A stretch of 64,000 nt of DNA from Spirochaetia bacterium (lineage in GTDB: Bacteria; Spirochaetota; Spirochaetia; CAKZLE01), in NCBI GenBank assembly GCA_963677595.1, contig OY782041.1, positions 1,632,001 to 1,696,000 on the forward strand, read 5' to 3'. Positions within the stretch are counted from its first letter, which is position 1; each line of letters begins with the position of its first letter. This document shows positions 1 to 64,000 of this stretch, in pieces. The notes under the pieces were generated by a model. That model worked only from the letters and a program-made list of their open reading frames with translations, was not told the origin of the DNA and searched no databases. Both the position numbers and the translations under genes were made by a program.

Positions 1-43
1 CAGGGGTCGCCATCATGCAGGGGCAGACTTCCTCGGCTGATTA

Positions 44-1933
44 CTAGGAGAAGAGGAGGGCGACAGCCTCGGAGATCCTGACGCTGTTCCCATCCTCCAG
101 CCTGTGCAGGCACTGCTCTTCACAGGGGGCGTCACAGGTAAGGCAGGGGGGCTCCCCCTCCCCGAAGAGACGTTTCGCCCCCTGGAGGTTCCCGCACTCA
201 AGACGCCGCATCATCCCCCTTATATCGAGGTGGTGGGGGCACCTGCCCCTGCAGGTGTCATCCTGGCACCAGAGACAGGTTGAGGCGAGGTCATGGAGCC
301 TGGTACCTACAGGCCCCTCGATGTTGTTGGGGCTGATGGTACGTTCCCCCGTTCCCGTCTTATGGACCTGCAGCTCGTCCGGCTGCAGGATCCTGACCAT
401 ACTTCCTTTCCCCGTAGCCTGGGTGTATCCCGGCATCCTCCTCCTGCGAAGAACCATGTTGGCGGCACTGACGCCGGAGATGGTGACGGAGGAGGTACCT
501 GCCCCCATGACTGTCCCCTCACCGCATACGAAGAGGTTCTCCCAGCTGGTAGATGCATGGTGCCTATGCAGGAGATCCTGCCCTGAAGACTGCCTCGGCC
601 CCGCGATACATCCCCCGTTCTTCATTGTGTAGTATTCGATGGTAGTCGGGGTAGCAAGGCTGTTCCATCGGAGGCCTTCCCTGAACCCTGGGAAGATGGG
701 CTCCAGGGAGCGCAGGAGCCGGTCGGTCTCCTGCTCCTTCTGGGAGAGGTAAGCATCGCTGTCATATGCCGGGTCATCAGGGATCGGCCAGGGTTTGGCT
801 GAAGGTCCCGAGACCACCAGCAGGTGCTCTCCCCCCGGACAGAGCGACGGGTCATAGAGAGTCGGGATCCTGATGGTGATGGACCGTCCCCTCGGGCCGG
901 GAATGAGGATGAGCGGGCCCGTCCCGTGGGGGATGACCGCAGAGGAGACGGCACAGTAGAGGATGACGGACGGGGGAGTCATCTCCAGGGCATCTGCCCA
1001 GGAGATGATGCCGGCCTCCCGGTAGGGGGGAGGCAGCAGTCGGTGGTAGAGGTCATGAAGGGTCCCTGAGTGGATGATGTCATCGGCCTCTACGGAGATG
1101 CTCTCTCCTGCTTTCGTGAGAATAGAGACCCCTTCAGGCCGGTTGTCACCGAAGATGATCGATTCCGCGGTGCTCTGGTAGAGGATCGTCCCCCCATCCT
1201 GCTCGAATGCCTTCTCGAGCTTCCCGGCAACCTGGAGGGTCGATCCTGCAGGATAGCAGAACCGGTCATGGTGAAGGCCCATGAGGAGGTTTATTGCTAT
1301 GAGCGCCGGGGTCTCGAACAGGCCGGTATGGCAGGAGATGGAGGTGATCGTGTCGAAGAAGCGGAAGACCTCCCTGGAGGAGAAGAACGGCTCCATGATG
1401 TCATAGGCACTCTTCTTGAGCAGCAGAAGCACCTTGGCCTGCAGGAGAGGATGACGGAAGAAGCTCTTAAGAAGGGTTCTCCTGGGCAGCTCGGCCGGGG
1501 AGACATGGAGGGGGATATTCCCGATCCCCTGTGTGTAGATGCGGCTTATATACCCGTAGAACCTCCTGATCCCATCCCGGTCAGCGGGGAACCGCTTCCC
1601 AAGCCCGGAGAGGTACTCCTCGAGGGAGCTGGAGAAAGTGACCTGTGACCCCTCATACTCCAGCGTGGGCCCGGTAGGTGGGGCGACCATGGTGATGGGT
1701 TCCCCAAGCTGGTCCATGAGGAAGCGGTGGGGGGAGAAGCCGGTCCCATCGAAGCCCTGGAGGAGGGTCGCCCCCTGGTCGAAGGTCCTCCTGCCCCGCC
1801 TGAAGGCTCCGCAGGAACCCCCTGGCTGGTAGTGCTGTTCGATCATGACCACTGACAGCCCTGCACGGGCAAGGAGGGTTGCTGCTGTGAGTCCGCTGAG
1901 CCCTGCCCCGATGACTGCAACGTCCGTCTTCAT
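44..1933 (-). CDS. Phytoene dehydrogenase-like FAD oxidoreductase with C-terminal Cys-rich Fe-S domain
   Basis: N-terminal GAGLSGL Rossmann motif, EQHYQPGG..FDQG, ATPTT and NLFVCGE motifs; C-terminal CLWC..C...CP and CLTC..PC...C clusters. Confidence 0.8.
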   Translation of the reverse strand: MKTDVAVIGAGLSGLTAATLLARAGLSVVMIEQHYQPGGSCGAFRRGRRTFDQGATLLQGFDGTGFSPHRFLMDQLGEPITMVAPPTGPTLEYEGSQVTFSSSLEEYLSGLGKRFPADRDGIRRFYGYISRIYTQGIGNIPLHVSPAELPRRTLLKSFFRHPLLQAKVLLLLKKSAYDIMEPFFSSREVFRFFDTITSISCHTGLFETPALIAINLLMGLHHDRFCYPAGSTLQVAGKLEKAFEQDGGTILYQSTAESIIFGDNRPEGVSILTKAGESISVEADDIIHSGTLHDLYHRLLPPPYREAGIISWADALEMTPPSVILYCAVSSAVIPHGTGPLILIPGPRGRSITIRIPTLYDPSLCPGGEHLLVVSGPSAKPWPIPDDPAYDSDAYLSQKEQETDRLLRSLEPIFPGFREGLRWNSLATPTTIEYYTMKNGGCIAGPRQSSGQDLLHRHHASTSWENLFVCGEGTVMGAGTSSVTISGVSAANMVLRRRRMPGYTQATGKGSMVRILQPDELQVHKTGTGERTISPNNIEGPVGTRLHDLASTCLWCQDDTCRGRCPHHLDIRGMMRRLECGNLQGAKRLFGEGEPPCLTCDAPCEEQCLHRLEDGNSVRISEAVALLFS

Positions 1934-2023
1934 CCAAGGACCTCCATCTGGTCGACTGCGTTCCAGGTTCCTCTATTGTACCACACAATCGCTGCCGCAG
2001 TCCCGGTGAAGAAGCACGATACG

Positions 2024-2086
2024 CAAGGTGAAGGTGAAAGCTCACAAGGTGAAGGTGAAAGCTCACAAGGTGAAGGTGTAACCTCA
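2024..2086. repeat. 21-bp tandem repeat x3 (CAAGGTGAAGGTGAAAGCTCA)
   Basis: Two identical units and a third with 2 mismatches, in a divergent intergenic region. Confidence 0.9.
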
Positions 2087-2222
2087 CCAAGGATACCTGC
2101 CTCCTGCAGGTGAAGGAATCTTTCTGGAACAGGTTTGTATAACTTGGCAGAGTATGATACCGTTATCTTCTGCGTTTCATGATACAATGGCAGTGATAGA
2201 GATCAGGATAAACAGGTAGAGC

Positions 2223-3377
2223 GTGAACATGCTGAATAATGACAACCATCATACGGACAGTTTCCTCAAGAGTCTCGGGTTCCCCTCGATAGAGATCCAC
2301 CAGACCTTCACCCACTTCGACTTCACGAAGCCCTCGAGGAGGGTCCTCGTGATCGGGCCCATGGGCTCGGGAAAGACCGAGTTCTCTGCGAGGGTATGGA
2401 GGGATGCCCTCATCGCCCTCTCGAAGAGCGAGAAGATCATGGAGTTGACGGCGACCGACGGGGTGGACCGGAGAAAGGTGATGTTCGTCCGGTCCCTCCA
2501 TGATGAGCGCTTCGACGAGTATCCCTCCGATGCCCTCGCCTACCGGGGCGGGTTCGTCCGCTGCGGGGAGAACATCGTCCGCATCGGGGACTCCTTCGAT
2601 CTGGAGCAGGCCCTCGAGGAGCATGATGATATAGGGACCTGGATCATCGATGAGGCCTCCTTCTATGACGAGCGGATCGCCTATGTCGTCCGGAACCATT
2701 CGGTCAAGCGTGGGCTGCTCTTCATCTTCCCGACCCTGATCCTCAACTTCCGCCGCGATATCTTCAACTCCACGGCACGGCTGCTGCTCGATACCGCCAC
2801 CGACGTCATCCCCCTGACCGCCTACTGCGAGCACGAGGAGTGTCTCGAGGACTCCTTCAATACCTACCGGTACTATACCGTAGGCGGGAAGGAGTGCCCG
2901 GCACTCTACTTCGATCCCCTGATCATCGTCGGCGGGGATATGAAGAAGGAGGACCCGCTCCAGCCGAACTACTGCACCCGCTGCGACCGGCACCACTGGC
3001 TGCCGGGCAAGGAGTACACCTTCTTCACCCTGAAACCCCTTGGTGAGCTTGCCTCGGCGGGTAATCCGAAGCGGTTGAAGGAGGAGCTGCACCATATGAA
3101 GTATGACATGGAGCAGTCGATCCTCTACGAGCACCTCTATGAGCAGTACAGCGACCCGGATGCGGAGGACTATGTCTGCATGAACGCCCTGCTCCCCTCC
3201 TGCATCGCCGAGCGGGCGCTGGTCTACCTCTTTGCCGAACAGAACCTGATCCCGGAGGAACTGCTGATATCGCTCGTCGATGAACTGAGCCTCGACCGGG
3301 AATATATGAAGAAGATCCTGTCTGATAACCGGAGGCCGGTCAACCTTGACCAGCCCCTGCTGACAGGACTGTATTGA
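2223..3377 (+). CDS. tdk: Thymidine kinase (long, spirochaete type)
   Basis: GPMGSGKT Walker A, IIDEA Walker B, zinc-binding C-x4-C and CTRC..H motifs; nucleoside salvage context. Confidence 0.8.
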   Translation: MNMLNNDNHHTDSFLKSLGFPSIEIHQTFTHFDFTKPSRRVLVIGPMGSGKTEFSARVWRDALIALSKSEKIMELTATDGVDRRKVMFVRSLHDERFDEYPSDALAYRGGFVRCGENIVRIGDSFDLEQALEEHDDIGTWIIDEASFYDERIAYVVRNHSVKRGLLFIFPTLILNFRRDIFNSTARLLLDTATDVIPLTAYCEHEECLEDSFNTYRYYTVGGKECPALYFDPLIIVGGDMKKEDPLQPNYCTRCDRHHWLPGKEYTFFTLKPLGELASAGNPKRLKEELHHMKYDMEQSILYEHLYEQYSDPDAEDYVCMNALLPSCIAERALVYLFAEQNLIPEELLISLVDELSLDREYMKKILSDNRRPVNLDQPLLTGLY

Positions 3378-3401
3378 GAGATATAGATAGGAGAGACACC
3401 C

Positions 3402-4706
3402 ATGAGAGTACCTGAGCTGATCCGGAAGATCCAGAACCACAAGGAGCTTACCACCGAGGAGATCACCTTCTTCGTGAAGGGGTACTCCTCCGGGGAGATC
3501 CCCGATTACCAGGCTTCCGCCTTCTGCATGGCCGTCTGGTTCAACGGGATGAGCAACCGGGAGACTGCGGACCTTACCATGGCGATGGCTGCCTCAGGGG
3601 ACCAGATCGACCTCTCGGGGATCCCCGGGATCAAGGTCGACAAGCACTCCTCGGGCGGGGTCGCCGACACGACCACCATCGCCGTGGCACCGATCGTGGC
3701 AGCCTGCGGGGGGAAGGTCGCGAAGATGTCGGGACGGGGCCTGGCCTACAGCGGGGGTACGCTCGACAAGCTCGAGTCGATCCCCGGCTATACCGTCAGC
3801 CAGTCGATGGAGGACTTCGAGCGGATCGTCAACACCTGCGGGGCCTCGATCATCGGGCAGACGGCGAACCTGGTGCCTGCCGACAAGAAGCTCTACTCGC
3901 TCCGGGATGTCACCTCCACAGTGGATACCATGCCGCTGATCGCCTCGAGCATCATGAGCAAGAAACTGGCTTCGGGCGGGGACAAGATCCTCCTCGACGT
4001 CAAGTGGGGGAGCGGTGCGTTCATGCATGAGCTTGCCGATGCCCTGGAGCTTGCGAGGATCATGGTCGATATCGGGAAGCATGCCGGCAGGCCGACCGAG
4101 GCGGTCGTCACCAACATGAACCAGCCGCTCGGCAATGCCGTCGGCAATGCCCTGGAGGTCAGGGAGGCGATCGAGATCCTCAAAGGGGAGTGTGAGGGGG
4201 ACCTGAAGGACCTCATCGTGGACCTCTCCGCACGGATGCTCGAAGCCGGTGAGGTGTTCCCGACCTATGAGGCTGCTGCCGCTGCGGTCGCGCAGTCGAT
4301 CGCGAACGGGGCTGCCATAGCGAAACTCAAGGAGATCATCACCCTTCATGGGGGTGATCCGTCAGTCTGCGATGATGTGGACCTCCTTCCCGCCGCGAGG
4401 AAGGTCATCGAGGTGACCTCCCCGGCCGAGGGGTACATCGTGCGGATGGATACCGACGAGATCGGGATGGCGACCGTCATGATCGGGGCCGGCCGTGAGC
4501 GGAAGGATGACGACATCGACCCGGCGGTGGGCCTCTGGATGAGGAAGCGGCTCGGGGAGTATGTGAAGGCCGGGGACGTGCTTGCGGAGTTCCATGTGAA
4601 TGACGAGGCCTCCCTCCCGCAGGCCGTCGAACGGTTCCTGGCAGCGATCCACCTGGATGCAGCCAAGCCGGAAGAGCAGGTCCTGATCGCTGAAGTCATA
4701 CGGTAG
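3402..4706 (+). CDS. pdp: Pyrimidine-nucleoside/thymidine phosphorylase
   Basis: DKHSSGG, KMSGRGL, GGTLDKLESIPG, SIMSKKLA signatures. Confidence 0.93.
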   Translation: MRVPELIRKIQNHKELTTEEITFFVKGYSSGEIPDYQASAFCMAVWFNGMSNRETADLTMAMAASGDQIDLSGIPGIKVDKHSSGGVADTTTIAVAPIVAACGGKVAKMSGRGLAYSGGTLDKLESIPGYTVSQSMEDFERIVNTCGASIIGQTANLVPADKKLYSLRDVTSTVDTMPLIASSIMSKKLASGGDKILLDVKWGSGAFMHELADALELARIMVDIGKHAGRPTEAVVTNMNQPLGNAVGNALEVREAIEILKGECEGDLKDLIVDLSARMLEAGEVFPTYEAAAAAVAQSIANGAAIAKLKEIITLHGGDPSVCDDVDLLPAARKVIEVTSPAEGYIVRMDTDEIGMATVMIGAGRERKDDDIDPAVGLWMRKRLGEYVKAGDVLAEFHVNDEASLPQAVERFLAAIHLDAAKPEEQVLIAEVIR

Positions 4707-4799
4707 ATATCGTTACAATCGGGTGCAACCTGTGCTACTATAGATAGATGAAAGGTCGGGATCGTGGATCCTGAGGAGAATACGAGATAAGGAACAGGT

Positions 4800-6327
<1,528 letters not shown>

Positions 6328-6335
<8 letters not shown>

Positions 6336-7761
6336 GCTTATGAAACTGAAACCTGTCATCACCGCGGCCCTGGCCGTGATCGCCTTCCTCGGCGGCTGGG
6401 CAGTCGTCATGGGCGGTATCTGGGGGAATATCATCATCCTGGCAGCCTGGGCGGGGTATCTCGTCTATGACCGGCTGCTGGCTAAGGGCCAAGAGGCCCC
6501 GTCTCCCTTCCATACGCCCTTCCTGACCTCCCTCATGCTCCTGCTCGCCGTCTACGGGGCGGTGCTCTACCTTGGGAGTTATTTCTGGGGAGCCTTCCTC
6601 CTTATTGGCGCACTGCTCGTCTTCGGGCTGGAGAAACGGCTCACAGACGGGAAGGAAGCCCTTTCCGAGAGTGTGCGGGCCTCCATGCGGAGCCTGATGA
6701 TCCCGGTCTTCGGGTTCTTCAGCGCACTGGTCGTCGGCATGATCATCATGCTGATCACCGGGTACAACCCGATCACCTCCTACGGGGCCCTCTTCTACGG
6801 CGGGCTCGTCAAGAACTGGAGCGTCTCGGTGCTCAACGCTACACCGCTGATCTTCACCGGGCTGTCGATCGCCTTCGCCTTCCAGGCAGGGCTCTTCAAC
6901 ATCGGTGCCGAGGGCCAGTATTATATCGGGGCGATGGTAGCGACCTTCATCGGGCTCTACCTCAACCTGCCGCCGCTGTTCACCATTATCATCGTGATCG
7001 TCGTGGCCGGCTCCCTCGCAGCTGCCTGGAACTTCGTCCCGGCACTGCTGAAGGTACGGACCGGCGCACACGAGGTCATCACGACGATGATGCTCGCCCA
7101 TACAGCCCGTTACCTCTCCCCGGTCTTCATCCGGGCCTTCGGCGGGGACCCGGCTACCTCGAAGCATGCCTATGTGACCGACCCGATCCTCGAGACGAGC
7201 TGGCTGCCGAGGTTCAAGACCTTCCTGCCTGAGACTAACTACAGGATGCATATCGGGATCCTCATCGCGATCGCCTTTGCCCTGTTCGTCTACTACCTGC
7301 TCTACAAGACCAGGATCGGGTTCGAGATCCGTGCCGTCGGGCAGAACCCGAACGCCGCACGGGCACAGGGGATCTCGATCGGCAAGAACATCTTCAGGGC
7401 CCTGCTCTTCTCGGGCTTCCTCGCGGGCATGTCCGGCGTCGTACAGGTGCTGGGGCTTGACCACAAGCTCTTCCTCAACCTCTCCGGCGGCTACGGGTGG
7501 AACGGTATCTCGGTCGCCCTGCTGGCGGCGAACAACCCCATCGGCGTCATCTTCACCGCCCTCCTCTGGGGGGTCCTCGATGCCGGCGGGCAGTACATGA
7601 TCAGGGTGACCGACACGCCGAACTCGATCGTCGAGATCATCAAGGGGATCGTCCTCTTCCTCATCGTCGCCCGGTACATCTATGCATACTGGGGCAACAG
7701 GCTCAAACGCAGGAAGAAGAAGAGACTTGAGGCTGCAGCAGCCGAAGGAGGTGCCGTATGA
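6328..7761 (+). CDS. Nucleoside ABC transporter permease with extra N-terminal TM segments
   Basis: GLFNIGAEGQ, HEVITT, GFEIRAVGQNP motifs; hydrophobic. Confidence 0.9.
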
Positions 7762-8720
7762 TCGACTTCATCCTCGCATCCCAGATATTCAACATCGACC
7801 TGTTATCAGCCTCCATCAGGCTATCGACACCGATCGCCCTGGCTGCCATCGGTGCCACGATCTGCGAGAAGTCCGGTGTCGTCAACATCGCGATGGAAGG
7901 CATCATGATCGTCGGGGCCTTCTTCGCCCTCTGGTTCACCCATCTCACCGGCAGCCCCTGGCTCGGCCTGCTGGCAGGACTCGCCTTCGGAGGGCTCTAC
8001 AGCCTGATCCATGCCTGGGCGACGGTTACCCTGCACCTCGACCATACGGTCTCCGGGGCTGTGCTCAACATCCTGGCGCTGGGGATCACCCGGTACATGA
8101 TGGTGCTTGCCTATGGCCATCCCGGTACCACGGACACGATCATGGTCACCCTCGCGGACTACCGGTTCGCCGTACCGCTCCTCTCGAGGATACCGGTCAT
8201 CGGCGAGGCGCTCTTCGACCAGACGCCCATCGTCTACCTCATGTATATCGCAGTGATCTTCTTCACCTGGTTCATGAAGAAGACCAAGGTCGGCCTCCAC
8301 ATCAAGGCATCGGGCGAGCACCCGCTGGCCCTTGAGACCATCGGCGTCTCCGTCTACAGGATCCGGTACCTCGGTATCGTGATCTCGGGGCTGCTCGGCG
8401 GGGTCGCCGGTGCATACCTCTCCATCGAGAACCAGGCGACCTTCACCGAGGGGATGACGAACGGCCGCGGGTTCATCGCGATGGCAGCGATGATATCCGG
8501 GGGCTGGACCCCGATCGGGTCATTCATCGCAGCTTTGTTCTTCGGGTTCGCCGATGCCTTCCAGCTGCGGCTGCAGGTCTCCGGGAACCTGTCGGTCCCG
8601 AGTGAGCTCTTCACGATCATCCCCTATGTGGCGACCGTGATAGCGGTAGCCGGACTGGTCAGGAAGTCCAAGGCCCCGAAGGCTGACGGGAAGGATTTCA
8701 TCATCGAGAAGGAGGAGTGA
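7758..8720 (+). CDS. Nucleoside ABC transporter permease
   Basis: EKSGVVNIAMEG, GRGFIAMAA, PYV motifs. Confidence 0.9.
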   Translation: MIDFILASQIFNIDLLSASIRLSTPIALAAIGATICEKSGVVNIAMEGIMIVGAFFALWFTHLTGSPWLGLLAGLAFGGLYSLIHAWATVTLHLDHTVSGAVLNILALGITRYMMVLAYGHPGTTDTIMVTLADYRFAVPLLSRIPVIGEALFDQTPIVYLMYIAVIFFTWFMKKTKVGLHIKASGEHPLALETIGVSVYRIRYLGIVISGLLGGVAGAYLSIENQATFTEGMTNGRGFIAMAAMISGGWTPIGSFIAALFFGFADAFQLRLQVSGNLSVPSELFTIIPYVATVIAVAGLVRKSKAPKADGKDFIIEKEE

Positions 8721-8833
8721 CCGTACCCTGCAGGCTTTTCCATCTTTTCCTGCAAAGTGCTTTCATATTCATGTTGAACGGTTTATAATGAAATATTACT
8801 TCATGTAACTGAATTTTTTAGGAGGAATTTACC

Positions 8834-9880
8834 ATGAAAAAGGGTCTAAGAAGTGTGATCGTCTGTTTGATACTCGTAGCTCTTGCTATGACTCCAGTAT
8901 TTGCCCAGGGGCAGCAGGATACCGGGGGATTCAGTGCCACCATGGCTACCGACGTCGGCGGTCTTGGCGACAAGTCCTTCAATGACAGTGCCTATGCAGG
9001 ACTGGTCCAGGCAAACACCGAACTTGGTGTAGACATCAACGTCGTCGAGTCAAAACAGATGACTGACTACGTTCCTAACCTGTCAGGCCTTGCTGAGGAT
9101 GGGTCGGATGTTGTGTTCGCAGTCGGATTCCTGATGGATGAGGCTGTGAAGGAGGTCGCAGCAAACTATCCAGACCAGTGGTTCGCCGGTATCGACATCG
9201 GGACCTACGGTTCAGCACCTGATAACTTCATCGGTATCCAGTATAACGAGCATGAGGCAGGCTACCTTGCAGGTATCGTCGCCGGTATGATGACGAAGGA
9301 ATATGTAGGGAACTCCCCGAAGCTCAACGATGAGAACGTCATCGGTGTCGTCCTCGGTATGCTCATCCCTGCTGTCGAGAAGTTCGAGGTAGGGTTCATC
9401 CAGGGTGCACATTACGTGAACCCGACCTGTGAGGTCCTCTCAGTCGTAGTCGACTCCTTCACCGACAGTGCCAAGGGTAAGGAGGCAGCCCTCTCCATGA
9501 TCGAGAAGGGTGCCGACATCATCTTCCAGGCAGCAGGTGGATCAGGTATCGGTGCCATCCAGGCATGTAATGAAGAAGGCGTCTTCGCAGTCGGCGTCGA
9601 TGTCGACCAGAACGCTGTTTCCCCATCGACCGTGCTCACCTCCGCAACCAAGGGTGTGACCCAGTCAGTATACCTCGTGATCGACGATGTCGTGAACGGT
9701 ACTGCCATGGGCGGAGACGTCATCTACGGTATCGCAGAAGATGCAGTGGGCCTTGCCGGTTTCCACGAGCATGACTCGATCGTTCCCCAGGCAGTGAAGG
9801 ATGAGGTAGCCAAGGCTATCGCTGACATCAAGGCAGGGACACGTAAGATCGAGACCACACGTGCCGCAATCGGCAGATAG
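8834..9880 (+). CDS. BMP-family nucleoside-binding protein
   Basis: Signal peptide, DVGGLGDKSFN, ADIIFQAAG, GVDVDQ; RBS AGGAGG. Confidence 0.92.
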   Translation: MKKGLRSVIVCLILVALAMTPVFAQGQQDTGGFSATMATDVGGLGDKSFNDSAYAGLVQANTELGVDINVVESKQMTDYVPNLSGLAEDGSDVVFAVGFLMDEAVKEVAANYPDQWFAGIDIGTYGSAPDNFIGIQYNEHEAGYLAGIVAGMMTKEYVGNSPKLNDENVIGVVLGMLIPAVEKFEVGFIQGAHYVNPTCEVLSVVVDSFTDSAKGKEAALSMIEKGADIIFQAAGGSGIGAIQACNEEGVFAVGVDVDQNAVSPSTVLTSATKGVTQSVYLVIDDVVNGTAMGGDVIYGIAEDAVGLAGFHEHDSIVPQAVKDEVAKAIADIKAGTRKIETTRAAIGR

Positions 9881-9926
9881 TGACTATCGTTAGATAGTGC
9901 GCTATCAGTAGATAGCGGCTATCAGG
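9875..9926. repeat. Three tandem GATAG-N3/4-CTATC mini-palindromes
   Basis: AGATAGtgaCTATC, AGATAGtgcgCTATC, AGATAGcggCTATC at 17-18 bp spacing. Confidence 0.75.
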
Positions 9927-9937
9927 TCTAAAAAGGG

Positions 9938-9967
9938 ACACCGGGGAGAATCCCCGGTGTTTTTTTT
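9938..9967 (+). terminator. Intrinsic terminator
   Basis: ACACCGGGGA-gaa-TCCCCGGTGT followed by T run. Confidence 0.9.
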
Positions 9968-10022
9968 CTTCACCTGTGGTATGATTTTCTTGTGAATTGA
10001 GTTTTGAGCCGGGAGTGTTTGC

Positions 10023-10862
10023 ATGAACAGTGGAACGATGAAGTCCTTCACCTCCTCGATGTACCGGGAGGCTGTTGACGATATAACAGGCAGGATAGCT
10101 GTCCAGCCAAAGATCGGGATGATCCTGGGTTCAGGCTTGGGTGTGCTTGCTGACGAGGTCTCCGAACGAGTCGTGGTCCCCTATTCAGAGATCCCCCACT
10201 TCCCGCAGTCGACCGTAGAGGGCCATGCAGGACAGCTGGTGACCGGCTTGCTGGGATCAGTGCCGGTGCTCGTCATGCAGGGGCGGTTCCACTACTATGA
10301 AGGCTACAGCATGGATGCCGTCACCTTCCCCATCCGGGTCATGAAGCTGCTCGGTATCGATGACCTGCTGATCACCAATGCGGCAGGAGGCTGCAATCCC
10401 GCATTCTCGGTCGGGGACCTGATGGTCATCACCGACCATATCAAGTTCTTCGATGAGAGTCCCCTGAGGGGCCCCAATGCCGGGGAGTTCGGTCCCAGGT
10501 TCAACGATATGGGCGATGCCTATACGAAGAGCCTCAGGGAAGGGGCCCTGGCAGTCGGGAAGGAGCTCGGTATCGAGCTGCAGCAGGGGGTCTATGCCCA
10601 TATGGCAGGGCCGAGCTTCGAGACGCCTGCCGAGATCAGGATGCTCCAGGTCCTCGGGGCTGATGCCTGCGGCATGTCGACTGTCCCGGAGGTCATCGTC
10701 GCAGCCCATGCCTCGATGCGGGTGCTCGGGATCTCCTGCATCACCAATATGGCAGCTGGGATCCTGGACCAGCCGCTGAGCCAGGAGGAGGTCATGGAGA
10801 CTGGACGGGCTGTCCGGGAGACGTTCTCCCGCCTGATCAGGGGGATCATCGCAGCATGGTAG
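10023..10862 (+). CDS. punA: Purine-nucleoside phosphorylase (trimeric PNP type)
   Basis: ILGSGLG, QGRFHYYEGY, TNAAGG, GPSFET.AE, GMSTVPE. Confidence 0.93.
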   Translation: MNSGTMKSFTSSMYREAVDDITGRIAVQPKIGMILGSGLGVLADEVSERVVVPYSEIPHFPQSTVEGHAGQLVTGLLGSVPVLVMQGRFHYYEGYSMDAVTFPIRVMKLLGIDDLLITNAAGGCNPAFSVGDLMVITDHIKFFDESPLRGPNAGEFGPRFNDMGDAYTKSLREGALAVGKELGIELQQGVYAHMAGPSFETPAEIRMLQVLGADACGMSTVPEVIVAAHASMRVLGISCITNMAAGILDQPLSQEEVMETGRAVRETFSRLIRGIIAAW

Positions 10863-11335
10863 GCAAACTCACCGCAGAGAGATTGATCACATTGCTTGAA
10901 CTCAAACCGCTCCTGCCGGAAGGGGGGTTCTACGGGAAGATCTACCCCCATGGGGGTTCAATCCATCGCGGGGTCTCTGCCATCTATTACCTGATCACCC
11001 CGGATTCCTTCTCTTCGTTCCACCAGCTCACCTCGGATGAGGTCTGGCACTTCTTACAGGGGGATGCGCTCGAGCAGGTACAGATCTATCCGGACGGTTC
11101 GGTTCGGAAGTATCGCCTCGGCAGTGATATTCACGGAGGGGAGAGCTCCGTGACGATAGTCCCTGCAGACGTCTGGCAGGGGACCCGCCTGGTGCCCGGC
11201 GGGGAGTATGCCCTGTGCGGGTGCACGGTCAATCCTGCATACACCGATAAGTGTTACACCCATGGGGTGTATGACCAGCTGCTGGAACTGTTCCCCGGTA
11301 CAGAAGAGCTCCTGGCTCAGTACTGCAGAGGATAG
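10856..11335 (+). CDS. Cupin_5 (DUF985) family protein
   Basis: PEGGFY, IYYL, FH.L.SDEVWHF, CTV.P motifs. Confidence 0.85.
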   Translation: MVGKLTAERLITLLELKPLLPEGGFYGKIYPHGGSIHRGVSAIYYLITPDSFSSFHQLTSDEVWHFLQGDALEQVQIYPDGSVRKYRLGSDIHGGESSVTIVPADVWQGTRLVPGGEYALCGCTVNPAYTDKCYTHGVYDQLLELFPGTEELLAQYCRG

Positions 11336-11338
11336 GGA

Positions 11339-12031
11339 GTGGCTGAAGGTATGGGAAAGGTAAAGATCCTGTGTGTCTCCGATGAGGTCGATCCATTAGT
11401 CTACTCGCAGAACGTGAAGGAACGGTACCGGGAGGCTGCGTTCGTGATCGGGGCAGGGGACCTTCGTATGCGGTACTACGGGTTCATCGTCAGCTCCCTC
11501 AACAAGCCGCTCTATTTCGTCTTCGGCAATCACCACCTCTCCCAGTACAAGTACTTCATCAGGAAGGAACGTGCCGAGACCATCGATATGGGGTATGAGA
11601 GTTTCTCGAGGAACTACTTCGGTTCCACCTGCATCAGCGAACGGGTAGTCCGTGACAAGAGGACCGGGCTGATCATGACCGGCTTCGGGGGAAGTTTCCG
11701 CTACAACAACGGGCAGAACCAGTATACCGATACCCAGATGTACTGGAAGGTGATCTCCCGGCTACCGAAGATGCTCTACTACCGGCTGCGGTACGGGAGG
11801 TGGGTCGATATCGTGGTGACGCATGCCCCGCCTGCCGGGATCCATGACAAGGAGGATATCTGCCACAGGGGGTTCAAGGCCTTTCTCTGGTTCATGCGGG
11901 TCTTCAAGCCCAGGTACCTGCTCCATGGCCATGTCCACCTGCTCGACATGAACCAGAAGCGTGTCGAACGCTATCATGAGACTGAGGTCATAAACGTGTT
12001 CAAGAGCCATATCCTGGAAGTGGAGGTGTAG
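11339..12031 (+). CDS. Calcineurin-like metallophosphoesterase
   Basis: SD, GD, GNH, THAPP, HGHVH metal-binding motifs. Confidence 0.88.
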   Translation: MAEGMGKVKILCVSDEVDPLVYSQNVKERYREAAFVIGAGDLRMRYYGFIVSSLNKPLYFVFGNHHLSQYKYFIRKERAETIDMGYESFSRNYFGSTCISERVVRDKRTGLIMTGFGGSFRYNNGQNQYTDTQMYWKVISRLPKMLYYRLRYGRWVDIVVTHAPPAGIHDKEDICHRGFKAFLWFMRVFKPRYLLHGHVHLLDMNQKRVERYHETEVINVFKSHILEVEV

Positions 12032-12032
12032 C

Positions 12033-12944
12033 ATGGGAACAGGTTCACTCCACCAGGCACAGGATGATTTCGCAAAGGCCAGGATCAAGGCACGATTCGA
12101 CATCTTCGTATCCGCACTGCAGATGAAACGTACCGACTTGCTCTCACTCTACGACGTGAAGGAACTGCTGAAGCCGAAGACCGAAACCTACATCGGGGTG
12201 AAGCCGATCGAGATCAAGAAGATCGTCGGCAGTGAGGGACGCTACCAGGATTTCAACCGGACCTTCCTCCCGAAGAAGGAGATGCTCAGGACCCGGTGGC
12301 AGAGTATCGATCGTGCCCATATGCAGTATGTCGACCTGCCGCCGATCAGCGTCTACAAGATCGGTGATTCCTACTTCGTCCGGGACGGGAACCACCGGGT
12401 CTCCGTGGCGAAGACGCGGGGGATCGAGTTCATCGATGCATCCATCGTGGAGCTGGGGTCGGAGATCACCCCGGAACCCGGGATGTCTATGTACAAGCTG
12501 AGGAAGATGGTCATCAACTATGAACGGAAACGGTTCCTTGAGGAGTATCCCCAGTTCCAGGAAGCTGAGATCGGGAAGATCCGGTTCAGTGCCCCAGGGC
12601 GCTATACCGAGATGCTCCACCATATAGAGGTCCATAAGTACTATATCAACGAGACCGGGGTCTGGGACATGGACTTCACAGCTTCCGCCTCCTCCTGGTA
12701 CGAGAATGTCTACCTGCCGATCATCCGGGAGATACGGTTGGAGAAGATCCTGACCAAGTTCCCCGGCAGGACCGAAGGCGACATGTACATGTGGATCATC
12801 CGCTATTGGGAGGAGCTCAGGAAGAAATACGGGGAGGAGATGACAGTCTCCCGTGCTGCCCGGGACCTGACGGAGAAGTATGGGAAGAGCTTCCTTGACA
12901 GGCTCCGGGAGCGGATCGCGTATATCTTCTCGAAGAAGGTCTGA
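12033..12944 (+). CDS. ParB/Srx-fold protein with DUF4032-like C-terminal region
   Basis: IVGS.GR..DF, LPPI.VYKIGD.YFVRDGNHRVSVA; HKYY and FPGRT..D.Y.W. Confidence 0.75.
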   Translation: MGTGSLHQAQDDFAKARIKARFDIFVSALQMKRTDLLSLYDVKELLKPKTETYIGVKPIEIKKIVGSEGRYQDFNRTFLPKKEMLRTRWQSIDRAHMQYVDLPPISVYKIGDSYFVRDGNHRVSVAKTRGIEFIDASIVELGSEITPEPGMSMYKLRKMVINYERKRFLEEYPQFQEAEIGKIRFSAPGRYTEMLHHIEVHKYYINETGVWDMDFTASASSWYENVYLPIIREIRLEKILTKFPGRTEGDMYMWIIRYWEELRKKYGEEMTVSRAARDLTEKYGKSFLDRLRERIAYIFSKKV

Positions 12945-12949
12945 GTCTA

Positions 12950-13540
12950 TTAGCCTATCACGTTATCGGCGAGCATCCCTGCATAGAAGTTCAGGACCTC
13001 TTCCAGTTTCGAGGACGGCCTGATGCTGCTGTCCTTCCCGGAACAGTGGAGGATGCCTGAGACAGGCTGCTTGTCGTCGATATGGTTCACCTGCCTCCCG
13101 AGCGGGATATGGATGAGCCCCATGTGCTGGGCATAATGGATCATGTTCTGCAGGCAGAGTGTCCCGCCTCCCTCGATCAGGGAGCAGCTGGTGAAACAGG
13201 CAAAGTATTTCCCTGAGAGCAGCCCGTCGTCGAAGTAGATCGATGAGAAGTCCATGAACTGCTTCATCTCAGCCGATACATTGGCGAAGTAGGTCGGGCT
13301 GCCAAGGACGATGAGGTCGCTCTTGAGCAGGGTCTCGGAATTGGCCACGGGAAGGCTCGAGATCTCCTCATAGTAGTCATTGGCACTCTCGAGCTGGTTG
13401 GCCCAGATATGGAGGTCGGGATCCTCGACCCGGTAGAGCCGGGCATCGAGGCCGGCTGCATCCAGGGCATCCCTGAAGGCTGCTGCGATGATGTAACAGT
13501 TCCCGCAGACACTGTGGAAGATAATTGAACAACGTTTCAT
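12950..13540 (-). CDS. Flavodoxin-like (WrbA-type) protein
   Basis: FHS.CGN loop, LGSPTYFANVS; start at RBS AGGAG-preceded ATG. Confidence 0.8.
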   Translation of the reverse strand: MKRCSIIFHSVCGNCYIIAAAFRDALDAAGLDARLYRVEDPDLHIWANQLESANDYYEEISSLPVANSETLLKSDLIVLGSPTYFANVSAEMKQFMDFSSIYFDDGLLSGKYFACFTSCSLIEGGGTLCLQNMIHYAQHMGLIHIPLGRQVNHIDDKQPVSGILHCSGKDSSIRPSSKLEEVLNFYAGMLADNVIG

Positions 13541-13719
13541 GGGGGGCTCCTTATGTTGGTAGTATACCATGATACCGGCAGAAACCGCGGTAATAAATAG
13601 GTGAAATACCCGTTCTTTTTTTACATATTATACTTAAACGTCAAGGAAACCGAAGAGGTTACAAAAAGGTTACGATTGTTAAAACTTTTCCTATGAAAAT
13701 CGAGAATATCATGTATAAT

Positions 13720-13855
13720 GAATATGTTGCCAACGCGACAACATATCGCAACTTGCCGGATTTGCGATTTTTTGTACCTGTGGATCAATTAGAACATGGG
13801 ATGCAAAAGGGGGTTACCGCTTCTCCTTCCATTTATGGGAGAGCGGTTTTTTTTT
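13720..13855 (+). ncRNA. Candidate small RNA / small-peptide transcription unit
   Basis: TATAAT at 13714-13719, two overlapping hairpins, strong terminator; family not recognised. Confidence 0.35.
13816..13855 (+). terminator. Intrinsic terminator
   Basis: ACCGCTTCTCC...GGGAGAGCGGT followed by long T run. Confidence 0.8.
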
Positions 13856-13872
13856 GCCCAAATGGTTTCGGC

Positions 13873-13901
13873 TTGCCCACAGCCCCTATGCCTTGTATAA
13901 T
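13873..13901 (+). promoter_or_regulatory. Sigma70-type promoter of LysE gene
   Basis: TTGCCC-N17-TATAAT, 9 nt before ATG. Confidence 0.7.
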
Positions 13902-13910
13902 CCTACCAGC

Positions 13911-14516
13911 ATGGACTTCGAATACACGACGCTAGTGACATTCATCCTCATCACCACCTTCACCCCGGGGCCGAACAACATCAGCAGCGCCTCGATGGGG
14001 CTGAACTTCGGGTACCGCCGTACCTTCCCCTATCTGTTGGGGATCTATTCAGGTTTCGTCATCATCATGGGGCTGTGCGCCCTTGTCGCGGGCCTCCTCT
14101 CAGACACGATGCCCCGCATCCAGCGATACCTCGCCTGGGTCGGAGCGATCTACATCCTCTACCTTGCCTACCATACCTTCCGTGCCTCCTATAGGTTCAA
14201 GGAGGGGGAGCAGGCTATCCTGGGGTTCGGTCAAGGGGCCTTGCTGCAGCTCTTCAACCCGAAGGTGATCATCTACGGGCTGACCCTCTACACCGGGTTC
14301 CTCCACGATATCGTAGTAAGTCCCTACCAGAAGGTCGGAAGCGCCTTCCTCTTTGCCCTGATGAGCCTCATCTCCACCTCGACCTGGACGCTCTTCGGTT
14401 CCGGCATCAGGGAGCTCTTCCATCACGAGGGTGCCAGGCTGGTGGTAAACTCGGTCCTCTCCCTGCTGCTGGTCGCCACAGCCGTCCAGATCTCGGGGAT
14501 CATACCGGGGTTCTAG
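13911..14516 (+). CDS. LysE family amino-acid exporter
   Basis: TPGPNN, G..YILYLAY, Q..NPKV motifs. Confidence 0.88.
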   Translation: MDFEYTTLVTFILITTFTPGPNNISSASMGLNFGYRRTFPYLLGIYSGFVIIMGLCALVAGLLSDTMPRIQRYLAWVGAIYILYLAYHTFRASYRFKEGEQAILGFGQGALLQLFNPKVIIYGLTLYTGFLHDIVVSPYQKVGSAFLFALMSLISTSTWTLFGSGIRELFHHEGARLVVNSVLSLLLVATAVQISGIIPGF

Positions 14517-14599
14517 GAGGACTCAGCTTTTAGCTCCGATCTCATGTCGTACCGTTTCAGACGTGGACCGATCTAAACTCAGAGTTTAGATTTGTCCAA

Positions 14600-14994
14600 T
14601 TTTGTCGCAGTATACGAATGATATTGATGAAGACATCAGTGTTGAGGGATTCTTACTTGGAGTTGGAGGCCAGCCACAAGGCAAAATTCAGATAGATTCA
14701 TAGCTCTCCAGCCACAGTCTGGGACTAAGTCTTTACACTGAATAAAAACTGGATTTTACATACACATAGATGTGCTCTCATCTGAATACGCGAAGAAGCA
14801 CTTTCATTACTCTGCGCACTATAGGGGGTTTTGGCAAATATTACTTTGCGTACTGTTGACTTTTTTCTGATCAGATCACGTCAGAGCCACAACCCGGTAG
14901 GGTCTTCCATCGACTCCTTGGAGTTTTACCGGAAGAGCTATAAGGAGGAAAAATTCATTTTTAGTTTATAGTTTTTGTCGAAGTATACGAATGA
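14600..14994. repeat. 22-bp imperfect direct repeat pair flanking an AT-rich insert
   Basis: TTTTGTCG(C/A)AGTATACGAATGA at 14600-14621 and 14973-14994. Confidence 0.75.
14617..14703 (+). pseudogene. C-terminal remnant of a DUF2442-like gene
   Basis: Translates NDIDEDISVEGFLLG..., resembling the DUF2442 C-terminal motif; in-frame stop just upstream at 14587. Confidence 0.4.
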
Positions 14995-15062
14995 GAAGGC
15001 TGCCTTGATGGAAGAAGTCCCTGGTCATCTCATCTTGAGACGGGATGACCAGGTTGGATCAG

Positions 15063-15383
15063 CTATGGGCTGGGCATCTTGATCACGAGGATCCTCGCGA
15101 TCGATTCACTGTCCGCATTGGTCAGTGCATGGGGGATCTCTTTCGGGCTCTCGATCATCTGGTTGGGGGTGAATACCTTGCTCTCATCCCCGATGTCGAT
15201 CTGGATCGCACCTTCTAGGACATAGAAGACGACATTCACCGGGGTCTTGTGTGAAGGCAGGGTTGCCCCGGGCTTCAGGGTGATGTGGACAATCGTCCCT
15301 TCTTTTGCGACATAGATCCTCTCAGGGTTGACCTCTTTCTCCAGCTGGTCGGGTTCCTTGACTTCGATGGTCTTATATTCCAT
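15063..15383 (-). CDS. Cupin domain protein
   Basis: H.TP..V.FYVLEG, PH.L.N cupin motifs. Confidence 0.85.
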   Translation of the reverse strand: MEYKTIEVKEPDQLEKEVNPERIYVAKEGTIVHITLKPGATLPSHKTPVNVVFYVLEGAIQIDIGDESKVFTPNQMIESPKEIPHALTNADSESIARILVIKMPSP

Positions 15384-15443
15384 GGTTGACTCCTCTCTTC
15401 TTGGTCTATAGGAGGAGTATACTCACGGGAGGGGGGAGAAATC

Positions 15444-15459
15444 TGTGACCTTGGTTACG
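15444..15459. promoter_or_regulatory. Candidate Crp/HcpR-type site
   Basis: TGTGA-ccttgg-TTACG upstream of the cupin gene. Confidence 0.5.
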
Positions 15460-16300
15460 CTTTCTTCTCTTTTTTCAGCTCGATCCTGTTATCGTACAGG
15501 GCGATCATCCGCTGGCGGTAGAGCGTTCCCACCGCAGCCTTGAACTGCTTCTTGCTCATGCCAAGCTCGGTCCTGATCGTCTCTGACGGGCTCTTGTCAT
15601 GGAGATAGAGGACCCCGCCGTTCTTCTCGAGCTTCGAGAGGATGATCTGCTGGTTCTCGTTGACAGCAGGACGGAAGCCGATCGGCTTGACGGTGCAGTC
15701 GAGCTTCCCGTCCTCGCGTATGTGCTTCACATAGCCGGTGACCCGCTCTCCCCGCTCCAGGGGGGTGACGAGGTCGCTGTTGAAGACGATGCCCCGGTAG
15801 GTGTCGTTCACGATGACGTTCGCGCCGAGCTTGGAGAGGCCGACTACCACCATCGATACCTCGCTCCCGGGCTCGAGGCCTTCGGGTTCGTAGGAGATGA
15901 AATCCTCGATGTAGGTGGTGCCGATCACGCCGGTCTTCTCGAAGTCCAGGACCAGGCGCACCAGGGCATAGTCCCCTGCCTCATAATCGCGCTTGAGGTT
16001 CTTGGTCGGGACGAAGAGGTCCTTCGAGATGCCCCAGTCGAGGAAGATGCCGAAGGATGTGACATCCTTCACGTTGAGTACCGCGCACTGGTCGACCAGC
16101 CCCTTCGGTTTCCGCATGGTCGCCTTCAGGCTCTCCTTCTGGTCGTTATAGATGAAGACGGTGACCTTCTCCCCGACCTTCACGATATCGGTGACCTCCC
16201 GCTTCGGGAGCAGTACCTGGCGGTTTCCCCCATCCAGCAGGAACCCCTGCCGGTTCTCACTCGTGACGGTCAATTGATTCATCTTCCCGATCTGCAGCAT
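15455..16300 (-). CDS. cvfB: CvfB-family S1 RNA-binding protein
   Basis: IGK.N.L.V, G.FLDWG..KDLFVP, DKSP...I....GMSKK.FK.AVG.LY. Confidence 0.85.
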   Translation of the reverse strand: MLQIGKMNQLTVTSENRQGFLLDGGNRQVLLPKREVTDIVKVGEKVTVFIYNDQKESLKATMRKPKGLVDQCAVLNVKDVTSFGIFLDWGISKDLFVPTKNLKRDYEAGDYALVRLVLDFEKTGVIGTTYIEDFISYEPEGLEPGSEVSMVVVGLSKLGANVIVNDTYRGIVFNSDLVTPLERGERVTGYVKHIREDGKLDCTVKPIGFRPAVNENQQIILSKLEKNGGVLYLHDKSPSETIRTELGMSKKQFKAAVGTLYRQRMIALYDNRIELKKEKKA

Positions 16301-16431
16301 CTCAACTCCTTCTGTAGGCGGGTATCATCCCCGCCCCTGACCTGCATTATAGTTGCGGCATGGGCACATTGCAAGAAGCGATAGGAGGACAGCCGGCTAT
16401 ATGCTATCATATTATGCAGGGGAGGGCGCCG

Positions 16432-17106
16432 ATGACAGAGACCAAGCAGCTATTGAAGGAGCATATACTCTTTTCCGGGATACCTGATGAACTGGTGGAC
16501 CGGATCATCTCGAAGAGCAGGATTATCAAGAGAAAGAACGGTGAGACCCTCTACAGCCCCCACGACCAGTGCCGCTCCATGACCTTCCTCCTCACGGGGA
16601 GGCTCCGCATGGAGAAGCTGCTGCCCAACGGGAAGGTGGTCGTGCTGAACAACCTGGAACCGGGCGCCTGCCTCTCTGAGGCCTGCGCCTTCCTGGGGAA
16701 GCCCTACCCGGTATGGGTGGTGGCTGCCGGGGAGGTGACGGTCCTGAGCATCCCGATCGAGACGATCAGCGAGCTCTCCGGGAACAATCCCTTCTCTGCC
16801 GGGCTCTTCATGACCCTGTCCCAGAAGCTCTTCAGGCTGCAGGAGAAGCTCGAGCTGCTCTCGGTGAGTTCTGCCGAGCAGCGTGTCGCCCTCTATATCA
16901 TGAGGCTGGCCGGGGAAGACTATGAAGGGGAGTTCTCCCTGCCCGGGACGAAGACCGCCATCGCGGGGGAGATGGGATTGAGCCGGGAGACGGTCTCGAG
17001 GGTCTTCTCTGCCTTCCTCGACCGGGGTATCCTCACCGACATGGGTCGCGGGGCCTACCGGATCGAGGATATCGAGGAACTTTCCGATATCCTCGAAGAT
17101 ATGTGA
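16432..17106 (+). CDS. Crp/Fnr family regulator (HcpR-like)
   Basis: cNMP-binding-like N-domain and C-terminal HTH (IAGEMGLSRETVSR); RBS GGAGG. Confidence 0.9.
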   Translation: MTETKQLLKEHILFSGIPDELVDRIISKSRIIKRKNGETLYSPHDQCRSMTFLLTGRLRMEKLLPNGKVVVLNNLEPGACLSEACAFLGKPYPVWVVAAGEVTVLSIPIETISELSGNNPFSAGLFMTLSQKLFRLQEKLELLSVSSAEQRVALYIMRLAGEDYEGEFSLPGTKTAIAGEMGLSRETVSRVFSAFLDRGILTDMGRGAYRIEDIEELSDILEDM

Positions 17107-17117
17107 CATCCATCACA
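17102..17117. promoter_or_regulatory. Perfect Crp-type palindrome
   Basis: TGTGA-catcca-TCACA overlapping the regulator stop codon, upstream of the permease genes. Confidence 0.7.
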
Positions 17118-17172
17118 GAAGATCCTGCGTACATACGGTATCGTCCAGCAAGATCATCTTTCTGGAGGTACT

Positions 17173-17652
17173 ATGGTACAGACGATCATACTCTACGGCT
17201 CCGCACTGGTGCTGCTGGGGATCTCCCGCATACGGGATAAACAAAAGACACGAATGACCATCACGATGGGCAGGCAGATGGCCGCGGGCTCCCTGCCTGA
17301 CATCATCGGGATCATGGGCATCATCGCATGGCTCCTCGCAGTCATCCCGCCGCAGACCATCAAGAATGTCCTCGGCGGGGAGAGTGAACTGCTCAGCACC
17401 GTCTACGGGGCGCTGATCGGGACGGTCACGATCATCCCGGCCTTCATCGCCTTCCCCCTCGCCAAGCAGCTGCTTGCCCAGGGAGCCTTCCTCATCGCGA
17501 TCGCCGCGTTCATCACGACCCTCACCATGGTGGGGTTCGCGACCTTCCCGCTGGAGCGCAAGCAATTCGGCTTCAAGTTCGCCCTCCTGCGGAACCTCTA
17601 CAGCTTCCTGGCGGCGCTGGTGATAGCCTTCCTTATGGGGGTGATCCTATGA
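17173..17652 (+). CDS. Permease subunit (DUF318/ArsP-like, split)
   Basis: Hydrophobic; P.FIAFPLA..LL..GA, E...FG.KFA..RN. Confidence 0.75.
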   Translation: MVQTIILYGSALVLLGISRIRDKQKTRMTITMGRQMAAGSLPDIIGIMGIIAWLLAVIPPQTIKNVLGGESELLSTVYGALIGTVTIIPAFIAFPLAKQLLAQGAFLIAIAAFITTLTMVGFATFPLERKQFGFKFALLRNLYSFLAALVIAFLMGVIL

Positions 17653-18338
17653 AGACAACCCTCAAACGTTATAAGTTCATCATTATCGCGATCGTTCTCT
17701 TCGCCGTCACCTTCGCCGTGAGGCAGGAGACCGCCCGGTACGGGATCTCGCTCTTCCTCGGCTTCCTGAAGGAGATGGTCCAAATCCTGCCGCCCATCAT
17801 GGTCCTGACAGCCCTGATCGGGGTGTGGGTCTCGCGTGAGACGATCATGAAGGGGTTCGGCCACGGCTCCGCCTGGAGGGGACGATTCCTCTCCCTCGCA
17901 TTGGGGACCTTCTCCGCAGGACCGATCTATGCCGCCTTCCCGGCAGCAGCCATGCTGCTCTCCAAGGGGGCGAGGGTCTCGAACGTGGTGATCATCATCA
18001 GCACCTGGGCGGTCGTGAAGCTCCCGATGCTCGTCACCGAGGCCTCGTTCCTCGGGATCCCCTTCGCGCTCACCCGCTACCTGCTGACCGTCCCCATGAT
18101 CCTGCTGCTCGGCTGGGTCATCGAGAAGCAGGTACACCCGGAAGACCTCCCGCTTGCCGATAAGCATGCGAAGATCGAGCAGGTCACCGCCAAGCTTCCC
18201 CAGCTCAACTGCCGGAAGTGCGGGCATGCGAGCTGCAGCGAGTTCGCCGAAGCCGTCGTGGACGGGTACAAACAGCTCTCCGATTGTGATATCATGACGC
18301 GGAGAGTGAAGAATGGGCAAGCAGCCAAGACGACATAA
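17649..18338 (+). CDS. Permease subunit with C-terminal Fe-S domain
   Basis: GP.YAAFP.A..LL.KGA; C-terminal LPQLNCRKCGHASC..FA..C (RnfB-type FeS motif). Confidence 0.78.
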   Translation: MKTTLKRYKFIIIAIVLFAVTFAVRQETARYGISLFLGFLKEMVQILPPIMVLTALIGVWVSRETIMKGFGHGSAWRGRFLSLALGTFSAGPIYAAFPAAAMLLSKGARVSNVVIIISTWAVVKLPMLVTEASFLGIPFALTRYLLTVPMILLLGWVIEKQVHPEDLPLADKHAKIEQVTAKLPQLNCRKCGHASCSEFAEAVVDGYKQLSDCDIMTRRVKNGQAAKTT

Positions 18339-18813
18339 TACCGCGAACACCCCCTGCCTGGTCAGATTGGAGGAGGAGGCTGTGACCTACAGCCTCCATC
18401 CCTATGACCATGAGAGCGACGGCGGGTCCTACGGGCTCGAGGCGGCAGCCAAGCTTGACGTCCTGGCCGACCAGATCTTCAAGACCCTGGTGATCAGCCT
18501 CGATACGGGGGAGCTTGCTGTCTGCATCATACCGGTCACGGTGCATCTCAACCTCAAGTCGGCCGCGAAGGCTTTCGGGGTGAAGAAGGCCAGCATGGCC
18601 GATAAAACACTCGTGTCGAATACCACCGGCTATGTCCTCGGCGGGGTGAGCCCGATCGGCCAGAAGAGGCCCCTTCCCACGGTCATTGATGAGTCCGCGA
18701 TCCTCTTCGAGACGATCCTCGTCAGCGCCGGCATGCGCGGCCTTGACGTGGAACTACCCGTCGATGAGCTCCAACGGCTCACGAAGGCCTCCTTCGAGGC
18801 AGTCTCGATGTAA
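18313..18813 (+). CDS. ybaK: Cys-tRNA(Pro) deacylase
   Basis: IFKTLV, TGYVLGGVSPIGQK, VSAG.RG. Confidence 0.9.
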   Translation: MGKQPRRHNTANTPCLVRLEEEAVTYSLHPYDHESDGGSYGLEAAAKLDVLADQIFKTLVISLDTGELAVCIIPVTVHLNLKSAAKAFGVKKASMADKTLVSNTTGYVLGGVSPIGQKRPLPTVIDESAILFETILVSAGMRGLDVELPVDELQRLTKASFEAVSM

Positions 18814-18857
18814 CCATATCCTATGAGTGAGTGTTTCCCATCAGATGGAGGTGGTTG

Positions 18858-19742
18858 ATGGAGTATGAGGAACTGTTTACCAGCGTGAAGACGCTCATCA
18901 CGGAGGAGCACCTGAAGGAGTTGACCCTCCGTGTCATCTCAGCACACGAGAAGGGGACGATTCGGCGGTACATCCCGCTGCTGGACATCCTCCAACAGCC
19001 CCCCATGCAGGAAGTACCTGCGAAGGACTACACCGAAGAACCCCCGCGGCAGCTGTTCCTGCTGTTGCTGAAGAACCTGCACCCTGATAGGAGTTCCTAC
19101 CTCCTCTCCCATGCGGAAGCAGCCCGTGCGCAGGGCGATGGCGACAAGCTTCACCAGCTCCAGGAGGCTTTGAGTTTCACCCCCGGGACTGCAGGGATAC
19201 CGGTTACCGGGAGGGTGGTGGAGTCCTACGGCTATGACGACGAGGACTTCGACGCACAAGAGTATATGGGGGATGAGATCTGGTCCGAGGAGGAGCAGGT
19301 GGGTGACTTCCTCTCCGCCTGCAGTGCGGAGCTCACGGGGAATTCCGCCTATACCCTGAGACCGTTCGACCTCTCCCACCTCACCGGGGAGCTTGCCGTT
19401 CCGGGCTACGGGATCTCCGACCTCGACGGCCTTGCCTTCTGCGACGGCATCGAGGTGCTCGACCTCTCTGATAACCTCATCACCAACCTCTATGACCTCA
19501 AGGACCTCACCGGCCTGCTGGAGCTCGACCTGTCGCAGAACGAGATCGATGACCTCTCCGACCTCGCGGGGCTGGTGAACCTGCAGATACTCGATCTATC
19601 GTACAATGACATCGATGACCTCTCTGCCCTGCTGTCGCTGCCCGAGCTGCAGTACGTGAATATCAGCGGGAATCCCTGCATCGGGAACACCGAACAGCTC
19701 AACCGGCTGCTTGAGAGGGGCGTGATCATCATTGCATTTTGA
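18858..19742 (+). CDS. Leucine-rich repeat protein
   Basis: Repeated LxxLDLSxNxI units in the C-terminal half; HPD motif in the N-terminal part. Confidence 0.85.
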   Translation: MEYEELFTSVKTLITEEHLKELTLRVISAHEKGTIRRYIPLLDILQQPPMQEVPAKDYTEEPPRQLFLLLLKNLHPDRSSYLLSHAEAARAQGDGDKLHQLQEALSFTPGTAGIPVTGRVVESYGYDDEDFDAQEYMGDEIWSEEEQVGDFLSACSAELTGNSAYTLRPFDLSHLTGELAVPGYGISDLDGLAFCDGIEVLDLSDNLITNLYDLKDLTGLLELDLSQNEIDDLSDLAGLVNLQILDLSYNDIDDLSALLSLPELQYVNISGNPCIGNTEQLNRLLERGVIIIAF

Positions 19743-19801
19743 TTCTGGCGAATTATTTAGTATACTGATAGGAAAGAGACAACAGATACCAGGGGGAATA
19801 C

Positions 19802-20971
19802 ATGATAGATTTCACATTCAACAATACGACGAAGATCGTGTTCGGGAAAGATACTGAGCTGCAGGTCGGCGAACTTGCCGCACCATACGGGAAGAAGGTC
19901 CTGCTCCACTACGGCGGGGGAAGCATCAAGAAGACCGGTCTCTATGACCGGGTCGTCACCGCGTTGAAGGCCTCGGGTTTCGAGGTCTTCGAGCTCCCCG
20001 GGGTCAAGCCGAACCCGAGGCTCAGCCTGGTGCGGGAAGGCATCAGGATCTGCCGCGAGGAGGGGATAGACCTGATCCTTGCCGTCGGCGGCGGGAGCGT
20101 GATCGATTCCGCCAAGGGGATCGGCGTCGGGGTCCCCTATGACGGGGACGTATGGGACTTCTATGACGGGACTGGGTCCCCCGAGGCCTCATTGCCGGTC
20201 GCAACCATCCTGACTATCCCCGCCGCAGGGAGCGAGTCGAGTCACGGGAGTGTCGTGACCAACGAGGAGGGCTGGCTCAAGCGCCCCTGCAACTCCGAGA
20301 AGAACTACCCGGTCTTCTCGATCCTCAACCCGGAACTGGCGTTCACGCTGCCGCAGAACCAGATCGCCAACGGCACTGCCGACATCCTGGCGCATATGAT
20401 CGAGCGGTACTTCACCAACGTGAGACATGTGGACCTGACCGACCGGCTGCTCGAGGGGGCCATGCAGAACCTCATCCAGCACGCTCCCCGCGTCCTTGCC
20501 TCCCCGCAGGACTATGATGCCTGGGCGGAGGTGATGTGGACCGGGACGGTGGCACATAACAACTTCCTTGATACCGGCCGTATCGGTGACTGGGGCTCCC
20601 ATGATATCGAGCATGAGCTCAGCGGGATCTTCGACATCGCCCACGGTGCGGGGCTGGCCATCATCATCCCGGCATGGATGAAGTTCGTCTATACCCACGA
20701 CGTGAACCGGTTCGCCCAGTTCGCCGTCCGGGTCTTCTCGGTCCCCATGGACTTCCAGGAACCGGAGAAGACGGCGTTAGAGGGGATCGCCCGGCTCGAA
20801 CGCCACTTCAGGCGGATGGGCATGGCGACACGGCTCTCCGAGGTCGATATTACTCCGGCATCCTTCGAGGAGATGGCAGTGAAGGCGACTTCCGGCGACA
20901 CGCATACCCTCGGGAACTTCGTGAAGCTCGACAAGGCCGCGATCCTGGAGATCTTCAGGCTGGCGGAATAA
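19802..20971 (+). CDS. Iron-containing alcohol dehydrogenase (butanol dehydrogenase-like)
   Basis: GGGSIK, VGGGSVID.AK, H.IEHELS, HGAGLA. Confidence 0.92.
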   Translation: MIDFTFNNTTKIVFGKDTELQVGELAAPYGKKVLLHYGGGSIKKTGLYDRVVTALKASGFEVFELPGVKPNPRLSLVREGIRICREEGIDLILAVGGGSVIDSAKGIGVGVPYDGDVWDFYDGTGSPEASLPVATILTIPAAGSESSHGSVVTNEEGWLKRPCNSEKNYPVFSILNPELAFTLPQNQIANGTADILAHMIERYFTNVRHVDLTDRLLEGAMQNLIQHAPRVLASPQDYDAWAEVMWTGTVAHNNFLDTGRIGDWGSHDIEHELSGIFDIAHGAGLAIIIPAWMKFVYTHDVNRFAQFAVRVFSVPMDFQEPEKTALEGIARLERHFRRMGMATRLSEVDITPASFEEMAVKATSGDTHTLGNFVKLDKAAILEIFRLAE

Positions 20972-21007
20972 TTTAAGAAAAATTTATCGAATTGGGGTTC
21001 GGACTGC

Positions 21008-21036
21008 TTTACACAACCTGAGGAGTATTGTAAGGT
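21008..21036 (+). promoter_or_regulatory. Sigma70-type promoter
   Basis: TTTACA-N17-TAAGGT. Confidence 0.55.
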
Positions 21037-21042
21037 ATGCCC

Positions 21043-21284
21043 ATCAACAAGATATCCTGCGGTAAGGGAAGAACCTGAACTTGGGGAATCTGCTGATTCG
21101 AGACTAGAGATCAACTCCGGAATACCGGACTCAGCGTATGATCGGAAGGCGTCGTTCCTGTTTTACCTCCTTTTTAGGGATGGCGCTGACTGGTGGTATG
21201 GATTGGTGTGAGGAAGGTATTCGGTTTCTATAAGAATTCACAGATTCGGTGGCCGCACGTATTGCTCGTGCGGCCATTTTCTTT
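21043..21284 (+). ncRNA. Structured leader/ncRNA upstream of hydrogenase maturation operon
   Basis: Several helices, a long-range pairing and a terminator between promoter and first gene; family not recognised. Confidence 0.45.
21250..21284 (+). terminator. Intrinsic terminator/attenuator
   Basis: TGGCCGCACG-N7-CGTGCGGCCA-TTTTCTTT. Confidence 0.8.
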
Positions 21285-21316
21285 CCCTGATCCGTGAGGA
21301 TGACCAGGAGAGGAAG

Positions 21317-21565
21317 ATGGAGAAACGTCTGGGATTCGTCGGGATCATTATCGAGAACAGGGAAGAGAGTGCTGACAGGGTGAACCACCTCCTGTCAGAG
21401 TTCGGGGAGCAGATCATCTGCAGGACCGGTGTGCCGTACAAAGAGAAGCACGTATCGGTCATCACGCTCATCGTCGATACCACGACCGACGCTGTCGGTG
21501 CGCTGACCGGGAAGCTGGGCTCCATACCCGGGGTATCAGTCAAGTCGAACCTCTCGAAGAAGTAG
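21317..21565 (+). CDS. TM1266-family iron-only hydrogenase system regulator
   Basis: GII.E.R......N.LLS, R.GVPY, ALTGKLG.IPGV.VK; precedes hydF. Confidence 0.88.
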   Translation: MEKRLGFVGIIIENREESADRVNHLLSEFGEQIICRTGVPYKEKHVSVITLIVDTTTDAVGALTGKLGSIPGVSVKSNLSKK

Positions 21566-21574
21566 GGCTCACCC

Positions 21575-22828
21575 ATGAAGACAACACCAAAATCTCTAAG
21601 ACTGCAGTTGGGACTGTTCGGCAGGACCAATGTAGGGAAGTCGAGCGTGCTCAACATGATCGCGGGCCAGCAGGTCGCGATCACCTCCCCGATCCCCGGG
21701 ACCACGACGGACGTGGTCGAGAAGAGCATGGAGCTCCTCCCGATCGGTCCGGTCGTCTTCCTCGACACGGCGGGGATCGACGATGACTCGGATCTTGCCG
21801 CTGAAAGGATCCGGAAGACGGAGAAGATCTTCTCGCGTGCTGACATCGCTGTCCTCATCACGGAACCGGGTACCTGGGGCCCCTATGAGCGGCAGGTCCT
21901 CGAAGAGGCACAGTCTAGAAACACCCCGCTGATCGTGATGGTCAACAAGGTGGACCTGGTCCCTGAAGGGGACGGTGCCGAATGGATTGATCCCTCGATA
22001 GCAGGGGAGCACATCATCTGGTGCAGTGCCCTCGATACCCCCAGGCGGGATGAGTATATCAACGCGTTCAAGCAGGCAGTCATCTCCCTGGTCCCGGATG
22101 ATTTCATCGCACCCCCGCCTCTGGTCCATGACCTGATGCCCTCAGGCGGACATGCGATCTTCATCATCCCGATCGATATCGAGGCCCCGAAGGGACGGAT
22201 CATCCTTCCCCAGGTCCAGGCCATACGCGACATCCTGGACGGGGACTGCCATGTCACCGTCGTCAAGGAACACCAGTATCGCGCGGCGCTCGCAAACTGC
22301 GTGAAAGCGCCGGACCTGGTGGTCTGCGACTCCCAGGTGGTTGACCGGATGGTCCGGGAGACTCCTGAGAACATAGCCTGTACCACCTTCTCGACCCTGT
22401 TCTCACGGTCTAAGGGCGACCTGGAGGCGCAGGTTGAGGGAGTGCTGGCTCTGGAGGGCATGAGGCCGGAAGACCGGATCCTCATCGCTGAGTCCTGTTC
22501 GCACCATGCGATGGATGATGACATCGGGAGGGTGAAGCTCCCTAAGTGGCTGACCGGCTACCTCGGGTTCGAGCCGCAGGTCGATGTCTGCAGCGGAAGG
22601 GACTATCCCGACAACCTGTCAGATTATGCCCTGGTCATCCACTGCGGGGCATGCATGCTCACGCGGCGCGAGATGCTCATGCGTATCGAGAAGGCGCGGA
22701 AGGCCGGGGTGCCCGTAACCAACTACGGCCTCGCGATCTCCCATATCCACGGGACCCTCGAGCGGGTCATCTCCCCGTTCCCGGGCCTGCGGGAACTCTT
22801 TGTGAAACAGGTGAAGGAGGCTATATGA
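21575..22828 (+). CDS. hydF: [FeFe]-hydrogenase maturation GTPase
   Basis: GRTNVGKSS, DTAG, NKVD, CxH...HCGAC. Confidence 0.95.
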   Translation: MKTTPKSLRLQLGLFGRTNVGKSSVLNMIAGQQVAITSPIPGTTTDVVEKSMELLPIGPVVFLDTAGIDDDSDLAAERIRKTEKIFSRADIAVLITEPGTWGPYERQVLEEAQSRNTPLIVMVNKVDLVPEGDGAEWIDPSIAGEHIIWCSALDTPRRDEYINAFKQAVISLVPDDFIAPPPLVHDLMPSGGHAIFIIPIDIEAPKGRIILPQVQAIRDILDGDCHVTVVKEHQYRAALANCVKAPDLVVCDSQVVDRMVRETPENIACTTFSTLFSRSKGDLEAQVEGVLALEGMRPEDRILIAESCSHHAMDDDIGRVKLPKWLTGYLGFEPQVDVCSGRDYPDNLSDYALVIHCGACMLTRREMLMRIEKARKAGVPVTNYGLAISHIHGTLERVISPFPGLRELFVKQVKEAI

Positions 22829-24315
22829 GTGTATCAGTGAAGGACTGGGTCACTACCCGGATCATCCCCGACGAGATCGACCGGTACAAGGACGAGTCCG
22901 GGCGTGACTTCATCGATGATGGGAAGATCGAGCGTGAGCTCGAGCAGATGCGGGACCCTGACCCTGCATACATCCGCGAGATCATCGCCAAGTCCCTGAG
23001 GATCGAGACCCTCTCACCCCTGGAGACGGCAGCCCTGCTCCATGTGAAGGACCCCGGTCTCATCAGCGAGATGGAGGATGCGGCGATCAGGATCAAGAAG
23101 TACGTCTATGACAACAGGATCGTCACCTTCGCACCGCTCTACCTGAGCAGCAAGTGCGTCAATGGCTGCAAGTACTGCAGCTTCCGGACGGAGAACGGCG
23201 AGATGGAGCGGCGGACCGTCCCGATGGGCGAGCTGAAGCGCGAGGTCCAGACCCTTGCCGGGGAGATCGGCCACAAGCGGCTGATCGTGGTCTACGGCGA
23301 GCACCCGGACTCCGATGTCGACTACATCGTCGACACGGTGAAGGAGATCTATGATGCACAGTTCACGACGAAGAAGGGGACTGGGCAGATCCGGCGTGTG
23401 AACATTAACGCAGCCCCGATGTCGGTGGGGGACCTGAAACGGCTCAAGGAGGTCGGGATCGGGACCTACCAGGTCTTCCAGGAGACCTACCACAAGAAGA
23501 CCTATGAGGAGGTGCATCCGCAGCATACGCTGAAGGGCAACTACGACTGGCGGCTCTACACCATGCACCGGGCCTTCGATGCCGGGATAGACGACGTGGG
23601 GATCGGGGCACTCTTCGGCCTCTATGACTGGCGCTTCGAGGTCATGGGACTCATCTACCATACCCACGAGCTGGAACGAAGGTTCGGGGTAGGTCCCCAT
23701 ACTATCTCCTTCCCGAGGCTGGAACCGGCGGCGAACGCGCCGCTGGCCACGGACTCGAAGTACCTGGTCTCCGATGATGACTTCAAGCATGCGGTCCTTA
23801 CCCTGCGGCTCGCGGTCCCCTATACCGGCCTGATCCTGACGGCACGGGAGGATGCCGCCTTGCGGAGGAGGATCCTCCCCCTCGGCATCACGCAGACCGA
23901 TGCCTCGACCAGGATCGGCCTGGGAGCCTACAGCAGGGAGACTGGGGAGCAGGAGATCGAGCGGCAGCAGTTCGTGATCGGGGATTCCCGCTCACTGGAC
24001 GAGGTGGTCCGGGAGATGGCGCAGATGGGGTTCATCACCTCCTTCTGTACGGCGGGTTACCGGTGCGGGAGGACGGGGCACAACATCATGGACATGCTCA
24101 AGTGCGGCACGGAGGGTGAGTTCTGCAAGCTCAACGCCATCATCACCTACCGTGAATGGCTCGATGATTTCGCGAGCGAGGAGACGAAGGCAGTCGCTGA
24201 AGAACTGATCCACAGGGAGATCGACGAGGTGAGGGAGCAGAACCCGAAGATGTTCGGCATGCTCATGGAGTACTACGGCAAGACGGAGCAGGGGGCACGG
24301 GACCTCTATTTCTAG
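22825..24315 (+). CDS. hydG: [FeFe]-hydrogenase radical SAM maturase
   Basis: FAPLY, CVNGCKYC, FQETYH, GPHTISFPR, C-terminal CX5CX19C; start at RBS AGGAGG ATG 22825. Confidence 0.93.
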   Translation: MSVSVKDWVTTRIIPDEIDRYKDESGRDFIDDGKIERELEQMRDPDPAYIREIIAKSLRIETLSPLETAALLHVKDPGLISEMEDAAIRIKKYVYDNRIVTFAPLYLSSKCVNGCKYCSFRTENGEMERRTVPMGELKREVQTLAGEIGHKRLIVVYGEHPDSDVDYIVDTVKEIYDAQFTTKKGTGQIRRVNINAAPMSVGDLKRLKEVGIGTYQVFQETYHKKTYEEVHPQHTLKGNYDWRLYTMHRAFDAGIDDVGIGALFGLYDWRFEVMGLIYHTHELERRFGVGPHTISFPRLEPAANAPLATDSKYLVSDDDFKHAVLTLRLAVPYTGLILTAREDAALRRRILPLGITQTDASTRIGLGAYSRETGEQEIERQQFVIGDSRSLDEVVREMAQMGFITSFCTAGYRCGRTGHNIMDMLKCGTEGEFCKLNAIITYREWLDDFASEETKAVAEELIHREIDEVREQNPKMFGMLMEYYGKTEQGARDLYF

Positions 24316-24327
24316 CAGGAAGATACT

Positions 24328-25386
24328 ATGGATAAGCAAGAGATCATGGAGATCCTCTCGATTGGGTACACCGACACCGACCGGCTCGTGCAGCTCAAGG
24401 AACGTGCGACCAGGGTCATGAAACAGCATGTCGGTGAGGATGTCTACTACCGGGGGATCATCGAGTTCAGTAATGTATGCGCCCTCGACTGCCGGTACTG
24501 CGGCATCCGGCGCGGCAACAAGAAGGTCATAGACCGGTATACGTTATCAGAGGAGGAGATCCTCGAGAGTGCGGTATGGTGTGCTGCACAGGGTTACGGG
24601 TCGGTGGTCCTCCAGTCAGGGGAACGCAGGGATGAAGGGTTCATCTCCTTCGTTGAGCGGGTCGTCAGGAGGATCAAGGAAGCGACCATCTCAGAGCGTC
24701 TCCCCCATGGTCTTGGGATCACCCTGAGTGTCGGGGAGCAGGAGGAGGGGACCTACCGGAGGTTCTACGCAGCAGGTGCCCATCGCTACCTGCTGAGGAT
24801 CGAGACGACTGACCGGGACCTCTTCTCCTCTCTGCATCCTATGGAACAGACCTTCGAGAACAGGGTCTCCTGCCTCCACTCACTGAAGGAAATAGGGTAC
24901 CAGGTAGGGTCTGGGGTCATGATCGGGATCCCCGGGCAGACTGTGGAGATGCTCGCCGATGACATCGGGTTCTTCCGTGAAATGGACGTGGACATGATCG
25001 GGATGGGACCCTATATCGTGCATCCCGACTCGCCCATGGCCCCGCTCGGGATGATGGGAAAGGAGCAGCTCATGCAGCTCTCACTGAACATGATTGCCGC
25101 GGTGCGTATCGCCTTGGAGGATGTGAACATCGCATCCACCACGGCGCTGCAGGCACTCTACCCTGACGGCAGGGAGCGGGGGTTGACCTACGGTGCGAAC
25201 GTCACCATGCCGAACCTCACCCCGAAGGAGGTGAGGGCCGGCTACCAGCTCTATGCGGGCAAGCCATGCATGGATGAGACGAAGAGTGAGTGCAGGGGGT
25301 GCCTGCTCCGAAGGGTGGAGTCGACTGGGAGGACGGTCGGGTTCGACGAATGGGGTGATTCACCCCATGCAGCGAAGAGAGCATGA
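24328..25386 (+). CDS. hydE: [FeFe]-hydrogenase radical SAM maturase
   Basis: RGIIEFSN.C..DC.YC, YLLRIET, GANV.MPN.TP, Y.LY.GK. Confidence 0.93.
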   Translation: MDKQEIMEILSIGYTDTDRLVQLKERATRVMKQHVGEDVYYRGIIEFSNVCALDCRYCGIRRGNKKVIDRYTLSEEEILESAVWCAAQGYGSVVLQSGERRDEGFISFVERVVRRIKEATISERLPHGLGITLSVGEQEEGTYRRFYAAGAHRYLLRIETTDRDLFSSLHPMEQTFENRVSCLHSLKEIGYQVGSGVMIGIPGQTVEMLADDIGFFREMDVDMIGMGPYIVHPDSPMAPLGMMGKEQLMQLSLNMIAAVRIALEDVNIASTTALQALYPDGRERGLTYGANVTMPNLTPKEVRAGYQLYAGKPCMDETKSECRGCLLRRVESTGRTVGFDEWGDSPHAAKRA

Positions 25387-25399
25387 GGATGAGTAAGAA

Positions 25400-26467
25400 A
25401 TGAGTAAGAAGGTATTGGTTGGAATGAGCGGCGGAGTGGATTCATCCGTCGCGGCGGCGCTCCTGGTAGACCAGGGGTATGAGGTCACCGGGGTCATCAT
25501 GAAGATCTGGGATGATGAGCTTATGTTCGACCAGGCCGGTAAGCATGCCTGCTTCGGGCCGGATGAGAAAGAGGATGTCGAGAAAGCGCAGGAGGTCTGC
25601 GACCGGCTCGGGATCGAGCTGGTCCAGGTCGACCTCAAGGATGCCTACCGCGATACGGTCCTGGACTACTTCAGCTCGGAGTACAGCTGCGGCAGGACGC
25701 CCAACCCCTGCGTCAGGTGCAACAGCAGGATGAAGTTCGGGGCGATGGTCGACCGGGCAAGGGAACTCGGCATCACGTTCGACTACTTCGCGACCGGCCA
25801 CTATGTGAGGAAGTCAAGGGATGAATCATCCGGTGTCTGGCACCTGCGGAAAGCCGCCGACCACAAGAAGGACCAGAGCTACTTCCTCTACCGCCTTGAT
25901 CAGGGGCAGCTTGCTGCTGCTCTCTTCCCCCTCGGCGATATGACCAAGGACGAGGTCAGGCAGTATGCTGTGAAGAAAGGCTTAGGGTTCGAAGGTATCC
26001 CGGAGAGCCAGGACTTCATCGGCGGTGACTATACAGAACTTCTCAAACCGGGGAAGCCCGGCTTGATCGTCGATACCGACGGGAGGGAACTCGGTACCCA
26101 CCAGGGGATCGGGCAGTATACCATCGGGCAGCGGCGGGGCCTGGGGATAGCATCGAGAAAGCCCCTCTATGTGGTCCGGATCGATGCGGAGAGGAACCTG
26201 GTCTATGTGGGGACTGATGATGAGCTCTATACGGGAGAGCTCACTGCTGATGAGCTCGTATGGGGCCCGGTACGGCCGGAAACCTTCCCGGTTCCCTGCC
26301 GTATCAAGGTCCGCTCACAGCAGGAACCCTTTCCCGCAGAGATCATCGGGATGGGAGATGATTCTATCAAGCTGCGGTTCGCGAACCCCCAGCGGGCGAT
26401 CACCCCGGGACAGTCGGTAGTCATCTACCGGGAAGACCTGGTGCTCGGGGGCGGGGTGATCCAGTAG
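25400..26467 (+). CDS. mnmA: tRNA 2-thiouridylase
   Basis: SGGVDS, TPNPC..CN, ATGHY, KDQSYFL, YTIGQRRG, TPGQ. Confidence 0.95.
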   Translation: MSKKVLVGMSGGVDSSVAAALLVDQGYEVTGVIMKIWDDELMFDQAGKHACFGPDEKEDVEKAQEVCDRLGIELVQVDLKDAYRDTVLDYFSSEYSCGRTPNPCVRCNSRMKFGAMVDRARELGITFDYFATGHYVRKSRDESSGVWHLRKAADHKKDQSYFLYRLDQGQLAAALFPLGDMTKDEVRQYAVKKGLGFEGIPESQDFIGGDYTELLKPGKPGLIVDTDGRELGTHQGIGQYTIGQRRGLGIASRKPLYVVRIDAERNLVYVGTDDELYTGELTADELVWGPVRPETFPVPCRIKVRSQQEPFPAEIIGMGDDSIKLRFANPQRAITPGQSVVIYREDLVLGGGVIQ

Positions 26468-27892
26468 CTATCGTGACCGATAGAGCGGCTTGCCTTCCCC
26501 GACGACCAGCTCCCGGATCTCGCCATCCTCGATGAGGGGAGTGACATACCGGTTCATGGCATAGTAGGGAGTCAGCCCGAGGAACCCGGCGATCTCATCA
26601 CGGGTCCTCGGTTCTGAACAGTAGGATATGATCGCCTTCCTGGATCGTGCATGTTTCTTGTCGAACGGCGGGGCCTCATTCCTCAGGATCACCGTGAATG
26701 TCCCCCGTTCGTTGATGAATTCCGGTGGGGGCAGATGTGCTTCATCCATCTCATGGATGATGGTTGCTATCCCGGAATTGCGGTTCTCGACGATGTCCAT
26801 CGTCTCAAGGAGCAGGGCAAGGGCAGGGTTGCGGGATACACTCATTGCCCTCCCCAAGGCTTCGACGGTCAGGCTCCCGTACAATCCCCCGGGGCTGCTG
26901 ATCTCGATCCGGTCGTTATAGAGTACGACCCTGACCGGTGCCCCCTCCGTGTGGATGCTGTAATCTCGGTGCATCAGGGCATTCAGGATGATCTCCCGTA
27001 ACGCTATGACCGGGTACTCGTACCGGTCCTTCCGTCTTCCGTGGTCATCTATGACCGTCCGGGTCTTCATATTCCTCTGCAGGAAGGCCAGGGTCCCTTC
27101 GGTCATCTGGGGGATGGTCCCCTCGATCCTCTGGTTTGCCAGGAACCGTTCGGCTCCCTCACCGGTTTCCCCCATCACGGTCCCGGGTACCACGACTGCC
27201 GTGACCATGAGCTGCGGGAAGCAGGCTTGGGGGTAGTCGGAGAAGCAGAGGACCCCTGCAAGGCTGGGAGTCCCTTCCGGGCTGAGTATGCCCAGCAGGC
27301 TCATGATACGGCTATCCTCGAACCCTGAGAGATTCGGTTTCCCCCGCCGCACAGCCTTCAGGAAGTTCTCGAGTCCTGCGTTATCGAAGTAGGCGGCTTC
27401 CGGCCTGTCGATCGGCCGGATATCATCTTGGATGCGGCGTCGGTATGCTTCGAGACTGTACAGCTCATAATCGGTCATGACTTCATCAGCGTCACCCACC
27501 CGGATATAGGATCCCCTGAATTTCCCCCTGCCCCGGTAATAGACCGGCCGCAGTACAGGGTCAGCACCGGGGATCTCTGCGGAGACGACGGTCCCCCCGT
27601 CCCCCGAAAGGACTGTGAAGACTGCCCTGACTGGCGGTTCCATCTGCCTGCACTGTTGGGTGACCCTCTGTATCAGGTCCTGCGGATCATATACACCGAC
27701 TACCGAGCAGGAGGTCCGCTCATCCACACCGAAGAGGATGATACCGCCGGTATCTTGGTTGGAGAAGGAGGAGAGTGTGTTGTAGAGCCTTTTCGGGCAG
27801 CCAGTGTGAGCTGCCTTGAGTTCGAGCCGCTGGTGCTCACACTGGTTTTGTTCCAGCCTGTCTAACAGGTCCTGTAATTCTTCGGTCTGCAT
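26468..27892 (-). CDS. AlbA_2 (Schlafen-like) + HATPase-like + HTH putative regulator
   Basis: LELK, SFSN..GG.I.FGVDE, YP..ALRE...NALMHRDY, SPGGL, RNP. Confidence 0.82.
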   Translation of the reverse strand: MQTEELQDLLDRLEQNQCEHQRLELKAAHTGCPKRLYNTLSSFSNQDTGGIILFGVDERTSCSVVGVYDPQDLIQRVTQQCRQMEPPVRAVFTVLSGDGGTVVSAEIPGADPVLRPVYYRGRGKFRGSYIRVGDADEVMTDYELYSLEAYRRRIQDDIRPIDRPEAAYFDNAGLENFLKAVRRGKPNLSGFEDSRIMSLLGILSPEGTPSLAGVLCFSDYPQACFPQLMVTAVVVPGTVMGETGEGAERFLANQRIEGTIPQMTEGTLAFLQRNMKTRTVIDDHGRRKDRYEYPVIALREIILNALMHRDYSIHTEGAPVRVVLYNDRIEISSPGGLYGSLTVEALGRAMSVSRNPALALLLETMDIVENRNSGIATIIHEMDEAHLPPPEFINERGTFTVILRNEAPPFDKKHARSRKAIISYCSEPRTRDEIAGFLGLTPYYAMNRYVTPLIEDGEIRELVVGEGKPLYRSR

Positions 27893-27893
27893 A

Positions 27894-27927
27894 GAAACAG
27901 TATACCATAGGAGCGGTATACTGTTTC
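27894..27927. promoter_or_regulatory. 13-bp perfect inverted repeat over the promoter of the AlbA_2 gene
   Basis: GAAACAGTATACC-N8-GGTATACTGTTTC; contains the minus-strand -10 TATACT. Confidence 0.65.
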
Positions 27928-27999
27928 AAATTTTTATGGATATGTTAAAATATAATGACAGATTTTAAAATATATTAGTATATTTCAAAATTTCATCCA

Positions 28000-29211
28000 T
28001 CACCAGTCCAGCAGTCTCCGTTCCCCCTCCAGCTGCTGGATCTCCGTGATATCCTGGGATACCTCCAGTACCCCCTCATACTCCCCTGCGTCGTTACAGA
28101 GGGCGTAGTAGGTGATCATGACCTTCTTCCCGCCGAAGTTGAGCCAGAAGGAGGCCTTGGACTTCTCCTTGTCCTTGAAGGCCTGGACGATCTGCTGGAC
28201 CACATGGACGCTCTTCGGCGGGTGGCACTTCTCCACATCCCTGCCGATGATCGCGGGGGTACGGGGGAAGAGCCGGTCATCGGTCGCGGAGTAGTACCGT
28301 ACCTTGTCATCAGCATCCACGTAGGTGAGGTCGAACGGGAGGTTCTTGAGCATCAGGTTGATCTGTGCCGGGGTCAGGCCTCCCTCATCCAGCGGTATGG
28401 TGTCGGAGGAGACAGTACCTGCCGCCGGAGCAGCCACAGCCTTATTCCCGGTGATCTCGGAGAGGGCTGGTTCCCACAGGCTGCCCCTGCTGATCCAGGA
28501 GAACCCGATCTCGGGTTCCTCGGCATAGATGACCGACCAGACAGCCTGGTCGAGTTTTTTCAGGGAGGTGGGGTAGAGGATCTTCTCCTCCATGAAGATC
28601 ATGTTCTTCATGGTCTTCAGTACTGCCGACCCTGCCTTCTTCACCTGTTTGCCGGGCGCTGACTGTGCGACCAGGGCTTTCAGTTCCTTGAGCCCGTCAC
28701 GTATCTCGTCGTGCTTCCCCCACATGACCGAGGTCGGCCCGTTGAAGCCGACTGCCTCGAGCTTGGGGAAGAGCTGGTTCTCCTTGCGCTGGTAGTGCCG
28801 CTCCACCTCCGCGATATCATCGATGAGGGCGGTCAGCAGTCCGGGTGAGTAGGTATCCTTCTTAGCCGCCTTGATCTGCTCCTCGAGGACCTTCAGCTTC
28901 TTCTCGAGCTCGCGGTTCTCTTCGCGATAGGTATGGATCGGGTGGCCTGGCATGAAGTGTTCCTCTTTCTGCTTCTTCAGCTCATCCTCGAAGACCTCGA
29001 CATGGACCTCGCACAGCTGCTGGATGTTGGAGGCCTCGAACCCCTCGTTGATCAGGGCCTGTTCCATCGCCGCGATCTCGTCGGCTTGGAGCCCGTCCAG
29101 GACCTGCGCGAACTCATCTTTGAGTTCCTTGACTCCCTTCCCTTCATGCAGCTGGAGGATGATCCTCTTCAGCTGTTCTGATTTATCTGCATTACCGAAA
29201 AACTCACTCAT
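28000..29211 (-). CDS. DUF438 / hemerythrin-like / PAS domain protein
   Basis: LCEVH, GHPI.T...EN, HY.RKENQLFP, VMWGKHDEIR, IIGR.V..CHPPKS. Confidence 0.88.
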   Translation of the reverse strand: MSEFFGNADKSEQLKRIILQLHEGKGVKELKDEFAQVLDGLQADEIAAMEQALINEGFEASNIQQLCEVHVEVFEDELKKQKEEHFMPGHPIHTYREENRELEKKLKVLEEQIKAAKKDTYSPGLLTALIDDIAEVERHYQRKENQLFPKLEAVGFNGPTSVMWGKHDEIRDGLKELKALVAQSAPGKQVKKAGSAVLKTMKNMIFMEEKILYPTSLKKLDQAVWSVIYAEEPEIGFSWISRGSLWEPALSEITGNKAVAAPAAGTVSSDTIPLDEGGLTPAQINLMLKNLPFDLTYVDADDKVRYYSATDDRLFPRTPAIIGRDVEKCHPPKSVHVVQQIVQAFKDKEKSKASFWLNFGGKKVMITYYALCNDAGEYEGVLEVSQDITEIQQLEGERRLLDW

Positions 29212-29296
29212 GGTATTCCCCCTGTATTCAGTATGGACTCTTCTTGAAATATCTCAATAGCTTAGCCTTAAGATAATCGGATCCATTTCGTTCGGC

Positions 29297-29312
29297 GGTA
29301 ACCAAGGTTACA
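29297..29312. promoter_or_regulatory. Candidate Crp/HcpR-type site
   Basis: Minus strand TGTAA-ccttgg-TTACC upstream of the DUF438 gene. Confidence 0.5.
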
Positions 29313-29377
29313 GGGGTACAAATAATTTCATCCTGGAAAGATTTGCCCTCTGCCCCATGTTGGAGTATCTTATCAGT

Positions 29378-29926
29378 ATGGAAATACTGAGAGAAATTAC
29401 AGAACGGAGGGCCTACAGGGCCTTCTCAGGAGATAGTGTTGGAACTGATGTCATCGACAGGATCGTCGGGGCGGCGCACCTTGCGGCAAGCTGCCTCAAC
29501 AACCAGCCGTGGCATTTCGTCATCTATGAGACAGCTGAGGAGATCGAACGGATCAGCACCGCCCTGACGCGGGGCAACCAGTGGGCATCTAAGAGCGCCT
29601 TCCTTGCCGCGGTCGTCACGGACCCGGAGGCTGACTGCCGGCTGAGCCATAACAGGGACTACGCCCTCTTCGATACCGGTATGGCAGTGGAGAACATGAT
29701 GCTGCAGGCGGTGCATGAGGGGCTCTATGCCCACCCGATGGCTGGCTTCGACCCCGACGCCGTCAGGGAGATCTCGCAGGTCCCGGAGAACTTCACCATC
29801 GTCGCGATGGTGGCCTTCGGTGTACCGGGGGACCCGGCGGACCTCGATGAGCGGCTCCAGAAGAAGGAAGGGGCCCCGAGGGTACGCAAGCCGGTCGAAG
29901 AGGTCATCCACAGGAAGGGATGGTGA
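29378..29926 (+). CDS. Nitroreductase family protein
   Basis: RR..R.F, A.S..N.QPW.F, D.G.A..NM.L.A; promoter TTGCCC-N17-TATCTT 6 nt before ATG. Confidence 0.88.
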   Translation: MEILREITERRAYRAFSGDSVGTDVIDRIVGAAHLAASCLNNQPWHFVIYETAEEIERISTALTRGNQWASKSAFLAAVVTDPEADCRLSHNRDYALFDTGMAVENMMLQAVHEGLYAHPMAGFDPDAVREISQVPENFTIVAMVAFGVPGDPADLDERLQKKEGAPRVRKPVEEVIHRKGW

Positions 29927-29929
29927 CCG

Positions 29930-30856
29930 ATGCCCTATGATATCTCGGACAAACTGGTGATCGGCATCGCCTCGAGCGCGCTGTTCGACCTCGGTGAGTC
30001 CGACCGGGTCTTCAGGAACGAGGGGGAGCAGGCCTACCGGGCGTTCCAGCGGGAGCATGAGTCCGAGACCCTGCCGAAAGGGGCGGCGATGCCCTTCATC
30101 AGGCGGCTGCTGAACCTCAATTCCCGGATACCGGGAGTAGAGCCCATAGAGGTGATCCTCTTCTCGCGCAACGATCCCGATACCGGGCAGCGAGTCTTTA
30201 ACTCGATCCGGGATTACAAACTCGATATCACGCGTGGGGTCTTCACGAGCGGTGAGTCCCCCTACCGCTACCTCGACTCGTTTGGCACCTCTCTCTTCCT
30301 CTCCGCCAATAACGAGGATGTGGTCAAGGCCATCGATACCGGCCATGCAGCGGGGACCGTGCTCCGGTCGGTCGTCACCGACGATGATGACTCCTACGAA
30401 CTCAGGGTGGCCTTCGATTTCGATGGGGTGATCGCCGATGATAGTGCCGAGAATGTCTACCAGAAGAAGAACCTCAATGCATTCCAGGAGTCTGAGATAA
30501 GCAATGCCGCGGTCCCGCACCCACCCGGGCCCCTTCGCGAGTTCTTCGTCAAGCTCGCGAGGCTGCAGCAGGTCGAGCAGGAGTACCGCCTGGTCGACCC
30601 CTCCTACCGGAAGAGTATCAGCACGGCCATCATCACCGCGAGGGGAGCACCTGCGAACGAGCGTGTCGTTACCACCCTGCGTTCATGGAACGTCATGGCT
30701 GACAAGACCTTCTTCCTCGGCGGGGTCGAGAAGGGGAGGATCCTCGACATCTTCAGGCCTCACATCTTCTTCGATGACCAGCTCACGCACCTCGAACCCT
30801 CCTCAGGGTTCATTCCTTCGGTGCATATCCCGTTCGGCCGGATCAACAAACACTAA
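29930..30856 (+). CDS. 5'-nucleotidase (PF06189-type)
   Basis: SSALFDL, SRN.P.TG.R, RVAFDFDGV, TARGAP, PHIFFDDQ. Confidence 0.88.
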   Translation: MPYDISDKLVIGIASSALFDLGESDRVFRNEGEQAYRAFQREHESETLPKGAAMPFIRRLLNLNSRIPGVEPIEVILFSRNDPDTGQRVFNSIRDYKLDITRGVFTSGESPYRYLDSFGTSLFLSANNEDVVKAIDTGHAAGTVLRSVVTDDDDSYELRVAFDFDGVIADDSAENVYQKKNLNAFQESEISNAAVPHPPGPLREFFVKLARLQQVEQEYRLVDPSYRKSISTAIITARGAPANERVVTTLRSWNVMADKTFFLGGVEKGRILDIFRPHIFFDDQLTHLEPSSGFIPSVHIPFGRINKH

Positions 30857-30886
30857 GAAAGTAGTATGACTGTAGTTGAGAAGTCA

Positions 30887-32431
30887 TAGATGCTATCCTA
30901 TTCTTGACGGAGAATGGGAACCGGTGATCGTGTAATGATCTATTGTGATGGATGCTGGACTGCCAGACATACCTCAATGAGAAAGATACACTGACCGGTC
31001 ATCGAAGACTACTTGGAGACTTCCCGGGGAATTCTCCCCGGGAATGATCTCAATAATAAAAATGAAGGACATCTACGCACTTCCTGTCATAAAGCTTCCC
31101 AACTATCCGTTAATTTTATTTTGAGGAGGCTGCCATGATAGACAGACCTTTACGATTGACGGCAACCAGGATCATCGGCTTGGATCTTTCCAAGAAGACT
31201 CTGGTTGGGTGTATGCTGCTAGCAGAAGAAGGGTTCATGAAGAATCACTTCTTCAACGAGAAGATGAATGCTCAAGGACGTCAGCGACTCGCTGAACGGT
31301 TCAAAGCAGGAGATGCGATCTTTATGGAGGGAGGGACATCTTCCTTCAACCTCGCACGGTATCTGCTGAAGCACACCGAAGCAGACGTGTATGTACTCAA
31401 CCCCATGAAACTGCATATCATCTTCGAGTCGATCTGCAAGACAGATCGGCAAGATGCTGCAAAATTGGCTAAGTATGCACGGGATGCCCATCCTGAGAAC
31501 TGGGTACTGGTTCCCATCCCGACTGAACAGGAATCTGCTGAGCGCTCAGTAGTCAAACTTCACATCGCCTATGCTCAGTATCGTACGAAGGTCATCAACA
31601 AGCTTCATGCGGTATTCACGGGAATGGGGTTCCCTGACCTGAAGAAATCGGATCTGAAGGATCCTCGCAAGCGACGGGCCTGGGTGGAGACCCTACTCGC
31701 CGAGGAGATAGCTCTATTCAGTGCAGGGCTCCTGCTCGAAGAGCTTGAATCATTGGAGTCGCAGATGGAACGTATTCATGAGAAGCTCAAGGAGATCATT
31801 CTCGCTCATCCACGAGAAGCTCTTTCCTGGCTCTCGATCCCTGGCATCGGAGACATCACGGCTGTAACGCTCATTGCCTTCCTCGGTAATGGAGACCGAT
31901 TCTCTTCTGCTAACCAACTGAGGAACTATATCGGTCTCATCCCGAAGAAGGATCAATCTGGGACGGTCGATAAGCAGCTCGGGGTCTCTCGTCACGGGTG
32001 TATGCCGATCAGGAGGCACATCATGCAGGGAGCCTGGGGGATCAAGAGCTTTAGGAGAGATTGTTCTCTTACTCGGTACTGGCAGCGTCTTGAGAGCCGA
32101 CGGAAGCTTGGTCAGAAAGCATCAGTTGCCATTGCTAATAAGATGCTCTCTATCGGATTCGCTCTGCTGAAGAACGGTGACATCTACCGGATGCCTGACG
32201 GGGAACAGTATCTGTTGAAGAAACTGCAATACTATAAACTTGAAGCTCTCGTCGGAACCCGATCCTGGCAGATTAATTCCGATAAGAGCTCAATAACCAG
32301 CTAAAGCCAATCTAACGGTTTTAGCCTATCACTAACCACCTCCCCACGCAAGTCCTTATTTTTAAGGTCTCGGAGAATTGTGTCTATTTGAATTGCCAAA
32401 ACTTTCTTGTTTATACCCCTTGACATCTACA
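30887..32431 (+). mobile_element. IS110-family element (ends inferred)
   Basis: Transposase plus non-coding ends; CA dinucleotide at both junctions flanked by TAGATG / CATCTA; TTGACA near the right end. Confidence 0.7.
31135..32304 (+). CDS. IS110 family transposase (DEDD recombinase)
   Basis: GLDLSK, ME, KTD..DA, IPGIG, GL.P...QSG catalytic-Ser region, A.VAIANK. Confidence 0.92.
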   Translation: MIDRPLRLTATRIIGLDLSKKTLVGCMLLAEEGFMKNHFFNEKMNAQGRQRLAERFKAGDAIFMEGGTSSFNLARYLLKHTEADVYVLNPMKLHIIFESICKTDRQDAAKLAKYARDAHPENWVLVPIPTEQESAERSVVKLHIAYAQYRTKVINKLHAVFTGMGFPDLKKSDLKDPRKRRAWVETLLAEEIALFSAGLLLEELESLESQMERIHEKLKEIILAHPREALSWLSIPGIGDITAVTLIAFLGNGDRFSSANQLRNYIGLIPKKDQSGTVDKQLGVSRHGCMPIRRHIMQGAWGIKSFRRDCSLTRYWQRLESRRKLGQKASVAIANKMLSIGFALLKNGDIYRMPDGEQYLLKKLQYYKLEALVGTRSWQINSDKSSITS

Positions 32432-32447
32432 GACAAATAAAATAGAA

Positions 32448-32471
32448 CAGCCGCCCTTCTCAGGGCGGCTG
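32448..32471. terminator. Hairpin downstream of the pilus locus
   Basis: CAGCCGCCCT-tctc-AGGGCGGCTG; T-rich tail on the minus strand. Confidence 0.7.
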
Positions 32472-32491
32472 CAGGTATATTCACAGGTTGG

Positions 32492-32983
32492 TTAGTTAGC
32501 AATTACGGATAACGTCAGGATGTCTGAATACCTTGAGCTCGTCTCTGCGAGACTGCCGGCTTCATAGGCGATGGCAATATTGCCAGCCATGGTATAGTCA
32601 GAATTCTGGACATGTCCTACACCATGATCGAGTGCTACAACTTCATCACCGAACAGAATGTCGTATCCGATGGTCTCATCAGAATCTGATGAGGTCAGGT
32701 ACGGCGTGCCTTCTGAACTTGAGGCAGCATTCCTTGACGAAATCTCTACAGTATAACCAGTAGTTTTCGTTGAATTCTCTTTGATAGTTCCCACTTGGGT
32801 CCTACCGCTTTCGCTGTCGAGAGATACGCTGGAAGAAAGGGTATCATTCAGTATTACAAGGTCAGCTCTCTCAGGTACATAACCACGGAGTACAAGAGTT
32901 CCTGATGTAGCGGCAACGGTCGTTCCCAGAAATAAAACCATGTAAAGAAGAATCACTAACGAGGTTTTCATTTTAGTACGCAT
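32492..32983 (-). CDS. Pilin-like secreted subunit
   Basis: Signal peptide, GTLVLRG.V first strand, C-terminal YSD.LTLSV motif. Confidence 0.6.
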   Translation of the reverse strand: MRTKMKTSLVILLYMVLFLGTTVAATSGTLVLRGYVPERADLVILNDTLSSSVSLDSESGRTQVGTIKENSTKTTGYTVEISSRNAASSSEGTPYLTSSDSDETIGYDILFGDEVVALDHGVGHVQNSDYTMAGNIAIAYEAGSLAETSSRYSDILTLSVIAN

Positions 32984-33192
32984 CTTGGTACCCCTTCGTG
33001 TGTGATTTTTCTTACTTTTTACGTAGTTTATTTTTTAATGGTTTTTTGCAATATCTGTTTTACTATCTACTTTTTTCTATTATTCCCTCCCTGTGTATAC
33101 CTGCATACATAATACACCTGCAGGGGAAGAATATCTAGGTAAAAATGTGAGAGTGCTGAATAATTTATTACAAAAACAATAATGTAATCAGG

Positions 33193-34245
33193 TCAATTCC
33201 CGATGATGGTGAAAGTCAGGTAGTCGTAGTAGTCACCGGCAGGAACGAAATCGATCAAGGAACTGATCTGTATATCAATGGGGTAGCGGTCACCGGGTGA
33301 AGATGATGCATCAGCATACGGAACAAGGGAAGCCGGACTACCTGGTGAAAGCGGGTGCCAAACGTTTTCAAAAAAGAACTTATACTCCACATACGCATCA
33401 ACGGTCTCATGCTTCAGTTTGCTGCCGTAGGTCGACTGTACTTCAATGGAATAAGGGACCAGGGCTTCGATGATCAGATCGGCTTGTTGGACCTCATCTG
33501 GATCGAGCGTCCCGAAATTCATGGAATAGGGTGTGGAGGTGAATTCAAAAGCGCCGTCATGTTCTATGATCGAGGAGTTGATGGAAGCAGCGGCGTAGGT
33601 GTTGTAGGAAATGACCTGTGAATCGAGCAGTTCCAAGTTAGGCAGGTCTGCAAAGGTGAGCTCAGTCTGGGGGCCGTCCCCGGCAAGGTCAAGCAGTCCC
33701 CAGAGTTCCACGGTGAGTGACTGGTCTGAATAGGTGCCGGTGCTGATATACTGCCCAGCTGGAATCTCGAACTCGAATGAACTGTTGGCGGTGAATTTCC
33801 TTGTCTGTCCCCCGACATAGATCGTAAGGAGGTCATTCAAGGATGTCGCATCTGCCTTCGACATCAGGACGTTCCTTGAGCTGATGGAGTCATACAGCTG
33901 GTAATTGATGCTGTAACCGCCCTGGGAGATAGTTCTTTGGAGATAGGACCCTGAATCCCCTTCAGAGACCCCGATGACCAGCCAGTCGACCGGGATCGTC
34001 TTGTTCTGGTTGACTCCATTGATGGTGATCGATTCATTCGTCGTGATAGTGATACTACCGTCGTAATTATCAGCTGAGATATACGTAGACAAGTTCTTGA
34101 AGGTCGCTATTGACCCCACATACTGTTGTGCTGACACAGATAGCGTGGATATGATAAAGAGAAGAATTATAACGCTTCTGATACCTTTGACAGTTCTCAT
34201 CAGGACTCCAAATACAGACATACTGTCTATTTTGCTGACTGACAT
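33193..34245 (-). CDS. Two-domain pilus tip adhesin-like protein (spore coat U/Csu type)
   Basis: Signal peptide; NYQLY, IPAGQ...GTYSD, MNFG, AGDY.D.LTFTI; start may be 34200. Confidence 0.7.
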   Translation of the reverse strand: MSVSKIDSMSVFGVLMRTVKGIRSVIILLFIISTLSVSAQQYVGSIATFKNLSTYISADNYDGSITITTNESITINGVNQNKTIPVDWLVIGVSEGDSGSYLQRTISQGGYSINYQLYDSISSRNVLMSKADATSLNDLLTIYVGGQTRKFTANSSFEFEIPAGQYISTGTYSDQSLTVELWGLLDLAGDGPQTELTFADLPNLELLDSQVISYNTYAAASINSSIIEHDGAFEFTSTPYSMNFGTLDPDEVQQADLIIEALVPYSIEVQSTYGSKLKHETVDAYVEYKFFFENVWHPLSPGSPASLVPYADASSSPGDRYPIDIQISSLIDFVPAGDYYDYLTFTIIGN

Positions 34246-34384
34246 ATGGAATGCTGTTATTACCTTGGCAGTATACTTATTATAATTAGTATAATAACCT
34301 TACAAATGAAAAGAAATAGGCTATTATGATCAATTCCCAAAATAACTGCAGTTTACCTTGGGATCCTCTGTTCCTTAGGACTCT

Positions 34385-35386
34385 TCAGTTCCCAATGATC
34401 TCGAACACCAGGCTGTCTGAATAGTCACCTGCGGGTACCCACCCGAAGTCCCCGATGGTGATCGTAAGCGTATGGGCAGTCCCGTATGCATCCGTAGGAG
34501 GAGCATTGGAGATGAGCATGACCGGGTGCTGCGCTGCAGAGAGGTCGCATACCATACCGTCGATGTCGACGGTATAGGGGATGGTCTCTGTCACGGTCGG
34601 GTTCACATGGCTTAAGACACTGCCGTTATAGGAGTAGGCTGAGATGGAGTAGATGGAATTGGAGCATGCTATCGCATCCGCTTTTAGTACCTCCCCGGGA
34701 TAGATCACCCCGAAGTCCATACTGTACCCCTGTGAGTGCGGGTCATACGCTGAACCCATGTCGACGATGCATAATCCGATGCTGTGGTCGATTGTGATGG
34801 TAAGAGGCATGGTTACGTTATCCTCAAGCTCGGAATCATGGTAATAGGAGATCTCGATGGAGTCGGTGTAGGTCCCTGACGGAATATTCTGGCCTGAGGG
34901 GATCTCGAGGATGAAGCTGTGGCTGTATGTCTGGGTTATCGAAGACCTCCCCCCGATCTCAGAAGATGGGAACCGGTAGTAGAGGCAGTCCTCAAGAGAG
35001 GCAGCAGTCTCAGCATCCCGCAGGAGGTTCCGGTCTGTATCATTGTCATAGAGGTTGTAGTGGATGATCTCATTCCCCATGGTGTGAACAGCGTAGCGGT
35101 CGGAGACCGCTCCGCTGTTCCCGGCAGAGAAGTAGACATAGGTGTCTGCCGGGTCGGCAGTCTTCGGGTTATACGCCGTGTTATAGGCTCCCCGCTGTAT
35201 GACCAGCTCGAACTGGGCATGGTCGGTGAACTCCCGCATGTATGTCTCGGTGACCGATACCGGGTACTCCGCTATATCATAATGCTCGAGGATACCGTAG
35301 GCTGCCAATCCCTGCATTGCCAGCAGGAACACGCCGATGAAAATCGCGAGGTGTAGGTGTTGTCTGATTCGTCTGGTCTGCATCAT
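34385..35386 (-). CDS. Two-domain pilus tip adhesin-like protein (paralog)
   Basis: Signal peptide; YNLY, IPSGQ...GTYTD, MDFG, AGDYSD.L.F. Confidence 0.7.
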   Translation of the reverse strand: MMQTRRIRQHLHLAIFIGVFLLAMQGLAAYGILEHYDIAEYPVSVTETYMREFTDHAQFELVIQRGAYNTAYNPKTADPADTYVYFSAGNSGAVSDRYAVHTMGNEIIHYNLYDNDTDRNLLRDAETAASLEDCLYYRFPSSEIGGRSSITQTYSHSFILEIPSGQNIPSGTYTDSIEISYYHDSELEDNVTMPLTITIDHSIGLCIVDMGSAYDPHSQGYSMDFGVIYPGEVLKADAIACSNSIYSISAYSYNGSVLSHVNPTVTETIPYTVDIDGMVCDLSAAQHPVMLISNAPPTDAYGTAHTLTITIGDFGWVPAGDYSDSLVFEIIGN

Positions 35387-35394
35387 GTTTCCTA

Positions 35395-37869
35395 TTAGAA
35401 CTGCTTGTATTCGATCGGGATGATGATATCCTTCGCCTGGAAGATTCCCGTAATCCCCGACGGGATCTCAAGAGTGAACTCTATGCCGTCCCCGGCATAC
35501 AGCGTGACGATGTGGGTCCCGCTGTGGAGTCCGTAGATCTCAAAGGTCCCGTCGTTATAGGTAAAGAAGAATTCGGGGAAATCATCAGGTCCGAGGACTG
35601 CTCCCTGTTCCAGTACATCACCGGAATAGAGTGCTACAGGGGTCCCGTCAGAGAAGAGCATCCTTCCCTGGACCGTGACATTGGCATCCACCCCGATCTT
35701 GACAGTCCCGGCTTGGTGGTAGGCAGGTCGGAAGGTATAGCTGTCTGAACCTATCTCGAAGCCGTCGGGGATCTCGATCGGCTCTATGACGATGGCATGT
35801 TCGGTGAAGGAAGAGAGGCCGTTGATCACGGCGGCACCAACATTATCGGTCCTTCCTTTGTAGGAATTTCCGCTGGGGTTCACCCCAATGACCAGACCTG
35901 GGATCTGTACTTCCGGTGCGACCAGGACAAAGGAGTCGCTGATCGGTCTTGATACCCCGAACAGGCCATCGGCATAGGAGAAGGCGGTGTCCAGCCCAAG
36001 GTCTATCGTGTATACGGAGGAGCTCCCTGTACGGTTCATCTTGAGGTTTGCATCAAGGAGGAAGTCTGAATGCTTGATGTCGGCACTCAGGTTCGCTGAA
36101 TCCGGCAGGGGATCGTCAATGGTCAGGTCGCTCATGTTCAGCCCGAGGGACAGGTTCCCGTTCAGGTTCGTGGGCGTGTAGCTGGCATTCACCGTATTGG
36201 ATCCATCAAGGACATCCTGGTCAGCGCTGATGGAGAAATCAGCGTTCCTCGGGGAGTAGTTCGCTGCTATCTTGAAGGTCGGATTGTAGCTAAGTGAGGT
36301 ATCCCATGCTCCTGTATAGGATGCGGTCACCCCGAACTCTCGGGAGAGTCTCGCCCTCAGGGAGAGAGACAGGGAGGGGTTCACGACAGTACCGTCCTTC
36401 TCGAAGGTGATCCTGCCGGTGGTACTAGCGGAGACTGCTCCGAGGATAGTCTGTCCATATGACCCGGAGAGTTTCCAGGTGTTCGTCTGCGATGCCGCAG
36501 TGTCTGTGTTGCTGAAGGATGTGTAGTGGTCACTGGTATAGGTCCCAGTAAAGGTGTAGGCCCTGTTCACCAATGAGTTGGCATCCACATGGCGGTAGTT
36601 CAGCGAGGCAAGAAGGCCGAGATTCTCATCTGCAGTACGGCTCGCTGCGGTATTGAGTTTGAAGTTTCCAAGATTGGCAGCCCATACAGTAGAAAGCCCG
36701 ATGTTCTGCTGGTTTGTGCCTGCCTGGAAGAAGTATTGCCCGCTCATGTGGTCGCTGATCCCGAAGGTCTGCATGCCGAATACCTCGGGCCAGGTTGTGA
36801 GGTCCCGGTCCTTGAATCCCATACCGAAAGCGTACTCGGTCTGTCCGGGAGGGGTGAGTGCATTGTCATATGCGAACAGGAACTCCTCTGCAGCGACTTC
36901 CTCCCCGTCGGGATCCGTCAGCTGGATCTTGAAATCATTGACGCCGTTGTTGAAGTAGAAGTCATTGATGGTGTACATACCGGCGTTCATGTCAACGGCC
37001 TTGATCCTGCGGTTGTTCAGGAAGATGTTGACCAGGACGTTGTCTTCCGGTACGAGGAAGGAATGGGTGTAGTTAGAATAACTCTTCCGCTTGAAGGAGT
37101 TGGCATAGTTCCTGGAGATGACTGCCCCGAGATAGGCTGGAGAGCTCTGGTTCGGTGCAGCATCATAGGTGATATCGCCGAGCATCAGCCGAAACGGGAG
37201 GTCTACCCAGTCCTTTAGGAGGCGTGCATAGCCGAACGAGAAAGAAGTATCAGAGAACAGCGATGTGGTGAGCCTCGATTCAAGAGTCCAGCCGGAGAAG
37301 TTGAGGGAGGGTTCGAGGATGAAGCTTATGGGGGTCGATATCTCGAAGCTGCTGCTGTCATAGCCCATGGTGATCGACCCGTTTGAATAGATGTTGGTGT
37401 ACATACTGAACCTGCTCGGTTCGATCTCGGGGTATATAAGCGGGTCTTTTGCACCCAACAGCGATATATCCTGGCTCTTGGTGTTCTCCGGCGGGATGAA
37501 CACCTCGATGAGCAGGTCGAGCATGTTGAAGGTCACGATGACAGGGGCATCCTGCAGGTCGGCTATGGCGACCCACTGCTCGGGGTTCTCGGTGAAATAG
37601 GAGAGCTTCTCCTCCGAGATTCGGTCAGTGAGGAAGGATGCAAGTTCAACGATGTCGACCTCGGTATCCATCTCCTCCATCGGCAGGGAGTTGATCTCGC
37701 CGACATACCTCCCGTCTATGAGCAGGGGAAGATAGATCTCCTCAGGAGTGAAGGTAAACTCGAACTCCTGTGCAAATAGAGAGGTGGGTATTACCATTAA
37801 GAGGATAGCTGTTAACAGTAACGAAACAGTATGTAGATGCGCAGGCTTATCTGATGTTCTCCATTTCAT
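35395..37869 (-). CDS. Fimbrial usher-like outer-membrane protein
   Basis: About 820 aa, beta-rich; LGDI, V.IFLN.......AG.Y.I.DF....G.N, RPISDSF.LV, V.GR....DG.P; follows the chaperone gene; start uncertain. Confidence 0.8.
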   Translation of the reverse strand: MKWRTSDKPAHLHTVSLLLTAILLMVIPTSLFAQEFEFTFTPEEIYLPLLIDGRYVGEINSLPMEEMDTEVDIVELASFLTDRISEEKLSYFTENPEQWVAIADLQDAPVIVTFNMLDLLIEVFIPPENTKSQDISLLGAKDPLIYPEIEPSRFSMYTNIYSNGSITMGYDSSSFEISTPISFILEPSLNFSGWTLESRLTTSLFSDTSFSFGYARLLKDWVDLPFRLMLGDITYDAAPNQSSPAYLGAVISRNYANSFKRKSYSNYTHSFLVPEDNVLVNIFLNNRRIKAVDMNAGMYTINDFYFNNGVNDFKIQLTDPDGEEVAAEEFLFAYDNALTPPGQTEYAFGMGFKDRDLTTWPEVFGMQTFGISDHMSGQYFFQAGTNQQNIGLSTVWAANLGNFKLNTAASRTADENLGLLASLNYRHVDANSLVNRAYTFTGTYTSDHYTSFSNTDTAASQTNTWKLSGSYGQTILGAVSASTTGRITFEKDGTVVNPSLSLSLRARLSREFGVTASYTGAWDTSLSYNPTFKIAANYSPRNADFSISADQDVLDGSNTVNASYTPTNLNGNLSLGLNMSDLTIDDPLPDSANLSADIKHSDFLLDANLKMNRTGSSSVYTIDLGLDTAFSYADGLFGVSRPISDSFVLVAPEVQIPGLVIGVNPSGNSYKGRTDNVGAAVINGLSSFTEHAIVIEPIEIPDGFEIGSDSYTFRPAYHQAGTVKIGVDANVTVQGRMLFSDGTPVALYSGDVLEQGAVLGPDDFPEFFFTYNDGTFEIYGLHSGTHIVTLYAGDGIEFTLEIPSGITGIFQAKDIIIPIEYKQF

Positions 37870-38593
37870 ACGTAGCACTCAGTTGGCCTTCTTTCAGGCC
37901 TTCGGGCCATGGAACAAGGAAAATTCGTCGCTGCCCCGCCAGGATGTTCTCACCGGCGAATCCCTTCAGCTGATCTGCAGAAAGGGTCACCTGGGATGTC
38001 ACGCTACTACCGGATTTGGAGATGACGGTCACTTCCGGCTGGTACATGATCTGGTGTGTGTTCCCGTCATTCTGCATATCGATGGCAATGAACTTATTAC
38101 CGTTCTCATCCACATGTGCCTTGACCGATTTTAGCTTCAGGTTGTAGTCGAACTCATCAGGGACCACGTACATAGTACCTCGGTAGACAAGCAGGATGTT
38201 AAGGTTCGCACCTTCCTGGGCCTGGTCGAAGTTCAGCGGGAGCTGTTCAGCCTCGATCCTGAAGGGAAGTTCAGTATCGACAGAAGCAGGACCCCTCCAC
38301 TGGACACGTACAGTCTGATACGCCCCTGGTCTCACGACGACCTGCTTGGGATAGATGTAGAAGTAGTTCGAAGCATCCTCAAGCGTCTCTGTACCGTAGA
38401 GATCCATCTCCCTGGTCATAGCACTGATCTGGACACCAATGGTCTTGTCAGTATCGTTGACCACCCTGAACGTCTGCCGTGCGCCGGTCCCTGTAGGATC
38501 GAAATCCTTGGAGATAGGCGTAAACTGGAACGCAAAAAGAGCAGGGAGGATGCATATGAATAGTACGAGCAGGAATAATTTTCTTTGTTTCAT
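37847..38593 (-). CDS. Periplasmic pilus chaperone (PapD-like)
   Basis: Signal peptide; YP.Q.V..PG..Q.VRV.W, E..FRI.AEQLP, MYV.P, N.GNTH. Confidence 0.82.
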   Translation of the reverse strand: MKQRKLFLLVLFICILPALFAFQFTPISKDFDPTGTGARQTFRVVNDTDKTIGVQISAMTREMDLYGTETLEDASNYFYIYPKQVVVRPGAYQTVRVQWRGPASVDTELPFRIEAEQLPLNFDQAQEGANLNILLVYRGTMYVVPDEFDYNLKLKSVKAHVDENGNKFIAIDMQNDGNTHQIMYQPEVTVISKSGSSVTSQVTLSADQLKGFAGENILAGQRRIFLVPWPEGLKEGQLSATYEMENIR

Positions 38594-38613
38594 GGCATTA
38601 GTATACTATAGAT

Positions 38614-38647
38614 GAAAAAAAGACCCAAGAAAAATCTCGGGCCTTTT
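38614..38647 (-). terminator. Terminator after the major pilin gene
   Basis: Minus strand AAAAGGCCCGAG-N6-CTTGGGTCTTTT followed by T run. Confidence 0.7.
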
Positions 38648-38662
38648 GTTTCTTAGCCTTGG

Positions 38663-39178
38663 TTACTGTGCTTCAATTGTAAATGTTACTGTGTCATCGT
38701 AATCGCCTGCAACATAAGTTCCATTATCTGCTGTTACAGTCAACAAAATGTCATAGGCTTCACTTTCGAAAGTAGTATTTGCTGCAGAAGTAAAAAAGAA
38801 AGTAGTATTATCAAAAACAACAGCAGTTCCGCCAAAAGTCAATGAATAAGGAACAAAGAAATCTGCTGTCCCGTCATCATTCAGGAACCTAGCACCATCA
38901 GTTGTATCATAGTTTACACTCGTTGCTTTGATCTTAAAACCTGTTACAGTGTTTGAATCAACAGTTCCAGTCGCAACTAGTAAGTCTGCTTCACCACCAG
39001 AAAGATCAATTGCAGAAGCATTACTATTTGCAGCGATGCTCAATTCAAGAATCTGATCGATTGAACCAGACAGGGCTAATACATCATCGGCAGCATTTGA
39101 ATCAGCGAAAATGGCTCCACTAGCCATAACCAACATAACCAATACGACTAAGACACTTTTGGAAAAACTTTTTTTCAT
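38663..39178 (-). CDS. Major pilin-like subunit
   Basis: Signal peptide ending IFA; L.LSGSI strand; C-terminal AGDYDDTVTFTI; first gene of the cluster. Confidence 0.72.
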   Translation of the reverse strand: MKKSFSKSVLVVLVMLVMASGAIFADSNAADDVLALSGSIDQILELSIAANSNASAIDLSGGEADLLVATGTVDSNTVTGFKIKATSVNYDTTDGARFLNDDGTADFFVPYSLTFGGTAVVFDNTTFFFTSAANTTFESEAYDILLTVTADNGTYVAGDYDDTVTFTIEAQ

Positions 39179-39529
39179 GTTTTCTTTCCTCACTTTATGT
39201 AATAATACCTATACTATACTATTTTGGTGCAGCAAAATCAAGAGAAGATTGTAATCAGTACAAGCGAATTATTACAAAATGTAAGGATTTCCATGTAAAT
39301 AAGTTATCTTGGGAGATTAGTGACGCTAAATATGGTGTCCAGTTGCTTTATTCCTATATTCCTGCACAATATCTGCAAATGTAAAAAGAGTGTAAAAATA
39401 TATCATACAGAGTCTTTATGGGAAGGTTTTTTACTGTTTCTTTGCCTGTTTCCCTGTTGTTCCGGGGGGTTCCGTCGTAGAATATGAGTATCCGGGAGGT
39501 TGGTGTCAAGTTCCTCCGGGGTGCATGAA

Positions 39530-42343
39530 ATGAGTAGGTTCCTCTGTTTCCTCATCGGTATGCTCCTCCTGTTCCCCGGCTGTCTCCTCGTGGGGCAGTC
39601 CTTGGGGGAGGCTGTGCCTGAAGAACCCATACACATTGGGATCACCCCTGAACGAGAGCGGCTCAGGGAGAAGATAGCGAGCGGCATCAACTACCTCTGG
39701 TATTTCGGGGACTGGGATGAGGTAGCCCGGGATGAGGAGTACCTGGACATGGCCATGGACTTCGGGCTGGTCCTGCTGCACCTCACCAACAATGATATCG
39801 ACCCGGAGCAGGTGAAAACCCTGCGAAAAGGCCATGACGGGATCTCCGGGACTGCCGATGACGTGCTCGTCATCGGCTACCTCTCCATTGGGGAGGATAT
39901 CAGGACGGATAAGGACCATATGAGTCCACTGGAGGTGGGGGACGGCAGGGGACCGGTCTACTGGGACTATGCGAAGAAGGAGAAGGTCTTCCAGGATAAC
40001 GGCTATCCCTCCTATTACCTCGATGACCGGGACAAGGACGGCCTGCCTGACCGGAACTGGCAGTACCAGGGCTGCTATGCAGACCCGGGCAACCCCGACT
40101 ACCAGCTGATGCTCAAAACCGGGAAGAAGGACGAGGACGGGTTCGTCGGGCTCGACGAGCTCTTCTCCCGCTATGAGTGCGACGGGGTCTTCCTCGATAC
40201 CATGGATGTGGTCAACCCACTCGGCTGGGGGTTCCCCTTCTACTTCGAATGGGTCGCCCCGGGCGGGCAGAAACTCATCGAGCAGTTCAGGGCCTGGTAC
40301 CCGGACAAGCTCATCCTCCTCAATCGGACCCTCGTCTACTTCGACCCTAACGGGACGCAGGAAGACGGCACGCCCTACCTAGGGTCCTGGGGCAAGGATA
40401 TCGAGGATGATATCGACCTCGTCCTCTTCGAGGGGTTCTACTGGCCCGGGGACGAGGTCCGGAACCGGAACTACTGGGCCCCGAAGATCAATGCCGAGGC
40501 AGACCGTACCGGCGGCTTCACCGTCCTCGTCCTCGACTACGTCGGGGACGCCCATATCATGATAGACGGGGACCTCCAGGACTGGATCTGGAACGGGGAG
40601 GTCCAGGAGGGGGTGGAGAAGCTCGATGACGCCCTCATCTGGAGCCGCGGCGTCACCACGCCGAACGAGGCCGAGGATTGCGAGACGAAGGGGATCGACA
40701 TGGTCGACATGTGGATGGCGAACGACCCTGATAACATCAACATGTATATGCGCATAGACCTCGCCGGGAAACCCGACATCGCAGCCTATAACTACTATAT
40801 CTTCCTCGATACCGACCAGGACCGGGGGACGGGGTACCGGAACGGACCCAGTTCCCTCCTGGGTTCGGACTACCTGGTCACCGACCTCAGCAGGGACGGC
40901 TTCTTCCTCTACCGGTATGCGTGCAAGACAGGCCAGGACTCATGGGACTGGGAGCTTGTCGGGGAGATCCCCTCTGCGACCGGCATCCCCTACGGGGAGC
41001 TTGGTTCGATCGAGCTCGCGATACCGAAGGCCCTCGTCGGGGAGCGGGATGTCTTCGACGAGGCAGTGGACCTGGTCCTCTTCACCGAGGATGCGAGCAT
41101 CTACCCCTACCGGACGGACCAGGCCCCAGATGACCAGGAGAAGGACTTCTACCAGTACCTCTCGAGGACCCGTGCCCTGGGCTTCGAGGAGACGATTACC
41201 CGGCAGGGGTGGCTCGCCTATAACAAACCGCTCATCGGCGGGTCGAAGGTCCCGCTGATCAATCTCCATGCCGCCGAGGTCACAGCCCTCCCCGATACTG
41301 AACCACCGGTCTGGGACTCGACTGCGGCATCTCCGGGAGTCGGGAACCCTGCCGCCCCGGTCCCGAGGGTCGGGATCCAGGAGGCAGAACCGGGAGACGG
41401 TTCAGTCACCGTCCGGTGGGACACGGCGCGTGACCGAACACGTCCGGTGACCTATACCATCTACTACAGCACTGATGCAGAATTGAACCCTGCAACAGCG
41501 ACTCAAGTTAAGAATATTGATACGACCACCGCCGGGAGGAACTATTACCAGGGTACAGGACACCGGGATGACTTCCCGAACGTGCAGGGCTCCCCCAATG
41601 GGTTCTACTCGCAGAAGGTCGGGGAAGGAGTCTATCCCTATGAATACACGATCGATGGATTGGAGAATGATAGGACCTACTACTTCATGGTCCGTGCTTC
41701 CGACCATGCGGCTGAGCCGAATACGGAGACCAACTCGGTAGTGCTCTCGGCAACCCCCAGGCGGCCTGTCACCCGTACTATCCGCCTCGACGGTAAGGTA
41801 GGGGATTGGGAGAAGGTCATCCCGCTCGACTTCTCCCCGGGGGAGGTAGCCGACCCCGATACCCTTCCCCCGGAGATTGATATCACGGAGATCAAGGTGA
41901 CCGAGGACCGGGATGAGATATTCTTCCTCATAACCGTCGAGGGTGCTGCTGACTTCGGGAAGTGGCGGGACCAGCTCTCGGTCTACATCGATACCGACGG
42001 GGATAAGACTACCGGCTATGCCGGGGCGTTCGTCCCCACCTTCCCGTGGATGGTCGGTGCGGACTACATGCTCCAGAACGGGAGTCTCTACTCCTATGAG
42101 CCGCTGAACGGATACCGTGTCTGGAACTGGGTCATGGAGGCAGAGAACGGGAAGGGGCAAAGCCGCATGGTCTATACCGACAGCCAGGTGGAGCTCTCGG
42201 TAAAGAAGTCAGCCCTGGGCGATCCTGATGGTATCAGGATCGCGGTCGAGACCGACCGGATCCTCGATGACGGGAGCCATCTCATCGACCGGGTTCCGAA
42301 CGACCTCTTCTCGCACTATTACACGTATACGCTCCTGCAGTGA
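39530..42343 (+). CDS. Secreted GH114/PelA-like glycoside hydrolase with Fn3 and DOMON-like domains
   Basis: Signal peptide; IGYLSIGED, DGVFLDT, LNR, FE motifs; Fn3 (V.WD.A, GL.N...YYF.VRA); repeated IDGD..DW / IDTD....TGY modules. Confidence 0.65.
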   Translation: MSRFLCFLIGMLLLFPGCLLVGQSLGEAVPEEPIHIGITPERERLREKIASGINYLWYFGDWDEVARDEEYLDMAMDFGLVLLHLTNNDIDPEQVKTLRKGHDGISGTADDVLVIGYLSIGEDIRTDKDHMSPLEVGDGRGPVYWDYAKKEKVFQDNGYPSYYLDDRDKDGLPDRNWQYQGCYADPGNPDYQLMLKTGKKDEDGFVGLDELFSRYECDGVFLDTMDVVNPLGWGFPFYFEWVAPGGQKLIEQFRAWYPDKLILLNRTLVYFDPNGTQEDGTPYLGSWGKDIEDDIDLVLFEGFYWPGDEVRNRNYWAPKINAEADRTGGFTVLVLDYVGDAHIMIDGDLQDWIWNGEVQEGVEKLDDALIWSRGVTTPNEAEDCETKGIDMVDMWMANDPDNINMYMRIDLAGKPDIAAYNYYIFLDTDQDRGTGYRNGPSSLLGSDYLVTDLSRDGFFLYRYACKTGQDSWDWELVGEIPSATGIPYGELGSIELAIPKALVGERDVFDEAVDLVLFTEDASIYPYRTDQAPDDQEKDFYQYLSRTRALGFEETITRQGWLAYNKPLIGGSKVPLINLHAAEVTALPDTEPPVWDSTAASPGVGNPAAPVPRVGIQEAEPGDGSVTVRWDTARDRTRPVTYTIYYSTDAELNPATATQVKNIDTTTAGRNYYQGTGHRDDFPNVQGSPNGFYSQKVGEGVYPYEYTIDGLENDRTYYFMVRASDHAAEPNTETNSVVLSATPRRPVTRTIRLDGKVGDWEKVIPLDFSPGEVADPDTLPPEIDITEIKVTEDRDEIFFLITVEGAADFGKWRDQLSVYIDTDGDKTTGYAGAFVPTFPWMVGADYMLQNGSLYSYEPLNGYRVWNWVMEAENGKGQSRMVYTDSQVELSVKKSALGDPDGIRIAVETDRILDDGSHLIDRVPNDLFSHYYTYTLLQ

Positions 42344-42419
42344 CCATGTGAGGGGCAAACTGTGCTATAACAGTTGAAGAAATTCCTTGACAAATGAAAT
42401 AAACGGGTACAAGCTACAT

Positions 42420-42444
42420 ACAGCAGACAACAGATGTCTGATGT
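42420..42444. promoter_or_regulatory. Candidate GntR/FadR operator
   Basis: ACAGCAGACA-N5-TGTCTGATGT inverted repeat downstream of TTGACA (42387). Confidence 0.5.
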
Positions 42445-42460
42445 AATTAGTGAGGTGAAT

Positions 42461-43132
42461 ATGTCTAACCATAAGATTGCCGCGATATACACCGGTGCCG
42501 CATTGGTCAAGCCGCTCTCAGACCTGATGAAGGAAGTACTTCCCGGGTACGAGGTCATGAACATCCTCGATGACAGCATGATCGCTGAGATCATCCGTGA
42601 GGGGGAACTGACGAAGGCAGTGAAGCGAAGGCTCTACGGGTATTACGAGATCGCCTGCGCCTCCGGGGCGGAGCTCATCCTGAACACCTGCTCCTCGATC
42701 GGCGATGCCGTCTACGGGGCCCGTGACTTCATGCCGATCCCGATCGTGAGGATCGATGAGGCGATGGCCTATAAAGCCATCGAGATGGCGGACTCGGTCG
42801 CCGTCCTCGCGACGCTCCCGACGACCCTGGACCCGACGATCAGGCTCCTGCAGATGTGTGCAGAAGAGAAGGGAAAGAAGATAACGACCGTGTCAGGTCT
42901 TGCAGAAGGCGCATTCTCCGCCATCACCAGCGGTGACGGGGAGACCCACGACCGGCTCGTTGCCGAGACGGCGAAGAAGGTAGCCGATACCTGTGACGTG
43001 ATCCTGCTCGCGCAGGGCTCGATGGCACGGATGGAAGCACCTTTACGTGAGCTGACCGGCAAGACCGTATTCTCCAGTCCCCGTCTCGGCGTCGAGATGG
43101 TGAAGGAGATCATGGAGGGGATCCATGCCTGA
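42461..43132 (+). CDS. Asp/Glu/hydantoin racemase-like protein
   Basis: NTCSSIG, RIDEAM, V.AT..TT..PT, LAQGSM, SSP; RBS GAGGTG. Confidence 0.78.
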   Translation: MSNHKIAAIYTGAALVKPLSDLMKEVLPGYEVMNILDDSMIAEIIREGELTKAVKRRLYGYYEIACASGAELILNTCSSIGDAVYGARDFMPIPIVRIDEAMAYKAIEMADSVAVLATLPTTLDPTIRLLQMCAEEKGKKITTVSGLAEGAFSAITSGDGETHDRLVAETAKKVADTCDVILLAQGSMARMEAPLRELTGKTVFSSPRLGVEMVKEIMEGIHA

Positions 43133-43949
43133 TATCGCATACTTAGAGGACTGCGCACGCCGGATCAGGCGGGACGTGGTCGAGATGGTCTACCGGACGA
43201 AGGACGGCCATCCCTCCCCGAGCTTCTCTGCCGCCGACATGATAGCGGCTCTCTATTTCCATACCATGAAGCTGGACCCCTCGAACCCGGACTGGGAAGA
43301 GCGGGACCGCTTCGTCCTCTCGAAGGGCCATGCCTGCCCGGCACTCTATGCGGCGCTGGCGAGGAAGGGCTTCTTCCCCGCTGATGAGCTGCTTACCCTC
43401 AGGTACCTGGACTCGCACATGCAGGGTCATCCCTATGCACCGAAGACGGTGGGGCTGGATGCCACCACAGGATCTCTGGGGAACGGGGTGTCTGTGGGCC
43501 TTGGGATGGCGCTTGCAGCCAGGATCCGCAAGCTCGACTACCGGGTCTACGTGATCACCGGCGACGGTGAGCTGGGTGAGGGCCTCATCTGGGAGGCAGC
43601 CATGGCTGCAGGGCACCAGAAGGCAGCGAACCTGACCGTCTTCGTGGACAACAACAACTACCAGAGCGGCGGGACGGTCGAGCAGGTCTCCGGGCCTTAT
43701 CCCATCACCGAGAAATGGGCCGACTTCGGCTGGCATACCCAGGAGATCGACGGCCATGACATGGCACAGATCGTGGAGGCGATAGAGGTCGCCAAGGGCG
43801 TGACCGATAAACCGTCAGCGATCATAGCCAAGACCATCAAGGGCAAGGGGCTCTCCTTCATGATAGGGGACAACACCTGGCACAAGCGGGTCTACACCGA
43901 TGCGGAATATGCACAGGCCGAGATCGAGCTGGGAGGATGGAACGAATGA
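43125..43949 (+). CDS. Transketolase, N-terminal subunit
   Basis: RDRFVLSKGH, QGHP, TGSLG.G, GDGE..EG ThDP motif. Confidence 0.92.
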   Translation: MPDIAYLEDCARRIRRDVVEMVYRTKDGHPSPSFSAADMIAALYFHTMKLDPSNPDWEERDRFVLSKGHACPALYAALARKGFFPADELLTLRYLDSHMQGHPYAPKTVGLDATTGSLGNGVSVGLGMALAARIRKLDYRVYVITGDGELGEGLIWEAAMAAGHQKAANLTVFVDNNNYQSGGTVEQVSGPYPITEKWADFGWHTQEIDGHDMAQIVEAIEVAKGVTDKPSAIIAKTIKGKGLSFMIGDNTWHKRVYTDAEYAQAEIELGGWNE

Positions 43950-44896
43950 GCACACAAGTTGACAGCACCCGTGTAGGGTTCCGCGACGGCCTGATGGACC
44001 TGGCCGAGAAACGCGATGATATCGTCTTCGTATCGACCGACTCGCTCCTGGTAGTGAAGGGCGGTCCCTTCAAGGAGCAATATCCCGACCGCGTGGTTGA
44101 GCTCGGTATCGCCGAACAGAACGGCGTCGGCGTATGCGCCGGCCTCGCATCTTCGGGCATCACCCCCTATATCTGCACCTATGCAGGCTTCCTGACGATG
44201 CGCGCCTGTGAGCAGATGCGAACCTTCGTCGGCTACCCCAAGCTGAAGGTACGGTTCGTCGGGGCGAACGGCGGCCTCTACGGCGGGAACCGGGAGGGCG
44301 TGAGCCACCAGTTCATCGAGGATGTGGGACTGCTGCGGACGATCCCTGGCTTCACCGTCCTCTGCCCGGCAGACGGGAACCAGGTCTACCAGGCGATGCT
44401 CGCCTCCGTCGATGTCGACGGGCCGGTCTACATCAGGATCGGGAGCGGCAGGGAGGAGAAGGTCTTCCCAGACGGGACGGAATTCCCCCTCGGGAAGATC
44501 CGCACCGTCAGTGACTATGGCGACGATGTCGCACTCTTCTCCTACGGTTTCACCATGAACCGGGTCATAGCGGCAGCGGAACTGCTGAAAAGCCAGGGCA
44601 TCGGGGCCAAGGTAGTCGAGGTCGCGACCGTGAAGCCGCTCGATGTCGAGGGGATCTCGGAAGTGCTCGGCGCAACAGGCTGTGCGGTGACCGTTGAGGA
44701 CCATACCGTGATCAGCGGTCTCGGGAGCGCGATCGCCGAGGTGATCGCCGAAGAGACCCCGGCAGCACTGGTCAGGCTCGGCCTGCAGGACTGTTACGGT
44801 GAGTCGGGTTTCCCGGACGAGCTGCTCGACAAGTACGGTATGTCCGTTGAGGGGATCGCCGAGGCCGCGAAGAAGGCGATCGTGAAAAAACGATAA
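43946..44896 (+). CDS. Transketolase, C-terminal subunit
   Basis: GIAEQN, RACEQ, G.SHQ, VEDH...GLG. Confidence 0.92.
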   Translation: MSTQVDSTRVGFRDGLMDLAEKRDDIVFVSTDSLLVVKGGPFKEQYPDRVVELGIAEQNGVGVCAGLASSGITPYICTYAGFLTMRACEQMRTFVGYPKLKVRFVGANGGLYGGNREGVSHQFIEDVGLLRTIPGFTVLCPADGNQVYQAMLASVDVDGPVYIRIGSGREEKVFPDGTEFPLGKIRTVSDYGDDVALFSYGFTMNRVIAAAELLKSQGIGAKVVEVATVKPLDVEGISEVLGATGCAVTVEDHTVISGLGSAIAEVIAEETPAALVRLGLQDCYGESGFPDELLDKYGMSVEGIAEAAKKAIVKKR

Positions 44897-44949
44897 GGAA
44901 TTTGCCGGCAGGTTGATTTGCCGGTTAGAATAGGAAAAGGAGTTTACGT

Positions 44950-45966
44950 ATGAAAAAAGGAGCTATTCTAGTTTTAGCATTGCTGATGGTCTGTGCATTC
45001 GGTTTCGCACAGGGCCAGTCCGAAGGACCTACACCGGAGAAGCCGCTGGTACTCAGGTATGCACACATGAACGCAGCGAACAGCCCGAACGGACTGCAGG
45101 CTGACTACTTCGCAAAGAGGATCGCTGAAGAGACCAACGGGGCCATCAAGATCGAGGTATTCCCGGGATCACAGCTCGGTACCATCACCGAGATGGCTGA
45201 GATGGTATCACAGGGATCGATCGCCCTGCACCACAACACCTACGGCGGTCTGCAGACCCTGCAAGAGGACCTCGGTATGTTCGACACACCGTTCCTCTAC
45301 CGGGATGTCGACCACCTGCTGAAGGCAACCGACCCCTTCACCTCCACCGTACTCGAGGAGATGAACGAGCGGCTGATCGAGGAACGCGGTGTACGGATCC
45401 TCTACTCATTCTACTTCGGTACCAGGAACCTGACCACGAACCATCCGGTCTACTCACCTGCTGACCTTTCGGGCAAGAAGATCCGTGCGATCCCCTCAGC
45501 CATCTACATGGCAGCTGTAGAGGGTATGGGTGCGGTAGCTATCCCCGTAGACTGGGCAGAAGTCCCCATGGCTCTCTCAACCGGCCAGGCTGACGGCCAG
45601 GAGAACCCGGTAAGCGTTCTGGTTACCCACAACCTCAACGATGTCCAGGACTACGTCATGCTCACCGGCCACATCATGGGCTCTGAGCCTGTAGTGATCA
45701 ACGAGGATGTATGGCAGAGCCTCTCCTTCGACTACAAGAAGATCTTCAAGGACGTTGCCGCTGAGACCAGGGACTGGGCTTCCAACTATGTCGTGAACAG
45801 CGAGGAAAAAGACCTCCAGACCCTCAGGGACCGGGGCATGACCGTCATCGGGCCTGAGGATGGACTTGATGTGGATGCCTTCAGGGCATCGGTTAGCAAG
45901 GTCGTCGACGAGCGGTTCGGTGACAAGTGGGGCAAGTACTACGAAGTGATCAGGAATATCCAGTAG
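44950..45966 (+). CDS. dctP: TRAP transporter substrate-binding protein
   Basis: Signal peptide; FP.SQLG, G.R, DL.G.KIR, DGQENP. Confidence 0.9.
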   Translation: MKKGAILVLALLMVCAFGFAQGQSEGPTPEKPLVLRYAHMNAANSPNGLQADYFAKRIAEETNGAIKIEVFPGSQLGTITEMAEMVSQGSIALHHNTYGGLQTLQEDLGMFDTPFLYRDVDHLLKATDPFTSTVLEEMNERLIEERGVRILYSFYFGTRNLTTNHPVYSPADLSGKKIRAIPSAIYMAAVEGMGAVAIPVDWAEVPMALSTGQADGQENPVSVLVTHNLNDVQDYVMLTGHIMGSEPVVINEDVWQSLSFDYKKIFKDVAAETRDWASNYVVNSEEKDLQTLRDRGMTVIGPEDGLDVDAFRASVSKVVDERFGDKWGKYYEVIRNIQ

Positions 45967-46055
45967 TATCCTTGAGAACATAGCAATTCTATAGGTAGTA
46001 TATGTATGTGACCGGGGTTTCCCCGGTCACGATTAATCTAAAAGGAGTAAACGGT

Positions 46056-46532
46056 ATGCGTTCAGCCGTAAAGAGGATCACCCGATACCTGGAATACACC
46101 GCACTGGTGTTCCTCCTGATGGTATTCGCCTGTGTCCTCATCCAGATCATCATGAGGAACTTCTTCAACAGCGGGTCAGTCATCCTTGAGGAGCTTGCCA
46201 GGTTCAGCCTGGTCTCACTGGTCTTCCTCATGATCCCGGTCCTTGTCATCGACAAGGGGCATATCATCGTCGATATCCTCGTAGCCCGTCTCCCGAAACG
46301 AGTCAGGCGGATCTTCGAGATCATCATCCAGTCCTTCTCCTTCGGTCTTGCCCTCTTCCTGCTTGCTGCGATCAAGCAGGTCATGGATAAGAACTGGAGC
46401 GTCAGGACCCCGGCCATGAAGATGCCGAACAGCATCTATTATATCCCGATCATCATCGGGATCGTCTTCATGGCCGTCGGTGCCTGCATCGACTTAGTCG
46501 AGGCGATCAAGGATAAGGAGGGAACACTATGA
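46056..46532 (+). CDS. dctQ: TRAP transporter small permease
   Basis: QI..R, EELAR, HI.VD; RBS AAGGAG. Confidence 0.88.
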   Translation: MRSAVKRITRYLEYTALVFLLMVFACVLIQIIMRNFFNSGSVILEELARFSLVSLVFLMIPVLVIDKGHIIVDILVARLPKRVRRIFEIIIQSFSFGLALFLLAAIKQVMDKNWSVRTPAMKMPNSIYYIPIIIGIVFMAVGACIDLVEAIKDKEGTL

Positions 46533-47809
46533 GCGGTCTCATGATCATTCTCCTCTTCCTTGTATTCATCATCGCCGGCTTCCCGATCGCGATCAGTATG
46601 GGGCTTCCCGCAGCGATCTACCTGCTGGTGAACAACATCCCGATCAGCGTCATGATCCAGCGGATGGTAGCGTCCCTGAACTCGTTCCCCCTGCTGGCAG
46701 TCCCGCTCTTCATCATGGCCGCGGGCCTGATGAACAGCTCGGGTATCACGAAGCGGCTCTTCGAGTTCACGAAGCTGCTCGTTGGCAGGCTCAAGGGCGG
46801 TCTTGCGCAGGTGAACATCGTGGCAAGTCTCATCTTCGCCGGTATCTCCGGTGCTGCGCTGGCTGATGTCGGCGGCCTGGGGAATATCGAGATAGACGCC
46901 ATGACCAAGCAGAACTATCCCAAGGAGGATTCCGCGGCGATCACGGCAGCCTCGGCTGTCGTCGGCCCGATCTTCCCGCCGAGCATCCCCTTGATCATCT
47001 ACGGCGCGGCGGCTGAGACCTCCTCGATGAGGCTGCTCATCGCTGGTGTGTTCCCTGCCCTGATCATCGTAGTCTTCCTCATGCTCCAGGTCGGGATCAT
47101 CGCCCATAAGAAGGACTACCCGAAGGGTGTGGAGGGATCGATCCCGTTCAAGCAGGTCATGAAGATCATCAAGGACGGTCTCCCGGCCATGATGATGCCG
47201 GTCATCCTCATCGTGGGGATGCTCAGCGGCTACTTCTCACCGACCGAGGTTGGGGCGATCACGGTGACCTATGCACTGATCCTCAGTGCGATCTACCGGG
47301 AGCTCTCCTTCAGTCGGTTCATCGAGGTCTGCAGGGAGACGCTGCGCTCGACAGTGAGTGTGCTCTTCATCGTCGCCTCCGCCGCGATCTTCGCATGGGC
47401 CCTGACGGTAGAACAGCTGCCGCAGCAGGTATCGAACATGATGCTCACTATATCGGAGAGCCCGATCGTCCTGCTGATGCTGGCGAACGTCGTCCTGCTC
47501 GTCGCAGGGATGTTCATGGAGACCACCGCGGCGATCATGGTACTGACGCCGATCCTCCTGCCGCCGCTGATGGCCGCGGGGGTGAGCCCGATCCATTTCG
47601 GGATCGTGATGGTCTTCAACCTCATGATCGGCATGATCACGCCACCGGTGGGGATGAGCGTCTACATGCTGAGCTCACTGGTGAAGATGCCGGTAGGGAA
47701 GCTCTTCAAGGCGGTTGCGCCCTACTACATAACCTTGTTTATTTCGCTTCTGGTCATTACCTATGTCCCGAAGATTTCACTCTGGCTGCCTAATTTGATG
47801 ATGAACTGA
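46529..47809 (+). CDS. dctM: TRAP transporter large permease
   Basis: LLAVPLF, GGLAQVN, PPSI, HFG, ITPPVG. Confidence 0.92.
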   Translation: MSGLMIILLFLVFIIAGFPIAISMGLPAAIYLLVNNIPISVMIQRMVASLNSFPLLAVPLFIMAAGLMNSSGITKRLFEFTKLLVGRLKGGLAQVNIVASLIFAGISGAALADVGGLGNIEIDAMTKQNYPKEDSAAITAASAVVGPIFPPSIPLIIYGAAAETSSMRLLIAGVFPALIIVVFLMLQVGIIAHKKDYPKGVEGSIPFKQVMKIIKDGLPAMMMPVILIVGMLSGYFSPTEVGAITVTYALILSAIYRELSFSRFIEVCRETLRSTVSVLFIVASAAIFAWALTVEQLPQQVSNMMLTISESPIVLLMLANVVLLVAGMFMETTAAIMVLTPILLPPLMAAGVSPIHFGIVMVFNLMIGMITPPVGMSVYMLSSLVKMPVGKLFKAVAPYYITLFISLLVITYVPKISLWLPNLMMN

Positions 47810-47828
47810 TGAGAGGAGGTCTCACACG

Positions 47829-48881
47829 ATGAATAACGGCTATTTCCAACGGGTACGGAGAGAGACGAAGACCCGTTTCTGGGTGAACAACCCGACTGTG
47901 GAGCAGGCACGGCAGGCCCTCGAGGCTGGTGCCGTAGGATGCACGACGAACCCGAGCTATGTCTCGAAGCTCTTCAAGTCCCCTGCTGACTTCGCCTACG
48001 TGAAGCGCACGATCGACATCCTCATCCCCTTCATGGCGAATGACACGGAGCTCGCCTGTATGGTCCAGCGGATCATGGTAGCGCGACTGAGCGATATCTT
48101 CATGCCCCTGTATGAGGCTACCGGCGGGACTGCCGGGTTCGTGACGATCCAGGGCAATCCCTTCACCGAGGAGGATGCCGACGGCATCATCGCTGACGGG
48201 TTGGAGAACCGGAAGATCGGGGAGAACATCACGGTGAAGATCCCCGTGACGGTCCCCGGGATCAAGGCGATCGCCGACCTCGTGGAGATGAACATCCCGA
48301 CGATGGCGACCGAGGTCATGGGACTCTCCCAGGCGGTATCGATCTGTGAGGCCTATAAAGAGGCTTCACAGAAGACGGGGCATACGCCCCCCTTCTTCGT
48401 GACCCATATAACCGGTATCCTCGATGACCACTTCAAGCGTGTCATCAAGGAGCAAACCCTCGATATTCCCGCAGATGTGCTGAAGTGGGCAGGGCTCTCG
48501 ATCGCGAAGAAAGAGTACGAACTACTCAAGGAACGGGACTACCCTGGGATCATGATCGGCGGCGGCGCAAGGAAGCTCGAGGACTTCACCGAGTTAGTCG
48601 GCGGCGAACTCGATATAACGATCAACTGGAAAGGGACTGCGGACGTACTGCTCGACAAGGATATGCCGGCAGAGTCACGGATCGATGCGTTCCCCGACCA
48701 GGCGGTCATCGACCAGCTCATGGCTGACCTCCCGGATTACCAGCGAGCCTATGACATAGACGGCATGGTGCCTGAGGAGTACTACGACTACGGCGGGGTT
48801 GAGCTCTTCCGGACCTCCTTCATGAAGGGGTGGCAGATGCTGCTCGACCTCATCACCGAGAGAAGGGAGGCACTGAAATGA
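47829..48881 (+). CDS. Transaldolase family protein
   Basis: G.TTNPS, VKIP.T..G Schiff-base Lys region. Confidence 0.8.
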   Translation: MNNGYFQRVRRETKTRFWVNNPTVEQARQALEAGAVGCTTNPSYVSKLFKSPADFAYVKRTIDILIPFMANDTELACMVQRIMVARLSDIFMPLYEATGGTAGFVTIQGNPFTEEDADGIIADGLENRKIGENITVKIPVTVPGIKAIADLVEMNIPTMATEVMGLSQAVSICEAYKEASQKTGHTPPFFVTHITGILDDHFKRVIKEQTLDIPADVLKWAGLSIAKKEYELLKERDYPGIMIGGGARKLEDFTELVGGELDITINWKGTADVLLDKDMPAESRIDAFPDQAVIDQLMADLPDYQRAYDIDGMVPEEYYDYGGVELFRTSFMKGWQMLLDLITERREALK

Positions 48882-49222
48882 CACAGGACAAGAAGCACCG
48901 GGGGAACCTCTTCGAGGATCCCAGGGTAGAGCGGGCTCCCGGCATCGACCGGGTCACGCTCACCTATGACGAAGACTCGATGATCTGCTACTTCTACCTT
49001 GCCAAGGGTTCAGTCCTGGAGATGCACACCCATGTGCAGTCCCAGAACGGGATAGTCATGAAGGGCAGGATAGACTTCATCAAGGGAGACGGGGAGGTCC
49101 TGGAGCTCAAAGCAGGCGATGCCTACTACTTCGGCCCGAACGATCCCCACGGTTCCAATGTGATCGAGGATACTGAGCTCATGGAGTGTTTTGCCCCTTC
49201 CCGGGATGATTATAAGGTGTGA
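48878..49222 (+). CDS. Cupin domain protein
   Basis: H.H...Q, G.I.F, PHG, F.P.R.DY. Confidence 0.85.
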   Translation: MTQDKKHRGNLFEDPRVERAPGIDRVTLTYDEDSMICYFYLAKGSVLEMHTHVQSQNGIVMKGRIDFIKGDGEVLELKAGDAYYFGPNDPHGSNVIEDTELMECFAPSRDDYKV

Positions 49223-49297
49223 CAGTAGAAATTAGGGAATATTCACGGTAAGATGTCAAAATAATCATAAAACGTATGATAGCGAGGTGCGTATCTG

Positions 49298-50020
49298 ATG
49301 AAAGGTATGTTTGCGGTCAACGGGAAACGTCTCTCCTCTGTCGAGATCGTGGTGGAGAAGATCAAGGAACTGCTGATCAAACAGAAACTCAAACCCGGCG
49401 ACATGATCCCGAGCGAGATGGTCCTGGCGGAAAACCTGCAGGTGAGCCGCAGTTCCGTCCGTGAGGCGGTGAAGATCCTCTCGGCCTATGGGATCATCGA
49501 GATCCGCAGGGGCTCAGGCACCTTCATCTCCACGGCCTCGAACAAGCGGCTCTTCGACCCGCACCTCTTCCAGATCCTCGTGCAGGAGCGCGACTACCAC
49601 TCCCTGACCCAGGTCAGGGACCTCCTCGAGGAGGGAGTCGTCCAGCTCGTGGTCGAGAATGCCGATGAGGAGGACTTTATCCTCCTTGAGGATGCCATGC
49701 AGGAACTGCTCGGCGAACTGAATAAGAAAGACATCTCACGGGAGAAGGCGAACCAGTACGACCTGCAGTACCACCAGCTGCTCGGCAAGTTCTCCCATAA
49801 CCCCATCGTGGAGAACATCTACAACTTCATCATCGAACTCTTCGCCCCGACGATCAACCCGATCCATGAGGGCGTCTATGAAGCCCATAAGAACCTGCAC
49901 CAGGCCATCATGGATCGGGATGCCAACAAAGCAGTCGAATGCGTAAAGTACCATACCAGCATATGGATAGCATCCCACAGCTTCGAATTCATGAACGGGG
50001 AGAGCAAGAAAGAAGAATAA
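49298..50020 (+). CDS. FadR/GntR family regulator
   Basis: PSE..LAE.L.VSRSSVREA, G.GTF; FCD-type domain. Confidence 0.92.
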   Translation: MKGMFAVNGKRLSSVEIVVEKIKELLIKQKLKPGDMIPSEMVLAENLQVSRSSVREAVKILSAYGIIEIRRGSGTFISTASNKRLFDPHLFQILVQERDYHSLTQVRDLLEEGVVQLVVENADEEDFILLEDAMQELLGELNKKDISREKANQYDLQYHQLLGKFSHNPIVENIYNFIIELFAPTINPIHEGVYEAHKNLHQAIMDRDANKAVECVKYHTSIWIASHSFEFMNGESKKEE

Positions 50021-50092
50021 CGAGTATTTCATACTCATATATCTAGACAAACAGGAGATTATGAGTATACTCATTGTACAGTTCAATCAATC

Positions 50093-50164
50093 GGGCGATT
50101 AACTCAGTGGGAGAGTGCTACCTTGACATGGTAGAAGTCACAAGTTCAAATCTTGTATCGCCCA
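50093..50164 (+). tRNA. tRNA-Val(GAC)
   Basis: Acceptor GGGCGAT/ATCGCCC, anticodon arm CTACC-TTGACAT-GGTAG, T-loop GTTCAAATC; CCA not encoded. Confidence 0.95.
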
Positions 50165-50170
50165 TCTTAG

Positions 50171-50202
50171 AAGGTCATTTCCTAAAAGGGATGACCTTTT
50201 TT
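50171..50202 (+). terminator. tRNA terminator
   Basis: AAGGTCATTTC...GGGATGACCTT followed by T run. Confidence 0.82.
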
Positions 50203-50617
50203 TGGGCTCAACATAATTTTGATCGGTATGCTGATGGGGTGCTTGACGATAGAATGTGAGCCTGAGGTTGAGGCGCCGGAACTCTCGGTGGAGCGATTGG
50301 CATTCCCAATTGGTAACTTCATCGCTGAACCCCGACTGAAGTCGATTTGATCTATAACCTCTAGGTCCTTGGGTGGTATATAGCGCGGTTGGAAGCCTAT
50401 ATTGATTTACTGGAGCATGTGCGCAACGAAAAGCTGTATTAAACACACCTATTACTGAATACCTACACATGTTTAGTTTCCTTATCGATAGGGCATATGG
50501 TATGATATTCATATTCTGATAGCTGAGCTCATAGTGGTACGTTTTAGATTCTTCAGAGATGAGTAGAGAGTAAAAGAATGGAATCACTTTGAGGTATCAT
50601 TTGCGATTGGGGGAATA

Positions 50618-50868
50618 ATGGTTGATTTATGCTCTTTTCCATCACTTCCAAGTTATCAGGATTACTATGAAATAACTTATAAGGAACTTGATTCCCGAAT
50701 AAAGTACTTAGAGAATAGCTTAGAAAACATGCCCAAAACAGCTGAGGAACGAGCAAATCTAGGTGTTGCATATTTCTTTTTGATTGCGGTTATCGTATCT
50801 CTAGCCTTCATAGTGAATCTGGGTTTAGGTGTTCTTGTTTTAGTGGTTGGTATTGTTGTTTTTATTGA
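50618..50868 (+). pseudogene. Small membrane protein gene interrupted by IS200
   Basis: Two hydrophobic segments run into the IS left-end hairpin; frame can resume at 51430-51472. Confidence 0.45.
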
Positions 50869-51431
50869 GTCTTGGAAAACCACCGCCTATGGCGGTGGTC
50901 ATGGAATGAAGGCTACGCCGTAAGAAAAGTGTGATATGATAAGGCATGTCCAAGTGGAAGAAACAGTCGCATGTAGTATATCAGTGTATTTACCATATCG
51001 TATGGTGTCCAAAGTACCGGTTTCGGGTACTGAAAGGTGCTATAGAGAGTTATGTAGAACACCGGATACGAGAACTGTGTGAATGGAAGCAGATAGAGAT
51101 ATTGGAACTGAACGTGATGGAAGATCACGTACATATGGTGGTAATCGTACCACCAAAAATATCGTTATCAGAAATGATGGGCATGCTGAAAGGGAAAACA
51201 GCAATCAGCTTGTTTAAGAGTTTTCCAAAGTTTAAAGAGAAGCCGTATTGGGGAAACCACTTCTGGAGTCGCGGGTATGCTGTTACGACGCTCGGGTTGG
51301 ATGAAGATAAGATACGACGATATATGAAGTATCAAGAAGAGAATGAGCGACTCGAAGAAGCTCAGCAGGAAGAATTCGGCCTCTTTTAGAGGCCTAATAC
51401 AAGCCACCTCCTCTGGGGGTGGTTGTTGACT
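50869..51431 (+). mobile_element. IS200-type element (tnpA only)
   Basis: Subterminal hairpins at 50879-50899 and 51403-51423; no tnpB; ends approximate. Confidence 0.8.
50946..51389 (+). CDS. tnpA: IS200/IS605 Y1 transposase
   Basis: YHIVWCPKYR, DHVH (HUH), LKG, FWSRGY, catalytic Y...Q. Confidence 0.95.
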   Translation: MSKWKKQSHVVYQCIYHIVWCPKYRFRVLKGAIESYVEHRIRELCEWKQIEILELNVMEDHVHMVVIVPPKISLSEMMGMLKGKTAISLFKSFPKFKEKPYWGNHFWSRGYAVTTLGLDEDKIRRYMKYQEENERLEEAQQEEFGLF

Positions 51432-51696
51432 GCTACAAGAAGCATGCAATAATGTTCAAGGAACAGTTTTAAATCCCACATTCCTCACTTTCATGACGCA
51501 CACATAGCAGGATTTTCCATTTCAGGAAAGGATTGAGACTACGAAGGGCTATTCATCCTTACCGATCCTCCACACGGCATAAAAATCGGCAAATCCGCCT
51601 GGTTGCTACCCCGTCTGAACAGACATGCTGATGATCAGGACAGTAACCAGCCTTCTCATAGGTTCTGAGGATCAGACGCAGGTACACCTACGAAGT

Positions 51697-52512
51697 TCAT
51701 GCATGCAGAGAGGTCAGGACACACCTCACCCCCTTGTCGTAGAATACGCGTTCATCAAGACCCAATGCAGACAGGAAGGCCAACTGACGGGAAGAGAGCG
51801 GATTTACCAGCACCGCTTCTGCTCCCATCTCTGCCGCCATGATACCGCCAAACACGGTACTCATCATGAATGAAGTCGGCTTTGCCGTCGGTTTGTTGTC
51901 CCAGCCTGGTACCGTAGTACCTTCCTTCTGGAGATACCGCCGCATCTGCCGCTCCATCAACCGCCAGACCATCAGGGCGATCACGAGAATCATCCCCAAT
52001 GCATCTATGCGGGAAGGGGTTTTCAGAAACAGGTCATTGACTACCAGGGGATCCTTGAGGAATGAAAAATCACTCTCGATCCCATACTGGCCTTTGTACG
52101 TACGCAGTACCGATGCGGCATCAAGCGATGCAACAGCAACATTGGTAAGCAGCACAAAACATCCTGCCTGCTCTCTGAGCACCTGCAGCTTGTCCGACTT
52201 TTCGGTGATCTCCCAGTTCAACTCATACCGCAGATCTACAGGCGGCGGACCCTCCTTCGGGGGACGTCCACGACGCCGAACCGCCACTTCTTGGATCGTA
52301 ACCGTTAACGAGTGCAGCGGGGAAGAGACCGCAGCGAGGTTGGCAGCAGCAACCTGCGCATCTTCGCTGCAGTAATACTGTCGCTGAACTTTCTTCAATT
52401 TCCCGTTCAGCTCCTTCAACGATTGCTCAATCGCTTTGTCAATCTTCTTCTGCCTTCGCTTATCATGGGAACTCGAATGTATCACGACCCCGCGATAGGG
52501 CTTTTCATACAA
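51697..52512 (-). pseudogene. 3' part of the outer IS1634 transposase
   Basis: Matches the C-terminal half of 52735-54438. Confidence 0.9.
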
Positions 52513-52734
52513 CCCACATTCCTCACTTTCATGACGCACACATAGCAGGATTTTCCATTTCAGGAAAGGATTGAGACTACGAAGGGCTATTCATCCTTAC
52601 CGATCCTCCACACGGCATAAAAATCGGCAAATCCGCCTGGTTGCTACCCCGTCTGAACAGACATGCTGATGATCAGGACAGTAACCAGCCTTCTCATAGG
52701 TTCTGAGGATCAGACGCAGGTACACCTACGAAGT

Positions 52735-54438
52735 TCATGCATGCAGAGAGGTCAGGACACACCTCACCCCCTTGTCGTAGAATACGCGTTCATCAAGACC
52801 CAATGCAGACAGGAAGGCCAACTGACGGGAAGAGAGCGGATTTACCAGCACCGCTTCTGCTCCCATCTCTGCCGCCATGATACCGCCAAACACGGTACTC
52901 ATCATGAATGAAGTCGGCTTTGCCGTCGGTTTGTTGTCCCAGCCTGGTACCGTAGTACCTTCCTTCTGGAGATACCGCCGCATCTGCCGCTCCATCAACC
53001 GCCAGACCATCAGGGCGATCACGAGAATCATCCCCAATGCATCTATGCGGGAAGGGGTTTTCAGAAACAGGTCATTGACTACCAGGGGATCCTTGAGGAA
53101 TGAAAAATCACTCTCGATCCCATACTGGCCTTTGTACGTACGCAGTACCGATGCGGCATCAAGCGATGCAACAGCAACATTGGTAAGCAGCACAAAACAT
53201 CCTGCCTGCTCTCTGAGCACCTGCAGCTTGTCCGACTTTTCGGTGATCTCCCAGTTCAACTCATACCGCAGATCTACAGGCGGCGGACCCTCCTTCGGGG
53301 GACGTCCACGACGCCGAACCGCCACTTCTTGGATCGTAACCGTTAACGAGTGCAGCGGGGAAGAGACCGCAGCGAGGTTGGCAGCAGCAACCTGCGCATC
53401 TTCGCTGCAGTAATACTGTCGCTGAACTTTCTTCAATTTCCCGTTCAGCTCCTTCAACGATTGCTCAATCGCTTTGTCAATCTTCTTCTGCCTTCGCTTA
53501 TCATGGGAACTCGAATGTATCACGACCCCGCGATAGGGCTTTTCATACAACGTTACCGTCGTCTCGCACCCCTTATAGATCGCAGGAGGCCGGTTCTTCC
53601 CTGTTGGTGTTTCAGCCATCATGCCTATGGGACTCCAGCGACCCGCTCCGATCGCTTCCCTTATTGCCTGGTCACATGCGCCGTAGGTTGCCGGAAGACG
53701 GCTGATGAATGGCATCGACCCTAAAGCCTCCAGATTCTCCTGCGTCACCATGGCCGAGTCTGCAACATAGATACAGGCCCCATCTCCCAACCCATGTCGG
53801 GAGAGCAGTGTACTGATCCGTGTGAGCATCGCATTGTTAGACGTCTTGTCTGAGGAGTTCCCATTGAGGGTACTGCTGAAGATTGGGACCCCATGATCCA
53901 CGCACAGTAACTCCGTCATGAACTGCTTGAGATCCGGTCGGTGATCCTTGGAGTGCCCCAGGACGATCGAAGGCCCCGGGGTCTTTTCCTGCTCACTCCC
54001 CCGGTATTCCCCCCAGACACTCGTACTGGTAGTATCGTAACTGAGGGCATGCATATCCAGATCGAAGACCTGTGCTGCCCGAATCCCCAGTTCGGTCACA
54101 ATCTTCGATGGGCCGGCATCGAAGATCGCATCCAGGGACCGAGCTATGTTCGTGTCATTGAACAGATGCGGATCTACCTCCTGTCCCAGCAATAGGCTGC
54201 GGTTCTGCTGCTCGATGAACTGCTCGATCCGATACAGCGGCGACCGTCCATGCAGGACATCGAGCACCATCGTCTGTACCACGAGCCCCGGAGATAGCTG
54301 CATACGGGTCTCCACCGCCGCATCCACGATGTCTCTCAACCCGAGCATGCGGCAGTAGGCCGCCGCAATGGGCAGGTAGGAATGGGTATAGATTCTGGTA
54401 TGCTGAAACAGGGTTGAAAGGGGCGGAGTACTGGCCAT
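52735..54438 (-). CDS. IS1634 family DDE transposase
   Basis: YDTTS, GHSKDHRPDLKQ, GN.SD, VADS, YK.Q..IE..F..LK, FLK.P.RI. Confidence 0.92.
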   Translation of the reverse strand: MASTPPLSTLFQHTRIYTHSYLPIAAAYCRMLGLRDIVDAAVETRMQLSPGLVVQTMVLDVLHGRSPLYRIEQFIEQQNRSLLLGQEVDPHLFNDTNIARSLDAIFDAGPSKIVTELGIRAAQVFDLDMHALSYDTTSTSVWGEYRGSEQEKTPGPSIVLGHSKDHRPDLKQFMTELLCVDHGVPIFSSTLNGNSSDKTSNNAMLTRISTLLSRHGLGDGACIYVADSAMVTQENLEALGSMPFISRLPATYGACDQAIREAIGAGRWSPIGMMAETPTGKNRPPAIYKGCETTVTLYEKPYRGVVIHSSSHDKRRQKKIDKAIEQSLKELNGKLKKVQRQYYCSEDAQVAAANLAAVSSPLHSLTVTIQEVAVRRRGRPPKEGPPPVDLRYELNWEITEKSDKLQVLREQAGCFVLLTNVAVASLDAASVLRTYKGQYGIESDFSFLKDPLVVNDLFLKTPSRIDALGMILVIALMVWRLMERQMRRYLQKEGTTVPGWDNKPTAKPTSFMMSTVFGGIMAAEMGAEAVLVNPLSSRQLAFLSALGLDERVFYDKGVRCVLTSLHA

Positions 54439-54469
54439 CGGTATCCTCCTGTAGCGGTCGTGGAAACAG

Positions 54470-54528
54470 GACTTGACTGATCACTGAACCTACTGTATTA
54501 TACAGTAGGACAAGAGAGGAGTCAAGTC
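54470..54528. promoter_or_regulatory. Palindromic bidirectional promoter (second copy at 55887-55945)
   Basis: Plus strand TTGACT-N17-TATTAT, minus strand TTGACT-N17-TATAAT, centred on CCTACTGTAT-T-ATACAGTAGG. Confidence 0.75.
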
Positions 54529-54891
54529 ATGACCACCGAGACGGCACAGAAGCGCCTTCAGGTACTTCGCCGCAAACAGCAGGAACTCGCCAAGGAACTG
54601 AGCACGATCGAATTTATCTGGTCAGGATCCATCTCCAAACGGTTTCTTACCTGCGGGAACCCCTCGTGCAAGTGTCATACAGACACTGAGGCCAAGCATG
54701 GACCGTATTACTATTGGACGACCAAAAAGGGCGGGAAGACCGTAGCCAGGAAGCTCACAGAGCAGCAGGCTGAGGTCCTCCAACCATGGATTGAGAACAG
54801 GAGAACCCTGGAGAAGACGATGAATGCCATGAAGAAGCTCTCTCAGGATGCGTATGAAGCCATTTTGGTCCTCTTGGACGATGAAGGGTAG
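54529..54891 (+). CDS. DUF6788-like small zinc-finger protein carried by the IS
   Basis: GS......CG...C.C......HGPY..W...GK; RBS GAGGAG. Confidence 0.8.
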   Translation: MTTETAQKRLQVLRRKQQELAKELSTIEFIWSGSISKRFLTCGNPSCKCHTDTEAKHGPYYYWTTKKGGKTVARKLTEQQAEVLQPWIENRRTLEKTMNAMKKLSQDAYEAILVLLDDEG

Positions 54892-54961
54892 CGCTTTTTA
54901 AACCGATTTTAGCCCGAAATTAAATACCCGTTTTTTGCTGAGAAATAGTGAGGAATGTGGG

Positions 54962-55855
54962 ATACAACGTTACCGTCGTCTCGCACCCCTTATAGATCGC
55001 AGGAGGCCGGTTCTTCCCTGTTGGTGTTTCAGCCATCATGCCTATGGGACTCCAGCGACCCGCTCCGATCGCTTCCCTTATTGCCTGGTCACATGCGCCG
55101 TAGGTTGCCGGAAGACGGCTGATGAATGGCATCGACCCTAAAGCCTCCAGATTCTCCTGCGTCACCATGGCCGAGTCTGCAACATAGATACAGGCCCCAT
55201 CTCCCAACCCATGTCGGGAGAGCAGTGTACTGATCCGTGTGAGCATCGCATTGTTAGACGTCTTGTCTGAGGAGTTCCCATTGAGGGTACTGCTGAAGAT
55301 TGGGACCCCATGATCCACGCACAGTAACTCCGTCATGAACTGCTTGAGATCCGGTCGGTGATCCTTGGAGTGCCCCAGGACGATCGAAGGCCCCGGGGTC
55401 TTTTCCTGCTCACTCCCCCGGTATTCCCCCCAGACACTCGTACTGGTAGTATCGTAACTGAGGGCATGCATATCCAGATCGAAGACCTGTGCTGCCCGAA
55501 TCCCCAGTTCGGTCACAATCTTCGATGGGCCGGCATCGAAGATCGCATCCAGGGACCGAGCTATGTTCGTGTCATTGAACAGATGCGGATCTACCTCCTG
55601 TCCCAGCAATAGGCTGCGGTTCTGCTGCTCGATGAACTGCTCGATCCGATACAGCGGCGACCGTCCATGCAGGACATCGAGCACCATCGTCTGTACCACG
55701 AGCCCCGGAGATAGCTGCATACGGGTCTCCACCGCCGCATCCACGATGTCTCTCAACCCGAGCATGCGGCAGTAGGCCGCCGCAATGGGCAGGTAGGAAT
55801 GGGTATAGATTCTGGTATGCTGAAACAGGGTTGAAAGGGGCGGAGTACTGGCCAT
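54962..55855 (-). pseudogene. 5' part of the outer IS1634 transposase
   Basis: Matches the N-terminal half of 52735-54438, truncated at the inner IR. Confidence 0.9.
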
Positions 55856-55945
55856 CGGTATCCTCCTGTAGCGGTCGTGGAAACAGGACTTGACTGATCA
55901 CTGAACCTACTGTATTATACAGTAGGACAAGAGAGGAGTCAAGTC

Positions 55946-56308
55946 ATGACCACCGAGACGGCACAGAAGCGCCTTCAGGTACTTCGCCGCAAACAGCAGG
56001 AACTCGCCAAGGAACTGAGCACGATCGAATTTATCTGGTCAGGATCCATCTCCAAACGGTTTCTTACCTGCGGGAACCCCTCGTGCAAGTGTCATACAGA
56101 CACTGAGGCCAAGCATGGACCGTATTACTATTGGACGACCAAAAAGGGCGGGAAGACCGTAGCCAGGAAGCTCACAGAGCAGCAGGCTGAGGTCCTCCAA
56201 CCATGGATTGAGAACAGGAGAACCCTGGAGAAGACGATGAATGCCATGAAGAAGCTCTCTCAGGATGCGTATGAAGCCATTTTGGTCCTCTTGGACGATG
56301 AAGGGTAG
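55946..56308 (+). CDS. DUF6788-like protein (second copy)
   Basis: Identical protein to 54529-54891. Confidence 0.8.
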   Translation: MTTETAQKRLQVLRRKQQELAKELSTIEFIWSGSISKRFLTCGNPSCKCHTDTEAKHGPYYYWTTKKGGKTVARKLTEQQAEVLQPWIENRRTLEKTMNAMKKLSQDAYEAILVLLDDEG

Positions 56309-56445
56309 CGCTTTTTAAACCGATTTTAGCCCGAAATTAAATACCCGTTTTTTGCTGAGAAATAGTGAGGAATGTGGGTTAAATGTAGGTCCATATTTGA
56401 AAAATTTGCATTATCAGAATTTAAAGTTTGTAAAAGGAGTAAACA

Positions 56446-57723
56446 ATGGAGTTCTATCTGGAAATAATAAATGACAAAGTAATCGAGGTTTATTCTGAAG
56501 AAAATGGTGATGAACTTATTAAAATAACTTGTGAATCTGTTGATGAGTTTTATGAAAAAGTTAGTGGGTATGAAATTAATGAAGATTTTGATGAAAAAAT
56601 TAAAGAATTTTTTGAAGATTCAAGAAATAATGAATCATTAAACCGTTTTCATATAAAGCATTGGGTAAGTAATCGATCATTTGGAGAGTTAATCGATATG
56701 TATGAGCATGATGAAATTATTAAACCTGAAATGCAAAGAGATTTTGTATGGACTTCTCTTAAGTGTTCAAGGTTAATTGAATCTATTATTCTAGGTTTAC
56801 CTATACCTCCATTGTTTTTAATGGAAGTAGATAAAAATCAGTATGAACTTGTAGATGGATATCAAAGATTAACAACAGTGTTTAACTATGTGAAGGGTAA
56901 TCCTTGGGGAGGAAAAAAAGATAAACGAAATGTCAAGGCTAAATTATCTTCAAAGGTTTCTGTTGAATTGCAAAAAAAGGCTTTTGAAGATCTAGAACCT
57001 GAACATCAAAAAGCTATTAGAAGAAGTACTATTCCATTGATAGAATTTAAGCAGTTAGAACCAAATAACCTGTCATCTAAATACCTCATTTTTGAAAGAA
57101 TAAACACTGGGTCTGATAAGTTAAATCAAATGCAGATTAGGAAATCATTAGCATATGGAGAACTAATAAAAAGTCTATATTCAGTTGCAAATAAAAGTAG
57201 CGAATTTACTAAGTTGTTTTCTGCTGGAAACCTGAAAAAGGATGTACACGTAGAAGCTTATTTAAGAATATTATGTATGACTGATATTTATTATAAAAAA
57301 TATAAACCAGAGAAATATGGTATCAATTATGTACTCAATGATTATTGCGAAGTTTTTAGAAAAAAGGAGATTACAGATGAAAGAAAGGCTAAGATTAAAG
57401 AGGCTCTAACTTTTGCGTATTCTGTTTTTAATAAACCTGAAGAAATATTTAGGAAAGTTGATATGATTAAAGGACAAAGAAGATTTATCGGGAACTTAAA
57501 TATTAGCATTTTAGAGGCTTTTATTGGAGTATATATTGAAGAAAAAAACAAAATCACAATTAGAGTGGAAGAAATTTACATGAATTATATTTCTATTATG
57601 AGTGGGATTTCAACAAAAGAAAAGCAAGAAGGGGAAGAGAACTTTTTTACAACTCATACAGGAACTGAGAAAGCAATTACCAAAAGGTATGATTCAATAA
57701 AAAAAATCTTTGGGATTAATTAA
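56446..57723 (+). CDS. DUF262 (GmrS-like) domain protein
   Basis: P..QR.FVW, LIESI..G.PIP, VDG.QRLT, IFERIN.G; RBS AAGGAG. Confidence 0.9.
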   Translation: MEFYLEIINDKVIEVYSEENGDELIKITCESVDEFYEKVSGYEINEDFDEKIKEFFEDSRNNESLNRFHIKHWVSNRSFGELIDMYEHDEIIKPEMQRDFVWTSLKCSRLIESIILGLPIPPLFLMEVDKNQYELVDGYQRLTTVFNYVKGNPWGGKKDKRNVKAKLSSKVSVELQKKAFEDLEPEHQKAIRRSTIPLIEFKQLEPNNLSSKYLIFERINTGSDKLNQMQIRKSLAYGELIKSLYSVANKSSEFTKLFSAGNLKKDVHVEAYLRILCMTDIYYKKYKPEKYGINYVLNDYCEVFRKKEITDERKAKIKEALTFAYSVFNKPEEIFRKVDMIKGQRRFIGNLNISILEAFIGVYIEEKNKITIRVEEIYMNYISIMSGISTKEKQEGEENFFTTHTGTEKAITKRYDSIKKIFGIN

Positions 57724-58566
57724 TGGAGATATTTGAATTTGATTGTGATGTAAGATTTGAAGCTTTGTTAGATATTTATTCTCAAGTTAAGAAAATTAAA
57801 AATAGTAGGGCAGAAGATATTGCTCAATATAGAATACTTGCAGAAAACACTGAATTAGACCTACCAACTATACTAAACTGTTGTGATAATTATGAACGCT
57901 CTTTATTAATCGAATGCTATACTTTTGCTGAACAATTATTTAAAAATTTTTATTATGAATTATTGGATTTTGAAAGAAATAACAATAAGTATCTGAGATT
58001 GTTTATTCAAAGAAAAATTCCAAGGGATAAATTTTCTCCCGATGTTTTTTTTGCTAATATTGAAGGGTCAATAAGAAGCCACATTTTGCATGGATTTAAA
58101 TTCATTTTGAAAGATCAGAACCATGAAATAAAAGTTTATGATGAAATGATTAAATCTAGGCATCGATATGCACATAGTGGAGTTTATGATTTTGATTTTA
58201 ATAATTTTGAAGACGTAGTTAAAGTGTTAGATTATATTCGATTTGAGTTAGAACTAATAACAAATAAATGGAACAATGCAAATAGAGATGAATTTGGTAA
58301 AGACATAAAGGATCTAGTTCGATTACTAAATAAGTGTCCTGATGTAGAAGAAAAGTATATAAAGAATATACGTCCAAAATTAAAATGTATTAAGAGTGAA
58401 AGTATTGCATTTTTGAAGAGTGAGCATCAAACCGCATACACTGAAGACACAATCAAAGAGATGCTATAATCTGCGAGGTGAAGATACAGCCATTACCGTA
58501 TCCTGCCACACCTAGCAGGACACGAACCAATGGTTGGGACTATGGTGATGATCTTCTGGGAGCCTA

Positions 58567-60318
58567 CTATTCCCGCTGCTTCTTGACCGTAATGGTTTTC
58601 ACTGCCAATTCTTCTTTCAGGTCAAGCGGCAGATTCCATGGGAGGAAGGTTGTGAAATCTACCGCCTGTACTGGCAGATCGCGAATACGGGTTACCTGTT
58701 TGAGCAGGTAGTCCATATAGCCATACAGGTCCAGGTCCCAGAGATTAGCCGTCTGGATGATACTCTCCAGGGTTGCCAGCGCCTTCGCACCGGTAACCGA
58801 ACCGGCGAACAGGGAGTTCATGCGGACTGTTGAGAATGCTCTGATAATGCGCTCACTTCTCGAGTTGTCTGGATTCAGGTTTGCACATGCGAGATACGTC
58901 TGGAACAGTTGCTCATGGTTGAGGTAGTAGTTCATGCCATCCATGATATAGCTGTCATTGGTATGTAAATCATACCGTCCGGTAATCCAGGCGGAGAGTT
59001 TTTCAAACAGCGGCAGGGTATCAGTTTTTCGATCGTTGAGGAACTGCTGTTCACTGATACTCTGCTCATCCTGCCACCGGACGCGGTGAGCAGCATCGAC
59101 TTTGTAGATCTGCCCGATCAGTCGAAGAATTTTATTCAGCGTACTATGGCCGTCGGATCCGCTCTGGTACCCACCTGCCTTCTGTGCATCAACGAACCGC
59201 CTCCGAAGATGAGCGATACAGAGAGCCAGCGTATACTGGTAGTGTTGCTTCTCTGCCTGGTAGCCTGTATAGCAGTCTGCCTGCACAAACCCGTCGTATC
59301 CATCGACGATATCCTTGAACACATCACTTGACCGGGATCGGTCATATTGGAAGTAGGCAGCCGGCCGATCTGGTGTCGCACTGCAGATGACCCACAGCCA
59401 GGATTTCAGCTCATCAGCTCGATCCTTCTCATCAAGTACTTGCAGACGTGTTTCGTCAGCATTGATCGCAGGCTGCCTGAGAATCTCATTCTTGATGGCC
59501 GTAGCGATGGGCTCAAGCTCCATACCGGCACGCAGGTGCCAGTTCGAGAAGTTCTGCTCACTGAGTGCTACACCAAACTGTCTGAACTGTTTTGCGATTC
59601 GGGTCACTGACAGACCGTAGAAGAACTTGTCAACCAGAGAGGCAGCAATCAGACGGTCTCCCGCAAGACCTCCCGGGATAAACCGCTCAGGAGCCTTGGC
59701 AGTCATGATCATCCGGCGCTTCGCTCCCTGCCCGTCATAGGCCGTACCACAACCGGTACAATAGCCTTTGTGCTTGGTCTGTCGAATAATCTTCAGCCGT
59801 TCTTTGATGACGTCAATATGTTCGTGTACATCCTGATTCTCGATTTCCTGAATCTCACCACCGCAGATACTGCACAGCTTGTCAAGCTGGTATTCTCGCT
59901 GCTCCCGCGGGTAGGACGGATCGAACGTCTGCCGACCTCCGCCAATACCGGGTTTGCGGTGTTTCGGATGTCGGTTCCTCATCCGCGGCGGCTCTTGCTC
60001 CTGATCAACAGCCTGTTTTGCCTCTTCGACAATCTGCCGCTCCTCGTCATTGAGCTCACTCTCCGGCTTCTCAAGGAGTTCTACCGGGATGTTGAACAGC
60101 TTCCGATACTTCTCACTTGAGCTGCCGAACTTGAGAAACAGCTCAAGACGGAGCTTCTCCTTGCCTGAACGGACTACACGGGTGAGTACTTCGACATCTT
60201 CAGTCAATTCTGCAACCTGTGCATTCGCAGCTTTCAGCTCTTTCTCAGACCGGGCTTTTTCCTTCTTTAACTCTGAGACCTGCATCTTCAACAATGCAAT
60301 CTGTTCTTTGTCTGTCAT
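58567..60318 (-). CDS. tnpC: IS66 transposase TnpC
   Basis: Coiled coil, FG.SSEK, C..CG zinc finger, ADET..QVL, C.AH.RR.F, DN..SER, LPWN. Confidence 0.9.
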   Translation of the reverse strand: MTDKEQIALLKMQVSELKKEKARSEKELKAANAQVAELTEDVEVLTRVVRSGKEKLRLELFLKFGSSSEKYRKLFNIPVELLEKPESELNDEERQIVEEAKQAVDQEQEPPRMRNRHPKHRKPGIGGGRQTFDPSYPREQREYQLDKLCSICGGEIQEIENQDVHEHIDVIKERLKIIRQTKHKGYCTGCGTAYDGQGAKRRMIMTAKAPERFIPGGLAGDRLIAASLVDKFFYGLSVTRIAKQFRQFGVALSEQNFSNWHLRAGMELEPIATAIKNEILRQPAINADETRLQVLDEKDRADELKSWLWVICSATPDRPAAYFQYDRSRSSDVFKDIVDGYDGFVQADCYTGYQAEKQHYQYTLALCIAHLRRRFVDAQKAGGYQSGSDGHSTLNKILRLIGQIYKVDAAHRVRWQDEQSISEQQFLNDRKTDTLPLFEKLSAWITGRYDLHTNDSYIMDGMNYYLNHEQLFQTYLACANLNPDNSRSERIIRAFSTVRMNSLFAGSVTGAKALATLESIIQTANLWDLDLYGYMDYLLKQVTRIRDLPVQAVDFTTFLPWNLPLDLKEELAVKTITVKKQRE

Positions 60319-60538
60319 GCTGACAAGCATACCATAATTGCACAGAAAGAACAACCTAATTGATTATATTGCAACTAGTTGCATAGGTCTGCAACACGGA
60401 CAATGTCAGAGGTCTGCCTTGCAGGAACCCCTGGTGCGCCCTGTTTTTGCCCCAGCTGATCCCAGACGTGTATACCCTCTCGTTTCTTCGTACCACAGGC
60501 GTTCAGAAGCGTCCAAAATTTTGTGTTCTTTTTTCCTG

Positions 60539-60907
60539 TCACAGATGCAGGGCTATCCTGGTCACCTGGTTCCGTGCCTGCAGCTGATCAAGGGAGACTG
60601 GATCGCTTATGAGTCGGCGGAGCTCATCCGCAGTTATTGCGGCTGCTGCATTCCGGTCTTTCGGCCAGGGGTACCGCCCATACCGGATAACCCTCGTACA
60701 CATCCAGCACCCGGCTCCTTCACTGTATACGATCCGGATCTGCTTCCTGCTCGTTGAACAGAATACAAAGATCGACTGTTCATCCAGAGGCAGGTCCATT
60801 GCCCCCAGCACCAGGGAGATCATGCCCCGCACACCCCGACGAAAGTCGGTAGAGCCTACCCGTAGAAAGATCTTCTTTCCTTCCAGTGATGTGTCGAATG
60901 GCACCAT
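60539..60907 (-). CDS. tnpB: IS66 accessory protein TnpB
   Basis: TDFRRG..G, FVFC...R..I, G...WP. Confidence 0.88.
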   Translation of the reverse strand: MVPFDTSLEGKKIFLRVGSTDFRRGVRGMISLVLGAMDLPLDEQSIFVFCSTSRKQIRIVYSEGAGCWMCTRVIRYGRYPWPKDRNAAAAITADELRRLISDPVSLDQLQARNQVTRIALHL

Positions 60908-61269
60908 TACAGGACCCCCATAAGATACGTTACTTTCGTAACATTCTCACGTGTGCAGGCCAACGCCTGCAGAGTGCAGCAGCATGCATATACCTGTTGG
61001 TGAAACCGGACCATCTCTTCAAGCGATAACCGTTGACACTGCTCATCTGGCTGTGTTCCTTCAATGTGGTAACAAACTATGCCATGCTCGGCCACCTCAT
61101 GTGCCTCATCTCGGTTGAGGGCTTTCATCCAACGCTTGAGCGTTGTTATTGTCACGGTAACCTCCGGCCTTTTGCAGTAGGTGAATACCGTGAGTCCGGA
61201 TTGCAGATAATCTTCGATAATCTGTTCTCGCTCCGCGGTCGTGTATGGTTCTATTCGTCTCATATTCAT
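60907..61269 (-). CDS. tnpA: IS66 accessory protein TnpA (HTH)
   Basis: SGLT...YC....V...TL..W; first gene of the element. Confidence 0.75.
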   Translation of the reverse strand: MNMRRIEPYTTAEREQIIEDYLQSGLTVFTYCKRPEVTVTITTLKRWMKALNRDEAHEVAEHGIVCYHIEGTQPDEQCQRLSLEEMVRFHQQVYACCCTLQALACTRENVTKVTYLMGVL

Positions 61270-61542
61270 CCTCCGCTGTTACGTTAGAGGATTCTCAACT
61301 CCCTGCATACTGTGTATGCGGTTTGATGCTCACTTTGAAGAAATACAATGATATGGTTCAAGCAGTCCTAATATTTGAGGATTTACTTAATGGAATATCC
61401 ATTTTATCAACAATGGATTTAAGGTCTCATAAACCATTTTATGAAAAAGTATTAGAAGTAAAGCAAAATGATTTACTTTTTTCAAAAAAGTAAGTATTAA
61501 CTGGTTTTCATAAATATGGCTTATATAAAGGATAATTGTAAA

Positions 61543-64000
61543 TTGAAATTTATAAATAATGGGCCAGATATTCCAAATAATCTATTTGAGGCGCATAAAG
61601 AGGGACGGGTAGTTTTCTTCTGTGGGGCGGGTATATCTTTCAATGCTGGGTTAAAAGGCTTTGGGTGGCTTGTTGATAAATTGCTTGATAAATTAGGAAA
61701 GGATGCAACTCCTTTAATCAAAAGGGCGTTAAAAGATAAACGGTATGATATAGCTATTGATCTATTAGAAAAAGATTATCCTGGTGGTCGGTTTTCAGTT
61801 AGAAAAGAATTAATCAAAATATTAAAGCCAGACATAAAGAAAAAAGGATCTTTCGAAACACATAAAGCTTTACTTGATCTTTCATCAGATCAAGACGGGC
61901 AGATTCGATTGGTTACAACAAATTTTGATCAATTATTTGAAATATCTGCCAAAGATCGCTCTCCAGAGGTTAAGAAATTTAATGCCCCATATTTACCAAT
62001 TCCTAAAAAAAATAAATGGGATGGATTGGTATATTTACATGGATTATTACCAAATACTGCAAATGAAAAAGACTTAAATCAGTTAGTCTTATCAAGTGGT
62101 GATTTTGGTCTAGCCTATTTAACAGAAAGATGGGCAGCTCGGTTTGTAACTGAGCTATTCAGGAATTATATAGTCTGTTTTGTAGGATACAGTATTGATG
62201 ATCCAATTATCAGATATATGATGGACGCTTTAGCTGCTGATCGTATGATGGGTGAAAAGCCTTTGGATTCATATGCTTTTTGCGCCTATAAAACTGGCAA
62301 AGAAAATTCAGTAAAAAATGAATGGGAAGCAAAAGGAGTAACGCCAATTCTATATGAATGGTCTAGAAGGTTTCCTAGGCATAACCTCTTACATAAAACT
62401 TTAAAAGCATGGGCATATATGCATAAACAAGGGCTAAAAGGACTAGAAGAAATAATACTTAATAGTGTATTAATCAAACCAACTTTGAGTACTGTTCAAG
62501 ATGATTCAATAAATCGTTTCCTATGGGCTATATCAGAAAAAACAGGGAAGATGGCGAAACTTTTTGCTGAATTTAATCCTGTACCCGCATTTGAATGGTT
62601 TGATGAATTAATCAAACCAGCATATGGAGTTAGTGATTTTATAAGATTTGGGATCTCTCCAAATGGGAAAACTGATTCAGATTTCCAGTTTAATATATTT
62701 AGACGACCTGCTCCAACGAACCTTGCAGATTATCCATCTTTTATGGGGCTAACATATAATTATGAGTATATAAATAATTGGGATGAAGTGCTGAAACACA
62801 TATCACGTTGGTTATTAAGATATATAAATAATCCTAAAGTCATTCTTTGGCTAACTAGTCAAAATGGAGAACTACATCCACAGTTTATTAGACTACTTGA
62901 AAGTAAATTGCATAAATTAGCAAAAATGGAAAAAGAGGGGAGGACCAAGGAACTGGAAGAACTTCGTAAAAATGCTCCAGAATCCATTCCTACCAACTTC
63001 ATGATTCGTTTATGGCGATTATTCATAGATGGTCAGATTCATATGAAAAAATCACGTATTTCAGAATACGATCTCTCAGAGAGATTAAAAAATGAAGAAT
63101 TCTCTTTTGATTTACATGTGCAATTACGAAAGTTCCTTTCGCCAAAAATAAAACTTGATAGACAATATTCATTGTCAGAAAAACCGACTAAATCCTTACC
63201 TCCAATTCGTTATGAGTTAAGTTTGGATTGTGGGTATTTATATAATACTTTGCATCATAATAAAGCAGATTGGTGGCAAAAAATATTGCCATTATTCTTT
63301 TTTGATGCACAACAACTATTAATCGATGCTATGAATTTACATAAGTATGTTAATAACAATGAAGTATATGATTTTTTAAATTTTGATATGCCTTCTATAA
63401 GTGAACATAGCCAAAATCAAAATAGGCATAATTGGATTCTATTAATTGAAATTGTTAGAGATGCCTGGCTAATTATCAAGGAACAAGATCCAATAAAAGC
63501 AAAGAAAATCGCAGTAGATTGGTTTGACTCTACATTTGTAGTCTTTAAAAGGCTTGCCTTATTTGCTGCTAGTTTTGATGATATCATACCTTCAGAGTTA
63601 TGGGTTGAGTGGGTATTGGCTGATAACTCATTTGCCTTATGGAATTTTCAAACAGGTAGAGAGTTATATAGGTTATTAGTTTTACAGGGTTGTGCTCTAA
63701 CAAATAAATCACAAAATTTACTAGAAAAGGGAATTTGTAGAGGTCCTCACCAGAATCAAGATGGGTCAGATGAGACTGATAAACAAAAGTATAGAGATAA
63801 TGAGATTTGGCTTCGTTTAGCAAAACTAAGATTATCAAAAAAGCTTGGAGAAGATGCAGAAAGTCTATTTCAAAACTTAACAGAAAAATATCCTAACAGG
63901 AAACTTGCCAGTGATGAGAGTGATGAATTTGTTATCTGGAGATCCTTCTCAACACACGTTAGAAGAAATGACTCAAGTTTTGATGAGTTGCCAGAAGACC
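61543..64000 (+). CDS. SIR2-domain anti-phage protein, Dsr1-like (partial, runs off window)
   Basis: Hand translation: MKFINNGPDIP..AHKEGRVVFFCGAGIS, LVTTNFD, YLHG, DFGLAYLTERWAARFV, FVGYS; in-frame ATG also at 61516. Confidence 0.88.
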   Translation, partial: MKFINNGPDIPNNLFEAHKEGRVVFFCGAGISFNAGLKGFGWLVDKLLDKLGKDATPLIKRALKDKRYDIAIDLLEKDYPGGRFSVRKELIKILKPDIKKKGSFETHKALLDLSSDQDGQIRLVTTNFDQLFEISAKDRSPEVKKFNAPYLPIPKKNKWDGLVYLHGLLPNTANEKDLNQLVLSSGDFGLAYLTERWAARFVTELFRNYIVCFVGYSIDDPIIRYMMDALAADRMMGEKPLDSYAFCAYKTGKENSVKNEWEAKGVTPILYEWSRRFPRHNLLHKTLKAWAYMHKQGLKGLEEIILNSVLIKPTLSTVQDDSINRFLWAISEKTGKMAKLFAEFNPVPAFEWFDELIKPAYGVSDFIRFGISPNGKTDSDFQFNIFRRPAPTNLADYPSFMGLTYNYEYINNWDEVLKHISRWLLRYINNPKVILWLTSQNGELHPQFIRLLESKLHKLAKMEKEGRTKELEELRKNAPESIPTNFMIRLWRLFIDGQIHMKKSRISEYDLSERLKNEEFSFDLHVQLRKFLSPKIKLDRQYSLSEKPTKSLPPIRYELSLDCGYLYNTLHHNKADWWQKILPLFFFDAQQLLIDAMNLHKYVNNNEVYDFLNFDMPSISEHSQNQNRHNWILLIEIVRDAWLIIKEQDPIKAKKIAVDWFDSTFVVFKRLALFAASFDDIIPSELWVEWVLADNSFALWNFQTGRELYRLLVLQGCALTNKSQNLLEKGICRGPHQNQDGSDETDKQKYRDNEIWLRLAKLRLSKKLGEDAESLFQNLTEKYPNRKLASDESDEFVIWRSFSTHVRRNDSSFDELPED

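Follow-up and report, generated by a model that had tools for sequence, protein, structure and literature searches.

The window, i.e. the whole stretch of 64,000 nucleotides that was analysed, carries on its plus strand at 30860–32440 an element of the IS110 family with a size of 1581 bp, as defined by five genome copies and an empty allele. Limits of 30861–32441 fit equally well, and the core is an A run. The recombinase gene (31135–32304, +) encodes 389 amino acids and is preceded by a ribosome site, GAGGAGG, at 31123–31129; the non-coding ends comprise 275 bp on the left and 136 bp on the right. The product matches PF01548 (E 6e-11) and PF02371 (E 9e-18), and by alignment to ISCro4 and IS621 and by motif positions it has the DEDD RuvC domain (D17, E65, D104 and D107) and the Tnp domain with the catalytic serine (S275). 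As in the IS110 family there are no terminal inverted repeats, a short core is present at both ends and the targets are defined. The element sits in sense between the stop codon of an upstream 5'-nucleotidase gene and a terminator-like hairpin of the host. The left target arm (30854–30857, +) includes this stop codon and is followed by the left copy of the core (30858–30860, +), reading AAA. The right copy of the core (32439–32441, +) is AAA in 12 of 12 loci and is followed by the right target arm (32442–32450, +), with the terminator-like hairpin (32447–32472) 3' of it. Beyond the element, a minus-strand cluster of secreted proteins at 32492–37878, among which one protein carries a spore coat U (SCPU) domain, stands behind an 827-aa usher-like protein and presumably resembles a chaperone-usher pilus operon.

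The five full copies, found by genome search, have a DNA identity of 96.5–100%, and the genome has in addition a fragment of the left end and a distant IS110 element. All five copies agree from about 30857 to about 32441 and differ only outside these limits, and the tips are the same in relatives with 63–87% protein identity. A contig from the public run X1 represents the empty allele, in which 30859 is joined to 32442 with a single C between them, giving a net insert of 1581 bp, and at this site run X2 likewise skips a net 1581. The core of the empty allele is AAC, with C at the third position versus A when occupied, a change that might represent conversion of the mismatched core base. Genomes G001 and G005 have orthologous nucleotidase 3' ends lacking the element, in sequence too diverged for placing the crossover, and in G002 the contig stops before this point. 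Run X1 contains, beside the empty allele (30859/32442), the occupied right junction of the same site (32412–32460), a further right flank that is absent from the five copies of the genome, and one element copy interrupted at 30921. In a close relative (L008, G001:C4) the left end and the first 38 codons are intact and the rest is truncated; its left core is AGG, and the core bases there appear to be derived from the target. The left-end fragment, located outside the window (G000:C1:253783-253963) and 89% identical, differs in its target guides, has a degenerated left tip and is cut within the donor hairpin.

A structured RNA is predicted for the left end. The region 30905–31135 folds with z = -3.7. 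In the consensus fold of 12 aligned left ends, a 5' hairpin precedes a long stem that is interrupted by an internal loop; then come an unpaired segment, a hairpin, a further unpaired segment and the third hairpin. Changes on both sides occur in 15 of 57 pairs, a count as high in 0 of 500 shuffles and reaching 1–6 in slid controls, in a comparison where kinship among the sequences can raise the count above that of shuffles and the fold was derived from the same alignment. The 5' hairpin (30896–30919, +) has 10 pairs, two of them with two-sided changes. It is followed by the target-binding stem and internal loop (30922–31004, +), drawn from the same 12 sequences, and by the donor-loop hairpin (31016–31051, +), where 10 of 15 pairs have two-sided changes and of which a hairpin noted earlier at 31021–31044 is a part. 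The third hairpin (31062–31090, +) has no two-sided pair changes and carries a 9-mer (31068–31076) in the top of its stem and its variable loop. A search of Rfam gave nothing at family threshold and three weak chance matches. The preliminary description was right about an IS110 element with a structured non-coding left end and an RNA of the bridge kind, and wrong about its ends, crossover and guides.

The internal loop has the variable columns of the RNA on both of its strands, and these contain the putative target guides. The 5' target guide (30935–30944, +) is complementary to the top strand of the core and right flank, and the 3' target guide (30978–30985, +) has the same sense as the left flank and core; its last base is the one with which the left end begins, in a handshake-like manner. 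At the present locus the right target arm matches the 5' guide at 6 of 8 positions with one base of slip, and the left target arm matches the 3' guide at 3 of 4 positions with one additional wobble. Eighteen loci were read (6 own and 12 fetched), with the right flank in 12 and a usable left flank in 15; the guide test was done without L038, L039 and L043, which are copies of other loci, and L045, which has no left end, and c5 was omitted from the left test. With one base of slip allowed, the 5' guide matches the right flank at 65 of 96 positions versus 51.5 after permutation (p 5e-5), and without slip the values are 47.5 and 37.4 (p 0.011). When one locus was used for each of the eight distinct 5' guides, 2–17 of 40320 permutations reached the score. 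The 3' guide (30978–30984) matches the left flank and core at 51 of 60 positions versus 39.4 (p 5e-5), on four variable bases and only six distinct guides from loci that are kin. Arranging the guides of the same loci in the IS621 order gave no signal (42.5 versus 43.2 permuted, p 0.69).

The matches on the right side are loose, 4–6.5 of 8, and one base of slip is needed in 5 of 12 loci, the present one included, so the core may be 3 or 4 bases long. A stricter pattern predicted from the guides is found in the genome at 15 sites with at most one mismatch and 234 with at most two, indicating that the guides by themselves are insufficient to single out the sites that are used. Right flanks fold as hairpins (z < -2), often terminator-like, in 5 of 12 loci versus 5% of 150 random 45-mers. 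For ISPpu10 a target stem-loop is described as aiding the insertion element (10.64898/2026.03.19.712850), and for IS621 half-matches are described as sufficient (10.64898/2026.08.31.748434). One copy, c4 (G000:C1:144899-146900), has target guides unlike those of the other four, and its flanks fit them; judged from sequence, it is a natural case of reprogramming within one genome.

Two short segments on either side of the donor-loop hairpin are candidate donor guides. The 5' segment (31008–31014, +) is complementary to the core and left tip at 30859–30865 in 7 of 7 positions, and the 3' segment (31055–31060, +) has the same sense as the right tip and core at 32436–32441 in 6 of 6. Both are unpaired in the fold and, like both element tips, nearly invariant in the near clade, so that the donor pairing rests on the comparison across clades. 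There, the 3' segment changes along with the right tip in the sister clades, and the 5' match is weak in the G097 and ISLin1 elements.

An imperfect subterminal inverted repeat has its left arm at 30867–30886 (+) and its right arm at 32416–32435 (+), which are complementary at 13 of 20 positions here and at 13–18 of 20 in 13 loci, with changes in both arms in L036 and L042. The repeats of IS1111 are near-perfect over 11–13 bp and lie 7 and 3 bp from the ends; the repeat here is imperfect (13 of 17), and in L036 13 are perfect. The right arm holds a copy of the 9-mer and a -35 box, TTGACA (32420–32425), and a -10 box, TAGTAT, lies at the other end (30862–30867, +). By the coordinates, a join of the true ends should read TTGACA-17-TAGTAT. 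Of 13 right ends, 12 have TTGACA as the -35 box and one has TTGCCA; of 16 left ends, 11 have TAGTAT and five TAGGAT as the -10 box. A circle and promoter activity at the joined ends are predicted. Contigs of runs X1–X5, from which rare molecules drop out, contain no circle junction, a result that carries no weight either way. A junction promoter firing into the left end had been proposed before, with the same -35 box, which stands, and with the -10 box TATTCT, which is kept in 3 of 10 and falls; the join suggested then indeed places TATTCT after a spacer of 18 bases, but it is not at the true ends. The left end also has a promoter-like TTGAGA-17-TATTCT at 30876–30904, which was discarded since it is unconserved and three such sites were found where 2.0 are expected by chance. 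A 7-bp inverted repeat at 30865–30888 overlaps the repeat arm and the predicted transcription start, and is absent from most relatives.

Taken together, the locus very probably holds an IS110-family element of 1581 bp that is present in five copies and has an A run as its core. For its left end a bridge RNA of about 220 bases is predicted, which carries guides in the IS1111 order to both flanks and to both tips, and the element would move via a circle with a predicted promoter at its junction. This reading draws on the observed ends and empty site, the covariation of guides and flanks, the covarying stems and the catalytic residues. In the proposed course of events, excision would join 32440 to 30860, and transcription from the resulting promoter should start near 30874. 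The linear copy might be supplied with RNA by host read-through from the 5'-nucleotidase side, and such a supply is reported for IS621 (PMC13626964). The recombinase would bind the left-end RNA, the 5' guide of the target loop would pair with the top strand to the right of the core and the 3' guide with the bottom strand to the left, and the donor segment would pair in the same way on the circle junction. Strand exchange is expected to proceed as in IS621, by the DEDD residues and the serine through a Holliday junction, with both DNAs turned round: the internal loop is approximately two-fold symmetric, so that a reversal of both loops is equivalent to the chemistry of IS621 acting on an inverted target and donor. 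The bottom strand should then be exchanged first, the handshake base would come after the 3' guide, and the short guides and the A run would tolerate mismatches and one base of slip.

The same ends and target guides could also be combined with tips that are recognised mainly by the protein through the subterminal repeats, as in the seekRNA view, and there would then be no need for the donor matches. The repeats, with 13–18 of 20 positions complementary and two double-sided changes, the weak 5' donor match in the sister clades, and the finding that a short target-only RNA is enough for ISEc11 (PMC11187229) point in this direction. We nevertheless find it improbable, because the donor segments, which are unpaired and near-invariant, fit the junction at every position (7 of 7 and 6 of 6), and because the 3' donor segment varies with the right tip between clades.

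Less probable still is that the loop of the third hairpin serves as an extra guide for the right inverted repeat and the -35 box. Its likeness to the right end of the same element reaches at least 6 of 9 positions in 12 of the 14 loci (9, 9, 8, 8, 9, 7, 7, 7, 4, 8, 6, 6, 5 and 6 of 9), and the chance of such a 9-mer is about 0.04: when the left end was shuffled 3000 times, 4.4% of the shuffles had a 9-mer in common with the final 30 bases of the right end. The 9-mer has a further copy at 32179, and 74 occurrences on both strands of the genome. The loop does not covary with the right end, the likeness falls to 4 (L036) and 5 (L042) of 9, no counterpart is present in the RNAs of G097, ISLin1 or the mid-clade that were read, and shared ancestry explains the likeness.

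The model of the preliminary description, in which the element ends at the CA sites 30885–30886 and 32430–32431, the 9-mer at 31068–31076 acts as donor guide and a conserved target accounts for the outer bases, 25 on the left and 10 on the right, can hardly be upheld: the CA sites and the identity of the 9-mer to 32422–32430 are there in the letters, with 9 of 9 in three of the five own copies, but the outer bases are missing from the empty allele as well, which refutes it. All five copies remain identical 25 bases further left and 10 further right than the CA sites, full copies thus continuing 10 bases beyond the supposed right terminus at 32422–32430, and the copies, the relatives and the empty allele agree on limits other than those proposed. 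The left CA is kept in just 11 of 17 left ends read, and the empty target suggested, GAGAAGT-CA-GACAAAT, has 0 occurrences in the genome. As for the 9-mer as donor guide, its match to the right end ranges from 4 to 9 of 9 over the 14 loci with no covariation: the right-end changes in L035, L036, L040–L042 and L044 are not mirrored in the RNA, and in two own copies the 9-mer is changed in the RNA only. Both outcomes that the preliminary description itself named as refuting it, other boundaries in further copies and a 9-mer that fails to covary with the element end, are observed.

The layout with target and donor guides in the IS1111 order upstream of the gene is found also in relatives. The G097 element is 36% identical, with 21 full-length matches, and in 14 distinct loci its 5' guide is complementary to the right flank and its 3' guide equals the left flank and a GAG core. 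It is always inserted (L050–L065) at the terminal inverted repeat of a dispersed repeat of about 145 bp, which is also empty many times. ISLin1 of Leptospira, the closest named element with 28% protein identity, has the same reversed layout in three loci, across which the 3' guide varies together with the left flank. In a plasmid record (L071) two ISLin1 copies stand in tandem with one 36-bp repeat unit between them, and the repeat is a target too. ISHvo9 of Haloferax, also among the closest named proteins, has 29% protein identity, and five of five haloarchaeal ISHvo9-like loci, single copies with ends set by comparison and registers by eye, have the same layout with guides that vary with the flanks. 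The base or bases next to the 3' target guide on its 3' side are identical to those opening the left end, in 7 of 7 loci and in 5 of 5 haloarchaeal ISHvo9-like loci, in registers placed by eye. A second IS110 element of the genome (L029, G000:C1:2615576-2616691) is 46% identical and has a related left-end RNA with a 5' donor segment fitting its own left tip; its right end was not recognised within the 420 bases read.

In a tree of 25 recombinases the protein groups with ISLin1 (support 91/92), and ISEc11, ISShdy1 and L076 form a side of their own (100/100), with the spirochaete clade outside. The tree has no rows for IS621, IS110 and ISEc21, and long branches meet in it; the branch that would make the clade sister to IS1111 has a support of 93/90 between long branches, and no sisterhood is claimed. 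Of the traits of the IS110 group the element has the long non-coding end upstream of the gene, and lacks the left-guide-first order and subterminal repeats that are absent or of 2–3 bp. From the IS1111 group it has the top-strand guide before the bottom-strand guide, and lacks the non-coding region 3' of the gene and a recombinase of 330–350 aa in a tight cluster. By sequence criteria the element is therefore a member of the broad IS110 family with what appears to be an IS1111-type RNA at work, outside the definitions of both groups.

The system itself is already known, and the reversed order with an upstream RNA is a variant of it. According to the text of PMC11187229, the tested IS1111 elements have the top-strand match first and ISEc21 the opposite, a few IS1111 elements have upstream regions, two repeat-bearing exceptions are located in a deep IS110 branch, and ISLin1 is classed as family IS110 in the source data. 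The published split, with upstream RNAs left-guide-first and downstream RNAs right-guide-first, rests on its upstream side on ISEc21 and IS621, and it fails here and in two named lineages. This bears on the proposal that the RNA has moved between the ends, made in PMC11208160, where many IS1111 RNAs are also said to have multi-loop donor segments. A reversed order in an upstream RNA is not stated, and the RNAs of ISLin1 and ISHvo9 are not described, in the running text of the literature that was searched (10.1101/2024.01.24.577089, 10.1101/2025.05.14.653916, 10.1101/2025.10.25.684509, PMC12288879, PMC13604230, 10.64898/2026.10.21.760802 and 10.64898/2026.08.14.744561). Of these, 10.64898/2026.10.21.760802 reports 86 models, many unlike IS621, and the present layout may be among them.

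A wider interpretation is offered tentatively, as one that we hold to be quite possible and stop short of favouring. Guide order would follow lineage and not RNA position, and a deep branch with the spirochaete clade, ISLin1, ISHvo9-like elements and perhaps ISMch4 would retain at the left end both long subterminal repeats and an RNA of the IS1111 type; from this condition the RNA of IS1111 would have shifted to the right end. The recombinase would be turned round relative to IS621 with the bottom strand first, and the branch would constitute an untapped programmable class with 3-base, non-CT cores. For mining and reprogramming of IS110 elements, the IS621 layout should not be assumed; copy c4 offers a natural reprogramming within a genome, and the bottom-strand-first order is a testable prediction.

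Compared with the elements at hand, ISLin1 and ISHvo9 share the left-end RNA and the same reversed order, and differ in their cores, GAG and GTG, and in their targets. With IS621 and ISCro4 (PMC11208160, PMC11208158) the element has in common the recombinase with DEDD and serine, a core at both ends, and a long left end with a 5' hairpin, a target loop, a donor segment and a junction promoter, the latter predicted here. The protein likeness is distant (E 1e-14), the core is an A run and theirs CT, and the repeats have about 17–20 bp versus 2–3 bp. The guide order is reversed in both loops relative to theirs, the left guide coming first in the IS621 sequences of PMC11208160 as read by eye, and the donor guides here are located outside any closed internal loop. 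The handshake bases of IS621 are described as lying 3' of the 3' guide and reading the donor next to the core (PMC11208158), and the base after the 3' target guide, being equal to the start of the left end, would be the same feature on the other side. With ISEc11 and the other IS1111 seekRNA elements the likeness lies in the top-strand guide being 5' of the bottom-strand guide (PMC11187229), and in the natural ISEc11 copy L066 the donor guides also flank a hairpin in an open loop, the order of the four guides being the same, in its right end. In the IS1111 group, too, the subterminal repeats are long, their right arm contains the -35 box and there is a junction promoter, the last being a prediction for our element. 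The differences are that the spirochaete RNA is encoded upstream of the gene and the IS1111 RNA downstream, that the protein has 389 aa versus 330–350 and is 26% identical, outside the tight cluster, and that the repeats are imperfect and, with a right extension of 3 beyond the repeat, would be 12 bases apart in the predicted circle, as compared to 10 (7+3) in IS1111.

Follow-up and report, generated by a model that had tools for sequence, protein, structure and literature searches.

The window, the whole stretch of 64,000 nucleotides that was analysed, carries a cluster of six minus-strand open reading frames in the order pilin, chaperone, usher, tip 1, tip 2 and second pilin, all frames being open, which bears out the gene order and common orientation given in the initial annotation (Table 1). 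NCBIfam gave no name for any of the six genes, the N-terminal part of the 947-aa neighbour had no match among solved sequences, and a search of the ESM Atlas returned feature look-alikes only. For the major pilin, the likelier start is not the GTG at 39193 but the ATG at 39178, which is preceded by a GAGG ribosome-site-like stretch, yields a 171-aa precursor and agrees with the database protein P0175; the mature protein of 146 aa begins at 39103. Five terminator-like sites were found in the region compared to 5.7 expected by chance, the hairpin between the major pilin and chaperone genes being suggestive by position alone, and the 15 promoter-like sites (8.9 expected) are not evidence of function.

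Table 1 Features of the chaperone-usher cluster, in positions of the window.
Feature	Position	Strand	Remarks
Major pilin	38663-39193	minus	176-aa frame; no Cys; mature region hypervariable
Segment swapped in close strains	38682..39103	minus	first mature codon (D31, 176-aa frame) to about residue 171
Terminator-like hairpin, major pilin/chaperone gap	38618..38647	minus	13 pairs, T tail
Periplasmic chaperone, non-classical	37847-38593	minus	248 aa; PapD_N
Outer-membrane usher	35395-37878	minus	827 aa; PF00577; no Cys
Tip subunit 1, two-domain, CsuE-like	34385-35386	minus	333 aa; SCPU; 4 non-conserved Cys
Tip subunit 2, two-domain, tip 1 paralog	33193-34245	minus	350 aa; no Cys
Second (minor) pilin	32492-32983	minus	163 aa; no Cys
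Terminator-like hairpin at cluster end	32447..32472	minus	11 pairs, 8 G-C, T tail

The assignment of the locus to the chaperone-usher systems was confirmed by profile searches and by modelling. In Pfam, the usher, which is the only one in the genome, matched PF00577 (Usher; E 1.8e-9) and no other usher domain, and the chaperone matched PapD_N (E 8.6e-6), both above the cut-off. SCPU was matched by tip 1 (E 4.1e-6), by tip 2 below the cut-off (E 0.001) and by 15/19 tip members, but by neither of the two pilins, and the tip profile matched CsuE at E 9.1e-7. The two tips share 28% identity in the N-domain and 36% in the C-domain. Among solved sequences, the usher found no match by phmmer or profile; its structural model was closest to FimD (E 7e-21) and PapC, before any other barrel (LptD, 9e-8), the model itself being poor (pLDDT 55, pTM 0.37, rmsd >16 to FimD).

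The AF2 model of the major pilin (pLDDT 81.7) shows an Ig fold that is incomplete and extended at the N-terminus, where residues 1-18 remain unpaired as a free strand; for the other three subunits, the incomplete fold is suggested by sequence alone. The top match of this model in Foldseek was the alpha pilin CfaB (E 6e-5), and comparison with CupE1 and CsuA/B gave Z 9.4 and Z 8.9 (rmsd 2.8 over 118, the core aligning to CsuA/B 17-145), scores which are modest (Z ~9) and leave the CupE1/CsuA/B and CfaB families tied. The sole match of the pilin profile among solved sequences was CsuE, at E 0.14. The second pilin is conserved in the host family, with 66% mature identity to its counterpart in genome G401. 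All four subunits end in a strand of the form YxDxxxxxxxxx, in line with the common C-terminal motif pointed out initially; since a scan of all stop-to-stop frames >100 aa in the 4.3-Mb genome matched these four and no others, this motif is not due to chance. The distance from the Tyr of YxD to the subunit end is 12 residues in 41/46 spirochaete pilins and 40/44 tips, compared to 11 in 9/9 sigma references. The final two residues of the spirochaete subunits are A/G and then K, N or Q, in place of the short aromatic-ending strand F of the Csu/CupE type.

In the chaperone, whose single Cys lies inside the signal peptide, we recognised Pro82, Arg112, a donor strand with L131-I133-L135-Tyr137, and the clade-specific residues Arg61, His180 and Asn216. 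The proline is invariant in 16/16 mixed and 66/66 spirochaete chaperones, and the latter also share the non-classical Arg (65/66) and the P0 Tyr (63/66; Tyr137 here). In the alignment, Arg112 falls on the Arg that EcpB and the sigma chaperones carry and that the two classical chaperones included lack. An Arg89 equivalent and a register-shifted donor strand with a P0 residue are traits of non-classical (archaic and alternative) chaperones (PMC4654587), and both are present here. The Csu-type domain-2 anchor, Tyr196 and Arg174, is lacking: at these positions, which were located by aligning EcpB and sigma homologues and not CsuC itself, spirochaete chaperones carry Asn (62/66) and an aliphatic residue (66/66), respectively. 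The chaperone profile matched EcpB alone, and weakly (E 0.021), CsuC not being matched.

As stated in the initial annotation, Cys is absent from the 176-, 350- and 163-aa proteins; the Cys residues of tip 1 are sporadic, orthologous tips having mostly 0-1. Archaic pilins invariably have strands A and B joined by a Cys pair (PMC4654587, PMC10104325) and Cys was found in 9/9 proteobacterial sigma references, whereas 0/46 spirochaete pilins have the pair, the archaic Cys positions being occupied by Leu/Ile and mostly Ser. The host, a spirochaete as had been supposed (same-genus genomes are Spirochaetales/Spirochaetia), is unflagellated: a flagellin search in which the controls worked found none in its genome, and a FlaA search was uninformative as none of its controls matched. 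DsbA, DsbB and VKOR were not detected in the host genome, nor was a heme-copper oxidase, and DsbB or VKOR occurs in 0/52 spirochaete hosts of such loci. Even Cys counts were found in 127/310 exported proteins, without excess over the cytoplasmic ones (930/1996), in a parity count based on a crude heuristic signal-peptide rule and run without a positive-control genome. The Cys-free pilins and the undetected enzymes agree with the earlier proposal of a disulfide-independent pilus of an anaerobe, but pilins of this kind were known before: those of the class 5/CFA/I type lack Cys (10.1101/2021.01.18.427124), and the first pilin of a relative in Leptolyngbya, an aerobic cyanobacterium, is Cys-free as well, so that anaerobiosis is not the sole route to such pilins. 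One further Spirochaetia genome has a Csu-type locus, whose usher groups with sigma, whose subunits end in TVxY and whose two pilins are both Cys-free. The link between missing Dsb and missing Cys amounts to one inherited event for 65 loci and one separate case.

Related ushers were found in 91/401 Spirochaetia genomes, about a quarter, and the pilin-chaperone-usher-tip order recurs in approximately 18 Spirochaetia families. In a phylum-wide sample, 18/401 genomes gave matches at E 1e-3; 11 of these were short weak matches, and five of those, when inspected, had no usher locus. A metagenome scan with the usher yielded 3 loci. The statement that no chaperone-usher pilus has been characterised in this phylum holds insofar as literature searches found no study of one; spirochaete ushers as such are already catalogued in TCDB and RefSeq, including the annotated usher of the cultured Marispirochaeta aestuarii (WP_083052413.1).

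In usher trees, 65/66 of the spirochaete ushers tested formed one branch, largely sorted by family, within a clade that contains cyanobacterial, Vibrio and alphaproteobacterial ushers (loci of Leptolyngbya, Vibrio, Photobacterium, Indioceanicola, Niveispirillum, Qipengyuania and Sphingobium) and is separate from the ushers of Csu-type, alpha and classical systems. The clade as a whole numbers 2125 representatives. Branch support was 100/99 for this clade, 100/99 for Csu-type, 100/100 for alpha and 99/99 for classical ushers, with alpha as a weak sister of the clade (70/53). Literature searches found no named clade matching this group. The cyanobacterial, Vibrio and alphaproteobacterial loci of the clade have the chaperone motifs and the longer subunit end of the window, but the proteobacterial ones, unlike the window, retain the Cys pair.

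With the archaic (sigma) systems Csu of Acinetobacter and CupE of Pseudomonas, the window has in common the gene order pilin-chaperone-usher-tip, SCPU-type subunits (here the tips), the two-domain CsuE-like tip, the pilin fold and the chaperone equivalents of Arg89, Pro59 and P0 Tyr116. The locus might accordingly be an ordinary diverged sigma member, in which the differences are drift and the host phylum alone is new, and this is a credible reading that we rate somewhat short of even: the cyanobacterial and Vibrio ushers of the clade belong to groups cited as sigma, and in an AU test, on a tree without CsuD, CupE5 and Slr0019, a joint group of the clade with Csu-type ushers was not rejected (p 0.397). 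Against it stand the separate, well-supported usher branch, the subunit end one residue later and in A/G-K/N/Q instead of Tyr, the exchanged chaperone residues and CfaB as the top structural match. Spirochaetes are not among the phyla listed for sigma. Of the archaic/Csu assignment made initially, the SCPU and CsuE-like subunits stand, whereas usher clade, Cys pair, C-terminus and anchor differ. Likeness to the alpha or class 5 pili (CFA/I, CS1, ECP) consists in the Cys-free major pilin, the CfaB-like fold, the EcpB match and the weakly sister usher. However, the window usher is of PF00577 and not TcfC/CooC_C and falls outside the alpha branch, the tips are SCPU/CsuE-like, and domain 2 of the window chaperone is free of Cys and so does not have the C2-D2 disulfide known from class 5 chaperones. 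The usher architecture resembles that of classical pili (type 1, P; Foldseek, FimD, PapC), but classical ushers (beta, gamma, kappa, pi) are on a separate branch and the two classical chaperones aligned do not have the non-classical Arg.

Close strains carry different mature major pilins, the exchanged part starting at the signal-peptide cut. Protein P0192 is 100% identical to the major pilin in the signal peptide and 24% in the mature part, compared to 94% for the usher of the same genome. An RNA contig of run X6 holds the replacement joint in the major pilin, with 399 other letters between, and runs X1-X3 show the joint or loose ends at the replaced segment. The tip 1 N-domain region is also swapped in a close strain, with a joint at 34663-35474 in run X1. 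The shares of runs X4, X5 and X7 were small. Antigens of Borrelia and Treponema vary by gene conversion from silent cassettes. Silent pilin cassettes were looked for and rejected here, as blastn found no second copy and a profile search one further complete pilin gene elsewhere. In one RNA library, contigs cover both pilin genes, the second pilin with a 552-base contig, and none the other 8.5 kb; a 20-kb control gave short pieces only, mostly <95%. These contigs come from one study searched with this very stretch, and missing cover on the chaperone, usher and tips proves nothing.

Taken together, we consider it likely that the usher, the non-classical chaperone and the four Ig-fold subunits without Cys pair assemble an adhesive pilus by donor-strand exchange, in a spirochaete without detectable disulfide-forming enzymes. 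Signal peptides would take the subunits through the inner membrane, where the G1 strand of the chaperone (L131, I133, L135, Y137) would fill the open groove of a subunit and Arg112 would grip its C-terminal carboxylate, assisted by His180 and Asn216 at the places of CsuC Arg174 and Tyr196, which may suit a subunit end one residue longer. At the usher, the fibre would begin with tip 1 or tip 2 and continue with many major pilins, the N-terminal strand of each pilin completing the previous one; the conserved second pilin may act as adaptor or anchor. The exposed major pilin may be under diversifying pressure and is probably exchanged among strains, with the conserved sequences of signal peptide and tail as sites of recombination. 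The pilus would probably serve a non-motile sediment organism in attaching to particles, surfaces or partner cells.

The same secretion chemistry could instead serve an usher that exports a surface coat, a capsule-like mesh or an accessory adhesin, without a discrete pilus. In Synechocystis, the related set CccS/CccP/Slr0019 reportedly alters type IV pili and adhesion and does not build its own fibre, and Slr0019 would belong to the clade as judged from a Leptolyngbya plasmid locus; that Leptolyngbya locus has no adjoining tip gene, and in family f12 the ushers are long (1030-1250 aa), with no adjoining tip and 0-4 divergent small subunits. We regard this as unlikely for the window, where a CsuE-like tip follows the usher in the tip-capped layout, as in almost every one of the 40 non-f12 loci retrieved. 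That the cluster is a decaying island of recent acquisition, without any product, is highly improbable: an IS110 element lies directly downstream, the pilin genes and tip 2 have a lowered G+C (0.38-0.49), and L065 holds a fragmented usher relative, but the window frames are open, the same chromosomal neighbours surround the cluster in G401, G405 and L065, also in relatives without IS110, the usher occurs in 5/6 genomes of the host's order, and its branch is largely family-sorted.

Beyond the assembly of an adhesive pilus, we tentatively propose that the locus belongs to an ancient third branch of non-classical pili that has been passed on mainly by vertical descent and grips the C-terminus in its own way, and that this is a common, unstudied fibre of free-living Spirochaetia in which disulfides may have been lost in hosts unable to form them and the mature pilin may be swapped as a cassette, as expected of a phage receptor; this wider view is possible rather than probable. 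Chaperone-usher pili have been described from Proteobacteria, Cyanobacteria and Deinococcota. A system of this distribution would give sediment and digester spirochaetes, unflagellated ones included, a concrete attachment organelle, and the clade, in which tips and gene order of the sigma kind occur together with the Cys-free state and CfaB-like fold of alpha pili, bears on the relation between alpha and archaic pili and on pilin stability without a disulfide lock.

The six genes of the pilus locus proposed in the initial annotation were borne out, all of them intact on the minus strand in the order major pilin (176 aa), chaperone (248 aa), usher (827 aa), tips 1 and 2 (333 and 350 aa) and second pilin (163 aa). 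The C-terminal strand said to be common to the subunits was confirmed by a genome-wide search, in which the motif matched exactly the four of them. As claimed, the 176-, 163- and 350-aa proteins contain zero cysteines, as does the usher; the chaperone has one, within the signal peptide, and the 333-aa tip has four. In Pfam, the 248-aa and 827-aa proteins were recognized above cut-off as PapD_N and Usher, respectively. The expected SCPU domain was found above cut-off in one tip and under cut-off in the other, but not in the two pilins, to which no Pfam family was assigned. A poor model of the usher (pLDDT 55) nevertheless matched the barrels of FimD and PapC first (E 7e-21), followed by LptD (E 9e-8). 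Rather than a complete Ig fold, the mature major pilin, modelled from 26 input sequences (pLDDT 81.7), is predicted to form a beta-sandwich core preceded by 18 unpaired N-terminal residues. Foldseek matched this model to CfaB (E 6e-5), and CupE1, CfaE, CS17, CsuA/B and CsuE scored within one Z unit of each other (Z 8.9-9.4). CsuE was also matched by a profile built from 19 tips (E 9e-7), 15 of which contain SCPU. Far from any usher, the genome carries an orphan third pilin gene, coding for 172 aa with a signal peptide, the same C-terminal strand and a Cys-free mature part, possibly an alternative subunit for its single usher.

Features beside the six genes (window positions unless a genome or locus is named)
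Feature	Position	Strand	Remark
IS110 transposase	31135-32304	+	just beyond the terminator-like hairpin of the cluster
Divergent secreted protein, 947 aa, FN3-like domain	39500-42343	+	adjoins major pilin
Low-G+C stretches (minimum 0.32)	49000-52000; 55500-64000		no relation to pilus locus
Orphan pilin, host genome	G000:C1:3982305-3982823	-	outside the window
Shortened first tip paralog, genome G402	L024:841-1329

The IS110 element is missing at this place in G401, a genome of the host's genus, in the compared genome G405 and in locus L065; the host genome has five full copies of 97-100% identity. The gene for the 947-aa protein has the same neighbor in G401 and in G402, also of the host's genus. 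Its N-terminal part, which by its motif we take to be glycoside hydrolase-like, gave no database match.

A 100-sequence profile (E 1e-10) recovered ushers from 91 of the 401 Spirochaetia genomes, spread over 45 of 156 genera. By family, 31/38 genomes of f12 (a working label, like f5 and f6) have one, 0/37 of f5 and 0/20 of f6. Five of six genomes of the host's order have one; in one of these, the match is confined to the final 32 residues of the usher, which lie where a contig ends. We compared 66 loci, 60 of them drawn from the 91 holders (40 non-f12, 20 f12; a few genomes contributed two each) and six others. Non-f12 loci have the order pilin-chaperone-usher-tip, and f12 loci hold a chaperone and a long usher, some of them with divergent small subunits besides. 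The f12 ushers (L146-L165, L019, L022) mostly measure 1030-1250 aa, with long extensions, and no tip gene was found in these loci; in some, 1-4 divergent Cys-poor secreted proteins of 170-220 aa with a final Y-x-G strand follow the usher, and in others no subunit gene lies nearby. Clusters of the host's family adjoin the same nucleotidase and nitroreductase genes and carry extra tips (one in L018, two in the window, three each in G401 and G402), the second pilin being a further addition. The first tip paralog of G402 appears as a 162-aa protein with its middle missing, through either internal deletion or misassembly. In a FastTree phylogeny, 65 of 66 Spirochaetia ushers formed one branch (98), mostly sorted by family with several families split, a pattern that fits long residence in Spirochaetia with some transfer. 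The usher of L109 (G445:C138) clusters tightly with G401 and its genome is filed in another family, owing to either recent transfer or a binning error. A chaperone and usher start of this type also occur in a spirochaete of another class (L051, G143:C54).

Spirochaetae already figure among the TCDB usher holders in Table 1 of PMC4827864, and a Marispirochaeta aestuarii relative is annotated as an usher in RefSeq. In searches of literature listings, we found no work on a chaperone-usher pilus in spirochaetes. Passages of other reports describe a cyanobacterial chaperone-usher set (PMC4390875, 10.1101/130278) and class 5 chaperones (PMC4133393) and file Vibrio vulnificus operons under the archaic sigma class (PMC13348674). 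In a 24-row tree, the window usher's clade (100/99) included Leptolyngbya, Vibrio and alphaproteobacterial plasmid ushers, separate from SCPU/Csu-type (100/99), alpha (class 5; 100/100) and classical (99/99) ushers; an AU test did not reject one group of this clade plus Csu-type (p 0.397). The sigma references were loci on plasmids whose subunits are annotated as spore coat U proteins; CsuD itself was not among them. PMC4654587 defines non-classical chaperones by Arg89 and the P0 donor residue, with Tyr196 and Arg174 additionally used in Csu binding. Among 66 spirochaete chaperones, the equivalent Arg was present in 65 and P0 Tyr in 63; the Tyr196 position is Asn in 62, the Arg174 position is aliphatic in all, and His180 and Arg61 (numbered as in the 248-aa chaperone) occur in 65. 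Whereas subunits of the sigma references end 11 residues from the Tyr of YxD with a terminal Tyr (9/9), the distance is 12 in 41/46 spirochaete pilins and 40/44 tips, the final residues being mostly A-K, A-N or A-Q. The longer subunit end and the altered chaperone anchor may be coupled changes. The proposed archaic/Csu identity stands in one respect, as the locus very probably works like an archaic chaperone-usher pilus, but it lies outside the Csu/CupE type because three defining features fail; it may belong to the sigma class in the broad sense.

The Cys pair of archaic pilins is called invariant or highly conserved in PMC4654587 and PMC10104325. In our alignment, it was present in five proteobacterial members of the window usher's clade and four sigma references, and missing from spirochaete and Leptolyngbya pilins. 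Of 46 spirochaete pilins, 43 are Cys-free and three have one Cys in the last 140 residues; the 44 tips comprise 33 without Cys, seven with one and four with two or three. Neither DsbB nor VKOR was found in 52 usher-holding genomes, one of which, G696, has a Csu-type sigma locus (L143, G696:C7) with two pilins that are a second case of Cys-free pilins. The host genome (95.4% complete) encodes BamA; DsbB, VKOR, DsbA-type thioredoxin, heme-copper oxidase and flagellin were not detected in it, with the respective controls recovered. From the missing redox proteins, among others, we infer that the host is an anaerobe.

Compared to G401, identity amounts to 80% for the chaperone, 61% for the usher and 66% for the second pilin, and to 30% for the mature major pilin. 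In a closer genome, taking usher P0001 and pilin P0192 as from one genome, the usher is 94% and the mature major pilin 24% identical, with an identical signal peptide. Contigs of four sequencing runs had the mature pilin region replaced or broke off at 39090-39103 and 38672-38682, position 39103 being the first codon of the mature major pilin. Across 9.5 kb of this region, a marine-sediment RNA library gave contigs for two genes only, the second pilin and a variant of the major pilin; on a 20-kb control it gave only short pieces. This is a hint, from one study, of pilin gene expression. No silent pilin copies were found in the host genome, so the major pilin more likely varies through exchange between strains.

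Follow-up and report, generated by a model that had tools for sequence, protein, structure and literature searches.

The right-hand end of the window, as we call the whole 64,000-nucleotide stretch of Spirochaetia bacterium DNA analysed here, carries three co-oriented genes encoding a DUF262 protein, a HEPN protein and the sirtuin Dsr1, the second of which is interrupted by an IS66 element (Table 1). With the element set aside, the three are tightly packed: the DUF262 and HEPN genes overlap by 1 nt in a TAATG at 57723, and Dsr1 starts 22 nt (ATG 61516) or 49 nt (TTG 61543) past the HEPN stop. They are also AT-rich, with GC contents of 28.5% (DUF262), 26.5% (HEPN) and 32.9% (Dsr1) against 54.6% for the genome. 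ORF positions and GC values agree on all these points with an earlier, sequence-only reading of this DNA, whose calls of DUF262, HEPN and SIR2 domains also proved right by Pfam, PADLOC, NCBIfam and HEPN fold matches. Downstream, nothing resembling an att repeat of the 3′ end of tRNA-Val was found, and no empty site was seen; a genome of the same genus (G401) has the upstream operon in common and then diverges. The region is likely to represent two independent defence modules that were horizontally acquired.

Table 1 Features of the locus and its flank, in window positions.
Feature	Positions	Strand	Remarks
tRNA-Val(GAC)	50093-50164	+	Left edge of low-GC, IS-rich stretch
Promoter-like site	51426-51453	+	TTGACT-16-AATAAT with TG; hint only
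IS1634 within identical IS1634	51475-56378	-	Inner copy 52513-54961; NF033559
DUF262 gene	56446-57723	+	425 aa, ORF intact
HEPN gene, 5′ part	57723-58419	+	Codons 1-232
IS66 element	58420-61333	-	2,914 bp, inserted in HEPN gene
tnpC (IS66)	58567-60354		
tnpB (IS66)	60539-60907		
tnpA (IS66)	60907-61269		
8-bp duplication copy 2 and HEPN gene, 3′ part	61334-61493	+	Last 50 codons, bundle end, stop at 61493
Dsr1 sirtuin gene	61516-64000 in window, on to 65340	+	Intact

The interrupting element has every feature expected of IS66: tnpA-tnpB-tnpC genes that match Pfam and NCBIfam IS66 families, a perfect 22-bp terminal inverted repeat and an 8-bp target duplication, TTTGAAGA, whose two copies occupy 58412-58419 and 61334-61341. 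The element recurs, identical and flanked by a duplication of its own, at G000:C1:1892661-1895574. The junctions are present in contigs of run X1, among which no joined form occurs, although this is not proof of absence. Upstream, the nested IS1634, which did not figure in the sequence-only reading, ends 67 bp before the DUF262 start; it is flanked by an outer 6-bp duplication (TTAAAT), its outer halves are identical to the inner copy at 2,449 of 2,449 positions, and further copies occur elsewhere in the genome. Were the nest absent, the promoter-like site before it would lie 82 nt from the DUF262 ATG. That site scores 10 of 12, but the scan returned 2 sites against 2.7 ± 1.8 in shuffles, and the first of its two hexamers belongs to the end of an IS200 copy; around the DUF262 start, scans for promoters stayed at chance level.

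Excising the element and one duplicate in silico, a check suggested by the earlier reading, restores an in-frame HEPN gene of 849 nt that ends at the 61493 stop and encodes 282 aa, including RHRYAH. Left unexcised, the frame runs into 16 IS-derived residues and stops at 58469. For the 50 residues encoded past the element, a family profile built without them gives a match at its positions 237-278 (E 9.5e-6, single-sequence search space), whereas the IS-derived tail gives no score on it, which places the IS66 inside the second gene. The 5′ part holds the whole HEPN domain and the first half of a C-terminal helical bundle; the truncated protein therefore retains its entire catalytic domain, which makes its inactivity no more than probable.

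The HEPN protein is a predicted metal-independent RNase, with the motifs E70-x3-K74 and R146-H-R-Y-A-H151. K74, R146 and H151 are invariant in the family alignment (A2), and RHx[YF]AH is kept in all 74 partners of at least 250 aa. At a threshold of E ≤ 0.01, 23 of the 85 family members match Pfam PF18735, the best of them at 6.8e-9; the member at L001 reaches 27.8 bits against a cut-off of 28.4, and the window's own piece has no match. Residues 2-183 of a homologue model align with several HEPN structures, of which 4nqf_B is the best match (125 residues aligned at rmsd 3.1, Z 9.0); a Foldseek search of the PDB with the HEPN model returned nothing at E ≤ 0.001. For the C-terminal bundle, fold matches to generic four-helix bundles (Z up to 9.0) and sequence matches to syntaxin-like proteins and designed coiled coils were both uninformative. 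The family was not found in 400 other genomes of the window's phylum, apart from one spurious match (6.5e-4) in the bundle region, in 398 other scored genomes of the class of G427 or in phages.

The DUF262 protein matches Pfam PF03235 (E 5.8e-26), the sole Pfam family on its 425 residues. An acidic alpha/beta N-terminal domain of about 60 aa precedes a ParB-like core, as in GmrSD-N, with the motifs QRDFVW (97), DGYQR (137) and FERIN (216), followed by a helical C-terminal domain; the NTPase motifs are kept throughout the clade. Its structure model (pLDDT 85.7) gave nothing at E ≤ 0.001 in a Foldseek search of the PDB, the top rows, BrxU, ParB/Noc and SspE, all being weaker than that threshold, and the protein was not found in viral contigs.

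DUF262 and HEPN genes travel together, as a comparison of neighbourhoods, likewise suggested by the sequence-only reading, makes plain. A HEPN ORF lies directly downstream of DUF262 in 81 of 96 close-relative loci; 11 of the remainder end too soon, 3 hold decayed pieces of both genes and 1 (L096) is an exception. Clustered at 70% identity, 30 of 31 groups have the pair. These counts leave out 18 distant DUF262 loci (L022-L035, L107, L109, L110 and L113). The closest validated counterpart in design is PD-T4-2 of E. coli ECOR65, a DUF262 and HEPN system active against T4 (Vassallo et al. 2022, PMC9519451). Both consist of two genes, DUF262 and then a coupled HEPN gene (with a 4-nt gap in L142), their A proteins are 27.6% identical over 210 residues (E 2e-21), and the PD-T4-2 B protein and the HEPN family here share an Rx4H motif; PF18735 is matched by that B protein and by part of the family. 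They differ in length and domains: the A protein here is 425 aa long and includes a folded N-terminal domain, that of PD-T4-2 375 aa long; the B protein here has 282 aa, a helical bundle at its C-terminus and the motif RHxYAH, that of PD-T4-2 167 aa and RNAAAH. The PADLOC PD-T4-2_B models recognize 0 of 85 HEPN family members at E ≤ 0.01, while the authentic B protein matches all three, and hhalign gives the family and PD-T4-2 B a probability of 0.1%. In a quick tree the long forms, mainly from Bacillota, are set apart by a branch with support 99; two short-form rows of this tree have long branches that may join falsely. To judge from these sequences, the pair belongs to a longer, distinct clade akin to PD-T4-2.

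Two other groups of named systems share the DUF262 component. By PADLOC the protein scores best on NsnA of Menshen (NsnABC; Li et al. 2025, PMC12065111), nearly over its full length (9e-53, 177.9 bits), ahead of PD-T4-2_A (2e-30, 104 bits), a model on which the authentic PD-T4-2 A protein reaches 538 bits. It also resembles type II NsnA in its small N-terminal domain and in the motifs QRxxxW, DGxQR and FxxxN. However, no NsnB ATPase or NsnC follows; the HEPN gene stands there instead. GmrSD, BrxU and SspE (DUF262 and DUF1524, of type IV restriction type) have a similar ParB-like DUF262 domain, but the protein here lacks their His-Me/HNH nuclease domain and has its effector in a separate HEPN gene.

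The third gene is, by its sequence, an ordinary, full-length, intact, stand-alone Dsr1. Counted from ATG 61516 the protein has 1,274 aa, and residues 11-1273 score 1,462.6 bits on NCBIfam NF041818 against a cut-off of 1,400; the part within the window already reaches 2.3e-276 on the PADLOC Dsr1 model. TTG 61543 is the likelier start, because homologues begin there and AAGGA lies 10 nt before it. The gene encodes the SIR2 motifs GAGIS, TTNFD and YLHG, and the protein is 38-48% identical to other Dsr1. It matches the described Dsr1 over its full length (Gao et al. 2020; Garb et al., 10.1101/2021.12.14.472415), differing only in AT-rich coding and divergence. A single-sequence scan of viral contigs found nothing, and an alignment scan found matches. 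Promoter scans detected no signal above chance before Dsr1 and, given the gap of 22-49 nt, the gene was probably on the pair's transcript before the IS arrived.

Such packing in one orientation at similarly low GC would suit a single system of three genes, with one sensor governing an RNase as well as an NADase; one co-transcribed system was among the two options offered by the sequence-only reading. Two observations favour that option: a SEFIR gene, which is TIR-like, comes after the second DUF262-HEPN pair of this genome, and at L026, a distant DUF262-HEPN locus, a Dsr1-like gene lies 4.8 kb downstream. Linkage argues strongly against it. Dsr1 was found in 0 of 97 close loci of the pair (tblastn, E ≤ 1; 64 of these loci hold at least 1 kb beyond the HEPN stop), and DUF262 or HEPN genes of these types in 0 of 40 Dsr1 loci (17 groups at 90%), a set without P0224 (48%), the relative nearest to this Dsr1; the controls L141-L143 were positive. 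The sequence-only reading had held that homologues which never co-occur would speak against a joint cluster, and between Dsr1 and the pair this is what we found in these loci. Neighbours of the 40 Dsr1 loci are varied, with no fixed partner. The absence of Dsr1 from all 21 pair-carrying genomes points the same way, weakly, Dsr1 being rare and some genomes incomplete. Named DUF262 relatives come from Bacillota, Fusobacteriota and Mycoplasmatota, and Dsr1 relatives mostly from Pseudomonadota. DSR1 is, moreover, reported to work as a single gene (10.1101/2021.12.14.472415), and the protein here exceeds the single-gene family cut-off. We therefore consider a three-gene system very improbable and retain the other option of that reading, a DUF262-HEPN module beside an independent Dsr1. 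It is with considerable confidence that we describe the locus as two independent modules: an IS66-split DUF262-HEPN pair, probably inactive here, and a stand-alone, intact Dsr1. The IS66 within the HEPN gene and, 67 bp upstream of the pair, the IS1634 nest make it probable that the pair no longer works in this genome.

In intact relatives the DUF262 protein would likely do the sensing. Through its DGxQR motif, a ParB-like NTPase site, it may react to DNA that is foreign or carries the wrong modification, or else to nucleotide levels, and would then activate its translationally coupled HEPN partner; this putative RNase would cut tRNA or mRNA and halt phage growth, as inferred for PD-T4-2. The HEPN helical bundle and the DUF262 N-terminal domain may carry regulation. 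Because the B proteins lack significant similarity, this mechanism is transferred from PD-T4-2 by architecture only, and the literature searched gave no mechanism for PD-T4-2-type systems. Dsr1 would deplete NAD+ upon infection by itself.

The same architecture might serve a selfish, toxin-antitoxin-like module, with DUF262 restraining a HEPN toxin and no specific anti-phage trigger. Translational coupling would fit, HEPN toxins of toxin-antitoxin pairs are among the fold-search matches, and the disrupted HEPN gene beside an intact DUF262 gene is the order of loss expected if HEPN alone is toxic. An order of loss cannot, however, come from one disrupted copy, and at L020 DUF262 is split and HEPN intact. 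The conserved NTPase motifs are more than a plain antitoxin needs, and the same design has been validated as anti-phage in PD-T4-2. We judge this improbable and keep to a sensor-effector defence pair.

What such a sensor might watch is suggested by restriction-modification (R-M) genes: 10 of the 31 groups (or 12 of 41 at 90%) have one directly next to the pair, frequently in the same orientation and at a distance of 1-21 nt. These are raw counts, uncorrected for how common defence genes are in these taxa. Two groups have the pair within a type I operon (hsdR-pair-hsdS in L014, hsdS-pair-hsdR in L039), and on Enterococcus plasmids it stands behind an Eco57I-type gene. Passages in PMC3710099 propose HEPN-R-M linkage as a PrrC-like second line of defence. 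By analogy, the long clade could be a guard in which DUF262 monitors the R-M complex or DNA methylation and fires the HEPN RNase once a phage disables restriction; as with PrrC in EcoprrI, an NTPase would regulate a HEPN effector that some relatives embed in a type I R-M operon. PrrC, as those passages describe it, is one polypeptide with an ABC ATPase, whereas the ParB-like NTPase here has its own gene, and most DUF262-HEPN copies lie outside R-M operons. Against a guard, 21 of 31 groups lack an adjacent R-M gene, several standing beside the housekeeping genes valS, thrS, guaA or murB, and in the window no R-M gene adjoins the pair. The R-M types also vary (I, IIG, MutH-like with a C5 methylase, N6/N4 methylase), and because they differ, a shared insertion hotspot fits better than a fixed partner. 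We regard the guard as possible but unlikely.

The HEPN partner of this clade goes unrecognized by PADLOC 2.0 and NCBIfam, so the pair would be overlooked or mislabelled as an isolated NsnA. The window's copy, being broken, lends itself poorly to tests, but the clade supplies intact natural copies in culturable hosts, whose extra domains may hold regulation, and copies within type I R-M operons make the guard idea testable. Should the clade, as we only tentatively entertain, be an unnamed two-component guard of R-M systems, in which a ParB-type NTPase that has a sensor domain of its own at the N-terminus licenses a bundle-held HEPN anticodon nuclease when restriction fails, it would represent PrrC logic reinvented independently, with a ParB NTPase replacing the ABC ATPase, and one that today's tools for detecting defence genes overlook in streptococci, enterococci, clostridia and fusobacteria.

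The three AT-rich genes on the forward strand, which encode a DUF262 protein, a HEPN protein and a SIR2 protein (genes 1 to 3), lie in a low-GC, IS-rich stretch past tRNA-Val, and ORF and repeat analysis bore out all figures of the sequence-only reading for gene positions, overlap and gaps. An IS66 element, whose ends are fixed by comparison with an identical genomic copy, lies inside gene 2, because skipping it restores an in-frame protein of 282 aa and the piece behind it matches the end of the family profile. The break falls at codon 233: the last two bundle helices are lost and the catalytic domain is whole. Ahead of gene 1, an IS1634 copy is nested in an identical one, with 6-bp duplications at both levels and a divergent DUF6788 gene carried by each copy; the nest stops 67 bp short of the DUF262 start, and there is a hint that it parts DUF262 from a promoter-like site otherwise 82 nt away. 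The first hexamer of this site comes from the right end of an IS200-type element, which possibly truncated a 101-aa ORF lacking any Pfam match. The ISAzo13-family transposase at the island end has two other genomic copies.

Features of the island and of related loci (window coordinates unless a locus or contig is named; the window is G000:C1:1632001-1696000; L143 and L144 are other stretches of the source genome, G000)
Feature	Position	Strand	Details
101-aa ORF	50618-50923	 	after tRNA-Val; hydrophobic C-terminal half; ends inside IS200 left end
IS200-type element	50861-51431	 	Y1 transposase, 147 aa; 97.5% identical copy elsewhere
IS1634 nested in identical IS1634	51475-56378	 	2449/2449 positions match; insertion in transposase gene
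DUF262 gene	56446-57723	+	425 aa
HEPN gene	starts at last base of DUF262 stop codon	+	ORF
IS66	58420-61333	 	2,914 bp; perfect terminal repeats; 8-bp duplication
SIR2 gene	61516-65340	+	ORF; end beyond window
ISAzo13-family transposase and further 412-aa ORF	65469-67964 (L144)	reverse (412-aa ORF)	beyond window; island end past Dsr1
Second DUF262-HEPN pair	G000:C1:2390469-2393568 (L143:5470-8569)	 	intact, short-form; DUF262 367 aa, RiboL-PSP-HEPN 158 aa
Pair within type I R-M operons, flanked by hsd genes	L014:6900-15300, L039:4200-13100 (approximate)	 	two different positions
Pair on Enterococcus faecium plasmid	L141:503-6801	 	the one examined of eight that carry the HEPN gene; 1 nt behind Eco57I-type R-M gene

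The DUF262 protein matches Pfam GmrSD_N, PADLOC NsnA over nearly its full length and PD-T4-2_A. It carries all three DUF262 motifs described in PMC12065111, which are nearly invariant across 39 aligned relatives, and 327 proteins match it at E ≤ 1e-20, the best 120 of them with 47–57% identity over almost the whole length. Its model (pLDDT 85.7) has the ParB-like core between a small beta-beta-beta-alpha-alpha domain at the N-terminus and a helical one at the C-terminus; a fold search returned BrxU, ParB/Noc and SspE in the top rows, none at E ≤ 0.001. In a GmrSD-like protein, mutation of DGQQR is reported to abolish defence (10.1101/2024.01.29.577857). Menshen, as presented in PMC12065111, requires NsnB and NsnC, whereas both are absent at the window locus.

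By itself, the gene 2 product has no match in Pfam, PADLOC or NCBIfam. Across residues 3–262 the reconstructed protein shares 31% identity with an intact protein from Enterococcus mundtii, and across 269 residues 42% with one from Clostridium polyendosporum, and a profile search with an intact homolog yielded 101 representatives at E ≤ 0.001. When 85 family members are aligned, all share K74, R146 and H151, and 23 of them match RiboL-PSP-HEPN at E ≤ 0.01. In a model of an intact homolog (pLDDT 97.4), residues 2–183 align with HEPN structures, best with 4nqf_B (Z 9.0, a modest value for helical proteins; rmsd 3.1, 125 aligned) and further with 1jog, 8xdj, 7ae2, 5yep, 1ufb and 3o10, while residues 181–273 form a generic helical bundle. 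Fold, motif and Pfam matches, taken together, thus identify gene 2 as a predicted HEPN protein. The Atlas has the family as a 285-aa cluster without a name that is most frequent in Bacillota; RiboL-PSP-HEPN clusters are among its weaker neighbours.

The sequence-only reading had left two arrangements, a DUF262-HEPN pair beside an independent Dsr1 or a single system of all three genes. Searching with the DUF262 alignment turned up 35 loci in genomes and 79 in metagenomes; of these, 96 close ones were counted and 18 distant ones set aside. The HEPN gene directly follows DUF262 in 81 of the 96; 11 end too soon to show a partner, three (L103, L105, L108) hold decayed remains of both genes and, in one (L096), an unassigned ORF comes after a truncated DUF262. 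When 85 DUF262 proteins of at least 300 aa were grouped at 70% identity, the partner was present in 30 of 31 groups. Decayed or split copies are frequent among relatives (also L020, L078 and L095), some perhaps being assembly errors.

Gene 3 is a full-length Dsr1, scoring above the curated cut-off, with 1304 relatives at E ≤ 1e-200. Dsr1 was found at E ≤ 1 in none of 97 close loci (the 96 plus the plasmid locus L141); among the 81 paired loci, sequence past the HEPN stop reaches at least 300 bases in 73, 1 kb in 64 and 4 kb in 43. Conversely, 40 Dsr1 loci (11 of 12 full-length plasmid matches and 29 viral-contig loci; 17 groups at 90%; closest Dsr1 relative left out), 39 of which keep at least 1.3 kb upstream, gave no match when searched with three profiles that cover DUF262 and the two HEPN types; three positive controls were recovered. 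With a model that does find the source genome, Dsr1 was also absent from 21 pair-bearing genomes; given the rarity of Dsr1, this test is weak. Counting against independence, a Dsr1-like gene lies 4.8 kb downstream of the short-form pair in one distant locus, L026. These counts speak against one three-gene system and support the alternative, that Dsr1 is an independent neighbour; the 22–49 nt gap before it is not special, since the pair cassette commonly has short gaps to flanking genes. DSR1 itself was cloned as a single gene and is reported to have caused transient NAD+ depletion and to have blocked phi29 with no arrest of growth (10.1101/2021.12.14.472415).

Genes flanking the pair differ between loci and include valS, thrS, guaA, murB, transposases and other defence-type genes; the HEPN gene also occurs on eight conjugative Enterococcus faecium plasmids. 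An R-M gene directly adjoins the pair in 10 of 31 groups, as labelled by Pfam on 68 of 121 representatives of first and second neighbours, and two groups have the pair embedded in a type I operon. The alternative of greatest interest, that the pair guards R-M systems, we consider unlikely. ParB-linked RiboL-PSP-HEPN operons and HEPN-R-M linkage are already noted in a 2013 study (PMC3710099, in part). Several loci have MazG-like genes together with helicase genes of Schlafen group 3 close to the pair (L001:14397 onward, L018:7700-9946, L104).

The closest known design is PD-T4-2, listed as DUF262, HEPN and validated in PMC9519451, which also reports a B protein mutant, H127A. An authentic copy (L142; 375 and 167 aa, H127 within RNAAAH) matches its PADLOC models. 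The window pair has the same design and HEPN clade, but none of 85 HEPN family members matches PD-T4-2_B, so the pair is not classed as a member, yet by analogy would work like PD-T4-2. The accessible part of PMC10952713 places PD-T4-2 under DUF262 and PF18735 and gives no HEPN mechanism. The source genome holds a second pair, with the HEPN motif RNLIAH, whose B protein likewise has no match to the PADLOC PD-T4-2_B models; it comes after a terminase large subunit gene of the gpA type, is followed by an overlapping bSEFIR gene (509 aa) and is probably carried by a prophage. In the literature portions consulted we found no description of a DUF262-HEPN-Dsr1 system or of the long clade, in which DUF262 has an extra N-terminal domain and HEPN an extra helical bundle; PMC12065111, PMC3710099 and preprint supplements may list members.

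By analogy with GmrSD, SspE and PD-T4-2, DUF262 would most likely sense and HEPN execute. The pair is probably inactive in the source strain. The observation is largely explained: beside an ordinary Dsr1, the window holds a new, longer form of the PD-T4-2 design.
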